Shown: one piece after another, positions 1 to 53,350 of the stretch
Layout: each line of letters begins with the position of its first letter
Position numbering within the stretch: position 1 is the stretch's first letter
NCBI GenBank assembly: GCA_964586915.1
Contig: CAZPJP010000008.1
Coordinates: forward strand, 1-53,350
Length of the DNA: 53,350 nucleotides
Origin: an uncultured Anaerolineales bacterium
GTDB lineage: Bacteria; Chloroflexota; Anaerolineae; B4-G1; SLSP01
Reading direction: 5' to 3'
The notes under the pieces: model-generated
What the model saw: only the letters and a program-made list of their open reading frames with translations
What the model was told of the DNA's origin: nothing
Databases searched by the model: none
Translations under genes and position numbers: made by a program

Positions 1-80
1 TAGACGTTCTGTTTCCATAGAGGGTATTATACCTGGTTGAGGCTCGAACGCGAGTGGCGGGCGCGAGTTGTCCCGTATCG

Positions 81-116
81 TTGACACTACCCAGACAAAG
101 CTGTGTGTGCTATAAT
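81..116 (+). promoter_or_regulatory. Candidate promoter upstream of rnc (extended -10)
   Basis: TGcTATAAT extended -10 at 108-116. TTGACA lies at 81-86, but the 24-nt spacing is too long for a canonical -35, so the call rests on the extended -10 only. Confidence 0.35.
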
Positions 117-174
117 CGATTAGGAAGATCGCAGATGTGCCTCCGTCTTTATGCAGGTTTTCCCAGGAGACTCG

Positions 175-894
175 ATGGGCAAGAGCGAGGACCCCCTTGC
201 TATGGTCCAAGCCAATCTGAACTATCAGTTCCAGGACAAGTCACTGCTCAAACTCGCGCTCACCCACCCCTCCTATGCTCACGAGCATCCGGAGGAGGGG
301 GGTGAGGAGCACCACAACCAGCGCTTGGAGTTTTTGGGCGACGCTGTCCTGGACTTTCTCGTCGCAGCGTGGCTTTACCGTACCTATGAAGGTTTCCCCG
401 AAGGTCCCCTGACGCGATTGCGAGCGACGCTCGTTCGTACCACGACCCTGGCAAATCTTGCGCACGAGCTGGAGTTAGGGCAAGCGCTGCGTCTTGGCCG
501 TGGTGAGGCGGAGAGCGGCGGCCACGACCGTCCGGCGAATCTATGCGACGCGCTGGAGGCAACGGTCGGCGCGCTCTACCTCGACGGTGGCCCGGAGGCC
601 ATCTGGTCGCGCCTTGAGCCATGGTTTGCGCGCAAGGCCGGACGGATCTTAGAAGCCGAGTCGTATGTTGACGCTAAGTCGCGTTTCCAGGAGTGGGCAC
701 AGGCGGAGCTGGGAAGAACGCCAGCCTATCAGATCGTTGACGAAGAAGGCCCCGATCACGCCAAGACGTTCACGGCACAGGTTCTCATCGACGATGAGGT
801 CGCCGGGCAGGGTACCGGGGCCAGCAAAAGAATGGCAGAGCAGGCAGCGGCCCGCATCGCTCTGGTGAACTATGCAAATGGCCCTTTCGGGTAG
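175..894 (+). CDS. rnc: Ribonuclease III
   Basis: The LALTHPSY and [14 protein letters not shown] RNase III signature is present, with a C-terminal dsRBD (KSRFQEWAQ...GPDHAKTF...[13 protein letters not shown]). AGGAG lies 5 nt upstream of ATG 175; the ORF is open from 151. Confidence 0.93.
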
Positions 895-905
895 GAGATT
901 GCCCT

Positions 906-3377
906 ATGATGCGCTTCGATCGATTCACGGAACGGGCTCAGGAAGCAGCCCAAAGAGCTGTGGAGCTGATGACCCGTTATGGACACAGTCAGGTTGATGT
1001 TGAGCATCTTCTGCTGGCTCTGATTCAGCAGAAGAACAGCATTGTCCCAACGTTATTATCCGAGCTGGGTGCCGATCCCGCTCAGATGTCCGAGTCGCTG
1101 GATCGGCTCTTGCGCCACAATGCGCGGCCCGGCATCTATGGCGCCCGAGGCAACCAACAGGTGTTCATCACTCCACGTGTTAAGCGAATCCTCGATCAAA
1201 GCCAGGACGAGGCAAGCGCGCTCAATGACGACTACATCTCTACCGAGCACCTGCTGCTCGCTATCACGGATGAAGAGAGCAGCCCCGTCTCACGGCTACT
1301 CAATGAGCTCAATATCACCCACGATCGCATCAAAGATGCGGTCCTGAAGATGCGGGGCGGGCAGAAGCTGACCAGCCCTCAATCTGAGACGAGCTACCGT
1401 ACCCTGGACAAGTACAGCCGCGATCTCACGCAACTGGCCCGGGAGCATAAGCTGGATCCTGTCATTGGCCGCGAGCGCGAGATTCAGCGTGTGATCCAGG
1501 TCCTGGTACGGCGCACCAAAAACAACCCTGTACTGATTGGGGAACCCGGGGTGGGAAAGACGGCAATTGTTGAAGGTCTGGCACAGAACATCGCCAACGA
1601 TGATGTGCCGGAGATTCTGAAACACAGGCGCCTGCTGCTCCTTGATCTGGGGGGCTTGGTCGCCGGCACCCGATTCCGAGGCGAGTTTGAGGAGCGCCTG
1701 AAATCGATCCTCGAGGAGGTACAGGGGTCAGAAGGAGAGAACATTCTCTTCATAGATGAGCTGCATACGGTGGTGGGCGCTGGCAATGCTCAGGGGGCGC
1801 TGGATGCCTCGAATATGATCAAGCCGGCGTTAGCGCGGGGGGAGCTACAGTGCATCGGGGCAACGACTTTGGACGAGTACCGCCAGTACATTGAGAAGGA
1901 CGGCGCGCTGGAGCGCCGCTTCGCGCCGGTGTTCGTGGACGAGCCGACGGTGTCGGATACGATCGAGATGCTCCACGGGCTGCGTGACCGGTATGAGGCG
2001 CATCACAAAGTGCGCATCAGCGACGATGCGCTCGTGGCAGCCGCACAGCTCTCGCACCGTTATGTGACCGACCGCCAACTGCCGGACAAGGCAATTGATG
2101 TGATGGATGAAGCTGCGGCCAAACTGAGGGTCACGCTTTTCACCTTGCCCCCCGAACTGAAACAGATGGAGGCCGAGATCAACCGCATGCGCGGTGAGGA
2201 AGAGGCAGCCGGTAACACCCGCGACTATGAGCGCGCGGCGGAGATCAAGACGCGGCGCTTGCGCGTCGAAGCAGACTTCACCGAGAAGCGAGAGACGTGG
2301 TTGAACCGCCACCAAATCGATGAGATCGTGGAGGCAGAGGATATCGCCGACGTCGTCTCGGTGTGGACCGGGATACCGGTCTATCAGGTTATGGAGAAAG
2401 AAGCCGACAAGCTACTCCGAATGGAGGAGGCTCTGCGAGAGCGGATCATTGGTCAGGACGAGGCGATTGGCGTGATTGCCGATGCGATACGGCGTGCCCG
2501 CGCCGGGCTGAAGGATCCGCGACGGCCCATCGGGACCTTCGTCTTCCTGGGCGCCTCAGGGGTCGGCAAGACAGAGACGGCGAAGGCTCTAGCGGCCTTC
2601 CTCTTCGACGATGAGGATGCCCTGCTCCGGGTCGATATGAGTGAGTACCGAGAAGCTCATACGGTCTCACGACTCTTTGGAGCGCCGCCGGGCTATGTGG
2701 GCTACGATCAAGGCGGCCAGCTGACGGAGGCCGTGCGGCGACGCCCGTATCAGGTGGTGCTCTTTGACGAGATCGAGAAAGCGCACCCCGACGTCTGGAA
2801 TGCAATGCTCCAGATCCTCGACGAAGGCCGGCTGACCGATGGGCAAGGGCGTACGGTTGATTTCCGCAACACCGTCGCGATTATGACCTCCAACGTGGGC
2901 ACCGACTATACGACCCGAGGAGGTGCGCTAGGCTTCGCCCGCGGGCAGGACGACGAGGACGAGCAAGCTCGCCGCCGCACCCTGTCCGCGCTTAAGGAGA
3001 CTTTTCGACCGGAGTTCATCAACCGTGTAGATGAGATCATCATCTTCAACAACCTCACACTTGGCGATGTCGAGCGCATTGTGGATCTGCAAATGCAGGA
3101 GATTCGCGAGCGGCTTTTGGAGCACCGCCTGGACGTGTCGCTCACATCCGAAGCCAAGCACTGGCTCGCAGAGCAGGGCTTCGACCCACAATTCGGGGCC
3201 CGGCCGCTGCGCAGAGTGATCCAGAGATACGTCGAGAGCCCCATCAGCGTGGAGTTGCTGCGAGGGAAGTTCGCTGGCGGCGCGCACATCGTGGTCGACC
3301 TGGAAGGAGAGAGCCTCTCCTTTGAGGCAGCCGCCCTGGCTGAAGCGCCATCTGTGCCCGAGACCGTCGACGCATAG
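906..3377 (+). CDS. clpC: ClpC-type AAA+ ATPase (Clp N-domain repeats, two AAA modules, UVR-like middle motif)
   Basis: Clp_N repeats ([11 protein letters not shown] / [10 protein letters not shown]). Walker A motifs GEPGVGKT and [11 protein letters not shown]-like [13 protein letters not shown] between the AAA modules. Length 823 aa. Confidence 0.92.
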
Positions 3378-3659
3378 ACGTCAGACAAGCTTATCGCACC
3401 AGACTGGGTGCGCAACGCTGAGCCGACCGCCGAAACGCAGTGCGGCGGGACTCGAGTTGCGCTCAAGACGACTTGAACTATAAAGACAAAGGATAGATCT
3501 TAACAAACTCGGGACACCCCAGAGCCTCGATTGAGAAAGCCGCCTGCTACAAGCGGCGAAAGGAGGTAGGCCGAGAGACAGATCGGCACTCTGCTGTATG
3601 GCGCACTATGACCCTGTACACGTAACGTTCTAACATTCATCTAAGGAGGAGTAACGTAA

Positions 3660-4712
3660 ATGCGTAAGCGCCTTTCAATCCTGTTAGTTTTGGTTTTGCT
3701 GGCCGGTGTTGTATTGTCAGCCTGCGGTGATGGCGCCCGAGCCGACTTCCAAGTCGGGATGGTCACAGATATCGGCGGCATCGATGATAGATCCTTCAAC
3801 GAAACGTCCTGGGCGGGCGTTGAGATGGCCGAGGATGAGCTTGGCGTCCAGGGCGACTTCCTCGTATCACAGGCACAGACGGACTACGGTCCGAACATCA
3901 CCCAGTTCATCAACCAGGGTTACGACTTGATCATCACTGTGGGCTTTCTGCTGGCTGACGCCACGCGGGACTTCGCTGAAGCGAACCCCGACATCAGCTT
4001 CGCGATCGTCGACTTCGTGATGGACCCCCCAATCGATAACGTGCGCAGCCTGAGCTTCGCGACGGACGAAGCCGGATTCCTGGCCGGTTATGCGGCTGCG
4101 GCTGCGACGGAGACCGGCACAGTGGCATGCTTTGGCGGCATCCAAATTCCGACCGTCACGATCTTTATGGTCGGATTCGAGCAGGGCGTTTTCTATTACA
4201 ATGAGCAGAACGGCACGGATGTCGAGGTCCTCGGCTGGAACACTGCAGACGGCACCGGCGTCTTCGTCGGAAACTTTGAGTCCACGGACGACGGTCGCCG
4301 TGTGGGTGATGAGTTCCTCGCAGAGGGCGCCGACATCATTATGCCCGTCGCCGGGCCCGTTGGTCTGGGAACGGCGCAGGCCGCGCAAGAGGCTGGCGAC
4401 GCTTGGGTCATCGGCGTGGACACCGACTGGACCGTCAGCGCACCGGAGTACGCCGATGTCATTCTGACGAGTGTGGTCAAGAGGATGGACAATGCGGTCT
4501 TCGACACCATCGAGTTGGCCTCTTCGCCCGACTTCGAGGGGTTCGGCGGTGAGGTCTACGTCGGCACCCTGGACAATGAGGGTGTTGGTATCTCGGACGT
4601 AGCTGCCGGCACGATCTCTGACGAGGTGCAGAGCGACCTGGATGATCTGCGCCAGGCGATCATTGACGGTGAGATCAACACCGGCTGGGACGACTATCTA
4701 GCGAGTCAGTAG
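3660..4712 (+). CDS. BMP-family (PnrA/Med-like) ABC transporter substrate-binding lipoprotein, probably nucleoside-binding
   Basis: Signal peptide with lipobox LSAC. GMVTDIGGIDDRSFNE motif typical of the basic-membrane-protein family. AAGGAGG Shine-Dalgarno 10 nt upstream. Confidence 0.9.
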   Translation: MRKRLSILLVLVLLAGVVLSACGDGARADFQVGMVTDIGGIDDRSFNETSWAGVEMAEDELGVQGDFLVSQAQTDYGPNITQFINQGYDLIITVGFLLADATRDFAEANPDISFAIVDFVMDPPIDNVRSLSFATDEAGFLAGYAAAAATETGTVACFGGIQIPTVTIFMVGFEQGVFYYNEQNGTDVEVLGWNTADGTGVFVGNFESTDDGRRVGDEFLAEGADIIMPVAGPVGLGTAQAAQEAGDAWVIGVDTDWTVSAPEYADVILTSVVKRMDNAVFDTIELASSPDFEGFGGEVYVGTLDNEGVGISDVAAGTISDEVQSDLDDLRQAIIDGEINTGWDDYLASQ

Positions 4713-4728
4713 CTCGCGCTATGCGCTT

Positions 4729-4762
4729 GGTGGCGGGAAGTCACAAAGGGCTTCCCGCCACC
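4729..4762 (+). promoter_or_regulatory. Intercistronic 12-bp perfect stem-loop after the binding-protein gene (attenuator or mRNA stabiliser)
   Basis: ggtggcgggaag / cttcccgccacc with a 10-nt loop, 17 nt after the stop codon. No U-tract follows. Confidence 0.45.
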
Positions 4763-4872
4763 TCACTGCGTGTATGAGATAAGCCGCAGCAGGCAGACGC
4801 CTCCGGAGAGGCCTGCGGAAGTCAACCTGCATTCTGCGCGTTGTCCCCTACCGTGCCAAGCAAGGAGAGACT

Positions 4873-6438
4873 ATGCCTGCAGGGCCTCGAGTTTTAGAGC
4901 TCAAAGGAATCACGAAGCGGTTCCCCGGCGTCTTGGCCAACGATCATATCGACCTGACTCTGGAGCAGGGTCACGTTCTGGGCTTGTTGGGTGAGAATGG
5001 TGCTGGCAAGAGCACGCTGATGAACGTCCTTTACGGGCTTTATCAGCAAGATGAAGGGGAGATCGTCGTCCGGGGTGAGAACGTGACGATCACGGGACCT
5101 AACGATGCCATTGAGCTCGGCATCGGCATGGTGCATCAGCACTTCATGTTAGTGCCGGTGCTCACGGTCACCGAGAATGTGATGTTGGGTATGGAGTCCA
5201 CGCGGCTCGGGGGATTTCTCAACCGGCAGAGCGCTGCGCGGCGGATTCGAGAGATCTCCGACCGCTATGGCCTTCAGGTTGATCCTGATGCCGTGATCGA
5301 GGAGCTGCCGGTGGGCCTTCAACAGCGCGTTGAGATCATTAAGTTGCTCTATCGCGACGCGGATATCCTCATTCTCGATGAGCCAACGGCTGTATTGACG
5401 CCCCAGGAGGTCGAAGGGTTCTTTGAGATCATTCACTCGCTGGTCGCCCAAGACAAATCCGTCATCTTCATCACGCACAAGCTAAAAGAAGCGCTTGAGA
5501 TCTCGGATCGCATTGTCGTTCTTCGGGGCGGGCGTCATGTGGGCAGCACAACACCTGCGGAAAGCGATGAGCGCGAGCTGGCGGCGATGATGGTAGGCCG
5601 GGAAGTCATCCTCCAGGTCCCGAAAGATGCCCGGGAACCCGGTGAGACGATCCTTGGCGTGGAAAATCTCCACGTGCGCGGTGACCGGGGCAAGATGGCT
5701 GTGGAGGGTGTCTCCTTTGAGGTGCGTGCCGGCGAGATCGTGGGGCTGGCTGGCGTGCAAGGCAATGGTCAGACGGAGCTTGTCGAAGCCCTAACCGGCT
5801 TGCGTCCTGCTGATGGCGGGCGTGTCTTCGTCGCGGGCAAAGATATCACCAACACATCGCCTCGGGTGATCACGGAGGCAGGGACGGCCCACATCCCGGA
5901 GGACCGTCAACGTGATGGCCTCGTCCTCAGCTATTCCGTAGCCAACAACCTGATCCTCAATACCTATTACCTGCCCCCTATTGCTCAAGGCGCGGTTATA
6001 CAGGAACGCGCGGTCCGAGAGCGCGCTGAGCGGTTGATCACCGAATACGACGTACGAACACCGAGCGTTCTCACGCCCGTGACAAATCTGTCCGGCGGCA
6101 ACCAACAGAAAGTGATCGTGGCTCGTGAGCTTAGCCGCTCGGTCCAGGTCACCATCGCTTCCCAGCCGACGCGCGGGCTTGATGTCGGCTCGATCGAGTA
6201 CATCCACAGTCAGCTCGTGCGAAAGCGGGATGAGGGTGCCGCGGTCTTCGTCGTCTCGGCGGAGCTGGACGAGATCATGGCTCTCGCTGATCGGATCATC
6301 GTCATGTACGAAGGCAAAATCGTGGGCACGGTACTCGCAGAAGAAGTGAACCGAGAGGAATTGGGCTTGCTTATGGCAGGAAGCAAGCTGACCTCTCATG
6401 AAAGCCGGTCGACGCCGGTAGACACGTCCACGGTATAG
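4873..6438 (+). CDS. ABC transporter ATP-binding protein, duplicated ATPase (sugar/nucleoside CUT2 type)
   Basis: Walker A GENGAGKST, signature LSGGNQQK, and two tandem NBDs in 521 aa. Located in the operon with the BMP lipoprotein. Confidence 0.92.
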   Translation: MPAGPRVLELKGITKRFPGVLANDHIDLTLEQGHVLGLLGENGAGKSTLMNVLYGLYQQDEGEIVVRGENVTITGPNDAIELGIGMVHQHFMLVPVLTVTENVMLGMESTRLGGFLNRQSAARRIREISDRYGLQVDPDAVIEELPVGLQQRVEIIKLLYRDADILILDEPTAVLTPQEVEGFFEIIHSLVAQDKSVIFITHKLKEALEISDRIVVLRGGRHVGSTTPAESDERELAAMMVGREVILQVPKDAREPGETILGVENLHVRGDRGKMAVEGVSFEVRAGEIVGLAGVQGNGQTELVEALTGLRPADGGRVFVAGKDITNTSPRVITEAGTAHIPEDRQRDGLVLSYSVANNLILNTYYLPPIAQGAVIQERAVRERAERLITEYDVRTPSVLTPVTNLSGGNQQKVIVARELSRSVQVTIASQPTRGLDVGSIEYIHSQLVRKRDEGAAVFVVSAELDEIMALADRIIVMYEGKIVGTVLAEEVNREELGLLMAGSKLTSHESRSTPVDTSTV

Positions 6439-6450
6439 AGAAGGAGTCCG

Positions 6451-7755
6451 ATGAACGAGAATCAAGAGGCTGAGACCCAGGCCAAACGAGATCAGGCTCA
6501 GGAGCGAGCAGAGGAGAGCGCCCAGGAGTCTTCGGAGCCAGGGGAGGCGGGCGAGCGCGGACTCAGCGCCAAAGACCTACTGGTCCCTGCGCTGGCGATT
6601 GTGACGGCCTTGATCATCGGAGCCCTGGTGATTATCTTCACCGACGAGAGTGTCTACGAGGCTTTTCAGCAGGGCGTCTTTCAAGGCATTTTCCGGGCCT
6701 TCTCGGTGATCGGTAGGGCCTACGGCGCGTTCTTCACAGGGGCCTTTGGAAATCCGGTTCGGATCGTGGAAGCGATCCTTAGCGGCAATCCAGCTCAGAT
6801 TCGGCGGGCCCTCTTTCCCATCACCGAGACATTACGCATCTCGACACCGTACATCTTCGCCGGGTTGGCCGTCGCTCTGGGCTTTCAGGGCGGGCTCTTC
6901 AACATCGGCGCCGAAGGACAGTACTTCATAGCCGGGTTGACCTCGGTCTACGTCGGCTACGCCGTCACGGGGTTGCCGCAGATCATCCACCTTCCGCTGG
7001 CGCTGCTGGCAGGGATGGTGGGCGGCGGACTCTGGGCCGCCATCCCGGGCTATCTGAAGGGCAAGACTGGCGCCCACGAGGTCATCAACACGATTATGAT
7101 GAACTACATCGCGTTCCGACTCGCGGAGTTCCTCCTCGATGTCGGCGGGCCGATGGCACGGGGGGATGGACGACCAGTGAGCCCTAGCATCCAGCCGAGC
7201 GCTTACCTTCCCCAGTTCTTCCCGAATCGGGTCGAGCTGACCGTCAATGCAGGGTTTCTGCTGGCGCTAGCGATGGCATGGGTCGTCTGGTGGGTGCTCT
7301 ACAAGACGACACTGGGCTACGAGCTGCGCACCGTAGGGCATAGTTCGAACGCCGCCCGCTACGCCGGGATCAGTGTACCTCGAAGCTTCGTCATCACCAT
7401 GGCGATGAGCGGTGCGCTCGCCGGGCTCTCGGCGGCGACGGACGTTCTCGGTGTTCTCCGCTTTATGCCGAACGCGTTCGCCTCAGGCTACGGCTTCGAC
7501 GCGATAGCTTTGGCTCTGCTGGGCAAGAGCCACCCGCTCGGCGTGGTCTTGGCGTCGTTGCTCTTCGGCGCGCTGAGAGCCGGAGCGCGGAATATGCAGG
7601 GCATCGCGCGAGTTCCCATCGACATCACCTCCATTCTGCAGGGCCTCATTATCGTCTTTGTCGCGGCACCAGAGATCATCCGGGCGATCTATCGCCTGCG
7701 ACAGCGCTTGGAGGGGGAGGAGATTGCTTTGACGCGCGGGTGGGGCGAGGGGTAG
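6451..7755 (+). CDS. ABC transporter permease (BMP/nucleoside system), with acidic N-terminal extension
   Basis: Multi-TM protein with FNIGAEGQ motif typical of CUT2 permeases. GGAG RBS present; sits 12 nt after the ATPase gene. Confidence 0.87.
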   Translation: MNENQEAETQAKRDQAQERAEESAQESSEPGEAGERGLSAKDLLVPALAIVTALIIGALVIIFTDESVYEAFQQGVFQGIFRAFSVIGRAYGAFFTGAFGNPVRIVEAILSGNPAQIRRALFPITETLRISTPYIFAGLAVALGFQGGLFNIGAEGQYFIAGLTSVYVGYAVTGLPQIIHLPLALLAGMVGGGLWAAIPGYLKGKTGAHEVINTIMMNYIAFRLAEFLLDVGGPMARGDGRPVSPSIQPSAYLPQFFPNRVELTVNAGFLLALAMAWVVWWVLYKTTLGYELRTVGHSSNAARYAGISVPRSFVITMAMSGALAGLSAATDVLGVLRFMPNAFASGYGFDAIALALLGKSHPLGVVLASLLFGALRAGARNMQGIARVPIDITSILQGLIIVFVAAPEIIRAIYRLRQRLEGEEIALTRGWGEG

Positions 7756-7870
7756 GATTTGGAGAGCGCCTTACTTTGCACACCACGGCCCATAGGACAC
7801 GCGGTGCTTGGTTTCATCGGCGGTTGGCCATCGGCCGGCACACACCTGACCACTGCAATCAGGAGAAGCT

Positions 7871-9124
7871 ATGAATGAATCAGAGACTACACCGAGGTCC
7901 CGACGTCGAGCCCGCGGGATGGGCATTGCATTCCTTATCTTTGCTATAGCTATGCTTGCCCTCTTCTTGCCAACGACCCGGGCGGGTGAACGGACAACCT
8001 TCGTCTTCCAAACTGCCCGCGACGCGGTCGTGATCCTTGACAACCTGGTCTTCTCCACCCGTTTGGGGATCTACCTTATGGCAGCAGCGGCTGCAGCGGC
8101 TGGGGGCTGGCAGCTAGCAAAAGGCTTTGAACATCAGGATGTCGTCCTCGGTGTGGTAGCCGGTCTCTTTGTCTTGGCCTTCCTGACCTGGGCCGCCCGC
8201 GGGCGATCGATGAACCTCACGGGTATGCTGCAGTCCTCCCTGCTCCGCTCTATTCCTATCTTATTGGCCGCGCTAAGCGGCGTGATGTGCGAGCGCAGCG
8301 GCGTCATCAATATTGGCATCGAAGGTATGATGCTCACCGGAGCGTTTGCCGCAGCCTTATTCGGAAGCATAGCCGGCAGCATCTGGATCGGTCTGTTAGG
8401 TGCACTCCTCAGCAGTGCGCTGATGGCGGCTCTGTTGGCGGTACTTGCCATCCGCTACAAGGTCGACCAGATTATTGCGGGCACAGCGATCAACATCCTG
8501 GCGACGGGAATGACGGGCTATTTCAGCTCGCGCTATCTGCAGCGGGACGCTACCCTCAACAGCCCCCCCACCTTCCCGCTGGCGCCGATTCCCGCCCTGT
8601 CGCGGATCCCAATCCTCGGTCCGGCGTTCTTCAATCACACCCTTCTAGTCTACGTGGCTCTGATCGTGGTGATTGTTATCCAAGTGGTGCTCTTCTTCAC
8701 CAAGTGGGGATTGCGGACGCGAGCGGTGGGTGAGCATCCCCGCGCCGCAGACACGTTGGGCGTCAACGTCTTCCGGGTACGCTACGTTCAGGTTATCCTC
8801 GGCGGCGCGGTCGCAGGGTTGGGTGGTGCTTATCTCGTACTCAGCTCTGTGGCGCGCTTCAACGAGCTGATGACGGCGGGGAAGGGCTTCATCGGCCTGG
8901 CAGCCATGATCTTCGGGAAGTGGAACCCCGTGGGCGCGCTGGGCGCGTCCCTCATCTTCGGGTTCGCTGACTCACTACAGACCCGATTGGCCATCCTGTC
9001 CGTTCCAATCCCTTCGCAGTTCCTGCTGATGGCGCCCTATCTGGTGACAATGATCGTGCTTGCCGGCGTCGTCGGTCAATCCCGCGCCCCGGCAGCCGAT
9101 GGTGAGCCTTACGAAAAGGAATAA
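7871..9124 (+). CDS. ABC transporter permease (second permease of the BMP/nucleoside system)
   Basis: Multi-TM protein with INIGIEGMML motif, paralogous to the previous permease. AGGAG RBS present. Confidence 0.87.
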   Translation: MNESETTPRSRRRARGMGIAFLIFAIAMLALFLPTTRAGERTTFVFQTARDAVVILDNLVFSTRLGIYLMAAAAAAAGGWQLAKGFEHQDVVLGVVAGLFVLAFLTWAARGRSMNLTGMLQSSLLRSIPILLAALSGVMCERSGVINIGIEGMMLTGAFAAALFGSIAGSIWIGLLGALLSSALMAALLAVLAIRYKVDQIIAGTAINILATGMTGYFSSRYLQRDATLNSPPTFPLAPIPALSRIPILGPAFFNHTLLVYVALIVVIVIQVVLFFTKWGLRTRAVGEHPRAADTLGVNVFRVRYVQVILGGAVAGLGGAYLVLSSVARFNELMTAGKGFIGLAAMIFGKWNPVGALGASLIFGFADSLQTRLAILSVPIPSQFLLMAPYLVTMIVLAGVVGQSRAPAADGEPYEKE

Positions 9125-9147
9125 GTGCTGCAGCGCGCCGTCCCTGA

Positions 9148-10551
9148 ATGAACACCCTCAACGAGCCAGACTGGCCTGAGGCCTTCGTCGTTCGCATGCG
9201 GGGTTGGCTGGGTGAGGAAGCCGACGAGCTTTTCGCAGCCTTAGCCAAACGCGATTACGGACTGCGACTGAATCCGGCACGCGGAGATCTGACAGCGCTC
9301 AGAGCGAGCCTGCCCTGGCCCACAGAGCCGGTCCCGTGGTGCCCCGAGGGCTTTCTCGTTGACGCAGCTGCTGATCCACCGCGGCTCGGCGCTCACGCCT
9401 ATCACACCGCCGGCGTCTATTATCTCCAGGACCCAAGCGCGATGGCAGCCGCGGTGCTGCTCGACCCCCAGCCTGGCGAGTGGGTGCTCGATCTGGCCGC
9501 GGCGCCCGGCGGCAAGGCATCTCACTTGGCGGCGCGTATGCAGGGCGAAGGCGTGCTCGTGGCTAACGACGTCTCTCGGGGACGCGCCAGCGTGCTGGCG
9601 ATGAACCTCGAACGGATGGGGGCCACAAACGCCCTGATAACAAACGCCTACCCCAGTCAGCTCAGCGCGGCGTGGGGCGGCCTGTTCGACGCGATGCTGA
9701 TCGACGCGCCTTGCTCTGGAGAGAGCACCTTCGGCAGGGATCCACACTCCCTGGCTGCCTGGAGCGTGGAAGAGGTGACGCGATACGCTGCGCGCCAACT
9801 GCACATCGTCGATCAGGCCGCTCCGCTGGTCCGGCGTGGAGGCCAGATTCTCTACAGCACCTGCACCTTTTCACCGGAGGAGAATGAGGGCGTCATCGGA
9901 GAATTCCTCACCACGCACCCCGAATTTGAGTTGATGGACCTTCCGAAGCTCCCCGGCATGGGCCGAGGCCACCCTGAATGGGTCGGCGCTCCCGACGTGC
10001 TGCGCCAGACCGGGCGATTCTGGCCCCACAGAACATCAGGGCACGGTCACTTCTACGCCCTGTTGCGGCGAAAGGGGGACCCACCAACGGCCTTACCGGC
10101 ACGCTGGACTGAGATGGAGATACCGGGGCGGGTCCTCAATCTCTATCGGGCGACGCTGAAACCCGCCCTGCGGATCGATCCACCTGAGGAGGGTCTAATC
10201 CTGGACGACAACGACCACTGCTACATCACACCTATGGACCCGGCGCTATGGCGTCGACTTCCGGTGCTCCGTCCAGGATGGTGGGTCGCTGCGCTCCGCC
10301 ACGGCAAGATCTGGCCGGACCATGCACTGGCGATGGCGCTGAGCCCCCAGGACGTTCGCGCGTCAGTCGAGTTGACGCCGGACGATCCGCGGCTAGACCG
10401 ATACTATGAGGGCCGATCCTGGACGGACAAAGGAGCGGCGGGATACGTATTGGTCACGGTCGACGGCTTCCCTCTCGGCTGGGCAAAGCGCGACCGCGGC
10501 AAGGTGCGGAGCCGATATCCGGTGCACCTGAGACGGCAGCGCGCGGGATAG
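9148..10551 (+). CDS. rsmF: rRNA cytosine-C5 methyltransferase, RsmF/RsmB (NOL1/NOP2/Sun) family
   Basis: YLQDPSAM, LDLAAAPGGKASH (SAM site), DAPCSGE and YSTCT catalytic Cys motifs. The C-terminal extension resembles RsmF. Confidence 0.82.
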   Translation: MNTLNEPDWPEAFVVRMRGWLGEEADELFAALAKRDYGLRLNPARGDLTALRASLPWPTEPVPWCPEGFLVDAAADPPRLGAHAYHTAGVYYLQDPSAMAAAVLLDPQPGEWVLDLAAAPGGKASHLAARMQGEGVLVANDVSRGRASVLAMNLERMGATNALITNAYPSQLSAAWGGLFDAMLIDAPCSGESTFGRDPHSLAAWSVEEVTRYAARQLHIVDQAAPLVRRGGQILYSTCTFSPEENEGVIGEFLTTHPEFELMDLPKLPGMGRGHPEWVGAPDVLRQTGRFWPHRTSGHGHFYALLRRKGDPPTALPARWTEMEIPGRVLNLYRATLKPALRIDPPEEGLILDDNDHCYITPMDPALWRRLPVLRPGWWVAALRHGKIWPDHALAMALSPQDVRASVELTPDDPRLDRYYEGRSWTDKGAAGYVLVTVDGFPLGWAKRDRGKVRSRYPVHLRRQRAG

Positions 10552-10603
10552 CGTAGACAACCTCAATCGTCATCGCTATCCGACGATCCATCAGGGTTCG
10601 TGT

Positions 10604-12946
10604 TCAGTCGGCGTCGTCACCGCCAAGGATGACGCGGCGCTTGCGGCCGGCGGCAACCTGGGGACCGACCAGGCCCATCGCCTCCATCTGCTCCATCAAC
10701 CGCGCGGCACGCGGATAGCTGATATGCAAGCGCCGCTGGATGCCTGAGGTGGAGACTTTACCGCGGCTCTTGGCGTAAGCGATGGCCTGCTCCAGCAGAT
10801 CGGCGTCCTCCCCCAAGCCCTCGATCCGCCAGTGCTCAGGACCTTGGGCCTCGGCGATCTCCTCCCACGGAGGCTTCGAGGGGGTCGCCCCGGCCTCCTG
10901 CTGCCAAAACCGGATAATCTTCTCGAGCTCATCTTCAGAGATATAGCATCCCTGGATCCGCACCGGCGCCGAGGCGTCCGGTGGCAGAAAGAGGAGGTCC
11001 CCGTCGCCCAGCAGGTTTTCAGCGCCTGGGGTATCCAGAATGACGCGCGAATCGACACCGCTGGTGGTCGCAAAACTCACCCGGGCAGGGAAATTGGCTT
11101 TGATCAGGCCGGTGACCACGTCTGTGCTGGGCCGCTGAGTAGCCACGACCAAATGGATGCCCGTGGCTCGAGCCATTTGTGCAATCCGCGTCAGCGTGCG
11201 CTCCGTCTCCTCCGGCTCCGACATCATCAGATCGGCCAGCTCATCTATGAGAACCACGATGCGCGGGAGCGGTTCCTCGTCGTCGTCGCCGCCTGTGGGC
11301 TTCTTCACAGTATCCGACGCTCGCCGTCGCGCCAAGCGGGCATTGTAGTCGTCGAGGTTGCGCGCCACGGATTTAGCAAAGAGCTTGTAACGCTCATCCA
11401 TCTCGCGAGCAACCCATCGCAGAACGCGCAGCGCTTGCTCCACCTCAGTCTCGGCACTGCCCAGCAGATGGGGCAGGCCGTTGAGGTGACTGAGCTCGAC
11501 AATCTTGGGATCGATGGCGATGAGACTCAGCTCTTCAGGTCGATTGTGCATGACCAAGCTGGCCGCGAGGGCCTTGACAAAGACCGACTTGCCGCTTCCG
11601 GTGGTTCCCGCCACCAGAAGGTGAGGCATACGCGACAGGTCCGCCACCTGAGGAGCTCCAGCCACATCGAGACCCAGCGCAAAACAGAGCGGCTGGCCAC
11701 ACTTCTGAAAGGCATCGCTCTCCAGAACCGATCTAAGACGCACTAGGGTTGTATCAGCGTTGGGGACCTCAATGCCCACGACAGCACGACCGGGTACCGG
11801 AGCCTCCACGCGCAGCGAGCGCGCTGCCAAGGCCAACGCAAGATCATCGGACAGCCTCGCGATCTGGCTAACCCGTACCTTGCGCTGGCGTCCGCCGTCG
11901 GAGCCACGACTGATGTACCCCGGTGAGACGCCAAACTGGGTCACCGTTGGACCCGGCCGGACCTCTGTCACCCGCGTCGGAACCCCAAACTGCTCCAATG
12001 TCTGCTCGATAATCCGACTCTTGCGCTCGATCTCCTGCGGATCCATGCCCGCGGTCGTAGACTGTTCCAGTAGCTTAAGTGGGACGATATGGAGATCCGA
12101 CTTGCTGCGTCGGGGTTTCGAGATGGGCTGAGGTTCATGGATCTTCGGCTTCGCGCGGCTATCCCGAGCGCCGGTCTGAGACCGCGACGAGGGTACTGAC
12201 CTCTGCGGTCGTGCAGGGGCAGACACGGCGACACCCGCTGCGGGTCTTTGGATAGTGGACTCGGACTGGAAAGCATGTGAACGCCGGGCCGCCTTCCGCT
12301 CCGCCGCCCTGGCAGCCCGTTCAGCGCGCCAGGCCGCCCACACCTCCGACAGGCGACGTCCAAAGATCTCCAGATCCTTCCGAGAGAGGTCAAAGGCCAA
12401 CCCGAGGCCAATCACGACCACGAGCCCCATAAGGATGCCCGTGATCAGCGGACCAAAATAGTCCGCCAAGAAGAGATAGAGTCCCCATCCCACAACCCCG
12501 CCCCCCTTGCCAGATTCCACTAAGCGCCAAGAGTGCCGGTTGATCAAGGCATAGGTCAGGGTCTGCAGACCCAGAAGGATCATCTCCAGGCCCAGAATGG
12601 GCCGCCACCGCCAGGCCGTCTCCTGATGAACAAGATGACGGAGCCAGAGCAGCCCCAGCGCCGTCAGGAGCGCGGCAACGGGATACGCCGCCCATCCAAA
12701 GGCAAAGACCAAGGCCCGCACCCAGGCCCCGATGACGGCGCCAGAGTTGACGCCGGGGATGAGGGTGACGAACGTAACAGTGCCAAAGGCGATGAGGACC
12801 AGGGCCAACACCTGCTGACCCGCAGGCCCGGTGGCCCAGGACAACAGCCATTGACCGAGTCGCTGGGGTAGCGACTCGGTCCGCGACGCCTTTGAGGATG
12901 AGGAACGCCGGCGCCGGGCCATACTTCCATATTTACGCCTAGCCAT
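10604..12946 (-). CDS. ftsK: DNA translocase FtsK/SpoIIIE
   Basis: N-terminal TM helices, a Pro/Arg/Ser-rich linker, Walker A GTTGSGKS, and a C-terminal gamma winged helix (ISYPRAARLMEQMEAMGLVGP). Confidence 0.93.
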   Translation of the reverse strand: MARRKYGSMARRRRSSSSKASRTESLPQRLGQWLLSWATGPAGQQVLALVLIAFGTVTFVTLIPGVNSGAVIGAWVRALVFAFGWAAYPVAALLTALGLLWLRHLVHQETAWRWRPILGLEMILLGLQTLTYALINRHSWRLVESGKGGGVVGWGLYLFLADYFGPLITGILMGLVVVIGLGLAFDLSRKDLEIFGRRLSEVWAAWRAERAARAAERKAARRSHAFQSESTIQRPAAGVAVSAPARPQRSVPSSRSQTGARDSRAKPKIHEPQPISKPRRSKSDLHIVPLKLLEQSTTAGMDPQEIERKSRIIEQTLEQFGVPTRVTEVRPGPTVTQFGVSPGYISRGSDGGRQRKVRVSQIARLSDDLALALAARSLRVEAPVPGRAVVGIEVPNADTTLVRLRSVLESDAFQKCGQPLCFALGLDVAGAPQVADLSRMPHLLVAGTTGSGKSVFVKALAASLVMHNRPEELSLIAIDPKIVELSHLNGLPHLLGSAETEVEQALRVLRWVAREMDERYKLFAKSVARNLDDYNARLARRRASDTVKKPTGGDDDEEPLPRIVVLIDELADLMMSEPEETERTLTRIAQMARATGIHLVVATQRPSTDVVTGLIKANFPARVSFATTSGVDSRVILDTPGAENLLGDGDLLFLPPDASAPVRIQGCYISEDELEKIIRFWQQEAGATPSKPPWEEIAEAQGPEHWRIEGLGEDADLLEQAIAYAKSRGKVSTSGIQRRLHISYPRAARLMEQMEAMGLVGPQVAAGRKRRVILGGDDAD

Positions 12947-12955
12947 TGTGCACGT

Positions 12956-13876
12956 TTATCCCGCTAGTGCTAAAGCAATACGATGATCTTCTGGTGCGAT
13001 GTCGAGAATGCGCACCGTAACGACGTCCCCGGCATCGTAGGCACCGTAGAGCTCCCCGGCGCAGGAGGCATGCGGGCACTCCGAGATGTGGAGGAGACCT
13101 TCAATGCCGTCCAGAAGCTCCACGAAGACGCCGAACCGCTCTACGCTGGCCACTGACCCGCGGACCACGTCACCGGGACTGAACCGATTCTCAACGGTGT
13201 CCCACGGATTGGGGTGCAGGCGCTTCAAGCTGAGCCCTACCCGTTGGTGTTCTAGATCGACGTTGAGAATCTTGACCCGCACGGCTTGACCTGGTTCGAC
13301 GAAATCCTGTGGGTGACGCACGCGACCCCAGGAGATCTCCGAGATGTGAACCATCCCCTCAAGAGGGCCGATATCCACAAAGGCGCCAAAGGGCCGGACG
13401 CTCGTGACAGTCCCCTCACACGTGCTCCCGATGCACAGCCACTCGGGCCACTCCGGCTCCTCCAGATCGCATTCAGCCACCTGGCGCTCGGAGAGAAGAA
13501 TACGGTTGCGGGACGGCTCGACCTCAATCAGACAGAGGCGGAGTTTCTCACCCACGTACTCAGCAAAGCACGCTTCCCGCGCATCGGGATCCGCCGGAAA
13601 CGGATAGGCGATCAGATGGGATGCGGGCACAAAACACTCGATGTCCTTCCAATAGGCAATGAGGCCGCCGCGATTGTAGCCATCAATCGTCAGGTTCAAT
13701 ATGGTATGACGCCGCTGTAACTCGCGAGCCTCATCCCAAACCTCCAGCGGAACTGCGGGCACCTCAATCCACTCCCAGGCGCTTGGGGTGTCGCCCGCGC
13801 TTATTGGACCTTCCTCCAGGAGGACCTCCCAATAGCGCTCACAAGGGGGACAATGGGCGGGGATATAATGATCCAT
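12956..13876 (-). CDS. S1 RNA-binding domain protein (about three S1 repeats) with N-terminal CPPC motif
   Basis: S1 repeat signatures (GTVTSVRPFGAFVDIG..EGMVHISE, GSVASVERFGVFVEL..IEGLLHISE). GAAGGAG lies 7 nt upstream of ATG 13876; the ORF is open to GTG 13894. Confidence 0.8.
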   Translation of the reverse strand: MDHYIPAHCPPCERYWEVLLEEGPISAGDTPSAWEWIEVPAVPLEVWDEARELQRRHTILNLTIDGYNRGGLIAYWKDIECFVPASHLIAYPFPADPDAREACFAEYVGEKLRLCLIEVEPSRNRILLSERQVAECDLEEPEWPEWLCIGSTCEGTVTSVRPFGAFVDIGPLEGMVHISEISWGRVRHPQDFVEPGQAVRVKILNVDLEHQRVGLSLKRLHPNPWDTVENRFSPGDVVRGSVASVERFGVFVELLDGIEGLLHISECPHASCAGELYGAYDAGDVVTVRILDIAPEDHRIALALAG

Positions 13877-13966
13877 CAACCTACTCCTTCTCACAATACC
13901 AAGGGCCTATTCGGCCAATTCCCAAAAGTATGAACATGTGACTTGGACGCTCAGTCCCGCAGCAAC

Positions 13967-15838
13967 CTAGAGCGAAGAGCCGTGAGCTTCCTTCTCCATC
14001 TCGATCAAGATGGCGGCCAGGTTCTCGATGGCGACACGTTGCTTGCGATAGAGGTCGGATTCACTGACGGCCAGGCGCATAGCGACCTGACGCACCTTAT
14101 GACCCCGCAGGAACTTCATCTCCAGGATATTGTATAACAACCACTCAGGAGCTGTCAACTTCCGCTCACCATCGGGACGCAATCGCTCAATTGCATGGGT
14201 CAAGACGGACCGCAGCGCCTTGACAACATTGCCGTCGTATTCAAGCGCCTCCTGCCGCACCACTTCGAGCTTAAGGAGCGGGTTTTCCGTAAGTCGGGGC
14301 CCTCCCCAGTAGTGCGCAAGTGCGTCGTGGACCCACTGAGGCAACTCAGGGGACTGCACCAAAGGGAAGCCAACGACAGAATCCCCATCGTATCGCAGCA
14401 TTCCCCCGCGCATCTGAATATCGCGGAGTTCAGGCAACAACGGTGTGAACGCTTCGAAGACCACCTGTTGTAGCCGGCGGTCAGCCAACGCAGCTGAAGC
14501 CTGCAGAAGCAGCTGATCCAACCGCTCTGTTTGCTCTGTGTCAAGGGGAAGCTCCACATCCGGCATGCGCAGACCCACAAAGCCAAGGAGCTCGCTACCC
14601 GCCTTGTCGCGTATGGGAACGATCCAGTGACTATTCCAGCGGATAAAAACGTCATCCGAACGATTCTGCGTCACCTCCGTCAGTGGAATGTCGGCGATCT
14701 GTTCCTCAGACAAGGGGCGATCGCACCAGATCTCCCAACGGAGCTGGCCCTCTTCCAGGATCGCCAGGAAGCCACCGGCGCTCCGCATCAACTCACAGAT
14801 AGCTGCAAGCACGTTCTCGAGGAACTGCTGAAGGTCGGCCGTGGTTAGCAGTCGCTGGCTCAACTCCTGAACCTGTGTGACCTCCACCGCACCACGCCTG
14901 TAGAGCAACAAGTCAATCAAAGGCTTGAGCATCTCAACACCCAACTGTGACAGAATGATGGCTACAGCCAGCGCAACGAGCGAGAGGGTATAGTCCCCCA
15001 GCCCAAGAGCGGGCTCGAGCGTGCGGCCCAGGCCAAAGGCAATCAATGCCAGGATCGCCGTAAGCGGCCCACGCAACAGAAAGCGCACCATGCGGTGCTT
15101 GATCACCCGATCGGGCATCAGTGTGCCAAAAAAAGCAACGCTGTAGGCTACCAGCGCCAGCATAGCGCCTACGGCGACGTTGCCCACAATCAAGAAAAGC
15201 TGAAGAACCGCGCTCGGCAGACCGGCAGGCCACCCGGTCAGCAAGAGATAGGGGAAGACCCCCATCGCTGGCGCCACAAACCCTATCGACAGGTAAGCCA
15301 TACGGCGTCGGGCCGTGCGCGTATAGCAGCGCTGTCGCGCAGAGAGCGTCTCACGCAATCCCCAGAGTGCCACGAGCGTGAACAGCACAGCAAAAGGGAG
15401 AAACAGCGGGCCAGGTCGGAGGTGAAGAGCCCCGGTCGAGACGACCCGGCTGCGAACAACAAGATCTGTGCTCAGCGCAAGCACCATCACCACAGCACTC
15501 ACTCCCAAGCTCACCGGCCGCAGCCAGGCGGGGAAGTGATCGCGGAGGACCGAGTGGCGTATCGCCCGCACGAACCAAAGATACAGAGAGGGCGTGAAGG
15601 CGATACCGATCCACTGGAGACGCAGCAGGCCCTCAGCATAGGCGGGTCCAGTGATGTTGGTAAGCAGGAGGTCCATCAAGTAAACCACAATTACACAGCC
15701 TAGCAGCCCGACAAAGGTCTGGGCCAACCTACTGCCGCGATTATAGACAAGGAGATAAAGCGCTAACGCCAGCGCTGTTGCACCCACACCCGCTGTGAGA
15801 ACGTCGTTCGCTCTGCTCAGGAAATGTAGCCAGTCCAT
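13967..15838 (-). CDS. Polytopic membrane protein with cytoplasmic GAF-like region and C-terminal sigma-70 region-4-like HTH (membrane-tethered regulator)
   Basis: About 9 hydrophobic helices lie in the first ~330 aa. The C-terminus reads LTAPEWLLYNILEMKFLRGHKVRQVAMRLAVSESDLYRKQRVAIENLA. Start is set at ATG 15838 (MDWLHF) because the longer ORF to 16027 overlaps the GNAT gene. Confidence 0.65.
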   Translation of the reverse strand: MDWLHFLSRANDVLTAGVGATALALALYLLVYNRGSRLAQTFVGLLGCVIVVYLMDLLLTNITGPAYAEGLLRLQWIGIAFTPSLYLWFVRAIRHSVLRDHFPAWLRPVSLGVSAVVMVLALSTDLVVRSRVVSTGALHLRPGPLFLPFAVLFTLVALWGLRETLSARQRCYTRTARRRMAYLSIGFVAPAMGVFPYLLLTGWPAGLPSAVLQLFLIVGNVAVGAMLALVAYSVAFFGTLMPDRVIKHRMVRFLLRGPLTAILALIAFGLGRTLEPALGLGDYTLSLVALAVAIILSQLGVEMLKPLIDLLLYRRGAVEVTQVQELSQRLLTTADLQQFLENVLAAICELMRSAGGFLAILEEGQLRWEIWCDRPLSEEQIADIPLTEVTQNRSDDVFIRWNSHWIVPIRDKAGSELLGFVGLRMPDVELPLDTEQTERLDQLLLQASAALADRRLQQVVFEAFTPLLPELRDIQMRGGMLRYDGDSVVGFPLVQSPELPQWVHDALAHYWGGPRLTENPLLKLEVVRQEALEYDGNVVKALRSVLTHAIERLRPDGERKLTAPEWLLYNILEMKFLRGHKVRQVAMRLAVSESDLYRKQRVAIENLAAILIEMEKEAHGSSL

Positions 15839-15861
15839 CCAGTATCCTATCGGCTGCGGCG

Positions 15862-16392
15862 CTAGCGAATACGCTGCCGGAAAAAGAGCGCGACTTCTTG
15901 GCCAGGCCAGTATGCGTCTTGATACCCACAATAGGCAAAGTGATGCTTGAGCGCGAAGCTGATAGCAGGAAATGCCTTTAGCGGGCAGACAAGCACCAAC
16001 TGTGAGAGGCGTTGTCGCATGCACCACTCGGTAGCCCGCTGCAACATCGCGGTTGCGTACCCTTTGCGGCGGTGGTCGAGCGCCACAGCAAGATCGGTGA
16101 TGCGCGCCTGGTAGCGGGCCTGCTCGACGTCGAGACCCAGATAGCCAACGACCTGGCGCTGCTCAACCGCGACCCAGAACCGATCTCGAAGCTGCCATGT
16201 CTTGAGAAGGTCATCGCGTGGCATCGTAAGGTGAATGCGTAACGTCCGCGGCAACCGAATCTCACGGAAGGCGACGTGCCACTCGCCTCCCTCCTGGCGT
16301 TCGTCCATCTGCCAGGCAGCTTCCGTCTCGAAGGAAAGATCCACGTCGAGACAAGCTTCCCAATCTTCATCACGCACATTACGAACAAGCAC
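15862..16392 (-). CDS. GNAT-family N-acetyltransferase
   Basis: Acetyl-CoA motif LAVALDHRRKGYATAML. GTG 16392 is preceded by AAGGAGG with a 5-nt spacer. The longer ORF to 16551 overlaps the upstream gene. Confidence 0.8.
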   Translation of the reverse strand: MLVRNVRDEDWEACLDVDLSFETEAAWQMDERQEGGEWHVAFREIRLPRTLRIHLTMPRDDLLKTWQLRDRFWVAVEQRQVVGYLGLDVEQARYQARITDLAVALDHRRKGYATAMLQRATEWCMRQRLSQLVLVCPLKAFPAISFALKHHFAYCGYQDAYWPGQEVALFFRQRIR

Positions 16393-16402
16393 GATTACCT
16401 CC

Positions 16403-17164
16403 TTATTGCTCCCCGCTGGACACGATATTGACCGGGATAGTGCAGACGGTCGTATTCCCGTAGATATCCACGACCACAAGCTGGAATCGGTACGGCCCAC
16501 CGGGCGGATACCGGGTCGTGTCAGAGACATCCCAGGGCTGTAGAGGACCATTCTCTACGGATTCATCATATTGTGCAATGAACGTGGGTGTGTCCGAGCC
16601 CGGAAAGATCACCTCGTAGCGATAGTAGGAAAAGGCATTGGCCTGCGCCGTACCAAGCACATCCACGATGCCGGAAAGGTCGCTGCCGGCAACCGGAAAC
16701 GTCAACTGAGCACCTGGATCTGGACAGTCGGGCTGCCATAGCTCGGGAGGCACCGATGTCGCCTCAGGCAGGGGCGTCACCGTGCCAAGCGGCTCCGGCG
16801 CAGATACCACAACCTGCGTTATCGAGGTCGACGCTGTTAGGGCTGAGCTTGGCTCCCTTGGCGCCGGCGTCAACGTGTAGAGGCCACTGCTTGGCGTTGG
16901 CGTGCTCACTTCGTCGTCCGCTCTGCTCGGCATCCAGACTACACTCACCATGAACACCGTCCCAGCCAGGGCCAGAAAGAGCGTGGCCACGAGCCACGCG
17001 CGCGCCATTCGCTGATGATAGACCTCACGCTCCAGGGTGAACTGAGCAATGTCACGCTGGCGCTTGGCGACCGTCGCCGAGATCGCGTATGCTAGCGCCC
17101 CAACCAAGCAGATCAGCGCAACCCAGATGACCTGCTGACTGAGCCAGTCGAGGATGATGCTCAT
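16403..17164 (-). CDS. Hypothetical membrane-anchored protein (2 TM, Pro/Ser/Thr linker, C-terminal beta-rich domain)
   Basis: The start overlaps the punA stop by 4 nt. Two N-terminal TM segments are present. I recognise no family. Confidence 0.55.
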   Translation of the reverse strand: MSIILDWLSQQVIWVALICLVGALAYAISATVAKRQRDIAQFTLEREVYHQRMARAWLVATLFLALAGTVFMVSVVWMPSRADDEVSTPTPSSGLYTLTPAPREPSSALTASTSITQVVVSAPEPLGTVTPLPEATSVPPELWQPDCPDPGAQLTFPVAGSDLSGIVDVLGTAQANAFSYYRYEVIFPGSDTPTFIAQYDESVENGPLQPWDVSDTTRYPPGGPYRFQLVVVDIYGNTTVCTIPVNIVSSGEQ

Positions 17165-18000
17165 AACCTCGCTAACACACCTCGGATGATGGTCTCCAAC
17201 CTCGGAACGAGCACTTTGCCGGCCTCAAGGACCTCCTCGTGGTCCGGTGGCGGCGCGCCCTCTTCGCCTGTCAGGGTATTGGTAATTCCGGAGAAACCCA
17301 GAACCCGTAAGCCGCTGTGCCGAGCTGTGATCACCTCCGGCACCGTCGACATCCCGACGGCGTCGGTCCCGATTGCCCGAAGGAATCTGACGTCAGCCGG
17401 TGTCTCAAAGCTTGGGCCAGCGAGGCAGATGTAGACGCCATGCTGGAACGGGACCTTGGCCTCCAGCGCAATCTCGCGGGCAAGTCGCCGCAACTCCGGA
17501 TCGTAAGCATCGTTCATGCTGGGAAACCGCGGGCCAAATGCCTCCAGGTTGGGACCGCGCAGCGGATTAAGCCCCGCCATCCCAATCAGGTTAATGTGAT
17601 CGCGGATGATCATCACCTCGCCAGGCCGATAGGTCATATTGACACCGCCAGCCGCGTTCGTCACGATCATGATCTCCGCGCCCAGCAACGCCATCACCCG
17701 AACGGGAATTCCAATCTGCGGCATGCTGTAGCCTTCATAGTAATGCGTACGACCCTGCATAACCGCAACCGGCTGCCCCTCAAGGGTTCCCAGAACTAAG
17801 TGGCCCTGATGGCCCTTCACGGTCGAGACTGGAAAGTGTGGTATGTCGCGATAGTCAACTGTGACAGCATCCGTCACGCTCTCGGCGAGCGGGCTGAGGC
17901 CAGATCCCAGGATCATAGCGACGCGCGGCTCGAGAGCGGTATGCTGGCGGACACCGGCTACGGCCTCCTCCAACAGCTCCATTGTCACGAATTCATCCAT
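17161..18000 (-). CDS. punA: Purine nucleoside phosphorylase (PNP/MTAP family, trimeric type)
   Basis: ILGSGL, HFP.STV.GH.G and AVGMSTVPE motifs. ATG 18000 (MDEFVT) is preceded by a G-rich RBS; the ORF is open to 18033. Confidence 0.9.
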   Translation of the reverse strand: MDEFVTMELLEEAVAGVRQHTALEPRVAMILGSGLSPLAESVTDAVTVDYRDIPHFPVSTVKGHQGHLVLGTLEGQPVAVMQGRTHYYEGYSMPQIGIPVRVMALLGAEIMIVTNAAGGVNMTYRPGEVMIIRDHINLIGMAGLNPLRGPNLEAFGPRFPSMNDAYDPELRRLAREIALEAKVPFQHGVYICLAGPSFETPADVRFLRAIGTDAVGMSTVPEVITARHSGLRVLGFSGITNTLTGEEGAPPPDHEEVLEAGKVLVPRLETIIRGVLARL

Positions 18001-18061
18001 TGGTATCCCCCCGTAGCATCTGGCGCGGCTCACTGATCAAATCGGGCCGCTGATGCTTGAG

Positions 18062-18997
18062 CTAATCTTCTTCAGAACTCGATGCGGAGAATCGCGCTCT
18101 AGGATGGGCCCGATCATACGCTTCGCGCTTGCGGCGGCTCGAGACCTCAGTGTAGATCTGAGTGGTCGTGATGCTGGCGTGCCCCAACAACTCCTGAACC
18201 TCACGCAGTTCCGCGCCGCCTTCGAGTAAGTGGGTGGCAAAGGTGTGACGTAGGGTATGCGGCTTCACCCACGAGGCTAACCCTGCCGCCTCCGCATAGT
18301 GTTGAACGAGAAACCAGAGCCCTTGACGCGTCAACGGCTGCCCAAGGTTGTTCAAAAAGAGCGTTCGTTCGCCCGCGTCTCGAAGCAGGAACGGTCGACC
18401 CTGCTGAAGGTAGGTTCGCAAAACTTCGACGGCCGCACTGTAGATCGGCACGACGCGCTCTTTGCTCCCCTTGCCGAAGCAGCGCACAAGCCCGATCTCA
18501 AGGTCGACGTCATCTAGCTCCAGCTCGATGATCTCAGATGCGCGCATACCCGTCGCATAGAGAACCTCAAGAAGAGCGCGATCCCGCAATGCCAGCGGCG
18601 TATCCTCGACGGAGGCGGCAGCCAGGAGCCGTTGCACCTGATCGCGCGACAGGGCACGGGGAAGCCGTTTCTCGACCTTCGGCTGACGCAGCCAGTCCAG
18701 AATCTCGGGCTCTACAATGCCTTCCGCGTAAAGAAAGCGGAGGAAAGAGCGTGTCGCAGCGACCTTACGCGCGACCGTTGTAGACTTATAATCCCTCTGT
18801 TGCAGGGCCCTGACAAAACCGTCGAGATCATCAGGCGCTAAGTCACTCAGCGCCGGCGCGCCGATGTCCTCAATGTGGCCTTGAAACTGCCGCAGATCCC
18901 GTCGGTACGCCGCCAGCGTATGGGGCGAGTATCCCCGTTCGAACTCTAGGTATTGCAAGAATTTCTGTAAATACGTATCCATATTTGACATAATCAC
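18062..18997 (-). CDS. Tyrosine recombinase, XerC/XerD family
   Basis: N-terminal SAM-like domain (FLQYLEFERGYSPHTLAAYRRDL). Catalytic HTLRHTFATHLL...LGHASITTTQIYT with the nucleophilic Tyr. Confidence 0.92.
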   Translation of the reverse strand: MIMSNMDTYLQKFLQYLEFERGYSPHTLAAYRRDLRQFQGHIEDIGAPALSDLAPDDLDGFVRALQQRDYKSTTVARKVAATRSFLRFLYAEGIVEPEILDWLRQPKVEKRLPRALSRDQVQRLLAAASVEDTPLALRDRALLEVLYATGMRASEIIELELDDVDLEIGLVRCFGKGSKERVVPIYSAAVEVLRTYLQQGRPFLLRDAGERTLFLNNLGQPLTRQGLWFLVQHYAEAAGLASWVKPHTLRHTFATHLLEGGAELREVQELLGHASITTTQIYTEVSSRRKREAYDRAHPRARFSASSSEED

Positions 18998-19173
18998 AAG
19001 TGGTCGTGGCTCCCATTATACCGTCTCATACCTAGTCGCCAACCTGACCCAGTTGCCGGCGGACGGTCGCGACGATCATCTGAGCAACTCAGGACCAAGA
19101 GACACTCAAAGCCACGAGGGTATGTGCCCGTCTAGAGCGCCTGCACTGTGCGGGATGGTGGACGGTGCGGAGA

Positions 19174-20409
19174 CTATGCCCCCGAATGCAGCGAGCCGGC
19201 TGCGGTCCCCGGACCTCGAAGGCCGTGGCCCGGCATGACTCGATCCGCCGTGAGGTATCGTAGGGCACGCGCAATCTCCTCCGTGGCGAAGGGGTGAGCA
19301 AGAGCCTGGGAGCGCCGGCTCATCCGTGCGCGAGCCCCAGGGTCATTCAGGAGCCGGACAACCGCGCGAGCTGCCGACCGAGGCGTCGGCGCCCACACGC
19401 CGGCTCCGTTCTCCGCCACGTGACTGACGTTGCCCTCTTCCTGTCCGGGGAGCGCGGCGTAGAGCACCAGAGGCAACCCTGCGATAAAGGCCTCAGCGAG
19501 CGTGTTCGGGCCCGCCTTGGTCACCAGCACATCAGCCGCTCGCATCCAAACTTCCATATTGGAGACAAAGCCCTCGATCCGAACCGGCACCGGAAAGTCA
19601 GCCCGCGTCAGCTCCTCCCTAAGCGCCTGGTTTCTTCCCGTGATCACAACGAGATGCGCGCGTGGTCGCTGGCGCGCTATGGCGCGCACCACCTGGGCCA
19701 TAGGGCCCATTCCCTCACCCCCACCGACGAAGAGCACAACAGGCCGCCTCCCTGGGAGTGCCAGCCGGGCACGAGCCCCGGCTTTTGAGAGATTCATCGA
19801 TGCTAAGAAACTACGACGCGTCGGCATGCCGGTCACACGGACCCGCTGCTCCGGAACACCCCAGTTCAAGGCTCTAGCTTTCGCTGCCTCGGTGGGGACC
19901 ATATAGGCTGCTGCGCCGGGTACGAACCAGCCGGCGTGCACGGTTACAAGGTCTAGTGTCACGATTGCCACTGGGGTTGAGCGTCCCAGGCGGCGCAGCC
20001 CAAGGAAGAGTGCATAGTTCGGGATCGGATGGAAAGAGACAATGACGTCGGCAGGGTACTGAAGGAGCAGATCGCAGAGGGGCGCACGGGCATAGGGCCA
20101 GACTAGCTTAGACATGGTCTTGACCACTCTAGCGCCATTGGAAAGATGATATCCTAAGCCCCACGGGATGCCATTGAGTCCCACGAACATCGGATACCAA
20201 TCGGGGAAACGGTCAAAGGGCCAGCGATCCAGGGACGCAAAAATGTCCACCATTTCCACCGACACCGCCGCGCCGTAGAGCCGCTCCATCTCGCCCTTCA
20301 CAGCTTGAGACGACGCGCGATGCCCACCGCCAGTGTCGGAGAAAAGGAAAAGGAAGCGGCGAGGTCGATGCGCGCGGCTCTGCCGCGCGCCCGCTAGATG
20401 TGCACGCAT
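19174..20409 (-). CDS. GT28-family glycosyltransferase (MGDG synthase / UgtP-like diacylglycerol glycosyltransferase)
   Basis: N-terminal [11 protein letters not shown] motif of the MGDG-synthase family. C-terminal GT-B motif ([12 protein letters not shown]). The start ATG overlaps the DUF951 gene end by 16 nt. Confidence 0.8.
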
Positions 20410-20639
20410 GATCCCTTGCTGTCGCTGTCCGGACTAGCGTCCGGGCTGCCGCGCTCAATGAAACGCTTAATTCGACCCTCGAAGCGCCGTCGTGGCACGA
20501 GCACATACCGTCCGCAGGTCTGGCATTCGATGCCAATGTCCAAGCCCACTCGGAGTATCCGCCACGTCCTCCCCCCGCAGGGATGTGGCTTACGCAGCTC
20601 AACTACGTCACCGATATGCAGCTCGACAGGTTCAGCCAT
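20394..20639 (-). CDS. DUF951-family small protein
   Basis: 81 aa with [13 protein letters not shown]....W.ILRVG.DI...C..CGR.V..PR..FE..IK, typical of DUF951. Confidence 0.72.
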
Positions 20640-20692
20640 ATGTCTTTGTCCCTACGTGACCAGGCAACTTGGCACAATCGCCCGGAGCCTGG

Positions 20693-21457
20693 CTAACTGC
20701 GCCACCAGAATGCCAGAGCTAGCAATAGGAGCTCGGCAGCGAAGACCGATCCGGCCGCCAGCCAAGCCCGGGTACTGAGGGGACGAAGCTCCAGTCGCGT
20801 CGCCGACCAGTCAGGACGCACATAGCGCGGCACTAGCGCCAAGCCCGCGCCAACGCCAGCCAGGAACCCACCCAGGTGCCCCCACCAGCTGATCCCGGGG
20901 AGGAGCCCGATGCCGATGTTGATCAAGGCCAAGCGGCTCAACTGGCCCAGATATCCGCGTCCGCCGACAAGCACGTCACGGTATTTCCAGAAGTAGATCA
21001 CCAACGCGCCAAGCACGCCCATGATCGCCCCGGAAGCCCCCACCGTGGGCGTGCGATAAGGCGAAAAGAGCGTGACTAATACACCGCAGCCCAACAGCGA
21101 CAGCGCATAGATGATGAGCAACCGCTTAAGGCCAAAGAACCGCTCCATAAGGCTGCCCAGGCCATAGAAGGCATAGAGATTGAGCAGAATGTGAAGCAAG
21201 TCGGCATGAAGAAAGCCCGAAAGAACCAGGCGCCACACCTGTCGATGCGCCACGACCAGAATGGGCACCAGCGCACCGAAGTTGGTGATCATCCTTCCCA
21301 ACATCCGGTCGGCAGCAAAGACAAGCCCATTCAAACCGATCAGCACGTAGGTCGCCCGTGTCGAGAAACGGGGCAATGGGAGCCGGCGCGGCGCATAATC
21401 GGAACGCGGACCGCCTCCTGAGGAAGGATCCGGAACCGGACCACGGTCCACAGTCAC
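20693..21457 (-). CDS. Rhomboid-family intramembrane serine protease
   Basis: Six or more TM segments, WRL..S.FLH, catalytic GASGAIMG and a downstream H in GHLGGFLAG. Confidence 0.85.
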   Translation of the reverse strand: MTVDRGPVPDPSSGGGPRSDYAPRRLPLPRFSTRATYVLIGLNGLVFAADRMLGRMITNFGALVPILVVAHRQVWRLVLSGFLHADLLHILLNLYAFYGLGSLMERFFGLKRLLIIYALSLLGCGVLVTLFSPYRTPTVGASGAIMGVLGALVIYFWKYRDVLVGGRGYLGQLSRLALINIGIGLLPGISWWGHLGGFLAGVGAGLALVPRYVRPDWSATRLELRPLSTRAWLAAGSVFAAELLLLALAFWWRS

Positions 21458-22086
21458 GGCAGACTCACCTGTCTCGGATGGACCCGGTGGTGTTCGGCCT
21501 CCATAATACTCAATACCTGATCGACAGCCTCATCCAGCTCGCACGCGGCATTGATCACAACGTAGTCGAACTCGTCAAGGCGCTCCATCTCCTGACGAGC
21601 GGTCTCGATGCGGCGCTGAAGCTGTTCCGCCGATTCGGTCTTCCGCCGCCGCAACCGCTCGATGAGCTCCCTCTCAGAGGAAGCACTCAAGAAGATCAAG
21701 ATTGCCTCGGGAATCAAGCTCTTGATCGTTGCTGCGCCCTGCACGTCGAGTCGCATCACGACATCGTTGCCACTTGCCAGAGCATCTCGAACCTGCTGTT
21801 TAGGGATACCCTTGTATTGACCGTAGACGATCGCGTATTCGAGCAGGTCGTCGTTGGCGATCATGGTCTCAAACTCCTCCTGAGAAACGAAGAAGTAGTC
21901 CACGCCGTGGACCTCCTCGTGTCGGGGTGAGCGCGAAGTGGCCGTCACAACAAAGTGAAATCGGACCCCGCGAGACTTCATCCGCTCAACCAAACTATCC
22001 TTGCCCACACCCGACGGGCCGGAGATGACGACCAGCAGAGGAGGTGGCTCGAGATTGTAGGGGTCGAGTACGGCGTCGTCGGTCAT
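21454..22086 (-). CDS. gmk: Guanylate kinase
   Basis: P-loop ISGPSGVGKDS. TATSRSPR..E..G.DYFFVS..EF motif. GAGGAG lies 7 nt upstream of ATG 22086. The stop overlaps the rhomboid start by 4 nt. Confidence 0.93.
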   Translation of the reverse strand: MTDDAVLDPYNLEPPPLLVVISGPSGVGKDSLVERMKSRGVRFHFVVTATSRSPRHEEVHGVDYFFVSQEEFETMIANDDLLEYAIVYGQYKGIPKQQVRDALASGNDVVMRLDVQGAATIKSLIPEAILIFLSASSERELIERLRRRKTESAEQLQRRIETARQEMERLDEFDYVVINAACELDEAVDQVLSIMEAEHHRVHPRQVSLP

Positions 22087-22244
22087 GTGTTTGCTCCTCA
22101 GCACGATTCTCTTATAATGATACGGCCTTGGCCAATTCGCTGCCTGACTTGGCCGAGTTACTTTGAGTGAGGTGCGACCCCGGTCTGAAATGACCGGCTA
22201 TTTGAGCACGCCTACTATACCACAATTGATAGAGGAGAAGAAAA

Positions 22245-22700
22245 ATGCCGATCTATGAATACCGCTGCAAGGAGTGCGGACGGCGTTTCTCGGTATTCTG
22301 GCGCTCCTTCTCTGACGTGCAGGAGGAAAAGCTCAACTGCAAGCGCTGTGGAAGTACCGCTGTACACCGATTGGTGTCGCGTGTGCGCGTCGTCCGATCC
22401 GAAGACAGTCGCTTGGAGGACCTAGCCGATCCGAGTGCGTGGGGTGATTTCGACGAGAACGACCCTAAGAGCATGGGTAAGTTCATGCGCAAGATGATGA
22501 ATGAGATCGGCGATGAGGCTGGGGATCTTGGCCCAGAGTTCGAGGAGGTCATCGATCGCTTGGAAGCCGGTCAGGATCCCGAGAAGATTGAGGAGGATAT
22601 GCCAGATCTTATGGGCGAGATGGGCGAGGGCCCCGACGGCTTCGGCGGCGGTCCCGGAGGCGGAAGCGATATGTACAGCGCGTCCGACTTCGACGAGTAG
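22245..22700 (+). CDS. FmdB-family zinc-ribbon protein with acidic C-terminal tail
   Basis: MPIYEYRCKECG...CKRCGS CxxC-CxxC zinc ribbon. GAGGAG RBS present. Confidence 0.8.
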   Translation: MPIYEYRCKECGRRFSVFWRSFSDVQEEKLNCKRCGSTAVHRLVSRVRVVRSEDSRLEDLADPSAWGDFDENDPKSMGKFMRKMMNEIGDEAGDLGPEFEEVIDRLEAGQDPEKIEEDMPDLMGEMGEGPDGFGGGPGGGSDMYSASDFDE

Positions 22701-22733
22701 CTTGTTGGAGAGCCTTGGCCTCCGAGTCTCACG

Positions 22734-22759
22734 AGCCTGACAGTCCAGACGGTCAGGCT
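22734..22759 (+). terminator. Possible stem-loop terminator after the FmdB-like gene
   Basis: 8-bp stem agcctgac/gtcaggct with a 10-nt loop. The downstream U-tract is weak. Confidence 0.3.
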
Positions 22760-22853
22760 TACCTTGCACTAAGCTTGCCGCGCTCCAGGACGATACAATC
22801 GGGTGCCCGGCACGGCAGCTGGGTGGCCGAACCACTATAAGAAAGGAGTATCT

Positions 22854-23672
22854 ATGACGCAAGGCTCTCTCACACTCGAGGGCCGCTGGGCACTGATCCT
22901 TGGTGCGTCGAGCGGTTTTGGCGCTGCGACCGCGCGCGCGCTAGCCCGAGAGGGGATGCACATTTTGGGCGTCCATCTGGATCCGCGCCGGACGCTTGAT
23001 CGCGCCAAAGCCGTCATCCAAGACATCGAAGAGGCGGGAAGACAGGCCCTCTTTTTTAACACCAACGCGGCCGATACGCGACGGCGCCGTCGGGTGCTCG
23101 ACACCATCCGCGACACCCTGGAGGAGGATCCCTCTGGCCATATCCATATGATGGTTCACACGCTGGCATTCGGAAGCCTGCGCCCCTACATCAGCGAAGA
23201 TCCCGACGCAGCGGTGGCGGAAAGCCAGCTCGAGATGACGCTGCGGGTTATGGCTCATTCGTTAGTTTACTGGACCCAGGATCTGGTGCGTGCAGACCTG
23301 CTGGCAGAGGGCAGCCGGGTCTACTCAATGACAAGCATCGGCTCGCAACGCGTTTCTTCGCACTACGGACCGGTCTCGGCAGCCAAAGCAGCCCTTGAGG
23401 CGCACACCCGACAGCTGGCCGTGGAGCTCGCACCTCGCGGCATTGCAGTGAATTGCCTGATGCCCGGCGTCACCGATACCCCAGCTCTGCGGGCGATCCC
23501 GGGACGCGAGGAGATCCTCGACCAGGTGCGCACCTACCACCCCGCCGGTCGTTTGACCCAGCCCGAGGATGTAGCCCAGGCCCTCGTGACGCTGGCAGAC
23601 CCGCGCCTCACCTGGATTTCAGGCGCGGTCATCCCAGTGGACGGCGGCGAGGCCATCGTCGCCGCCGGCTGA
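22854..23672 (+). CDS. SDR-family oxidoreductase, enoyl-ACP-reductase-like (Y-x6-K)
   Basis: ILGASSGFGAA cofactor loop. YGPVSAAK has the Tyr-x6-Lys spacing of FabI/FabL-type enoyl reductases. AAAGGAG RBS before ATG 22854. Confidence 0.8.
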   Translation: MTQGSLTLEGRWALILGASSGFGAATARALAREGMHILGVHLDPRRTLDRAKAVIQDIEEAGRQALFFNTNAADTRRRRRVLDTIRDTLEEDPSGHIHMMVHTLAFGSLRPYISEDPDAAVAESQLEMTLRVMAHSLVYWTQDLVRADLLAEGSRVYSMTSIGSQRVSSHYGPVSAAKAALEAHTRQLAVELAPRGIAVNCLMPGVTDTPALRAIPGREEILDQVRTYHPAGRLTQPEDVAQALVTLADPRLTWISGAVIPVDGGEAIVAAG

Positions 23673-23695
23673 GTTCCGGTTGCGGTTGAGTTATG

Positions 23696-23723
23696 TTGAC
23701 ATTGCCATGACCCATGATACAAT
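23696..23723 (+). promoter_or_regulatory. Candidate sigma-70 promoter for rpsA-infA
   Basis: TTGACA (23696-23701), 16-nt spacer, then TGaTACAAT extended -10 (TACAAT 23718-23723). Confidence 0.5.
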
Positions 23724-23799
23724 ACGCTGAGTTTATCAGACCCGCCCAAGTTGCACACTACAAGTTTGCGTGCAAACCTGGGTGGAACAGGAGTCAGAT

Positions 23800-25485
23800 G
23801 TGGAAGAATTGAATCGTACCTCTGCGCCTTCTGAATCCGCAGAAGAAGCCATAGAGACCCCCGACACTGCGGAAACGTCCCAATCCGCTGAATCGAGCCC
23901 AACCCCACTTGCTTCGGAAGAAACACCGCCTCAGGAAGAGGCCCCTCAAGAGGATGCCTCTGGAGAGGAGGCCTCTGGAGAGGATGCCTCTACAGAGGAG
24001 GCCTCTAAAGAGGAGGCCTCTAAAGAGGAGGCCCCTGAAGAGAATGCCTCTGAAGAGAAAGCTTCTGCAGAAGGGGGTTCTTGGGAGGATCAGCTGGAGG
24101 AGTCGCTTGCTGGCAGCACCCTAAAGCGCGGCGAATTGCGCGAAGGTATCATTCTTGATCGTCGAAACGACGGGTTTGTCGTGGATATCGGCGCAAAGCG
24201 AGACGGCTTCGTGCCGTTTGACGACCTGAAGGAACTTGAGGAAAAGCGTGAGTTCAATATCGGGGATGAGATCCCCGTGATGGTCAAGCAGTTCCGAGAT
24301 TCCAGCGGCAACGTGGAACTCTCGATTTCTCAGGCCTTATTGCAGGAGGATTGGCTCAAGGCAGAGAAACTGCTGGAGAGCCAGGAAGTACTTGAGACCA
24401 AAGTCACGGGCTACAATCGTGGCGGCTTGACGGCGGAATTCGGACGCCTGCGAGGCTTCGTACCGATGTCCCAACTGATCGGCTTCAACCGCATTCGCCA
24501 ACCCGCAGAGCGGCAGCGCCGCCTGGAGTCTATGGTGGATGAGGAGATCCTGCTGAAGGTCATTGAAGTCAATCGTCAGCGCCGGCGACTGATTCTCTCG
24601 CAGCGAGCCGCGGCCCGGGAGTGGCGTAGCGCCCGGCGTGAGACTCTGCTCGAAGAGCTCGAAGCTGGTCAGGTGCGCCGAGGCCGTATCAGCCAGATCA
24701 CCGATTTTGGCCTCTTCGTCAACCTTGGAGGGATGGACGGCCTGGTGCACATCTCGGAGTTGTCCTGGGGCCGGATTGAGAATCCCGGTGAGATCTATCA
24801 TCCCGGCCAGCGCGTGAAGGTGAAGGTCCTGAACGTGGACCGTGAGCGCCAGCGCATTGCCCTGAGCATCAAAGCATTGGCGCCAGATCCTTGGGAAAGC
24901 GTCGTCGAGAGGTATCAGGTTGGCGACCTCGTAGAGGGTCATGTTACGCAGGTTGTGGACTTTGGCGTCTTCATCGAGTTGGAGCCCGGCGTGGAAGGCT
25001 TGCTCCACAACTCCGAGCTGCGCGATGTAGCGCAGCGGGAGGAGTTGTCCTCCGGGGATAGCATCCTCGTGAAGGTCATCCGCGTGGAACCGGATCGACG
25101 CCGTATAGGCTTGAGCGTCCGCCAGGTCCGCCCGAATGAATGGGAGGAGTGGGCCCTCGCTCAGCTCAGGGAGGAAGAGGCGGAGGAAGCCGCACAGACT
25201 GAGGAGGCCGAGGCCGTCACTGTTGTTGAGGAAGCAGCCCCAACAGAGGACGAGATGGTAGAGGAAGCCGCGGCCGAAGAGGCAGAAGATGAGGAAGCTG
25301 CACCGGCTGAGGAGGTCGAAGCTCAGGCTGAGGTAGTCGTCGTCGAGGAAGCAACCGCAATAGAGGACGAGACGGTAGAGGAGGCCGCGGCCGAAGAAGC
25401 AGAAGCCGCAGAGCCCGAGGAAGAGACAACAAGCGCTGAACCGCCTGAAGCGCCGGTCACAGGGGAAGCGGAGCCGGAGGCTTAG
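23800..25485 (+). CDS. rpsA: 30S ribosomal protein S1 with long acidic N- and C-terminal extensions
   Basis: Four S1 repeats (e.g. [41 protein letters not shown]). The ORF is open from GTG 23770, but GTG 23800 has AGGAG 6 nt upstream. Confidence 0.88.
23935..24069 (+). repeat. Nine tandem copies of a 15-nt unit (gaggaggcctctnnn) encoding E-E/D-A-S/P-x pentapeptides inside rpsA
   Basis: Units read directly: gaagaggcccctcaa, gaggatgcctctgga, gaggaggcctctgga, gaggatgcctctaca, gaggaggcctctaaa x2, gaggaggcccctgaa, gagaatgcctctgaa, gagaaagcttctgca. Confidence 0.85.
25222..25407 (+). repeat. Direct duplication (~69 nt copies, 117-nt period) in the acidic C-terminal tail of rpsA
   Basis: 25222-25290 aligns with 25339-25407 with few mismatches. 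The copies encode [23 protein letters not shown] and [23 protein letters not shown]. Confidence 0.7.
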
Positions 25486-25495
25486 AGCAGCTCGC

Positions 25496-25750
25496 ATGAA
25501 CGCTAAGAAAGATGACAAGATCGCCGTCGAGGGTACTGTTGTGGAGGCTCTCCCCGGTACCCAGTTCCGTGTCAAGCTAGAGACGGGCCACGAAGTGCTG
25601 GCTTATCTATCCGGTAAGATGCGCAAGTATTATATTCGCATCCTGCTTGGGGATCGCGTACGTGTCGAACTCTCCCCTTATGATCTCACACGAGGACGCA
25701 TCGTCTATCGTCATAAGAAGCAGCGGTCTGGGGAAGTTGACGAGGAATAG
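25496..25750 (+). CDS. infA: Translation initiation factor IF-1
   Basis: [62 protein letters not shown] is a near-canonical IF-1 S1-fold sequence. Confidence 0.95.
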
Positions 25751-25816
25751 CCTTGGCTTAAGCTGAGGCGATCGTTCGAGCCTCAATCCGGCACTGCTGC
25801 CATTTGTTGATGTTGA

Positions 25817-25847
25817 GACGCCGGCCTTCAAAGGCCGGCGTCTTCTT
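25817..25847 (+). terminator. Rho-independent terminator after infA
   Basis: 10-bp GC-rich stem gacgccggcc/ggccggcgtc, loop ttcaaa, followed by ttctt. Confidence 0.8.
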
Positions 25848-25885
25848 ACCTAGTAGTGTTTGGTCGTGTGTGCAAGGGTGGTGCA

Positions 25886-26737
25886 ATGGACTTATATCAA
25901 GCGATACTAAACCGGCGTTCTGTCCGACGGTATGAGGATAAGCCTCTGGACAGGCAGAGCTTGCAGATGGTCGATGACATCGTGGACCACGCACAGCCTC
26001 TGGTGCCCGAAAACCGCTTCCGTGTGATGCGTCGTGATGTCGTCATCGGAGAGGATCTGATCGCGGCGATGGGGGGCTATGGACGCATCCTCACCCCGCC
26101 CCATTACATGGTGGCCTCTGCCGTTGGGGAGCTCACGCCACTCGTTGACCTGGGCTATCGTCTCGAACAGATGGCCGTCCAGATGGTGCAGATCGGCCTA
26201 AGTGTCTGCTTCATCGGCAGCTTAGGGCGCGAAGGCAATGTCCGTGTGCGGTTTCGGCTCAACAACGAGGCGCGAACCGGTGCCTTTCTCATTTTCGGGC
26301 ACGCGGCTCAAGCGAAGCCTGACAAAGCTATCGACGCTATGATCAGAAAGGCCTCCGGTGGCGGGACAAAACTGGCGCTTCAAGAGATCTTCTACGTGGA
26401 CGCCTTTGACCGACCCAGCACACCGCCGAGATCGCTCACCAGGATAATCGAGGCTGCACGTCGGGCGCCTTCCGCAAACAACGTACAGCCGTGGCGCTTC
26501 CTATGGAAGGACGAGAGGCTCTATCTCTTCCTGCAACGCCAGAACCCCCGCTACGGAAACAAGGCTGAGCTCCAGGAGTATCGCTATGTGGATGGAGGGG
26601 CCTGTATGGCAAACGTCAAGATGGCAGCGGAGACGCTGGGCCTCGTGGAAGATTGGTCCTTGATCAGGACTTCGACCGTGGGAGTGCCCGAGCACCCGGC
26701 AACGCTGGAGCCCTTGGCGAAATTGAAGCTCGGCTAG
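25886..26737 (+). CDS. Nitroreductase-family protein
   Basis: AILNRRSVRRY at the N-terminus and APSANNVQPWRF in the second half. Start set at MDLYQ (25886); the ORF is open from 25856. Confidence 0.82.
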   Translation: MDLYQAILNRRSVRRYEDKPLDRQSLQMVDDIVDHAQPLVPENRFRVMRRDVVIGEDLIAAMGGYGRILTPPHYMVASAVGELTPLVDLGYRLEQMAVQMVQIGLSVCFIGSLGREGNVRVRFRLNNEARTGAFLIFGHAAQAKPDKAIDAMIRKASGGGTKLALQEIFYVDAFDRPSTPPRSLTRIIEAARRAPSANNVQPWRFLWKDERLYLFLQRQNPRYGNKAELQEYRYVDGGACMANVKMAAETLGLVEDWSLIRTSTVGVPEHPATLEPLAKLKLG

Positions 26738-26827
26738 CGAGAGACTCCGAAGTCCGAATCGCCTAGACAGTCCGAACAGTGCGAGAAGCGGCAACCCAGC
26801 GGCGCACGGGTTGCAGGTGTCTATTCC

Positions 26828-28036
26828 TCAAGCGGCACGCACAGGCGTGATGGTGCCCTCCTCAACCCGAAAGGTCGTCGTGTGCTTGCGGAACTCCTCG
26901 GGGAACAACTCGGCATCGGTCGTAGCCAGGACGGTCTGTTCGACATCCCCCAGCAGATCGAGCAGATAGCCTCGACGGGCACGGTCCAACTCAGCTAGCA
27001 CCTCATCGAGAAGCAGCACCGGAGATTGACCGGTGAGACGTTGAAGCCAACGCAGCTCGGCTAAGTGGAGCGCCAGTACGGCGGTCCGCTGCTGACCGCG
27101 CGACCCAAAGGTACCCAGATCATGTCCCTCCGAAATGAAGCACACCTCATCGCGATGCGGCCCAACCAGGGTCATTCCTCTCTCTATCTCGTGGCTGCGT
27201 CGACGAGCCAGTGTCCGACGGTACGCTTCATAGAGCGCTTCCACATCAATCGTTGACTCCGAGTCTGCAGCGCCTTCTGATCGATCCACCGGCTCAGAAA
27301 GGCGTAGGGCCTCGAAATTGGGCGCGTATCGCAGCTGCAGCCCCGCGTGTCCACCGGTCAACTCCTTATGCAGTCGATCGACGTGCCCAGCTAACTCGCG
27401 TATGACCTGCTTGCGATAGAGCGAAACGGTGACGCCCGTCCGGACGATTCGCTCCTCCAGCGGAACCAATTGCTTTGCGTCGCCTCCCCGATCTCGCAGG
27501 TGGCGCAAGAGAGCGTTACGGCGGGAGACCGCCTTCTTGTACGCATCATAGACCTCGACATAGGTCGGGTAGACCTGAGAGAGCAGATTGTCCAGGTAGC
27601 GGCGGCGCCCAGAAGGAGAGCCGTGGACCAGCTCTAGGTCCTCGGGCAGAAAGAGGACGGTGTTCAAATGGCCGGCCAGGTCCGATATCCGCACCGACCG
27701 TTGGTCGATCCGGACGCTCTTCTGCATCCGGTGCCGTCCGTTCGAGAGCTGTTTACGCTCAAGGGCAATCTCCAGGGTCTGGATTTGGTCTCCCTTCACG
27801 ACCTCAGCTTTGAGATGGGCGAAGGGCATCTCCGCCTCCGCCGCATCCCAGGCGATGATATGCTGATCGGTGCTCGTCAGGGGAGAGGAGCCGAGCGCGA
27901 GGAACGCGATGGCCTCCAGCAGACTGGTCTTGCCTTGCGCATTGGCACCCAACAACAGGATGGGAGCTGGAGGCAAGGTCAGTTCCAGGCGATCATAGAT
28001 CCGGAACTGACGAAGGGCTAGGCTTCGGATATACAT
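26828..28036 (-). CDS. recF: DNA replication and repair protein RecF
   Basis: MYIRSLALRQFRIY, Walker A GANAQGKTSLLEA, SMC-like signature GSRGQQRT and Walker B LLLDEV. Confidence 0.93.
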   Translation of the reverse strand: MYIRSLALRQFRIYDRLELTLPPAPILLLGANAQGKTSLLEAIAFLALGSSPLTSTDQHIIAWDAAEAEMPFAHLKAEVVKGDQIQTLEIALERKQLSNGRHRMQKSVRIDQRSVRISDLAGHLNTVLFLPEDLELVHGSPSGRRRYLDNLLSQVYPTYVEVYDAYKKAVSRRNALLRHLRDRGGDAKQLVPLEERIVRTGVTVSLYRKQVIRELAGHVDRLHKELTGGHAGLQLRYAPNFEALRLSEPVDRSEGAADSESTIDVEALYEAYRRTLARRRSHEIERGMTLVGPHRDEVCFISEGHDLGTFGSRGQQRTAVLALHLAELRWLQRLTGQSPVLLLDEVLAELDRARRGYLLDLLGDVEQTVLATTDAELFPEEFRKHTTTFRVEEGTITPVRAA

Positions 28037-28100
28037 GGGAAGCGTATTGTAGCATGATGAAGGGGAAGCTCAAGAGATCGAGTGGCGAATCGCCAGATAG

Positions 28101-28128
28101 TTGCGGCAGCGTCCAATTGTGATATTGT
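28101..28128 (+). promoter_or_regulatory. Weak candidate promoter for glgP
   Basis: TTGCGG, 16-nt spacer, then TGaTATTGT. A 6+1+6 palindrome tggcga-a-tcgcca lies just upstream at 28083-28095. Confidence 0.3.
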
Positions 28129-28206
28129 AAGAGCTTGGATGGTTCGCTTCGGTCTCTCGAGAGGCAAACGGTGAGATGACCTCTCGTCGCTAGACAAGGA
28201 GTAAAG

Positions 28207-30783
28207 TTGATGAAGCCTAAGCCAATTCGCACCTTTTCCATTATCCCGTCACTTCCCGAGCCCCTGCAACCTCTGTGGAAGCTGGCATATAATCTCCGGT
28301 GGGCCTGGAAGCACGATATCATCGAACTGTTTCTGCGCCTTGACAGCGACCTCTGGGAGGAGACAAACCACAATCCTGTCCGCATGCTCGGCAAGATCGA
28401 TCAAGATCGGGTCGAAAAGCTAGCATCGGACGTGGGATTTATGGCCCACCTGGAACGCGTGTCCCGTTACCTCGATGAATACATGGACGAAAAGGACAGC
28501 ACCTGGTTTCAGCGCACCTACGGCGACGCACCACGACCGTTGATCGCTTACTTCTCACTTGAGTTCGGGCTGACCGAATCGCTGATGATCTTCGCCGGAG
28601 GGCTCGGGGTATTGGCCGGCGATCATCTGAAATCAGCCAGCGATCTGGGCCTCCCATTGGTCGGCGTAGGCCTCCTCTATCAGCAGGGGTATTTCCGCCA
28701 GTACCTCAATCAGGCAGGGTGGCAGCAGGAAGCCTATGAGGACAACCACTTTGACAACCTCCCACTCGTGCTGGAGAGGGACGAAGAGGGCGCTCCCCTC
28801 AAGATCGAGGTTCAGCTCCCCGGGCGGAAGGTGGTTGCGCAGATCTGGCGGGTGCAGGTAGGGCGGATCCCGCTTTATTTATTGGATACAAACATCTCTG
28901 AGAATACGCGACCCCAGGATCGCGATATCACTGACCAGCTCTACGGCGGCGATCAGGATCTGCGGATCAAGCAGGAGATCCTGCTCGGCGTGGGAGGATA
29001 CCGCGCGCTGGAGGCTTTGGGGTTGAATCCGTCTGTGTACCATATGAACGAGGGGCACTCGGCCTTCCTGGCGCTGGAGCGCATCCGGCACCTTATGATC
29101 GATCACAACCTGACCTTTATGGAGGCACGGGAGGCCGCTTCGGCCGGGTTCGTCTTCACCACGCACACACCGGTGTCGGCAGGGCACGATCGCTTCCCAC
29201 CGCACCTGATGCAGCACTATTTCCAAGAGTACGCCACACAGGTCTTGAAGCTGGATTGGAACGAGTTTATGTCGCTGGGACGTGAGAACCCCTTCGACCA
29301 CAACGAGCCATTCTGTATGACGATCCTGGCCATCCGGCTGTCGACGGACACAAATGGCGTGAGCGAACTCCATGGTGAGGTGACCCGTCAGATGTGGCAG
29401 GGTCTGTGGCCGGGCGTGCCGCAGGAGGAGATCCCTATCTCGCACGTGACCAACGGTGTGCACATCCTCTCCTTCATCTCACGGGATATGAAAGTGCTCT
29501 ACGATCGGTACCTCGGCCCGCGCTGGCGCGAGGAGCCCGGGGATCCGGACGTGTGGGAGCGTGCCGAGGGTATCGCGCCGGACGAGCTTTGGCGAACCCA
29601 CGAGCGCCGCCGAGAACGGTTGGTGGCCTTCACACGCACCCGCCTGCGGAAGCAACTGGAACAGCGAGGAGCCTCACCGAGCGACATCCGGGCGGCGGAG
29701 GAGGTCCTGGATCCCGAGGCGTTAACCATCGGGTTCGCTCGCCGCTTTGCAACCTATAAGCGTGCCACCTTGATTCTCCAGGAACCAGAGCGGCTGGAAA
29801 AGATCCTGAATGACCCCGATCGACCGGTTCAGATTATCTTCGTGGGCAAGGCCCATCCGCGCGACAATCCTGGCAAAGCGATGATCCAGGAGATCGTGAA
29901 CCTTGGGCGGCAGGATCGATTTCGCAATCGCATTGTCTTCCTCGAGGATTACGACATGATCATCGCCCGGTACCTGGTTCAGGGGTGCGATGTCTGGTTG
30001 AACAACCCCCGACGTCCGCGCGAGGCCAGCGGGACCAGTGGTATGAAAGCAGCGGCCAACGGCGTGCTGAATCTGAGCACCTTGGACGGGTGGTGGGCCG
30101 AGGCCTATACGCCCGAGGTCGGTTGGGCGATTGGGCGCGGAGAGGTCTATGAGGACGCGGATTACCAGGATCGCGTCGAAGCTCAGGCGCTCTACAATCT
30201 ACTGGAGCGCGATGTCGTGCCGATGTTCTACGAACGCACCGGACGTGTGCCCAGGCGCTGGGTCGATCAGATGAAGGCGAGCATCGGCTCGCTCTGCCAC
30301 TTCTTCAATACCAATCGGATGGTGGCAGAGTACACCAACCGTTTCTATATACCCCTTGCCGAACGCCAGCTCAGGCTGGTCGGGGACGACTTCGCCGTTG
30401 CCAAATCGTTAGCCAGCTGGCGACACCGTCTCGCCAGCAGTTGGTCGCAGATTCGGGTGGAGTCAACCAATGGCAATCCGCCGACTGAGTTGCGCGTGGG
30501 GCAGACCTTCAGGACCGAGGCGCGCGTCTACTTAGGAGACGCCGAGCCTGAGGATGTCTGCGTGGAGCTCTACGTGGGGCTGATCAACCCCGGCGGAGAG
30601 CTGGTGCAGGGGCAGGCCGTGACGATGCAGGTTGTAGAGGAATTGGGCAGCAAACACTACCTATACGAAGCGGAAGCGGAGTGTGGGATGAGCGGCCTAC
30701 ACGGCTACACTGTGCGCGTCTTACCCTACCACCCCGATCTCGTGACGCTCTTCCAGCCCGGCTTTATCCGCTGGGCGGGCTGA
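28207..30783 (+). CDS. glgP: Alpha-glucan phosphorylase (GT35, maltodextrin/glycogen phosphorylase, 'alpha-glucan family' type)
   Basis: EASGTSGMKAAANG pyridoxal-phosphate Lys motif and GGLGVLAGDHLKSASDLG N-terminal motif. 858 aa. AAGGAG RBS; the start is TTG 28207 or ATG 28210. Confidence 0.92.
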   Translation: MMKPKPIRTFSIIPSLPEPLQPLWKLAYNLRWAWKHDIIELFLRLDSDLWEETNHNPVRMLGKIDQDRVEKLASDVGFMAHLERVSRYLDEYMDEKDSTWFQRTYGDAPRPLIAYFSLEFGLTESLMIFAGGLGVLAGDHLKSASDLGLPLVGVGLLYQQGYFRQYLNQAGWQQEAYEDNHFDNLPLVLERDEEGAPLKIEVQLPGRKVVAQIWRVQVGRIPLYLLDTNISENTRPQDRDITDQLYGGDQDLRIKQEILLGVGGYRALEALGLNPSVYHMNEGHSAFLALERIRHLMIDHNLTFMEAREAASAGFVFTTHTPVSAGHDRFPPHLMQHYFQEYATQVLKLDWNEFMSLGRENPFDHNEPFCMTILAIRLSTDTNGVSELHGEVTRQMWQGLWPGVPQEEIPISHVTNGVHILSFISRDMKVLYDRYLGPRWREEPGDPDVWERAEGIAPDELWRTHERRRERLVAFTRTRLRKQLEQRGASPSDIRAAEEVLDPEALTIGFARRFATYKRATLILQEPERLEKILNDPDRPVQIIFVGKAHPRDNPGKAMIQEIVNLGRQDRFRNRIVFLEDYDMIIARYLVQGCDVWLNNPRRPREASGTSGMKAAANGVLNLSTLDGWWAEAYTPEVGWAIGRGEVYEDADYQDRVEAQALYNLLERDVVPMFYERTGRVPRRWVDQMKASIGSLCHFFNTNRMVAEYTNRFYIPLAERQLRLVGDDFAVAKSLASWRHRLASSWSQIRVESTNGNPPTELRVGQTFRTEARVYLGDAEPEDVCVELYVGLINPGGELVQGQAVTMQVVEELGSKHYLYEAEAECGMSGLHGYTVRVLPYHPDLVTLFQPGFIRWAG

Positions 30784-31672
30784 GCGAGACGGCCAACACA
30801 CGATCTCTGCCCGACAGATCCGGATAGATAGTTATCACAGGCGCTTCGCCGACATCCGTCCCCATAAAGCACGAAAACGCGGTCTGGGCCAAGGCTCGGG
30901 CCGCGTTGCCCTGACGCTCACCGATCTCGACAAAGAGGCTCCCATCGGGGGTAAGACGCTTCGCCGCCTGCACCAGCAGGCGAGCCATAAGATCCAGACC
31001 CTCGGGCCCTGCGAGCAACGCCCGCCGGGGTTCGCGCCGCACCGACGGCGGTAAGATAGCCCACTCGGACGCCGCAACATAGGGGGGATTGCTCACGATG
31101 AGATCGATCGGCCCACCAAACGGCTGGAGGAGATCACCCTGCACCCAGGCGAGACGTTCGGCAACCCCGTGCCGGATTGCATTTTTGCGGGCCACAGAGA
31201 GCGCTGCCGCGGAGATATCGGTGGCAATGACGCGAAGTGTGGGGATTCGCGTCGCCAGCGAGACCGCAACGCATCCAGATCCTGTTCCAACATCCACGAC
31301 CACTCTGGGCGAACGTCGTTGTATGCGGTCCAGCGCCAACTCCACCAGATGCTCAGTCTCGGGGCGCGGTATCAGAACATCGGGCGTCACGAGAAAATCG
31401 AGACCAAAGAACTCGACGTAGCCGCGGAGATACGGCAGCGGCGTCCCTGCAACACGACGCGTGACAAGGTCGCGGTAAAGTTCGGCCTGTTTAGGCTCCA
31501 ACGTCAGCTCAGGATGCGCCAGAAGCGTCGATCGCGTGCGTTGGAGCACGTGGGCCAGAAGCAGCTCCGCTTCCAGTTGCGGACGACCGACCTCCCCCCG
31601 TAGCCGGTCCGCAGCCCAGCGTAAGACCCCACCGACGGAGGCAGGGGATTCTGCGGACTCGGCCTTCGGCAT
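30764..31672 (-). CDS. prmC: Peptide chain release factor N5-glutamine methyltransferase
   Basis: VDVGTGSGCVAV SAM motif and IVSNPPYV catalytic NPPY. FLVTPDVLIPRPETE motif. The 3-prime end overlaps the glgP end by 20 nt (convergent). Confidence 0.9.
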   Translation of the reverse strand: MPKAESAESPASVGGVLRWAADRLRGEVGRPQLEAELLLAHVLQRTRSTLLAHPELTLEPKQAELYRDLVTRRVAGTPLPYLRGYVEFFGLDFLVTPDVLIPRPETEHLVELALDRIQRRSPRVVVDVGTGSGCVAVSLATRIPTLRVIATDISAAALSVARKNAIRHGVAERLAWVQGDLLQPFGGPIDLIVSNPPYVAASEWAILPPSVRREPRRALLAGPEGLDLMARLLVQAAKRLTPDGSLFVEIGERQGNAARALAQTAFSCFMGTDVGEAPVITIYPDLSGRDRVLAVSLSPPSG

Positions 31673-31684
31673 CGGCTAGGCCTC

Positions 31685-32356
31685 CTACTCGCGGCTGAAA
31701 CGAGCCTCCAGCTTGTCGAGTAAATCGGCGGCCTCCACCAACTTGTCCAGAGGGTTTTGGTCCCCGGTGAAGTAACGATAATCACAGGGCATGATATCCA
31801 GTCGCTCCACGAGGGTGCCATTGTGCTTGCGCAACGTGTCGGTGGAGATCCCGTAATAGTCGGCCAGCTTCTGCAGCGGCACGTCCCGCAAGTTGACCTT
31901 ACGCACAGTGTAATCGAGGGCCGCCGCCCAGGCCTCGGGCTTGGGAATAAAGAGGGGTTCCTCACCGAGGACAATCCTAAACTCGACCCACATCTGGATC
32001 GCCGCGCCGATCAGGTTAATTGGCATCTGCGCAGCGGTCATCTTGTCCGTCAGCTGCTCCTCAACCGCATCCATCCCGCTGGCGAAGAGCTGCTCAATTC
32101 GGTCAGCGGCTTTGGACTCGGGCTCCAGCCGGAGGTAGTTGGCCAATGCTCGCAACGCGCGATCGAAGTCCCCGGCGCGGGAGAGTACCTGAGCAAAGGT
32201 CAAGTGGTAGCCGGCGTTGTCAGGATAGAGGGCGACGACCTTCTCCATCTCCTGAATCGCATCCTGTATATCCCAGCTCTCATACGCAACAAGGGCCTGT
32301 TGGTAGAGCGCCTGGGCCTTCCGCCGGTTCGTTGCCGTTGATTGTGCAGGGCTCAT
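31685..32356 (-). CDS. TPR-repeat protein with C-terminal HTH-like segment, function unknown
   Basis: TPR-like AQALYQQALVAYESWDIQDAIQEMEKVVALYPDNAGYHLTFAQVLSRAGDFDRALRALANYLRLEP. GGAGG lies 5 nt before ATG 32356; the ORF is open to 32401. Confidence 0.6.
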   Translation of the reverse strand: MSPAQSTATNRRKAQALYQQALVAYESWDIQDAIQEMEKVVALYPDNAGYHLTFAQVLSRAGDFDRALRALANYLRLEPESKAADRIEQLFASGMDAVEEQLTDKMTAAQMPINLIGAAIQMWVEFRIVLGEEPLFIPKPEAWAAALDYTVRKVNLRDVPLQKLADYYGISTDTLRKHNGTLVERLDIMPCDYRYFTGDQNPLDKLVEAADLLDKLEARFSRE

Positions 32357-32539
32357 CACGACCTCCAGAGAAGATGAGGGCAGATATGTCGCCAGATCCA
32401 CGCGGTGCCATTATAGCACCGAAGCCTGGCGTGCCAATTAGGATGATCGCAGATTGTGGAGGGTCGCATCGGTAACCTCCCGATCACGACGGGGGAATGG
32501 GAAAGACAAGGGGACCTTCTGACGGGGAGTGCAGGAACT

Positions 32540-34792
32540 TCACCACCAGCGATCGGCTTGTAGCTCGACGCCCCAGGAGGACAGCACCTCCGACACCTCT
32601 TCCCAGTGGCTGTCGGTGACGACGGCGAGATCGCTCGTGCCGGGAAGCGGGCGCAACCATCGATGGAGACGGGCGTCAGCCTTTCGGAGTTCCGCCAAGG
32701 CATGGGGACTGGGAAGCCGCAGCAGGCGGATATTGGCAACCTGACCGTCGCCATAGACCTTGCCCCACGCTTTGAGCCGCTTCTCCCATCCGTCGGGTAG
32801 CGGCTGCCCCGTCATCTCCTCCAACATCTCGATGATGTCCAGGGGATCGATACCCAAAGTTGCCGCGGCCCGCACCGTCTGGGGGGTCACACGCCAGCGC
32901 CCGTTATCAGATTCGGCGACACGACGCAGCGTGCCGGTCACGTAAAGGCTGGGCACAGCGGCGCGAGGCTCAAGTTCCTCCTCACGCCAGCGTATGCTTT
33001 CGAGAAGGTCAGCCTTTGGCCCCTTCGAATGAGCAGGCAGTGTGTCCAGTTCCAACAGCCGCGCTTCAACGGTGTGCATATCGTCGGGATAGAGCCAGGC
33101 GATCCGCTCCCCTAGCGGATGCAGATGGTCCTTCAGCACCGGGTCGGCCAACAAGTCAGCCATGTGCTCAGCTTCATCGACCTGGAGGATGCTGACGCTT
33201 CGGTGCACCACGATCCGCTCGTGCTGACGTCTCCATTCCTCCAGCGAACGCGTGACGTTCTGAGGAACTGGTTGGTCCGTCGCTTCCTCCAAATATGCGA
33301 GGATGGATGTAACCGTCTCATCCCGCTGGAAGGCCTCATAGACAGACTCACGGGTAATGCGATAAGTGACCACGCTCTCGTCGATCTTCTCGCGCGCAGA
33401 GAATCGCTCCAAGTTAGCCAAGACGCGCAATGGGACCGGTCCCATCGCCAACATCTGGAAATCGGGCTGCAGAATCACCTGCCAGGGCAACTCCGGTGGC
33501 CGCTCACCTGGCCGGCTGAGATGGTAGCGGCGGACCTCATCCGTCGCGCGGAGAGCTATGAGTCTGTGCTCATCCCCGACGTCCGAACCGTCGGCCTCGG
33601 CAGGCAGATAGCCCAAATCGACAACGCCCAATGCCCGGATCTCCTCCAGCGTGGTCCGCACGATACTTCGCTCTCGACGCCGCAGATTGTCCTCCACGTT
33701 TTCGCGGTAACCGCCCCCATACCAACGGAGGCTTTCGAAGACAAACTCTAGCGTCTCCTCATCGAGCGCAAGCGCACCGGGGCGCCCGCCGGTAAGCAGC
33801 GCGGAGAAGAGCGGGTAAGAGACCCACCCCACCTCGGCGATCCGACCGACCAATGTGATGATCCTGTCACGCATCTCCGAGGCCGGACGAAGCGTGACAC
33901 CCTGGTAGACGCCATAGAGACGGTCCCAGCCCAGGTCATCGGGCAAGGGGACCGCGAGGCGTCCATAGGCCCGCATCAGGTCGCGGAGCTGGCGCACCGG
34001 AGACGCACTCCAAAAGAGCGTCACAGCATCACCGGTCACGGCGGATATCGTCGATCCATCCTGTGTCACGAGGTTGAGAGCCAGCAGCATCTCATAGAGA
34101 TACGCCACGCGCTCAAGGCCGGCCTCCTCATCTAGTCCCAAAGCCTCTGCTAGCCGCCGCCGGTCGCGTTTGCCCATCTCCCCGGACTTCAGCTGGCGGG
34201 CTGACTGGCGACGGAGCTCCGCCCAGGCAAAAAAGAGCTCCCGCAGCGACTGTCGCACTTCGCCTTCGCGCACCTGCATCGAGGCCGGAACCTCAGTCCG
34301 CAGCGCTCCGGGGCAGGGCTCTGGCGGAGCAAGCTCAAAGCCCGAAAGGGCGCTACGGACCTCTTTCGGGATGCCGACGTGATAGAGTTGGTTCAGGGTT
34401 CGGAGCGTCGACGTGCCCATCGGCTCTGTCTGATTCACCACGACACCCTTCATCAAAAGGCTGCGCATGACCTCACGCACCGTCGGTCGGCCAGCAATTG
34501 TGGACTGTTCTCCAGCCTCGGCCAGTCCGGCAAGCATCAGGGGCGTGGCTATGTTCCGAAGGCTGACGGGCTCCTCAGCATTGAGAACCACGCCAAGGGC
34601 AGCGGTCTCCGCCTTGCTCAGCGAGCGAATGAAATCCCGGGATCGTGCCAACTGCGGGATCAGCCGGCCCAGCTCACTGACGAGCCAGGCTTTGCGCACC
34701 GGCGTACGGTCGGGCTCCAAGCCCAGATGATCCGCAATGGCCTGAAGCGCGTTTATGTGATAGCTCTGCAGCGAGGTCCCGAGGGACTCCAC
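32540..34792 (-). CDS. XPB-associated large protein B (750 aa) with two XPB-NTD / p52(Tfb2)-like modules
   Basis: Module 1: VILQPDFQMLA...VVTYRITRESVYEAFQRDETVTSILAYLEEATDQPVPQNVTRSLEEWRRQHERI. Module 2: RWRVTPQTVRAAATLGIDPLDIIEMLEEMTGQPLPDGWEKRLKAWGKVYG. The GTG start lies 1 nt after the stop of the upstream gene. Confidence 0.75.
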   Translation of the reverse strand: MESLGTSLQSYHINALQAIADHLGLEPDRTPVRKAWLVSELGRLIPQLARSRDFIRSLSKAETAALGVVLNAEEPVSLRNIATPLMLAGLAEAGEQSTIAGRPTVREVMRSLLMKGVVVNQTEPMGTSTLRTLNQLYHVGIPKEVRSALSGFELAPPEPCPGALRTEVPASMQVREGEVRQSLRELFFAWAELRRQSARQLKSGEMGKRDRRRLAEALGLDEEAGLERVAYLYEMLLALNLVTQDGSTISAVTGDAVTLFWSASPVRQLRDLMRAYGRLAVPLPDDLGWDRLYGVYQGVTLRPASEMRDRIITLVGRIAEVGWVSYPLFSALLTGGRPGALALDEETLEFVFESLRWYGGGYRENVEDNLRRRERSIVRTTLEEIRALGVVDLGYLPAEADGSDVGDEHRLIALRATDEVRRYHLSRPGERPPELPWQVILQPDFQMLAMGPVPLRVLANLERFSAREKIDESVVTYRITRESVYEAFQRDETVTSILAYLEEATDQPVPQNVTRSLEEWRRQHERIVVHRSVSILQVDEAEHMADLLADPVLKDHLHPLGERIAWLYPDDMHTVEARLLELDTLPAHSKGPKADLLESIRWREEELEPRAAVPSLYVTGTLRRVAESDNGRWRVTPQTVRAAATLGIDPLDIIEMLEEMTGQPLPDGWEKRLKAWGKVYGDGQVANIRLLRLPSPHALAELRKADARLHRWLRPLPGTSDLAVVTDSHWEEVSEVLSSWGVELQADRWW

Positions 34793-34793
34793 C

Positions 34794-36728
34794 TTACGAA
34801 GTCTCCTTGGGCATATATCCCTGCCGGCTCAGATCATCGAGGATGCGGTCAACATCCTCCTCCTTGAGGAAGGCGGCTTTGGGGGTCAATAGTCCCGCAA
34901 TCGAGGCCTGCAAACTGGGCAGTGAGACCTGTAGCTCCTGCATCGTGAATGCGTCGCGGGTCTCGAGCAGCGCCTGCGAGGGATAAAGACGCACGCGACC
35001 ATACCGTCCCCACCAGTTCTCCCACCAATCGACGATCTCGGGCAGCGGATCAAACCCCACACAGGTCCTCCAGGCATCCTCCAAAACAGTAGGATCCGCA
35101 CCCTTTTCGAAAGCGTGATGGAGCCTCTGCACATCCAGGCGATATCTCACCAAACTCTGAGAGAACCCGGAGGGCTTAGCCCAGCGCAGAATGAACGTCA
35201 CGAAATCCGGCGGCACCGGCGTCTGGATCTCGAGGCTTTGCTCATCCGCGAGGAAGCGCACGGCGTCCGGCGAGAGCTGGCCTGCGGCGTCGAGGACGAC
35301 CTCGCTGATCTTGCCCCAGTGTAGGTTCTGCAACCCGTGCAACCGTACGGCCGTCACGTGCTCCCGGGAAGGTCCGAGATCGACCAGCCCCAGGGCGTGA
35401 AGGGGCCCCGTGAGCATACGCTCAAGAGCGCTGTGGAGGAAAGCCGTCCAGCCTCCTTTTGCTTGATCAGGCGTCAGACCCATCAAATAGCGATGGGTGT
35501 CCGGCGTGGGAAAGAGCTCGTCCAGCCACCGATACAGATCATCAGTCGCAAGCCACGTGTTATGCGGTAGAAAGGAGAGCAGCTCAAGCAGCACCCAGCG
35601 GAGATTCGAGCAGCTCAGCGCCACCGACTCGTCGATAGAGTTAAGGCTCCAGTACCCGTGGTAAGGGCGGCGCACGCGCACGGTTCCCTCTCGCCACCAG
35701 GGCCACCACACGGCCCATTGGGATATGTTGCGGTAGAGCCGGTAAATGACGCTCACCTGCCGACCAGGCGTCAACGCCATCCAGTCATGAGCCAAATCCG
35801 CGTCCACCGTCAGCGGGCTACCCTGCCAGATGACGCCGCCTCCAACCAGCACGTGGTAGAGGAATTCCGCCCAGGCTTCTGAGGTTCCCAAAGTATCTGT
35901 CCATATTTGCAGCGCACGCTCCGCCAGTCGCGGCTCTGGCGGCCAAAGCTCGATCGTTCGCTCGCGCTCGACGTTCTCCTGCAGCCTCTCCGCATCGGCC
36001 GGCACCGGGGGCCAACAAACTACCGGCTCGGCATAGGGATACTCCGGCGCCTCCCATCTCGGCTGCGGGCGAAGCTCGAAGGTCTCCGTCTGCAACAAAC
36101 CGAGCAACTGCTGAACCTGCGCCACAATATGGCGGGGATCGGCGGCGGGCACAACCTGCTTCGGTTCCGATGAGCGGGGGAACTCGATGGTGAGCTGGGG
36201 CAGGAGCTCCATCGTTCCATACGGCACGAGAAGCTCACCATTCTCTGATTCCAGCACGAGTCCGGCTCCGACAACGCTCTGGGCCAGCTCTGGCCAGGGC
36301 GTCGAGAAATCCCTCCAGAGGGTACTGGCCTGAGGGGCGACGTAAAAGCCCTGGATACCCATGTGTAGGAGCAGATGTGTGTAGTAACGGCGCTCCTCAT
36401 CCGAGAGGCGCCCCAGTGCGTCGGCGAGGCGCGTTGAGTCGAGGAAAAGCGTAGCCAGTTGCTCCGCCAGGCCGCGACGCGTGCGTCCCCGCGGCTCACC
36501 TCCGAGCATCTCAATCTGCTCGCGCAGATGGTCCACACGCCATCCGGTCTCGACGATTTCGTCGACCATCGAGGGAACGAGATCAACCTCGTCCATCTGC
36601 CAGGAAGGATCGTAGGGATACGGGATGGGATCCGGCGCCGCCTCCCAGTGATAGCCGAGGCCCGGCTTGAGAGCCGCGTGCGCGTCCTTGATCCTGCTAC
36701 CCTCGTGTTTGATGCCCATCTTCCTCAT
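34794..36728 (-). CDS. XPB-associated large protein A (644 aa), paralogue of protein B, C-terminal XPB-NTD / p52-like module
   Basis: C-terminal LVRYRLDVQRLHHAFEKGADPTVLEDAWRTCVGFDPLPEIVDWWENWWGRYGRVRLY shares RYGRVRL with the XPB N-terminal domain. Begins 35 nt after the XPB stop. Confidence 0.7.
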   Translation of the reverse strand: MRKMGIKHEGSRIKDAHAALKPGLGYHWEAAPDPIPYPYDPSWQMDEVDLVPSMVDEIVETGWRVDHLREQIEMLGGEPRGRTRRGLAEQLATLFLDSTRLADALGRLSDEERRYYTHLLLHMGIQGFYVAPQASTLWRDFSTPWPELAQSVVGAGLVLESENGELLVPYGTMELLPQLTIEFPRSSEPKQVVPAADPRHIVAQVQQLLGLLQTETFELRPQPRWEAPEYPYAEPVVCWPPVPADAERLQENVERERTIELWPPEPRLAERALQIWTDTLGTSEAWAEFLYHVLVGGGVIWQGSPLTVDADLAHDWMALTPGRQVSVIYRLYRNISQWAVWWPWWREGTVRVRRPYHGYWSLNSIDESVALSCSNLRWVLLELLSFLPHNTWLATDDLYRWLDELFPTPDTHRYLMGLTPDQAKGGWTAFLHSALERMLTGPLHALGLVDLGPSREHVTAVRLHGLQNLHWGKISEVVLDAAGQLSPDAVRFLADEQSLEIQTPVPPDFVTFILRWAKPSGFSQSLVRYRLDVQRLHHAFEKGADPTVLEDAWRTCVGFDPLPEIVDWWENWWGRYGRVRLYPSQALLETRDAFTMQELQVSLPSLQASIAGLLTPKAAFLKEEDVDRILDDLSRQGYMPKETS

Positions 36729-36763
36729 ATCCTGCCGTCGTCTCGAGCAAGGGAATCTTCAAC

Positions 36764-38509
36764 TCACGCGCGCTGCTGCGTATGCGCCAGCGCACCAGGC
36801 ACCTCATCCCCATAGAGAATGAGATAGCGGTATCCCTGTTCGGTCAGGAAGCGTTGACGGTTAGCGCTGTAGTCCTGATCGACGGTCTCTTTCGTCACAA
36901 TACTGTAGAAATACGCCTGGCCTCCGCCGGACTTTGGCCGGAGGATACGCCCAAGGCGCTGTGCCTCCTCCTGGCGCGATCCGAAGGTCCCAGAGATCTG
37001 GATTGCGACGTTGGCATCAGGCAGATCGATGGAGAAGTTAGCCACTTTCGACACGACGAGCGTGGTTACCTCACCGGCTCGGAACTGCTCGTAAAGGCGC
37101 TCACGCTCCTCGACCTTCGTCTTGCCCGTGATGATAGGATAATCGTATCGCTCGGCGATCCGCTCGAGCTGGTCCAGGTACATCCCTATGACAAGAATGC
37201 GATCGCCTTTATGGTAGGTCAAAAGCTCGTCGAGGATCTCCAGTTTGGCTGAGTTATCGGCAGCCACACGGTATTTCTGGCGTGTCTCCGCCATAATATA
37301 GTCGATGCGTTCGGGCTCCGGCATCGGCACGCGAATCTCGTAACAGATCGCCGGCGCGATCCACCCTTGGCGCTCCAGGTCATGCCACGGCACGTCGTAC
37401 TTCTTGGGACCGATCAGCGAGAAGACATCCTCCTCGCGCTCATCCTCGCGCACCAAGGTCGCCGTCAAGCCCAGACGCCGGCGCGCCTGAAGCTCCGCCG
37501 TGATGCGGAAGACCGGGGCCGGCAGTAGATGCACCTCATCGTAGATGATCAAGCCCCAGTCCCCCTCGCTAAAGAGGTCGAAGTGGGGATATTGCTCAGA
37601 GAGCGGCAGGTCGCCATTGTCTTTGGTGCCGCGCTTGCGGTGGGTGAGAATCTGATACGTCGTCACCGTGACCGGCCGAAGTTGCTTGCGCTGGCCAGTG
37701 TACTCGCCGATCTGGTCCTCAGGGATCGTGGTTTTGTCGATGAGTTCCTCACGCCACTGTCGCGCAGCCACGGTACTGGGCGTGAGGATCAAGGTATGCT
37801 GTTGGATCCGCTCCATCGCCAGCATCCCAACAATGGTCTTACCAGCGCCGCACGGCAGGACGACGGCACCGGCCCCCCCCGCCTCAGATCCATCGGCCCA
37901 CCAGACATCCGCCGCGTCCCGCTGATACCCACGAATTACGAAAGGTTCACCGCTGAACATTGTCTCGCGTAGCTCGAAGGCCAGGGGTGCGCCAACGGTA
38001 TAACCGACGAGATCCTCCGCAGGGTAACCGGCTTTCACCAACGCCTGCTTGACGTGACCACGTCGATCTGCAGGCACCTGCACCGTATGCGGGCCGACAC
38101 GCTCCAGAACGTAAGGCTTGAAATAGCGATTACGCTCCAGCTCGACCAACAGCAGGGGCTCATCGGACATCAGACGCAGCCGAGTCTCGTCATAAGGGTC
38201 GCGGGTCAGGCGCACTCGCCCGTAGCGGGCAATCACGTCGCGGATCTCGAAGATGACGTTGTCCGGAAGCGGGTACTTCGCAAAGCGCTGCAGCCCATCG
38301 ATGATCTCCTCTGCGTCCAGCCCCGCTGCGGCGGCGTTCCACAGAGAAAGCGGCGAAAGTCGGTAGGTGTGTATGTACTCGGGGCTCTTCTCGAGCTCGG
38401 CAAAGCGGGAGAGGTGGTCCCGAGCGTCCTCGTAATCCGGGCTGTTGACCTCCAGGAGAACCGTGCGATCCCCCTGGACAATGAGCGGTGCGTCGACTCT
38501 GTAGTCCAT
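36764..38509 (-). CDS. XPB/Ssl2 (ERCC3/RAD25)-type SF2 DNA helicase/translocase
   Basis: N-terminal damage-recognition-like domain (LIVQGDRTVLLEV...HTYRLSPLSLWNAAAAGL...PLPDNV...ARYGRVRL). Motif I PCGAGKT, motif II YDEVH, LGLTATLVRED (the XPB RED motif), motif VI GSRQEEAQRLGRILR. Confidence 0.9.
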   Translation of the reverse strand: MDYRVDAPLIVQGDRTVLLEVNSPDYEDARDHLSRFAELEKSPEYIHTYRLSPLSLWNAAAAGLDAEEIIDGLQRFAKYPLPDNVIFEIRDVIARYGRVRLTRDPYDETRLRLMSDEPLLLVELERNRYFKPYVLERVGPHTVQVPADRRGHVKQALVKAGYPAEDLVGYTVGAPLAFELRETMFSGEPFVIRGYQRDAADVWWADGSEAGGAGAVVLPCGAGKTIVGMLAMERIQQHTLILTPSTVAARQWREELIDKTTIPEDQIGEYTGQRKQLRPVTVTTYQILTHRKRGTKDNGDLPLSEQYPHFDLFSEGDWGLIIYDEVHLLPAPVFRITAELQARRRLGLTATLVREDEREEDVFSLIGPKKYDVPWHDLERQGWIAPAICYEIRVPMPEPERIDYIMAETRQKYRVAADNSAKLEILDELLTYHKGDRILVIGMYLDQLERIAERYDYPIITGKTKVEERERLYEQFRAGEVTTLVVSKVANFSIDLPDANVAIQISGTFGSRQEEAQRLGRILRPKSGGGQAYFYSIVTKETVDQDYSANRQRFLTEQGYRYLILYGDEVPGALAHTQQRA

Positions 38510-38518
38510 ATCTGATAC

Positions 38519-38546
38519 ATTGTACCTGACAGAGGTGCTTAGTCAA
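38519..38546 (-). promoter_or_regulatory. Candidate promoter of the XPB operon, giving a near-leaderless mRNA
   Basis: On the minus strand: TTGACT (38546-38541), 16-nt spacer, TACAAT (38524-38519). Only 9 nt (gtatcagat, no Shine-Dalgarno) separate the -10 from ATG 38509. Confidence 0.45.
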
Positions 38547-38724
38547 CGACAAACCTGGGTGGATTATCGAGCGCAAAATACGGAGACTTGACTGCCACGT
38601 CATTGCGCTGTACCTTGATCCTATCAGGGGCGCTCTAGCTGCCCGTGGGGACTGTAACAGAAGATATCCGCAGCCGCCTTCGTCTGAGGGAAGAAGGCCT
38701 TCACAAACCGAGGAGAAGATACGA

Positions 38725-39270
38725 ATGGGTCAACGCTACACTGCGCTCAACGAGGCGATGAAAGCGTTCATCGAGCAACAGAAGATCTATTTCGTCGGGA
38801 CAGCGCCAGAAGAAGGGCGGATCAACGTCTCGCCCAAAGGATTGGACACGTTGCGCATATTAGGTGATACCCGGATTACGTGGCTGAACCTGACCGGCAG
38901 CGGCAATGAGACGGCAGCGCATCTGATCGAGGATGGTCGCATGACGATCATGTTCTGCTCTTTCGAGGGCGATCCTATGATCCTGCGGCTGTATGGGCGT
39001 GCTCGGCCTGTGCATCCGCACGACGACGACTGGGACGAGCTCATCGCTCTCTTCCCCGCATTACCAGGACCCCGACAGGTGATCGACATGCACATAGACC
39101 TGGTACAGACGTCGTGTGGCGCCGGTGTCCCTCTGTATGAATATGTGGGCCAGCGCGATCAGCTGACGAGCTGGCTGGCGGACCAAGGGGATGAAGATAT
39201 CCGAGCCTACTGGCAGGAAGCCAACGCGATCAGCCTCGATGGCAAGCCAACGGGCATACTGGATGGCTGA
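38725..39270 (+). CDS. Pyridoxamine 5-prime-phosphate oxidase-like FMN-binding split-barrel protein
   Basis: The IYFVGTAPEEGRINVSPKG N-terminal pattern and size (181 aa) fit the PNPOx-like family. GAGGAG RBS present. Confidence 0.72.
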   Translation: MGQRYTALNEAMKAFIEQQKIYFVGTAPEEGRINVSPKGLDTLRILGDTRITWLNLTGSGNETAAHLIEDGRMTIMFCSFEGDPMILRLYGRARPVHPHDDDWDELIALFPALPGPRQVIDMHIDLVQTSCGAGVPLYEYVGQRDQLTSWLADQGDEDIRAYWQEANAISLDGKPTGILDG

Positions 39271-39359
39271 TGCAGGAGGCTTTTGAGAGACGCTACCACT
39301 GGAGTTGAACCCACTATATAGTACGAAGGTGATCAACCGCCCAAGTCAGAAAGGGCACG

Positions 39360-40121
39360 ATGGTCGACGAGAAGCAGCAGCGCGCTCCAACGGGAGGGAC
39401 GAACGGCAAGGTCACGGTTGAGGACCAGACCCATACGCTTGTACGGATCTACCTCATCGCAGGCTGGGTCACCCTGGTCTTCCTGGTCACCGTCATCGGC
39501 CTCGTCATCCGTCAAGCGGCGGTCACGCGTCTCATCGCCGACACTGAGGCGAGCAGCATCGCCATCGCCCGCGCGTTTGCGGGTGTGGTCGGGCTGCCGT
39601 TGAGAGATCATGCCCGGCGCGCTGCGGATATGACCGACGACGAGTTGCGCGCCCATCCGGATGCCGAACGCCTCGAGGCGATGCTGCTGGCGCAGATCGA
39701 GGGTCAACCGGTGGTGAGGTTTCGCGTCTATGGGGAAGGCGCCCGTATCATCGCGGCGTCGACACGGGACGAGGTCGGCCGGTATGCTGCAGATGCTGTA
39801 GTCCTGGAGATGGTCGCTGGACGTTGGTACGGTACGGCCGTGTCAGGCACCGCCACGGCGCTAATCCGTGGCGACGAGGACACCGCACCCAACGACACGG
39901 CACGTGATCGGAGACTCGTCTCAACCCGCGTCCCGATCCCGCGCGCCGGTCTGGACGTCGAGGCTGTGATCGAGATCGTCCAGGACATCACGCCAGTCTT
40001 CCGGCGCATTGTCCGCACCCAGTTGCTGGGCACCGGCGGGGTAGCCCTCGTCTCAGCGCTGCTCTTGGCGCTCGCCCTGCGGCGCGAGACAGCGAACCGA
40101 GGAGCCCGAGACAAGGAGTAA
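39360..40121 (+). CDS. Hypothetical bitopic membrane protein (TM, ~170-aa extracytoplasmic domain, TM); resembles a sensor input module without an output domain
   Basis: TM1 LVRIYLIAGWVTLVFLVTVIGLVI and TM2 LLGTGGVALVSALLLALAL. No kinase, GGDEF or HTH follows. No family recognised. Confidence 0.5.
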   Translation: MVDEKQQRAPTGGTNGKVTVEDQTHTLVRIYLIAGWVTLVFLVTVIGLVIRQAAVTRLIADTEASSIAIARAFAGVVGLPLRDHARRAADMTDDELRAHPDAERLEAMLLAQIEGQPVVRFRVYGEGARIIAASTRDEVGRYAADAVVLEMVAGRWYGTAVSGTATALIRGDEDTAPNDTARDRRLVSTRVPIPRAGLDVEAVIEIVQDITPVFRRIVRTQLLGTGGVALVSALLLALALRRETANRGARDKE

Positions 40122-40125
40122 GGTT

Positions 40126-40560
40126 ATGCTGCAAGAGATACACGACCATATCAACCAAGAGATCCGCATCAACACGCGGACCGACACCATCTTCGTGATC
40201 ACGGCAATCGTCTTCAACTTCATCATGATGGGGGTGAGCTCCGCCCTGGCGGCGAACGCCGCCGAGGGACCCGGACGATCCGACGGCGCGATGACCAGCA
40301 CGATCGTGCTGGCGATCAACTTCACGATCTCCATTCTGGTGAACGGGGTTGCCATCGTCGGCTTGATCACCGGCCGCGCAACGCGCAAGACGCTCTCCCA
40401 GGGCCTGCTCAAGATGTACGAGGACGCCGAGGTCAGCAAATACTATCATCCTTCGCTTCTGACCAACTATATGCGCCGCTACGTGATGTTTGTCGCCATT
40501 ATCGGTATCCTCGGCGTGGCGTCGATTCTCATCCCGCTGGTCGTGCTGCTCACCTCCTGA
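40126..40560 (+). CDS. Hypothetical small membrane protein (about 3 TM)
   Basis: Starts 4 nt after the previous stop. Hydrophobic segments IFVITAIVFNFIMMGV, IVLAINFTISILVNGVAIVGLI and VMFVAIIGILGVASILIPLVVLL. Confidence 0.5.
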   Translation: MLQEIHDHINQEIRINTRTDTIFVITAIVFNFIMMGVSSALAANAAEGPGRSDGAMTSTIVLAINFTISILVNGVAIVGLITGRATRKTLSQGLLKMYEDAEVSKYYHPSLLTNYMRRYVMFVAIIGILGVASILIPLVVLLTS

Positions 40561-40603
40561 GCAACCACGGGCCGGATTCTGAGGACTTCAAGAGGTGTGA
40601 CCT

Positions 40604-41113
40604 ATGCCATTTGCAAAGAAGTGGTGCGCAATGATGGCGTTTCCGCTCCCCGGAGAGACGCTCAGCGACTTCGAGGTGGAGAGCATCGACGTCCGCGACG
40701 TGCCGGGCGAGTTTGGACAACACGGCTATGCGCTGCGGATAGTCCTGCGGGGCCCCGGGGGACAGCAGGGCGTCCGCCGCGCGCTGAAGGATCTGGTCAA
40801 TGCCCGTCCTCTGACCTTTTCAGGCTACGGCAATCCCTACCAGCTCTGGTGCGGCAGGCCCGAGATCGAGAGCCTCGGGGAGAAACGATATGCGGTGACC
40901 GCTCGGGGAGCGGGCGTGCCGATCGCCCTGGAGGACGCACTTCGCCGCTTCATCGTCCATCTTTCAGAGGAAGGCCTGGTGGCAGACCAAGGTGACGACG
41001 CAGATCTAGAAGCCGTCGTCACGACGTACCTGGACCGCTATCGCGCTGAGGTACAGCGTACCGCGTCCCGCTACCGCAGTAAGCTACGACGATTGGAGAC
41101 CCACAGCGACTGA
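40604..41113 (+). CDS. Hypothetical soluble protein (169 aa)
   Basis: Codon usage is consistent with its neighbours. No motif recognised. Alternative start at ATG 40631. Confidence 0.45.
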   Translation: MPFAKKWCAMMAFPLPGETLSDFEVESIDVRDVPGEFGQHGYALRIVLRGPGGQQGVRRALKDLVNARPLTFSGYGNPYQLWCGRPEIESLGEKRYAVTARGAGVPIALEDALRRFIVHLSEEGLVADQGDDADLEAVVTTYLDRYRAEVQRTASRYRSKLRRLETHSD

Positions 41114-41142
41114 CCCTGTGTCCCCCCCCCGGCAATCCGCCC

Positions 41143-41168
41143 GCCGAAGCAACGTGGGTTGCTTCGGC
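41143..41168 (+). terminator. Stem-loop after the three-gene hypothetical cluster (possible terminator, no U-tract)
   Basis: 11-bp perfect stem gccgaagcaac/gttgcttcggc with loop gtgg, 30 nt after the stop codon. Confidence 0.45.
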
Positions 41169-41298
41169 CCGTCCTGGCTCCTACGCTTGCATGCTCCGCG
41201 CAGAGCATCACGCGGCGCCGGCCTTTCATCAAAGCTCAACCGTGATAGAATGCAACCAAGTAGCAAGATGGGAACTCTACTCTGAGGAGGCCAATCCG

Positions 41299-42327
41299 AT
41301 GCGTCGAATTATGGTGACGGGGGGCGCAGGTTTCATCGGCTCGAACTTCGTCCGCTACATGCTCCAGACTTACCCGGCGTACGACATCCTGGTCTACGAC
41401 AAGCTAACCTATGCCGGACGGCTGGAGAACTTGCAGGATGTTGCCGAAGCCTTTGGCGACCGCTATGCCTTTGTTCAGGCAGACATCTGTGACGCTGCGG
41501 CGGTCGAGGAAGCGATCCAGGCCTACAGCATCGACACCATCATCAACTTCGCAGCGGAGACCCACGTCGACCGATCGCTTATGGAGCCCGGCTCCTTTAT
41601 CCAGACGGACGTCTACGGCACCTACGTGCTGCTGGAGGCGGCGCGCGCCTTCAACCTGGAGCGCTACCATCAGATTAGCACCGATGAGGTCTACGGTCAG
41701 GTGTTGGAAGGACGTTCGACGGAGCGCGATCACCTGGAGCCGCGAAGCCCTTACGCAGCCAGTAAAGCTGGCGGCGACCTGATGGTCCTGGCCTATCACG
41801 AGTCGTGGGGGCTGCCGGTGACGATCACGCGGGGCTCCAACAACATTGGCCCCTACCAATACCCCGAGAAGGTGGTGCCGCTCTTCGCCACCAACGCTAT
41901 TGACGATCAACCGCTGCCGGTCTACGGCGATGGACAACAGATGCGCGACTATCAGTATGTGCTCGACCACTGCACGGGCATCGATGCCGTACTGCACAAA
42001 GGTGCGCTTGGCGAGGTCTACAACGTCGGCACCGGATGCGAGATCACTAATCTGGAGATGACCCAGATCGTTCTAGCGACGCTCAATAAGCCGGAGAGCC
42101 TGATCCAACACGTCGAGGATCGTCCGGGTCACGATCGTCGCTACGCGCTCGACATCAGCAAGCTACAGTCCCTTGGATGGGAGAGCGCCCATACCTGCCA
42201 GGCAGCCGTCGAGAAGACGGTACGCTGGTATACTGAGAACGAATGGTGGTGGCGGCCCATCAAGAGCGGCACACTGTACAAGGACTATTACGAGCAGCAG
42301 TACGGGAAGCGGCTGGAGACGGGATAG
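41299..42327 (+). CDS. rfbB: dTDP-glucose 4,6-dehydratase
   Basis: VTGGAGFIGSNF Rossmann motif, SPYAASKAG (YxxxK), DKLTYAG and HVEDRPGHDRRYA. GAGGAGG RBS before ATG 41299; the ORF is open from 41191. Confidence 0.93.
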   Translation: MRRIMVTGGAGFIGSNFVRYMLQTYPAYDILVYDKLTYAGRLENLQDVAEAFGDRYAFVQADICDAAAVEEAIQAYSIDTIINFAAETHVDRSLMEPGSFIQTDVYGTYVLLEAARAFNLERYHQISTDEVYGQVLEGRSTERDHLEPRSPYAASKAGGDLMVLAYHESWGLPVTITRGSNNIGPYQYPEKVVPLFATNAIDDQPLPVYGDGQQMRDYQYVLDHCTGIDAVLHKGALGEVYNVGTGCEITNLEMTQIVLATLNKPESLIQHVEDRPGHDRRYALDISKLQSLGWESAHTCQAAVEKTVRWYTENEWWWRPIKSGTLYKDYYEQQYGKRLETG

Positions 42328-42354
42328 ATATTTCCTGCCGGGTAGGGACACCTT

Positions 42355-43080
42355 ATGGCCGACCCCGATAGCATCGCCGCGTTCCTGCTCAGGGACGTCA
42401 ATCGGGCCGTGCGTGAGTTCGATCTGATCTCCGACGGCGATCGGATCGCGGTGGGGATCTCGGGCGGGAAGGACAGCCGGACGCTCCTGGATCTGCTGAT
42501 CCGCGGCGTGGACATCCCCGGCCACTATGAGATCATCGCAATTCACGTCGACGGCTCGGCGGTAGGCCTCCGCAACGAAGTACCGCAACTGAAACCCTGG
42601 TTTCGCGAGCTGAACGTGGCGTATAGGATCGTGCCGTTGGACGTGCCGAAGGAGGAGTCCCTGCCGATGGATTGCTTCCGCTGCGCGTGGAACCGGCGGA
42701 AGACCCTCTTCTTCGCCGCTGATACGGCCGGGTGCAACAAGGTCGCCTTCGGCCATCACGCCGACGACGCCGCAGTGACGACGCTGATGAGCCTGATGTA
42801 CAAGGGCCAGCTGGAGACGATGGCGCCGCGGCTGAGCTTCTTCGACGGGCACTTCGCCGTGATCCGCCCGTTAATCCTGCTGAGCGACGCAGAGGTCCGG
42901 CGCTATGCACGTACCGCTGGATGGTCCCTCTCGGAGGCCCCGTCCTGTCCGCAGGGAGAGGATACTCGACGGGCAAAGATCGAGAGGTTTCTGGCGACCT
43001 TTCCTAAGCAGGAGCGCGAGCAGATCCGCGCCAACCTCTGGCGGGCGGGGCGCGCCGGCTTGGAGGAGACCGGTGAGTGA
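42355..43080 (+). CDS. TtcA-family PP-loop ATPase (tRNA thiolation-type)
   Basis: PP-loop SGGKDS, Cys motifs CFRC and CPQGE, and HHADD. 241 aa. Confidence 0.8.
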   Translation: MADPDSIAAFLLRDVNRAVREFDLISDGDRIAVGISGGKDSRTLLDLLIRGVDIPGHYEIIAIHVDGSAVGLRNEVPQLKPWFRELNVAYRIVPLDVPKEESLPMDCFRCAWNRRKTLFFAADTAGCNKVAFGHHADDAAVTTLMSLMYKGQLETMAPRLSFFDGHFAVIRPLILLSDAEVRRYARTAGWSLSEAPSCPQGEDTRRAKIERFLATFPKQEREQIRANLWRAGRAGLEETGE

Positions 43081-43648
43081 GTCCCGGCGCCGCGAGCTCC
43101 AACTCCGCAGGCTGAGCAAGTTTCTCTCACTCTTGCTCCGCCACCGACCGGCTCGGTTCCCCATCGAGCTCGATGCGCAAGGCTACGCCGACCTCGACGA
43201 GGTGATGCACATCGTGCAGGGGCTGCCGAACTTCCGCTGGGCGACGTATCAGGACGTCAAGTCGCTACTGGATCAACCGGGACGGCAGCGATTTGAGATT
43301 GTGGAAGATGAGGACGGGACGCGGCGCATCCGCGCGCTCTACGGCCACACGGCCCTGCGCCCGGCGTATGAGCCGGTCGAGCCGCCGGGCGTTCTCTATC
43401 ACGGCACTTCCCCAGGGGCCCTTGACGCCATTCGCCGGGACGGTATTCAACCTATGCAGCGGCAGTACGTCCACCTCACCCCCGACCCCGAGACCGCGCG
43501 CAGCATCGCGCTACGCCACACGCCGGATCCGGTGATCCTCCAGATCAAGGCAGCGAGGGCACATCGCGAGGGGGTGCTCTTCTATCACCCGACCGAGGAG
43601 ATCTACCTGACGGAGACGGTGGGCCCGAGGTACATCGAGGGAATATAG
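43073..43648 (+). CDS. kptA: RNA 2-prime-phosphotransferase KptA/Tpt1
   Basis: LSKFLSLLLRHRP...LDAQGYADLDEV, LYHGTS and QYVHLT motifs. GTG 43073 overlaps the preceding stop by 8 nt. The longer ORF from 42905 lies inside the ttcA-like gene. Confidence 0.85.
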   Translation: MSESRRRELQLRRLSKFLSLLLRHRPARFPIELDAQGYADLDEVMHIVQGLPNFRWATYQDVKSLLDQPGRQRFEIVEDEDGTRRIRALYGHTALRPAYEPVEPPGVLYHGTSPGALDAIRRDGIQPMQRQYVHLTPDPETARSIALRHTPDPVILQIKAARAHREGVLFYHPTEEIYLTETVGPRYIEGI

Positions 43649-43829
43649 CGCCGACATCGCCGGACCTCCGCAAGCGAGTCCCCACTTGCGTGTATATGGA
43701 CCGCGGGCGGTCGTCTCATTGCGCCTTAGCTTGATGCGCAGGGGCATCTTGGCCGCACGCTGTGGCATTGGAACGGACTACACGAGTGCAATGCAGGGGA
43801 TGGTGCTGGGTAGGGATCGTGCTTAGCAG

Positions 43830-44969
43830 CTACCTCTCCGGCGTCTGCCACAGCCACACCGGCACGAGCATATCGCGGGCGATGAGATGGCCGTGGTTCC
43901 CGAGCCGTTCCCCCTCCTCGACCATGTGCATACCGTGGTCCGCGAATATCAGGACCAGGGTGCGAGGCGGCAGGGCAGAGAGAAGCTCCCCAACGGCTGC
44001 ATCGACGCCGGCGATGGCCGCCTCCTCCTCAGGCGCGCCCGGACCGTAGCTGTGCCCGGCATCATCGATGCCATGAAAATGAACCCAGAGCAGGTCCGGC
44101 ATTGGGCCCTGAAGCACCTCAAGGGCATTCGCCAGGACGTTATCGTCGGTGCTTCCATCGCCGTCACGATCGCCGGAGAGGGTGATGTCGGCGTTGCGAA
44201 GGTTGAAGGAGAGCGCGTCACCCTCCACAGCGACGACGGACAACCCCGCAGCAGCGGCGACATCGAAGAGGGTTTCGGCCTCGGTCTTACGCGTCGTGCC
44301 CCGGTCGACGACGCCGTTGACCTGCGGCGGAGCACCGGTGAGGATCGCTGCGGAGCCCACCACCGTCGACGGTGGATAGGCGGCGAGCCCCATCTCCGGC
44401 TTGCCGAGAGCCGCCAGGTTGGGAATTAGGCCGCCGATGCGGGCCTCTTGATAGCGCAGATACCCGAAGCCATCGAGGAAGAGGAGCAGAACGTGGTCGG
44501 ACGTCGATGAGTCGGCGAAGACCCGCCCGGTCGCCTGGGACGGCGCCGGTAGGCCGAGGGCAGCGGCAGCGGTCGGCGCGATATCGGTCAGGCGCACGTT
44601 TACGACCGCAAGCGCATCGGGTGGTTGGCCCTCGATTCGGGTTGGGTGAAGCATCTCTTCGCCGAGGTTGAGTTCCCCGTTCTGGTACCACCACCCCGTC
44701 TCCGCGACGGCGGGCCACGCGAACGCGTGTTCCTCACCCTCAGCGTCCCTTACCCGCAAGGTCTCAATGAGGCGGTAGCCGTGAGCATAGAGCACGCGCT
44801 CCAGAGGCACGGCACCCTCAGCGCCCGCGAATAGCTCTAGGTCCTTGAGTTCAGCACGGGTCACGCGGGCGACCGACCCATCAGGGCCAATCAACGTCGT
44901 CTCCCACGCCGATGCACATCCAACCAAGGTAAGCAACAACACCAGGCCAAGACGATAAAGCTTTTGCAT
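43830..44969 (-). CDS. Alkaline-phosphatase-superfamily phosphodiesterase/nucleotide pyrophosphatase lipoprotein
   Basis: LLLFLDGFGY, HFHGIDDAGHSYGP and FADHGMH metal-ligand motifs. Lipobox LVGC. GAGGTG lies 7 nt before ATG 44969. Confidence 0.8.
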   Translation of the reverse strand: MQKLYRLGLVLLLTLVGCASAWETTLIGPDGSVARVTRAELKDLELFAGAEGAVPLERVLYAHGYRLIETLRVRDAEGEEHAFAWPAVAETGWWYQNGELNLGEEMLHPTRIEGQPPDALAVVNVRLTDIAPTAAAALGLPAPSQATGRVFADSSTSDHVLLLFLDGFGYLRYQEARIGGLIPNLAALGKPEMGLAAYPPSTVVGSAAILTGAPPQVNGVVDRGTTRKTEAETLFDVAAAAGLSVVAVEGDALSFNLRNADITLSGDRDGDGSTDDNVLANALEVLQGPMPDLLWVHFHGIDDAGHSYGPGAPEEEAAIAGVDAAVGELLSALPPRTLVLIFADHGMHMVEEGERLGNHGHLIARDMLVPVWLWQTPER

Positions 44970-45168
44970 ATCGAGACACCTCAATCACAGAATCGCGCCC
45001 AACATGAACCGCGACCATTGTCACAGCTAAGCAGATTCTGACAAGCGGCAAAAGAACCCAGAGCGTGGGGCCCCCGCTTGATTCAGGTGCCTGTGGAAGT
45101 AGAATGCCAACAGATGAAGACGACCGGGCTACCTCTAGATTTGAGTCGATAAGCAAGAAGGAGAGACT

Positions 45169-45651
45169 ATGGACGCACCACGGGATCCATCTTCGGTGGA
45201 CTACGATTTCGATCGGGCTGAGCGTTTCTATACCAAGCTGCGGTCGCGGGTGTCGGGATGGCTGGCGGGCAAGGCAAAGGTCGGAGACCGCGTGCGCAGG
45301 TACTTGCTCCTGGTGCCGGACCTCTTTGCCCTGCTGATCCGCCTGATCCGCGATCCCCGAGTAGATCGCGGCCTCAAGATCCAACTGATGGCGGTGAGCG
45401 CCTACGTGATCTCCCCCATCGACCTGGTGCCCGATTTCCTGCTTCCCTTCGGCTTGGTCGACGATGCAGTCGCGCTCGCACTTGTGCTGAATCGCGCCGT
45501 CCGACTGATGGACGAGTCGGGCGAAGCGATTCTGCGCGAGCATTGGGAGGGCGAGGGTGACGCGCTCGACCAGATCCGCCAGCTCTTAGGAACGGCGGAC
45601 ACCGTCCTCGGCCCACGCGTGCTCAAACGGCTGCGCAAGCTCTTCTCTTAG
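45169..45651 (+). CDS. DUF1232 (YkvA-like) membrane protein
   Basis: YVISPIDLVPDFLLPFGLVDD signature. AAGGAG RBS present. Confidence 0.8.
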   Translation: MDAPRDPSSVDYDFDRAERFYTKLRSRVSGWLAGKAKVGDRVRRYLLLVPDLFALLIRLIRDPRVDRGLKIQLMAVSAYVISPIDLVPDFLLPFGLVDDAVALALVLNRAVRLMDESGEAILREHWEGEGDALDQIRQLLGTADTVLGPRVLKRLRKLFS

Positions 45652-45745
45652 GCCATATTGCGCCGTTGTGCGTATTACGTGGCAATTTCCCTTCGTTGCG
45701 GTAGAATAGTTAGGATAGCATTTGATTTCTCAAGGAGGAGGAACA

Positions 45746-48700
45746 ATGCCCGAGCCCTATAGACCGCAGGAGATCGAGCCGAAGTGGCAGAAGACGTGGG
45801 AGGATGACGAGCTCTACAAAGCCGTCATCGATCGTGAGAAGCCCAAGTTCTATGCCCTTACGATGCTTCCCTATCCCAGCGGGGACATCCACATCGGTCA
45901 CTGGTATGCAATGGCGCCCAGTGACGTTCGGGCCCGCTTCAAGCGGATGCAGGGATACAATGTCCTCTTCCCGATGGGCTTCGACGCCTTCGGACTGCCG
46001 GCCGAGAACGCGGCGATCCAGCGTGGCATCCATCCCAAGGAATGGACACTCAACAACATCGATCGGGAGCGGCAGCAGCTCCGGACGATGGGCGCGATGT
46101 TCGACTGGGACAGGGAGGCCATCTCGTGTCTGCCGGGGTACTATCGCTGGAGCGAATGGTTCTTCCGCAAGTTCTACGACATGGGCCTGGCCTATCGCAA
46201 GGAGGCGCCCGTCGACTACTGCCCGTCGTGCAAGACGACATTGGCGCGCGAGCAGGTCGTCGGGGAGGAGCGGATCTGCGAACGGTGCGGCTCACCTGTG
46301 ATCAAGAAGGACCTAGAGCAGTGGTTCTGGAAGATTACGGAGTACGCAGACGAGCTGCTGGACTTCTCGAAGATCGACTGGCCCGAGCGCATCCGACTAT
46401 TGCAGACCAACTGGATCGGTCGCAGTGAGGGCGCGGAGGTCGTCTTCAAAGTGGCCCCTGAGGATATGCCCGATGACGCGGCCCCTGGCGCCGGCGATCT
46501 GGTCGTCTTCACGACCCGCCCCGACACGCTGTGGGGCGCAACTTTTATGGTGCTGGCGCCCGAGCACCCGCTGGTCAACGCGATTACAAAACCCGAATAC
46601 CACGAAGCGGTACACGATTATCAGTTCGAGGCCTCGCGGCAGACCGAGATCGAACGGCTGAGCACGGAGAAGGAAAAGTCCGGTGTCTTCACCGGCGCTT
46701 ACGCTATCAACCCGGTCAACGACGAGCGGATCCCGATCTGGGTCGCTGACTACGTGATGATGACCTACGGCACTGGCGCGATCATGGCCGTGCCGGCCCA
46801 CGACGAGCGGGACTTCGCGTTCGCTATCAAGTTTGGACTTCCCATCATCCCAGTAATCGCCCGGCCCGACAGAAGGGCCAAGAGCCTGGTGTGGCCCGAT
46901 TCGGTCCCCGAGGACTTCGCGGCAAAGCTGGATGAGGCCGGCATTCAATATCATCCCGGTCGGGTGGGCGATATCGGTGAGGGCCTCTACGTGACGCTCC
47001 AGGGCGACCAAGAGATCGATCGTTACGTCCAGCTTATGCGAGAGCATCTGCGCCCTGGCAACTGGAACGAGGTCGTCGGCAGCGGTTGGGTCTTCATCTT
47101 CGAGGACGAGGTCAAGCAACTCGATTCGCGGGCGTCAGATCGGGAGATCCTGGCGCGGTGCAAGACGCTCTACCCTCCGGTCAGCGATAATCGCACGGTG
47201 ATGGAGATGATCCAGGGCTGTGGCTTCTACGAGGACGTGCTCTTCCACCACGAGTACGGTGAGATGATTAATTCGGGCCCATTCAGTGGCACCCCCGGCG
47301 ACGAAGCCGTTACCGAGGTGACCGCGTGGCTGGCCGAGAAGGGTGTCGGTGAGGCCGCGGTCAACTACCGGCTGCGCGACTGGTTGATCAGCCGCCAGCG
47401 CTACTGGGGCGCGCCGATCCCGATGGTCTACTGCGACACGTGTGGCATCGTTCCGGTGCCTTACGAGGAGCTGCCGGTGCTGCTCCCCGACGACGTGGAC
47501 TTCATGCCGACCGGTGAGAGCCCCCTCAAGTATCACGAGGGGTTCCTGAACACGACCTGTCCGGCGTGCGGCGGTCCCGCGACGCGGGAGACCGACACTA
47601 TGGATACCTTCGTCTGCTCGTCTTGGTACCAGTACGCTTACCTGAGCCCCTATTACCGCGAAGGCGAGCCGGTGACAGGGGACGATATGCCGTGGGACCC
47701 CGAAGAGCAGGCGTATTGGGCGCCGGTCGACGCCTACACCGGCGGCGCCGAGCACGCAGTGCTCCACTTGCTCTACACACGCTTTTTCACCAAAGCCCTG
47801 CGCGACGCAGGGATCCTGGACTTCGACGAGCCTATGCTGCAGCTGCGGAACCAGGGCACGATCCTGGGCGAGCCACGCTCCGGCGACTTCGTCGACGTGA
47901 GGGGCTCCTGGGAAGGCTCGGCCTTCCGCGCGGACAGCATCACGGTCTACAGCTTTGAGGACCAGGACGCATGGCCGGAACCGGCGCGCAGCGACCAGCG
48001 CGTGGCCGGCGAGGTGATGGATCGCGAGGAGACAAATCTGAAGGTCCGCAGCACCAAGAGCGGCGGCCTGACCGTCGTGTTGGTGGAAGAGGACATGGAG
48101 GTCGAGATCCCCAGCAAAGAGGGACGAGGGACCGTCGCAGACGTGCTCTACCATCTGGACGTCGAGAAGATGTCCAAAAGCAAGAAGAACGTCGTGGCAC
48201 CCGATGTCTTGCTCGCCGACTACGGTGCGGACGCCGTACGCGCCTACCTGATGTTCGGCTGGCGCTGGGAGCAGGGCGGCCCTTGGGACAGCCAGGGTAT
48301 CGAGGGGATCACCCGGTGGATCAACCGGGTCTGGAATCTGGTTCTGGAGGCGCCGCGCGAGACGGAGCCCTTAAGTGATGAGGATGCGCGCGAACTACAA
48401 CGCGCCATGCATTTTGCCATCAAGAGCGTGACCGAGGACCTGGAGACCTTTAGCTTTAACACTGCGATTGCGCGCCTGATGGAGCTCACCAACGCGCTGA
48501 GCAAAGCCAGAGCGACTGCTTGGGAGAGCGAGCTGTGGGATGAGGCGGTGACCACGCTGCTCCTGCTGATGGCGCCTGTGACGCCCCATATGGCCGAGGA
48601 GCTATGGGCTCGATTGGGGAGACCGTACAGCATCCACCAGCAGAACTGGCCAACCTGGGACGAGGCGATGCTGATCGATGAGACGATCGAGATCCCGGTC

Positions 48701-48871
48701 CAGGTCAACGGCAAGATCCGTGGGCGGGTCACGCTGCCCGCGGAGGCCGACGAGGCGTCCATCAAGCTCGCGGCTCTGGAGGATGCCAACGTTCAGCGCT
48801 ATGTCGAGGGTAAAGAGATCGTGAAGATCATCGTGCCTCGTGGGCAGCTGGTGAGCATCGTCGTGAAGTAA
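45746..48871 (+). CDS. leuS: Leucyl-tRNA synthetase (unusually long, ~1041 aa)
   Basis: HIGH (DIHIGH), KMSKS, editing-domain TTRPDTLWGATF and AVPAHDERDF. AAGGAGGAGG RBS before ATG 45746. Confidence 0.95.
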   Translation: MPEPYRPQEIEPKWQKTWEDDELYKAVIDREKPKFYALTMLPYPSGDIHIGHWYAMAPSDVRARFKRMQGYNVLFPMGFDAFGLPAENAAIQRGIHPKEWTLNNIDRERQQLRTMGAMFDWDREAISCLPGYYRWSEWFFRKFYDMGLAYRKEAPVDYCPSCKTTLAREQVVGEERICERCGSPVIKKDLEQWFWKITEYADELLDFSKIDWPERIRLLQTNWIGRSEGAEVVFKVAPEDMPDDAAPGAGDLVVFTTRPDTLWGATFMVLAPEHPLVNAITKPEYHEAVHDYQFEASRQTEIERLSTEKEKSGVFTGAYAINPVNDERIPIWVADYVMMTYGTGAIMAVPAHDERDFAFAIKFGLPIIPVIARPDRRAKSLVWPDSVPEDFAAKLDEAGIQYHPGRVGDIGEGLYVTLQGDQEIDRYVQLMREHLRPGNWNEVVGSGWVFIFEDEVKQLDSRASDREILARCKTLYPPVSDNRTVMEMIQGCGFYEDVLFHHEYGEMINSGPFSGTPGDEAVTEVTAWLAEKGVGEAAVNYRLRDWLISRQRYWGAPIPMVYCDTCGIVPVPYEELPVLLPDDVDFMPTGESPLKYHEGFLNTTCPACGGPATRETDTMDTFVCSSWYQYAYLSPYYREGEPVTGDDMPWDPEEQAYWAPVDAYTGGAEHAVLHLLYTRFFTKALRDAGILDFDEPMLQLRNQGTILGEPRSGDFVDVRGSWEGSAFRADSITVYSFEDQDAWPEPARSDQRVAGEVMDREETNLKVRSTKSGGLTVVLVEEDMEVEIPSKEGRGTVADVLYHLDVEKMSKSKKNVVAPDVLLADYGADAVRAYLMFGWRWEQGGPWDSQGIEGITRWINRVWNLVLEAPRETEPLSDEDARELQRAMHFAIKSVTEDLETFSFNTAIARLMELTNALSKARATAWESELWDEAVTTLLLLMAPVTPHMAEELWARLGRPYSIHQQNWPTWDEAMLIDETIEIPVQVNGKIRGRVTLPAEADEASIKLAALEDANVQRYVEGKEIVKIIVPRGQLVSIVVK

Positions 48872-48877
48872 AGCCGC

Positions 48878-49192
48878 GTGGCGACCCGAACGACACCTGC
48901 GAAACGCTCCCGACTCCGGACCCTGATCGCCTTAGCCTTTAGCTACTTCACGGGCATCTGGGGGATCTGTGCTCTCCTCTTTTCCGGGTTTTACTTCGTA
49001 TACCCGCGAGATGCAACGAAGCTGAGTCAGGCGATGGCGGACCGAGCAGCGGAGATCGAGATCGGCGTTCGCGACCAACTGGGAGGCAAACTCAGCAGCA
49101 CGTCGGCGAGCATGCCCCTAGCTGGGACCCGCACTGCAGCGCTGGCAGGCGCGATTGACGATGCCGATGGACTTCACAGGGAGGGGAGCTGA
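48878..49192 (+). CDS. Hypothetical small membrane protein
   Basis: GTG start 6 nt after the leuS stop. One or two TM segments (LIALAFSYFTGIWGICALLFSGFYFV). No family recognised. Confidence 0.4.
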   Translation: MATRTTPAKRSRLRTLIALAFSYFTGIWGICALLFSGFYFVYPRDATKLSQAMADRAAEIEIGVRDQLGGKLSSTSASMPLAGTRTAALAGAIDDADGLHREGS

Positions 49193-49195
49193 TTC

Positions 49196-49840
49196 GTGAA
49201 GGTAGAGCTGATCGCGATCACCCAATATCTTAGGAGCGATGGCAGGCCCGAGAGCCTTATCGAGCACGCCGGACGCGTCTGCTACCGCAGCCAGAGCCGC
49301 GGCAATCCAGCGGCGTTCCTGCGCGCCCGTCTGAAGGAGGGGCACGAGAGCATTATCGAGCACGCCAGCGCGACCTTCGAAATCTCCGGCATCAGCCGCG
49401 CTTGCTCGCATCAACTCGTGCGCCACCGGTTGGCCTCCTACAGCCAGGAGAGCCAGCGGTATGTCGATATGTCGGATCCCCAGCTGGTGATCCCCGACGC
49501 GATTGCGGCAGATCCTGAGGCCCGCGCCGTCTGGGACGACCTCATCAAGGAGATGATCACGACCTACGGCAAGCTGCGCGAGCGCGGAATCCGTAAGGAG
49601 GATGCACGGTTCGTACTCCCCAACGCCACCGCCACCCGCATCGTTGTGACGATGAACTTCCGCGAGCTGCGGCACTTCTTTCACCTGCGCATCACGCCGG
49701 AGGCGCAGTGGGAGATCCGCGAGATGGCCATGAGGATGCTGACGCTGCTGGCGCCGCATGCACCAACCGTCTTTGGCGATATGATATCCGAGATTCGAGA
49801 CACCCACCCGGAGTTCTTTGAGGACCACGATCTGACTTAG
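49196..49840 (+). CDS. thyX: FAD-dependent thymidylate synthase ThyX
   Basis: ThyX motif HQLVRHRLASYSQESQRY (RHRxxSxxxxSxR). GTG start with a G-rich RBS. Confidence 0.93.
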   Translation: MKVELIAITQYLRSDGRPESLIEHAGRVCYRSQSRGNPAAFLRARLKEGHESIIEHASATFEISGISRACSHQLVRHRLASYSQESQRYVDMSDPQLVIPDAIAADPEARAVWDDLIKEMITTYGKLRERGIRKEDARFVLPNATATRIVVTMNFRELRHFFHLRITPEAQWEIREMAMRMLTLLAPHAPTVFGDMISEIRDTHPEFFEDHDLT

Positions 49841-49848
49841 GATAGCTT

Positions 49849-51132
49849 ATGACCCAGAATACTGAATTGCCGCTCGCAGCGCTGGCGTCGGGGAGGCGCG
49901 CTAAGGACACCGAGCTCAGGCACTACGCTCTGCAGTTTGCCGAGCTCGAGATGCTGAACGAGGTCCTCGACGTCGTGCCGAACCCGGTGATGATCCTCAA
50001 CGCTTACCGACAGATCGTCCACGCCAATCAGGCTATGGCAGAGCTCGTCGGGATCGACGATCCAGGGCAGTTGGTCGGTATGCGCCCCGGCGAGGCGCTC
50101 AACTGCATTCACGCCAATGAGTCAGAAGGAGGATGCGGCACCACACCCTACTGCATGTTCTGCGGTGGCGCTCGAGCCATCCTCGAGGCGCAAGGAGGCC
50201 AAGCCGCAGTTGAGGAGTGTCGCGTTGCCCGTTCGCTCGCCGAGACTCCCGCCGCATTGGACCTGCGCGTCTGGACCCGTCCCTACACCCTTGAGGACGA
50301 GACTTTCACCATCTTTGTAGCAACCGACATCAGCGATCAAAAACGACGTCAAGCCCTGGAGCGTATCTTCTTCCACGACATCCTAAACAGCGTCCAGAAG
50401 ATGCGCAGCGCCCTCGACCTGCTGCGGGAAGCCGATGCGTCCCAGAGGGCGCAGCTGACGGGCATCCTCAACCGCGCTCTCGAGGACTTAGTACGGGAGA
50501 TCCAGGCACAGCGCGACCTCATGGCGATGGAGAGCGAGGAGCTCACCCTGAAGCCCACTGTCATCAGCGCCGAGAAGCTGGTGAAGGAGTACGTTGACTC
50601 CTACAAGCACGCTGCAAGGTGGGACGGGCACAAGCTCCAGGTGTCGCCGCGCAGCAAAGAAGTCGTCTTTGTCGCCGACCGGACGCAGCTGCAACGGGTG
50701 CTCGATAATATGATCAAGAACGCCCTGGAGGCGGAGCGCGGACAGACCACCGTGACGGTGGGATATCGCCGGCGCGCCGGTGACAGAGCGGACGCAGTCA
50801 AGGGCAATGGGGACTCGGAGGAGGCCCAGGTGGAGTTTTGGGTCCACAATCCGACGCCTATCCCCGAGCCGGTGCAACACCAGATCTTCCAACGGTCGTT
50901 CTCGACGAAGGGCCCGGGGCGGGGTCTGGGGACGTACAGCATGAGGATGCTCACAGAGCGGTATCTGGAGGGCGAGATCGACTTCAGCTCGGAGCCTGAA
51001 ACGGGCACGACGTTCCGCGTGCGCTATCCCATCACGCCGACGTATGCAAAGAACGGGCGGGCGCCGGAGCCATCCGAGCGGACACCGGAGCCGTCCGGGC
51101 CGCCGTCTGCGCCGCTCAAAGGATCAAAGTGA
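49849..51132 (+). CDS. Sensor histidine kinase (PAS-like input with 4-Cys motif, HisKA, HATPase_c); no cognate response regulator adjacent
   Basis: H-box FFHDILNS, N-box DNMIKNALEA, G-box GRGLGTYS, and CIHANESEGGCGTTPYCMFC in the input domain. Confidence 0.88.
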   Translation: MTQNTELPLAALASGRRAKDTELRHYALQFAELEMLNEVLDVVPNPVMILNAYRQIVHANQAMAELVGIDDPGQLVGMRPGEALNCIHANESEGGCGTTPYCMFCGGARAILEAQGGQAAVEECRVARSLAETPAALDLRVWTRPYTLEDETFTIFVATDISDQKRRQALERIFFHDILNSVQKMRSALDLLREADASQRAQLTGILNRALEDLVREIQAQRDLMAMESEELTLKPTVISAEKLVKEYVDSYKHAARWDGHKLQVSPRSKEVVFVADRTQLQRVLDNMIKNALEAERGQTTVTVGYRRRAGDRADAVKGNGDSEEAQVEFWVHNPTPIPEPVQHQIFQRSFSTKGPGRGLGTYSMRMLTERYLEGEIDFSSEPETGTTFRVRYPITPTYAKNGRAPEPSERTPEPSGPPSAPLKGSK

Positions 51133-52392
51133 CGGGCCCCAGCGCATCATGACCACATTTCTGACAGGCAGCCAGACCCCCTGACGCCCGTCAGCCGGCA
51201 ACCAGATCAGCCGATTGGCCGGCGCGCCAGATCCCGGCGCTGCCGTCGGCGGCTCCGGCACCGCAGCGAGGGCGCCCCGTCCGTTCTCAGCCCACAGGAC
51301 AGCTGCCAGCGGATACGCATCCTCCCGGATCGGGACCGGCTCCTCGCCTGCCGGGATCCTGTGCATCCTGAACGGAAGCGGCTCATCAGGTATCTCCGTG
51401 GTCGCAGCGATAAAGACAAGCACGGCGTCCTCCAGGACGTGAGGATACGCCGCCAGGTTGCGGACACCCTCAGACTCCGCTGGAACGACGTGGCTCACGG
51501 CGCCGGTGCCTGCATCCACACGCATCAAGCCCGGCCCCGTGCCTGCAAGCGAGCGACCGGCACCGTAGAGCGTGTCGCCTTGGGGCCCCCACGCTATGTC
51601 GCACGGCACGCACCTGAAGGTAGGCCATCCACCCCGGGGGGAGGCTCCGTCAGCCGGGATCAACCCCATCCAGGATTCCAGTGTATCGGTCAGTGGATGG
51701 TGATGGAACGCGACAAGTAACCGCTGCTCGTGAAGTCCACCGGTCCCCTCTGGAGACCACGCCACCACACGATCGAAGATCCGCGGGCCGGGCGGCGCCA
51801 CCCGCGGATCGGAGCGAGGCTCGTTGGTGACGATCACCTCAGCCGCGCCGACGGCGGGCGTGGTCCAATGGACGCCGTCGTGGATGTAAGCCAGCATCAG
51901 CCCATCGGGCGACCAACGGGGTGTGGCAACCCGTCCCTCAATGGCGACCGTCTCGCCCAAGAACGGGTCGGTAGGGGTCGGGAGCGCGGGTCCCGTGGCC
52001 AACACGCTCCGGCCCTCACCAAACGCGTCCGTCCAGATCAGGCTGTTACCGCTGATGTAGGCCAGCCCACCGTCCGCCGGTGAGAGATCCAGGTCGGTGA
52101 TGGTGGCACCCTCGTTGGTGATCCGCTCGAGGGTCTCACCGTCCTCCTCGAGACGCCAGATCTGCCCGTCGGTAGCAGAGATCAGATAGACAGAAGCCGG
52201 CAGGATGGGGAGCGGTAAAGATGGCAGCGTATCGTCAAGGACGGCGGTCTCCGTTGGAGCCGGCGTGGGCGTGACAATCGGGTAGAGCCCGCAGGCTGAC
52301 AGCAGCAGGCCGACGAGACAGAGGAGCTGCGTCACAGCAAAGTGGTTGGCGCGCTCACGCCCTCCCATCTCCCTGCTACGCAAAGATCTCAC
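51124..52392 (-). CDS. Beta-propeller (TolB/PD40-like) lipoprotein
   Basis: Lipobox LLSAC. Repeated motifs resemble PD40 repeats ([28 protein letters not shown]). The family call is tentative. Confidence 0.6.
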
Positions 52393-52730
52393 GCCGCCTC
52401 GAAGCCGAGGGCGCGCTCGCGCAGGCTCACGTAGCGATTTTCACCGATAACGAGGTGATCGAGCACCTCAACCTCCAGCAGCTTACCGGCCTCCACGAGC
52501 CGCCGAGTCAGCGCGACGTCCTCGGGCGAGGGGTTGGGATCGCCGGAGGGGTGGTTGTGGGCGACGATGACGGCGGCGCAATTGCGCCGCACAGCGCCGC
52601 GAAAGACCTCACCAATGCGGACCAGAGAGGTGTTGAGGCTGCCCTTATAGAGGATCTCGCGCGCCGTCACGCGGTTGCGGGTGTCAAGATATAAGATGAC
52701 GAAATTCTCATACTCCTGGACACAAATCAC
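52389..52730 (-). CDS. radC: RadC-family JAB/MPN domain protein, 5-prime truncated (JAB domain only)
   Basis: [16 protein letters not shown]...[15 protein letters not shown]...[25 protein letters not shown] (the HNHPSG JAB motif). The only in-frame start near the domain is GTG 52730. Upstream of that the frame reads as Arg/Ser-rich antisense-type sequence. Confidence 0.7.
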
Positions 52731-53185
52731 AACAGAATCTGGTCTTCGGCACCCGGATCGTCCTCGGCGAGCTGAAGTTCCTGAAGACGCTGCGCTCCAT
52801 TGAGCTCTCAAACCAATCGGGACAGGGTATTTCCAGGGTCGCCTCCTGGGCGTGGCTGAAGGCGCACACGCCGAGGAGCTACGACCAGCTGATCGAGAAG
52901 CTACAGGAGCACGGCTCGCGTCGCTCGCACACCATCCGTACCGAGATGCGCCAACTCGCCCAAGTGTTTCAATGGTGCGAGGAGCATAACATCGAGATGT
53001 CATTGTTCGACCTTCCCGGACATATGACCAACTACCGTGTGGCGGCGAGCTATCTGTATCATAGGGTCTTTGACGCCTCAAGCAAACAGGAGGCTGAGCA
53101 ACGAATCCGGGATGCAGTAGTCGCGATCAACAGCCACACCGCTAACAAGGATACTCGAGCGATGGTGCAGGCATCTCGTCAGTGA
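52700..53185 (+). pseudogene. 5-prime-truncated ORF of unknown function (open frame without a start codon until ATG 52946)
   Basis: The frame is open from 52700 and reads protein-like ([84 protein letters not shown]...). It contains no ATG, GTG or TTG before 52946. A strong terminator follows. Confidence 0.4.
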
Positions 53186-53228
53186 TCGAGACAAAAAGGC
53201 CTACCTACTGGCAAGTCCTTGACTCAGC

Positions 53229-53264
53229 GAACGCCCCACGCAGGATGTGGGGCGTTCTTCTTTT
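53229..53264 (+). terminator. Rho-independent terminator
   Basis: 11-bp perfect stem gaacgccccac/gtggggcgttc, loop gcaggat, followed by ttctttt. Confidence 0.75.
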
Positions 53265-53305
53265 AGGGTCCGAGACTTACCGCAATCGAGAGCCTAGCGC
53301 GGAGT

Positions 53306-53334
53306 TCGCAATTATGCGCAAAAATGGTATAATG
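53306..53334 (+). promoter_or_regulatory. Candidate sigma-70 promoter reading out of the window
   Basis: TTCGCA (53306-53311), 17-nt spacer, TGgTATAAT extended -10 (TATAAT 53329-53334). Lies in a locally AT-rich stretch. Confidence 0.45.
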
Positions 53335-53350
53335 TTCTTATGGTTACCAG

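What the first reader, a model, noticed from the sequence alone, without database searches (positions are those of the whole stretch)
32540..38509. XPB/Ssl2-type helicase operon with two large paralogous partners built from XPB-NTD / p52(Tfb2)-like modules: a bacterial 'mini-TFIIH-core-like' three-protein system
What the sequence shows:
- An intact XPB-type SF2 helicase (PCGAGKT, DEVH, LGLTATLVRED with the XPB-specific RED motif, motif VI) lies at 36764-38509.
- It is followed on the same strand by a 644-aa ORF (35-nt gap) and a 750-aa ORF whose GTG start lies 1 nt after the TAA stop, implying translational coupling.
- One ~90-aa module recurs four times across the three proteins:
  - XPB N-terminus: HTYRLSPLSLWNAAAAGLDAEEIIDGLQRFAKYPLPDNVIFEIRDVIARYGRVRL.
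  - 644-aa C-terminus: LVRYRLDVQRLHHAFEKGADPTVLEDAWRTCVGFDPLPEIVDWWENWWGRYGRVRL.
  - 750-aa, first copy: VTYRITRESVYEAFQRDETVTSILAYLEEATDQPVPQNVTRSLEEWRRQHERI.
  - 750-aa, second copy: RWRVTPQTVRAAATLGIDPLDIIEMLEEMTGQPLPDGWEKRLKAWGKVYG.

Established background:
- This pattern (h-x-Y-R-h-T-x-x-S-h-x-x-A...G...I-I-x-x-L......P-h-P-x-x-V...I-x-x-W) matches the conserved core of eukaryotic p52/Tfb2.
- In TFIIH, p52 pairs with the structurally similar XPB N-terminal domain and stimulates XPB.
- Archaeal XPB instead partners with the Bax1 nuclease.

Inference:
- Bacterial XPB homologues are known, and as I recall mycobacterial XPB has one large uncharacterised neighbour.
- To my knowledge, the function of such partners, and a version with two paralogous partners, has not been described.
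- I could not spot an obvious nuclease, ATPase or DNA-binding motif in either partner.
Basis: partly seen in the sequence, partly recalled or inferred. Interest (0 to 1): 0.8.

Follow-up and report, generated by a model that had tools for sequence, protein, structure and literature searches.

The report
Bacterial XPB helicase with p52-like partners
A Chloroflexota chromosome carries a three-gene operon for an XPB DNA translocase and two paralogous, non-enzymatic proteins that are homologues of p52/Tfb2, the eukaryotic TFIIH subunit that switches XPB on, although the literature searched says bacteria have no such partner.

Summary
Three co-directional genes on the minus strand encode XPB (36764-38509), a 644-aa protein A (34794-36728) and a 750-aa protein B (32540-34792).

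- **Spacing:** the XPB-A gap is 35 nt. B's GTG lies 1 nt after A's TAA.
- **Paralogy:** A and B are paralogues (hhalign 98.7%, E 3e-16).
- **Fold:** confident AlphaFold models of both find TFIIH p52/Tfb2 chains as best PDB matches (E 7e-10 and 6e-9, about 560-600 aligned columns). XPB N-terminal regions come next.
- **Sequence:** 22 of 39 B homologues hit Pfam Tfb2, all below its cut-off.
- **Repeated module:** it is about 145 aa, a clutch-like domain plus a small end domain. It occurs four times: XPB N-terminus, A C-terminus and twice in B.
- **Synteny:** of 80 Chloroflexota species loci, 54 carry XPB with both A and B. Seven more are cut by the contig end after A. No other neighbour is conserved.
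- **Other phyla:** loci with one B-like partner encode a free 65-99-aa copy of the end domain. Single partners occur beside or near XPB in Deinococcus, Actinomycetota and Paenibacillus. Two cyanobacterial plasmids carry an A-like protein just upstream of XPB.

Most likely this is a bacterial counterpart of the XPB-p52-p8 module. Complex formation and biological role are untested, and I found no paper describing it.

The parts
38519..38546 (-). Promoter-like site (TTGACT-16-TACAAT, 10 of 12 matches) ending 10 nt upstream of the XPB ATG
   Evidence: Consensus scan. This is a pattern match only, not evidence of function.
36764..38509 (-). XPB/Ssl2-type SF2 DNA translocase/helicase gene, 581 aa
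   Evidence: NCBIfam NF045503 at 849 bits against a cut-off of 610. Pfam domains. It is closer to eukaryotic XPB (276-284 bits) than to archaeal XPB (121-167 bits).
38210..38485 (-). XPB N-terminal clutch-type domain (aa 9-100), module copy 1
   Evidence: Pfam Helicase_C_3 covers aa 9-137. hhalign against the B and A modules.
37985..38209 (-). XPB DRD-like region (aa 101-175). It aligns colinearly with the end domains of A and B and ends in KAGYPAE.
   Evidence: hhalign alignments run through to XPB residues 162-165. The small-protein HMM hits this region weakly in two other XPBs.
36815..37939 (-). XPB helicase core (aa 191-565): Walker A PCGAGKT, DEVH, RED motif, motif VI
   Evidence: Translation. 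Pfam ResIII and ERCC3_RAD25_C.
34794..36728 (-). Protein A, 644 aa: a p52/Tfb2-like paralogue with one C-terminal clutch plus end-domain unit
   Evidence: AlphaFold2 pLDDT 88.1, pTM 0.81. Top Foldseek hits are p52 chains at E 5.7e-9. Paralogous to B over A 62-643. 21 homologues, all those named being Anaerolineae.
34986..35237 (-). A clutch-like domain (aa 498-581), module copy 2, with the Trp-rich WWENWWGRYG helix
   Evidence: Pfam Helicase_C_3 at E 7e-4. hhalign against XPB-N: 95%, E 3.7e-8. Invariant residues listed.
34797..34985 (-). A C-terminal end domain (aa 582-644, ends in RQGYMPKE): homologue of the free small protein, candidate p8/p52-CTD-like dimerisation domain
   Evidence: hhalign small-protein family vs A C-terminal domain: 94.5%, E 8.4e-8. 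The small-protein HMM hits the extreme C-termini of A proteins. Weak Foldseek hits to p8/Tfb5 and the Tfb2 C-terminal domain, TMt 0.5-0.6, E about 1.5.
34803..34808 (-). AAGGAG Shine-Dalgarno for B, inside the 3' end of A, 10 nt before the GTG. With the 1-nt stop-start spacing it suggests translational coupling.
   Evidence: Sequence. The A-to-B gap has a median of 1 nt across 51 loci.
32540..34792 (-). Protein B, 750 aa, GTG start: a p52/Tfb2-like protein with two clutch plus end-domain units
   Evidence: AlphaFold2 pLDDT 84.9. Top Foldseek hits are p52/Tfb2 chains at E 7e-10. The profile's best PDB sequence hit is Tfb2, E 0.005. 62 homologues, named 'helicase-associated domain-containing protein'. 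361 clusters at 50% identity with E<=1e-30.
33479..34792 (-). B N-terminal helical/winged-helix-like region (aa 1-438), corresponding to p52 NTD plus MD1
   Evidence: Foldseek alignments of about 560-600 columns span nearly all of p52. Pfam Tfb2 matches in B homologues start about 50 aa upstream of the clutch, at profile positions 239-358.
33212..33478 (-). B clutch-like domain 1 (aa 439-527), module copy 3, with the invariant ILQPDFQxLAxGP strand
   Evidence: Pfam Helicase_C_3 at E 1.2e-28. Aligned to Tfb2 'GSIIIETNYRLYAY...'. Invariant residues.
33023..33211 (-). B end domain 1 (aa 528-590)
   Evidence: hhalign against the free small protein: 97.3%, E 2.7e-11.
32741..33007 (-). B clutch-like domain 2 (aa 596-684), module copy 4
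   Evidence: Second Helicase_C_3 stretch. hhalign module 1 vs module 2: 98.7%, E 3e-16.
32543..32740 (-). B end domain 2 (aa 685-750)
   Evidence: hhalign B end domain 1 vs end domain 2: 96.1%, E 3e-9. Beta-alpha-beta-beta-alpha topology in the model.

Best explanation
The region is a self-contained housekeeping operon for a bacterial counterpart of the XPB-p52-p8 translocase module of eukaryotic TFIIH.

**Components**
- XPB is the ATP-driven double-stranded-DNA translocase. It is of the eukaryote-like type: N-terminal clutch-type domain, DRD-like domain and two RecA domains with the RED motif.
- A and B are ancient paralogues with no catalytic domain. Both are homologues of p52/Tfb2.
- Each has an N-terminal helical/winged-helix region, a clutch-like domain and a small beta-alpha-beta-beta-alpha end domain. 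B carries a second clutch plus end-domain unit.

**Proposed mechanism (inferred by analogy with TFIIH)**
- A partner's clutch-like domain packs sheet-to-sheet against the XPB N-terminal domain.
- The end domains of A and B pair with each other, as the p52 C-terminal domain pairs with p8, and sit against RecA2.
- This would hold XPB in an ATPase-competent but rate-limited state.
- The partners' N-terminal regions would anchor the motor to DNA or to another protein, so that translocation opens or twists DNA.
- Where A is absent, a free 65-99-aa end-domain protein would take the p8-like place.

**Biological role**
- The most likely role is DNA repair or another DNA-opening task in normal chromosome maintenance.

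**What is shown and what is inferred**
- Shown: homology, paralogy, domain repeats, operon structure and conserved synteny.
- Inferred: complex formation, stoichiometry, ATPase control and the cellular role.
For: **XPB identity**
- NCBIfam and Pfam assignments.
- More similar to eukaryotic than to archaeal XPB.

**A and B are paralogues**
- hhalign 98.7%, E 2.8e-16 over 516 columns.

**p52 homology**
- Foldseek top hits for both confident models are p52/Tfb2 chains: E 7e-10 and 5.7e-9, probability 1.0. Chain identities checked.
- The B profile's best PDB sequence hit is Tfb2.
- 22 of 39 B homologues hit Pfam Tfb2. The matches start about 50 aa before the clutch, a stretch XPB's own N-terminal domain does not share.

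**Fourfold two-domain module**.

**The B strand aligned to the p52 strand that contacts XPB is invariant**
- Q442, P443, L448, A449, G451 and P452.
- The contact role of this strand in p52 comes from PMC7708078.

**Synteny**
- 51 XPB-A-B, 3 A-B-XPB and 7 truncated XPB-A loci among 80 species loci with XPB identity 58-86%.
- Median A-to-B gap 1 nt.
- No other conserved neighbour.

**Free end-domain protein**
- Found only in loci lacking A.
- In metagenomes it abuts a B-like gene in 26 of 32 loci.

**Partners beside or near XPB in other phyla**
- Deinococcota, Actinomycetota, Bacillota and Cyanobacteriota.

**Housekeeping context**
- ClpB/C, FtsK, S1, LeuRS, RecF and PrmC in the window.

**Background on p52/p8 control of XPB**
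- PMC6422496 and PMC7708078.
Against: - No interaction was predicted or measured.
- Pfam Tfb2 scores are all below the gathering cut-off: best 31.5 against 34.5 bits, and 12.5 bits for the window's B. A never hits Tfb2.
- Foldseek TM-scores are low (0.17-0.34, rmsd about 20 A) because the domains are arranged differently. The N-terminal two-thirds therefore rest on local 3Di similarity only.
- The p8-like reading of the end domain has no sequence support in Pfam or PDB. Its Foldseek support is non-significant (E about 1.5).
- 9 of 66 informative loci have XPB without a detectable partner within 4 kb or more downstream.
- Many small-plus-B pairs lack an adjacent XPB.
- XPB has one N-terminal domain while A and B together offer three clutch-like domains, so the simple 1:1 TFIIH analogy cannot be the whole story.
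- No repair gene is linked, so the cellular role is a guess.
Confidence: 0.6

Rival explanations
1. The complex is a transcription-linked motor. A and B tether XPB to RNA polymerase or to a sigma factor, to help open particular promoters or to remove stalled polymerase. This would be the transcription side of TFIIH rather than its repair side.
For: - XPB-p52 opens promoters in eukaryotes (PMC6422496).
- The partners have large N-terminal regions with no assigned binding partner.
- In Tsukamurella a sigma-70 family gene lies between the partner gene and XPB.
Against: - The sigma-factor link is a single anecdotal locus.
- No RNA polymerase or sigma gene is conserved next to XPB in the 80 Chloroflexota loci.
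- Bacterial RNA polymerase opens promoters without ATP (established knowledge).
Confidence: 0.15
2. The operon is an anti-phage or anti-plasmid defence system. XPB would translocate on foreign DNA and A/B would act as sensors or scaffolds.
For: - Many defence systems pair an SF2 helicase with large uncharacterised proteins.
- XPB gives partial hits to PADLOC PbeA helicase models (92 bits).
- In cyanobacteria and Deinococcus the genes sit on large plasmids. Two of the three cyanobacterial records that carry XPB were inspected, and there the genes lie close to toxin-antitoxin or IS elements.
Against: - A and B hit no PADLOC model. The XPB hits cover only the generic helicase core, against 849 bits to the XPB equivalog.
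- No effector domain such as a nuclease is present.
- The window is core chromosome.
- XPB is 58-87% identical across a whole class, with fixed gene order, which is not how defence islands behave.
- No B homologue was found in 50,697 phage records.
Confidence: 0.07
3. A and B share ancestry with p52 and XPB domains but do not bind XPB. They would act on their own, for example as DNA-binding or structural proteins, and are co-transcribed only for co-regulation.
For: - Small-plus-B pairs often occur without an adjacent XPB.
- Some XPB genes have no partner nearby.
- In Actinomycetota the partner can be several kb away or on the other strand.
Against: - Tight operon structure with stop-start coupling is conserved in 51 loci.
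- The only domain common to all partner types is the one that mediates XPB binding in TFIIH (PMC6422496).
- The predicted interface strand is invariant in the B family.
Confidence: 0.1

Closest known systems
XPB-p52-p8 sub-module of eukaryotic TFIIH (human GTF2H4/p52, yeast Tfb2; p8/Tfb5)
   Same: - An XPB of the same domain type (N-terminal domain, DRD-like domain, RecA1/2, RED motif).
- Partners whose predicted structures match p52 over nearly its whole length.
- A clutch-like domain homologous to the XPB N-terminal domain.
- A small terminal domain that also exists as a free protein of about 70 aa, as the p52 C-terminal domain and p8 do.
- No catalytic domain in the partners.
   Different: - There are two paralogous p52-like proteins, three in some loci, instead of one.
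- B has a duplicated clutch plus end-domain unit.
- The partners are 644-750 aa, against about 460-510 aa for p52.
- No p34, p44, p62 or XPD counterparts are linked, so the N-terminal regions cannot have their TFIIH binding partners.
- Sequence scores fall below Pfam Tfb2's cut-off.
- The genes form a bacterial operon.
Archaeal XPB-Bax1 helicase-nuclease pair
   Same: An XPB homologue encoded next to, and working with, a dedicated partner protein (PMC7672443).
   Different: - Bax1 is an XPG-like nuclease. A and B have no nuclease domain.
- According to PMC3353954, the archaeal A. fulgidus XPB appears to lack the standard XPB N-terminal domain.
- Archaeal XPBs in the PDB are more distant from the window's XPB: 121-167 bits against 276-284 bits for eukaryotic XPB.
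Mycobacterial and other actinobacterial XPB (Rv0861c), studied as a stand-alone enzyme
   Same: The same XPB type. [quoted passage not shown] Actinomycetota records here show a 'helicase-associated domain-containing protein' near XPB.
   Different: - The published work treats XPB as acting alone. [quoted passage not shown]
- In the Actinomycetota loci seen here there is one partner, not always co-directional.
- That Rv0862c itself is the partner is from memory and was not tested.
NCBI/Pfam 'helicase-associated domain-containing protein' (PF13625 Helicase_C_3)
   Same: B and its relatives already carry this automatic name. The domain is the clutch-like / XPB N-terminal domain.
   Different: - The name records one domain only.
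- It does not say that the whole protein is p52-like, that it pairs with XPB, or that a paralogue A (annotated 'hypothetical') and a small end-domain protein belong to the same system.

Membership tests
XPB/Ssl2/Rad25 helicase (NCBIfam NF045503 repair_heli_XPB) | Whole-protein score above the curated cut-off | tested here: met
   849.2 bits against a cut-off of 610, covering model positions 1-547 of 548.
XPB/Ssl2/Rad25 helicase (NCBIfam NF045503 repair_heli_XPB) | SF2 motifs I, II and VI plus the XPB-specific RED motif after motif III | tested here: met
   PCGAGKT, DEVH, LGLTATLVRED and QRLGRILR are in the translation. They are invariant in 13 XPBs.
XPB/Ssl2/Rad25 helicase (NCBIfam NF045503 repair_heli_XPB) | Eukaryote-type N-terminal domain (Pfam PF13625) | tested here: met
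   120.8 bits against a cut-off of 34.2, residues 9-137.
p52/Tfb2 (Pfam PF03849) | Sequence score above Pfam's gathering cut-off (34.5 bits) | tested here: not met
   Window B scores 12.5 bits. The best B homologue scores 31.5 bits. 22 of 39 hit at E<=0.01, all below the cut-off. A family: no hit.
p52/Tfb2 (Pfam PF03849) | Overall fold and domain order of p52 (NTD, MD1, clutch/MD2, CTD) | tested here: met
   Foldseek top hits for both models are p52/Tfb2 chains: E 7e-10 and 5.7e-9, probability 1.0, 560-600 columns. Caveat: TM 0.17-0.34 because the domain arrangement differs.
p52/Tfb2 (Pfam PF03849) | Clutch domain homologous to the XPB N-terminal domain | tested here: met
   Pfam Helicase_C_3 in A and B. 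hhalign against XPB-N gives 95-98%. Residue-level alignment to Tfb2 MD2.
p52/Tfb2 (Pfam PF03849) | C-terminal dimerisation domain with the p8 fold | tested here: inconclusive
   Beta-alpha-beta-beta-alpha end domains follow each clutch. Only weak Foldseek hits to p8/Tfb5 and the Tfb2 C-terminal domain (E 1.4-2, TMt 0.5-0.6). No sequence hit.
p52/Tfb2 (Pfam PF03849) | Binds XPB and stimulates or limits its ATPase | not testable with these tools
   Needs multimer prediction or biochemistry. Only synteny and an invariant interface strand support it.
p52/Tfb2 (Pfam PF03849) | N-terminal region anchors to p34/p62 within a TFIIH core | tested here: not met
   No conserved neighbour other than XPB, A and B in 80 loci. 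Only the neighbourhood was examined. The genomes were not searched for p34, p62, p44 or XPD homologues.
p8/Tfb5 | Free protein of about 70 aa with the same fold as its partner's C-terminal domain, encoded or assembled with p52 | tested here: inconclusive
   The window has no free small gene. A's last 63 aa are homologous to a free 65-99-aa protein found in A-less loci. That protein abuts B-like genes in metagenomes. Its fold was not modelled and it has no sequence similarity to Tfb5.
Archaeal XPB-Bax1 system | Partner is an XPG-like nuclease | tested here: not met
   No nuclease or any catalytic domain in A or B. Their fold matches are to p52, not to Bax1.
Known anti-phage defence systems (PADLOC-DB) | Component proteins match defence-system models | tested here: not met
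   A and B: no hit. XPB: only generic helicase-core matches (PbeA 92 bits).

The most novel reading that the evidence does not exclude
Bacteria have a genuine XPB-p52-p8-type machine that is old and diversified there: one to three p52 paralogues, a free or fused p8-like domain, and presence in at least five phyla. The XPB N-terminal region (N-terminal domain plus DRD-like domain), the p52 C-terminal region (clutch plus C-terminal domain) and p8 would all derive from one two-domain unit. Archaeal XPBs in the PDB are more distant from this XPB than eukaryotic ones are, and archaeal XPB works with Bax1 rather than a p52-like partner. The 'bottom lobe' of TFIIH would then have come to eukaryotes from bacteria rather than from the archaeal ancestor.
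Probability: 0.25. Interest if true: 0.9.

Novelty: new variant of a known kind. Interest (0 to 1): 0.72.

Why it matters
**What it changes**
- The role of bacterial XPB has stayed unclear. A 2026 review still calls the function of XPB in archaea and bacteria elusive.
- The only detailed biochemical study in the searched literature assumes XPB acts alone, because no other TFIIH subunit homologue was known in bacteria.
- Here XPB is shown to be encoded with p52 homologues and a p8-like domain. That gives the bacterial N-terminal domain a reason to exist.
- It predicts that in-vitro work on XPB alone misses its regulation.

**What it makes possible**
- It offers a small, soluble, possibly thermostable bacterial model for the clutch mechanism behind XPB and TTD-A disease mutations.
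- It opens a testable question about where the XPB-p52-p8 part of TFIIH came from.

Tried and rejected
**Searches that found nothing**
- Sequence search of the A profile against PDB: no hit even at E 10.
- Pfam and PDB sequence searches with the end domains and small proteins: nothing, or only spurious de novo TIM-barrel hits. The p8 link therefore stays structural and positional only.
- A possible SAP/HeH-like DNA-binding motif at the N-termini of A and B ('YHINALQAIADHLGLEP..RK'): no Pfam support at E up to 10, so it was dropped.
- PADLOC: no defence-family membership.
- Rfam and tRNA scans of the window: nothing.
- tblastn of B against phages and of A against plasmids: no match.
- Eight literature searches for any description of bacterial p52-like XPB partners: none found.

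**Leads that did not pan out**
- A conserved third component or nuclease: clustering of flanking ORFs in 80 loci found nothing shared by more than 12 closely related loci.
- The listing of cluster members, used to get taxonomy for distant B relatives, returned no names.
- The 99-aa gene next to the Actinomyces partner looked like another small end-domain protein. It is unrelated and looks like a membrane protein.
- The weak AAA_22 hit in B (E 0.008) was dismissed as chance, because it overlaps the clutch domain.

**Limits of the census**
- The genome-collection scan with XPB returned only the 80 best loci, which carry mostly Chloroflexota labels. It is therefore a census within that phylum, not across bacteria.

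Full report
**1. Observation**

The minus strand carries three consecutive ORFs:

| Gene | Coordinates | Length | Start |
|---|---|---|---|
| XPB | 36764-38509 | 581 aa | ATG |
| A | 34794-36728 | 644 aa | ATG |
| B | 32540-34792 | 750 aa | GTG |

- XPB's TGA and A's ATG are 35 nt apart.
- A's TAA (34796-34794) is followed by one base and then B's GTG. An AAGGAG lies 10 nt upstream of that GTG, inside A.
- A promoter-like TTGACT-16-TACAAT ends 10 nt before the XPB ATG. A separate promoter-like site precedes the next gene downstream, a TPR protein. Both are pattern matches only.
- The rest of the window is ordinary chromosome: ClpB/C-type chaperone, FtsK, ribosomal protein S1, LeuRS, RecF, glucan phosphorylase and PrmC. 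Composition is even. There are no tRNA or Rfam hits.
- Homologues place the window in Anaerolineae, Chloroflexota.

**2. XPB**

- The first protein is an unambiguous XPB: NCBIfam repair_heli_XPB at 849 bits against a cut-off of 610.
- Pfam finds Helicase_C_3 (9-137), ResIII and ERCC3_RAD25_C.
- Against PDB sequences it is nearer to eukaryotic XPB (276-284 bits, one alignment running 4-565) than to archaeal XPB (167 and 121 bits).
- That search returned only eukaryotic and archaeal XPB chains, so no bacterial XPB structure appears to be in the PDB.

**3. The partners are paralogues and p52 homologues**

*Families*
- A has 21 detectable homologues. All that carry a name are Anaerolineae 'hypothetical proteins'.
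- B has 62 homologues, named 'helicase-associated domain-containing protein'. Many carry precomputed Pfam Tfb2 hits.
- Profile-profile comparison aligns A 62-643 with B 10-589: 98.7%, E 2.8e-16. B therefore equals A plus a further C-terminal unit.

*Sequence evidence for p52*
- The B profile's best PDB sequence match is Chaetomium Tfb2 (6trs_A, E 0.005). XPB N-terminal domains follow.
- 22 of 39 B homologues hit Pfam Tfb2 (best E 1.1e-7) over profile positions 239-358. This region begins about 50 residues before the clutch domain, so it goes beyond the fold that p52 shares with the XPB N-terminal domain.
- All of these scores are below Pfam's cut-off.

*Structural evidence for p52*
- AlphaFold2 models are confident: B pLDDT 84.9, A pLDDT 88.1 with pTM 0.81.
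- Foldseek against the PDB puts p52/Tfb2 chains of many TFIIH structures first for both proteins. B: 8ebs_D at E 7e-10. A: 8ebs_D at E 5.7e-9. Probability is 1.0, with 560-600 aligned columns against chains of about 450 residues.
- XPB chains come next, at E 1e-5 to 1e-3 over 170-290 columns.
- One search confirmed that 8ebt_D and 7o4i_2 are p52/TFB2.
- TM-scores are low (0.17-0.34) because the domains are arranged differently. Homology of the N-terminal two-thirds therefore rests on local structural similarity.
- Neither protein has any catalytic domain.

**4. The repeated module**

- The unit is longer than stated. XPB 9-162 aligns colinearly with B 439-584 and XPB 18-165 with A 498-641.
- It consists of the clutch-like domain plus a beta-alpha-beta-beta-alpha end domain of about 60 aa. 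The end domain closes with KAGYPAE in XPB and RQGYMPKE in A.
- B has two such units (98.7%, E 3e-16 between them).
- In the alignment to Tfb2, B's invariant strand ILQPDFQxLAxGP lies on Tfb2's IIIETNYRLYAY. That Tfb2 strand carries the residues E359, R363 and Y365, which were chosen for mutagenesis as contacts with the XPB N-terminal extension; E359K was shown to prevent XPB activation (PMC7708078).

**5. Synteny**

A scan of one genome per species with an XPB alignment found at least 578 loci. The 80 best are labelled mostly as Chloroflexota, with XPB identity 58-86%. Profiles of A, B and XPB on their ORFs give:

| Arrangement | Loci |
|---|---|
| XPB-A-B | 51 |
| A-B-XPB | 3 |
| XPB-A, then contig end | 7 |
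| XPB-small-B | 3 |
| No partner within 4 kb or more downstream | 9 |
| Uninformative | 7 |

- The A-to-B gap has a median of 1 nt, most often -4 to +3, so stop-start coupling is conserved.
- XPB is far more conserved than its partners. On one contig, XPB is 86% identical, A 54% and B 51%.
- No other gene family is conserved next to XPB.
- The B profile finds 361 clusters at E<=1e-30 among 1.84 billion representative proteins.
- In annotated records a Helicase_C_3 protein lies beside or near XPB:
  - Deinococcus: downstream of XPB.
  - Paenibacillus: overlapping the XPB gene.
  - Tsukamurella, Actinomyces and Nocardia: nearby, not always on the same strand.
  - Two cyanobacterial plasmids: an A-like 622-624-aa protein directly upstream of XPB.

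**6. A small protein that mirrors p8**

- In the loci with only a B-like partner, the roughly 200-nt gap after XPB encodes a 65-71-aa protein. These loci are L049, L056 and L067. In Deinococcus the equivalent protein is 99 aa.
- It is homologous to B's first end domain (97.3%, E 2.7e-11) and to A's last 60 residues (94.5%, E 8.4e-8).
- Its HMM finds free copies only in those A-less loci. Elsewhere it hits the extreme C-termini of A proteins and the first end domain of B proteins. It also hits the DRD region of two XPBs weakly.
- In metagenomes it has 110 relatives. In 27 of 32 loci with enough flank a large ORF abuts it, and 26 of those match the B profile. XPB is directly upstream in 10 of 27.
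- This parallels p52 C-terminal domain and p8, which share a fold and dimerise (PMC7708078).
- Direct support for a p8 fold is weak: non-significant Foldseek hits of model A to p8/Tfb5 and the Tfb2 C-terminal domain, and no sequence similarity.

**7. Mechanism**

- In TFIIH the p52 clutch and the XPB N-terminal domain form a pseudo-symmetric dimer. The p52 C-terminal domain with p8 cradles RecA2. Together they activate and also limit the XPB ATPase (PMC6422496; PMC7708078).
- The same parts are present here, so the best-supported reading is a heteromeric XPB-A-B translocase built on the same principle.
- The partners' N-terminal regions would serve as an anchor that lets a translocase open DNA.
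- Shown: homology, paralogy, module repeats, operon and synteny.
- Inferred: binding, stoichiometry, ATPase control and the repair role.
- Rivals are given with their evidence: a transcription-linked motor, a defence system, and independent function. Defence is disfavoured.

**8. Comparison and novelty**

- The system works like the XPB-p52-p8 module and is homologous to it. By sequence criteria A and B are not members of Pfam Tfb2.
- The differences from p52 are:
  - two or three paralogues per locus instead of one;
  - a duplicated clutch plus end-domain unit in B;
  - larger proteins;
[quoted passage not shown] - A 2026 review still calls the function of XPB in archaea and bacteria elusive.
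- Eight searches found no description of these partners.
- Databases already flag the single domain through the name 'helicase-associated domain-containing protein'. This is therefore a new variant of a known kind, not a new category.

**9. Verdict**

- Interest is high for TFIIH and nucleotide-excision-repair researchers and for bacterial DNA-repair researchers.
- It is limited by the absence of any interaction or functional test.

Noticed in passing
L049 11668-11883; L056 11689-11886; L067 11659-11868; L082 (Deinococcus sp. QL22 plasmid) 8762-9061: Small genes of 65-99 aa lie between XPB and a single B-like partner. They were below the 80-aa minimum of my first ORF extraction. The Deinococcus copy is annotated only as a hypothetical protein. 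They are homologous to the end domains of A and B. 110 relatives exist in metagenomes, usually abutting a B-like gene.
   Followed up: yes
L035 262-2100; L036 6496-8337; L055 176-1888; L056 8147-9889; L067 8313-9983; L079 8178-9983; L031 11830-13677; L083 5129-6997; L087 4125-5999: A third partner type of about 556-624 aa. The copies that hit Pfam carry one C-terminal Helicase_C_3 domain, below the cut-off; the L056, L067 and L079 copies give no Pfam hit and match only the B profile weakly. It sits directly upstream of XPB, or between XPB and A in L031. Some loci therefore carry three p52-like paralogues. On two cyanobacterial plasmids it is the only partner.
   Followed up: partly
L042 2489-4483 and 4612-7161; L053 10001-11977 and 12166-14508; also L051, L052, L069, L076: XPB genes with no detectable partner nearby have a C-terminal extension of about 80-100 aa. 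In two loci they are followed by a Ser/Thr protein kinase fused to WD40 repeats.
   Followed up: no
window 38519-38546 (minus strand): The promoter-like site ends only 10 nt before the XPB start codon. That would give a very short or absent leader, and no Shine-Dalgarno is evident there.
   Followed up: no
window 34998-35027 (A residues 568-577): The last helix of A's clutch-like domain is unusually rich in tryptophan (WWENWWGRYG; W568, W569 and W573 are invariant in the family). XPB has IRDVIARYG there and B has LEEWRRQHERI.
   Followed up: no
window 36720-36728: A's start codon is ambiguous. The longest ORF starts at MRKMGIK, but the identical database protein (P0001, 641 aa) starts three codons later, at MGIK.
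   Followed up: partly
inside XPB on the opposite strand, e.g. L024 588-1256; window 36782-37252 and 37529-37972: Long antisense ORFs within XPB recur in 72 of 80 loci. This is most likely a by-product of strong XPB conservation and G+C-rich codon usage, not a gene.
   Followed up: partly
L081 (Tsukamurella) 1318-8662; L085 (Actinomyces) 2565-7647; L086 (Nocardia) 6001-13640: In Actinomycetota the partner gene is near XPB but separated from it or on the other strand. In Tsukamurella a sigma-70 family factor gene lies between them. Several of these 'plasmid' records look like chromosome pieces (0.4-11.9 Mb, housekeeping genes).
   Followed up: partly
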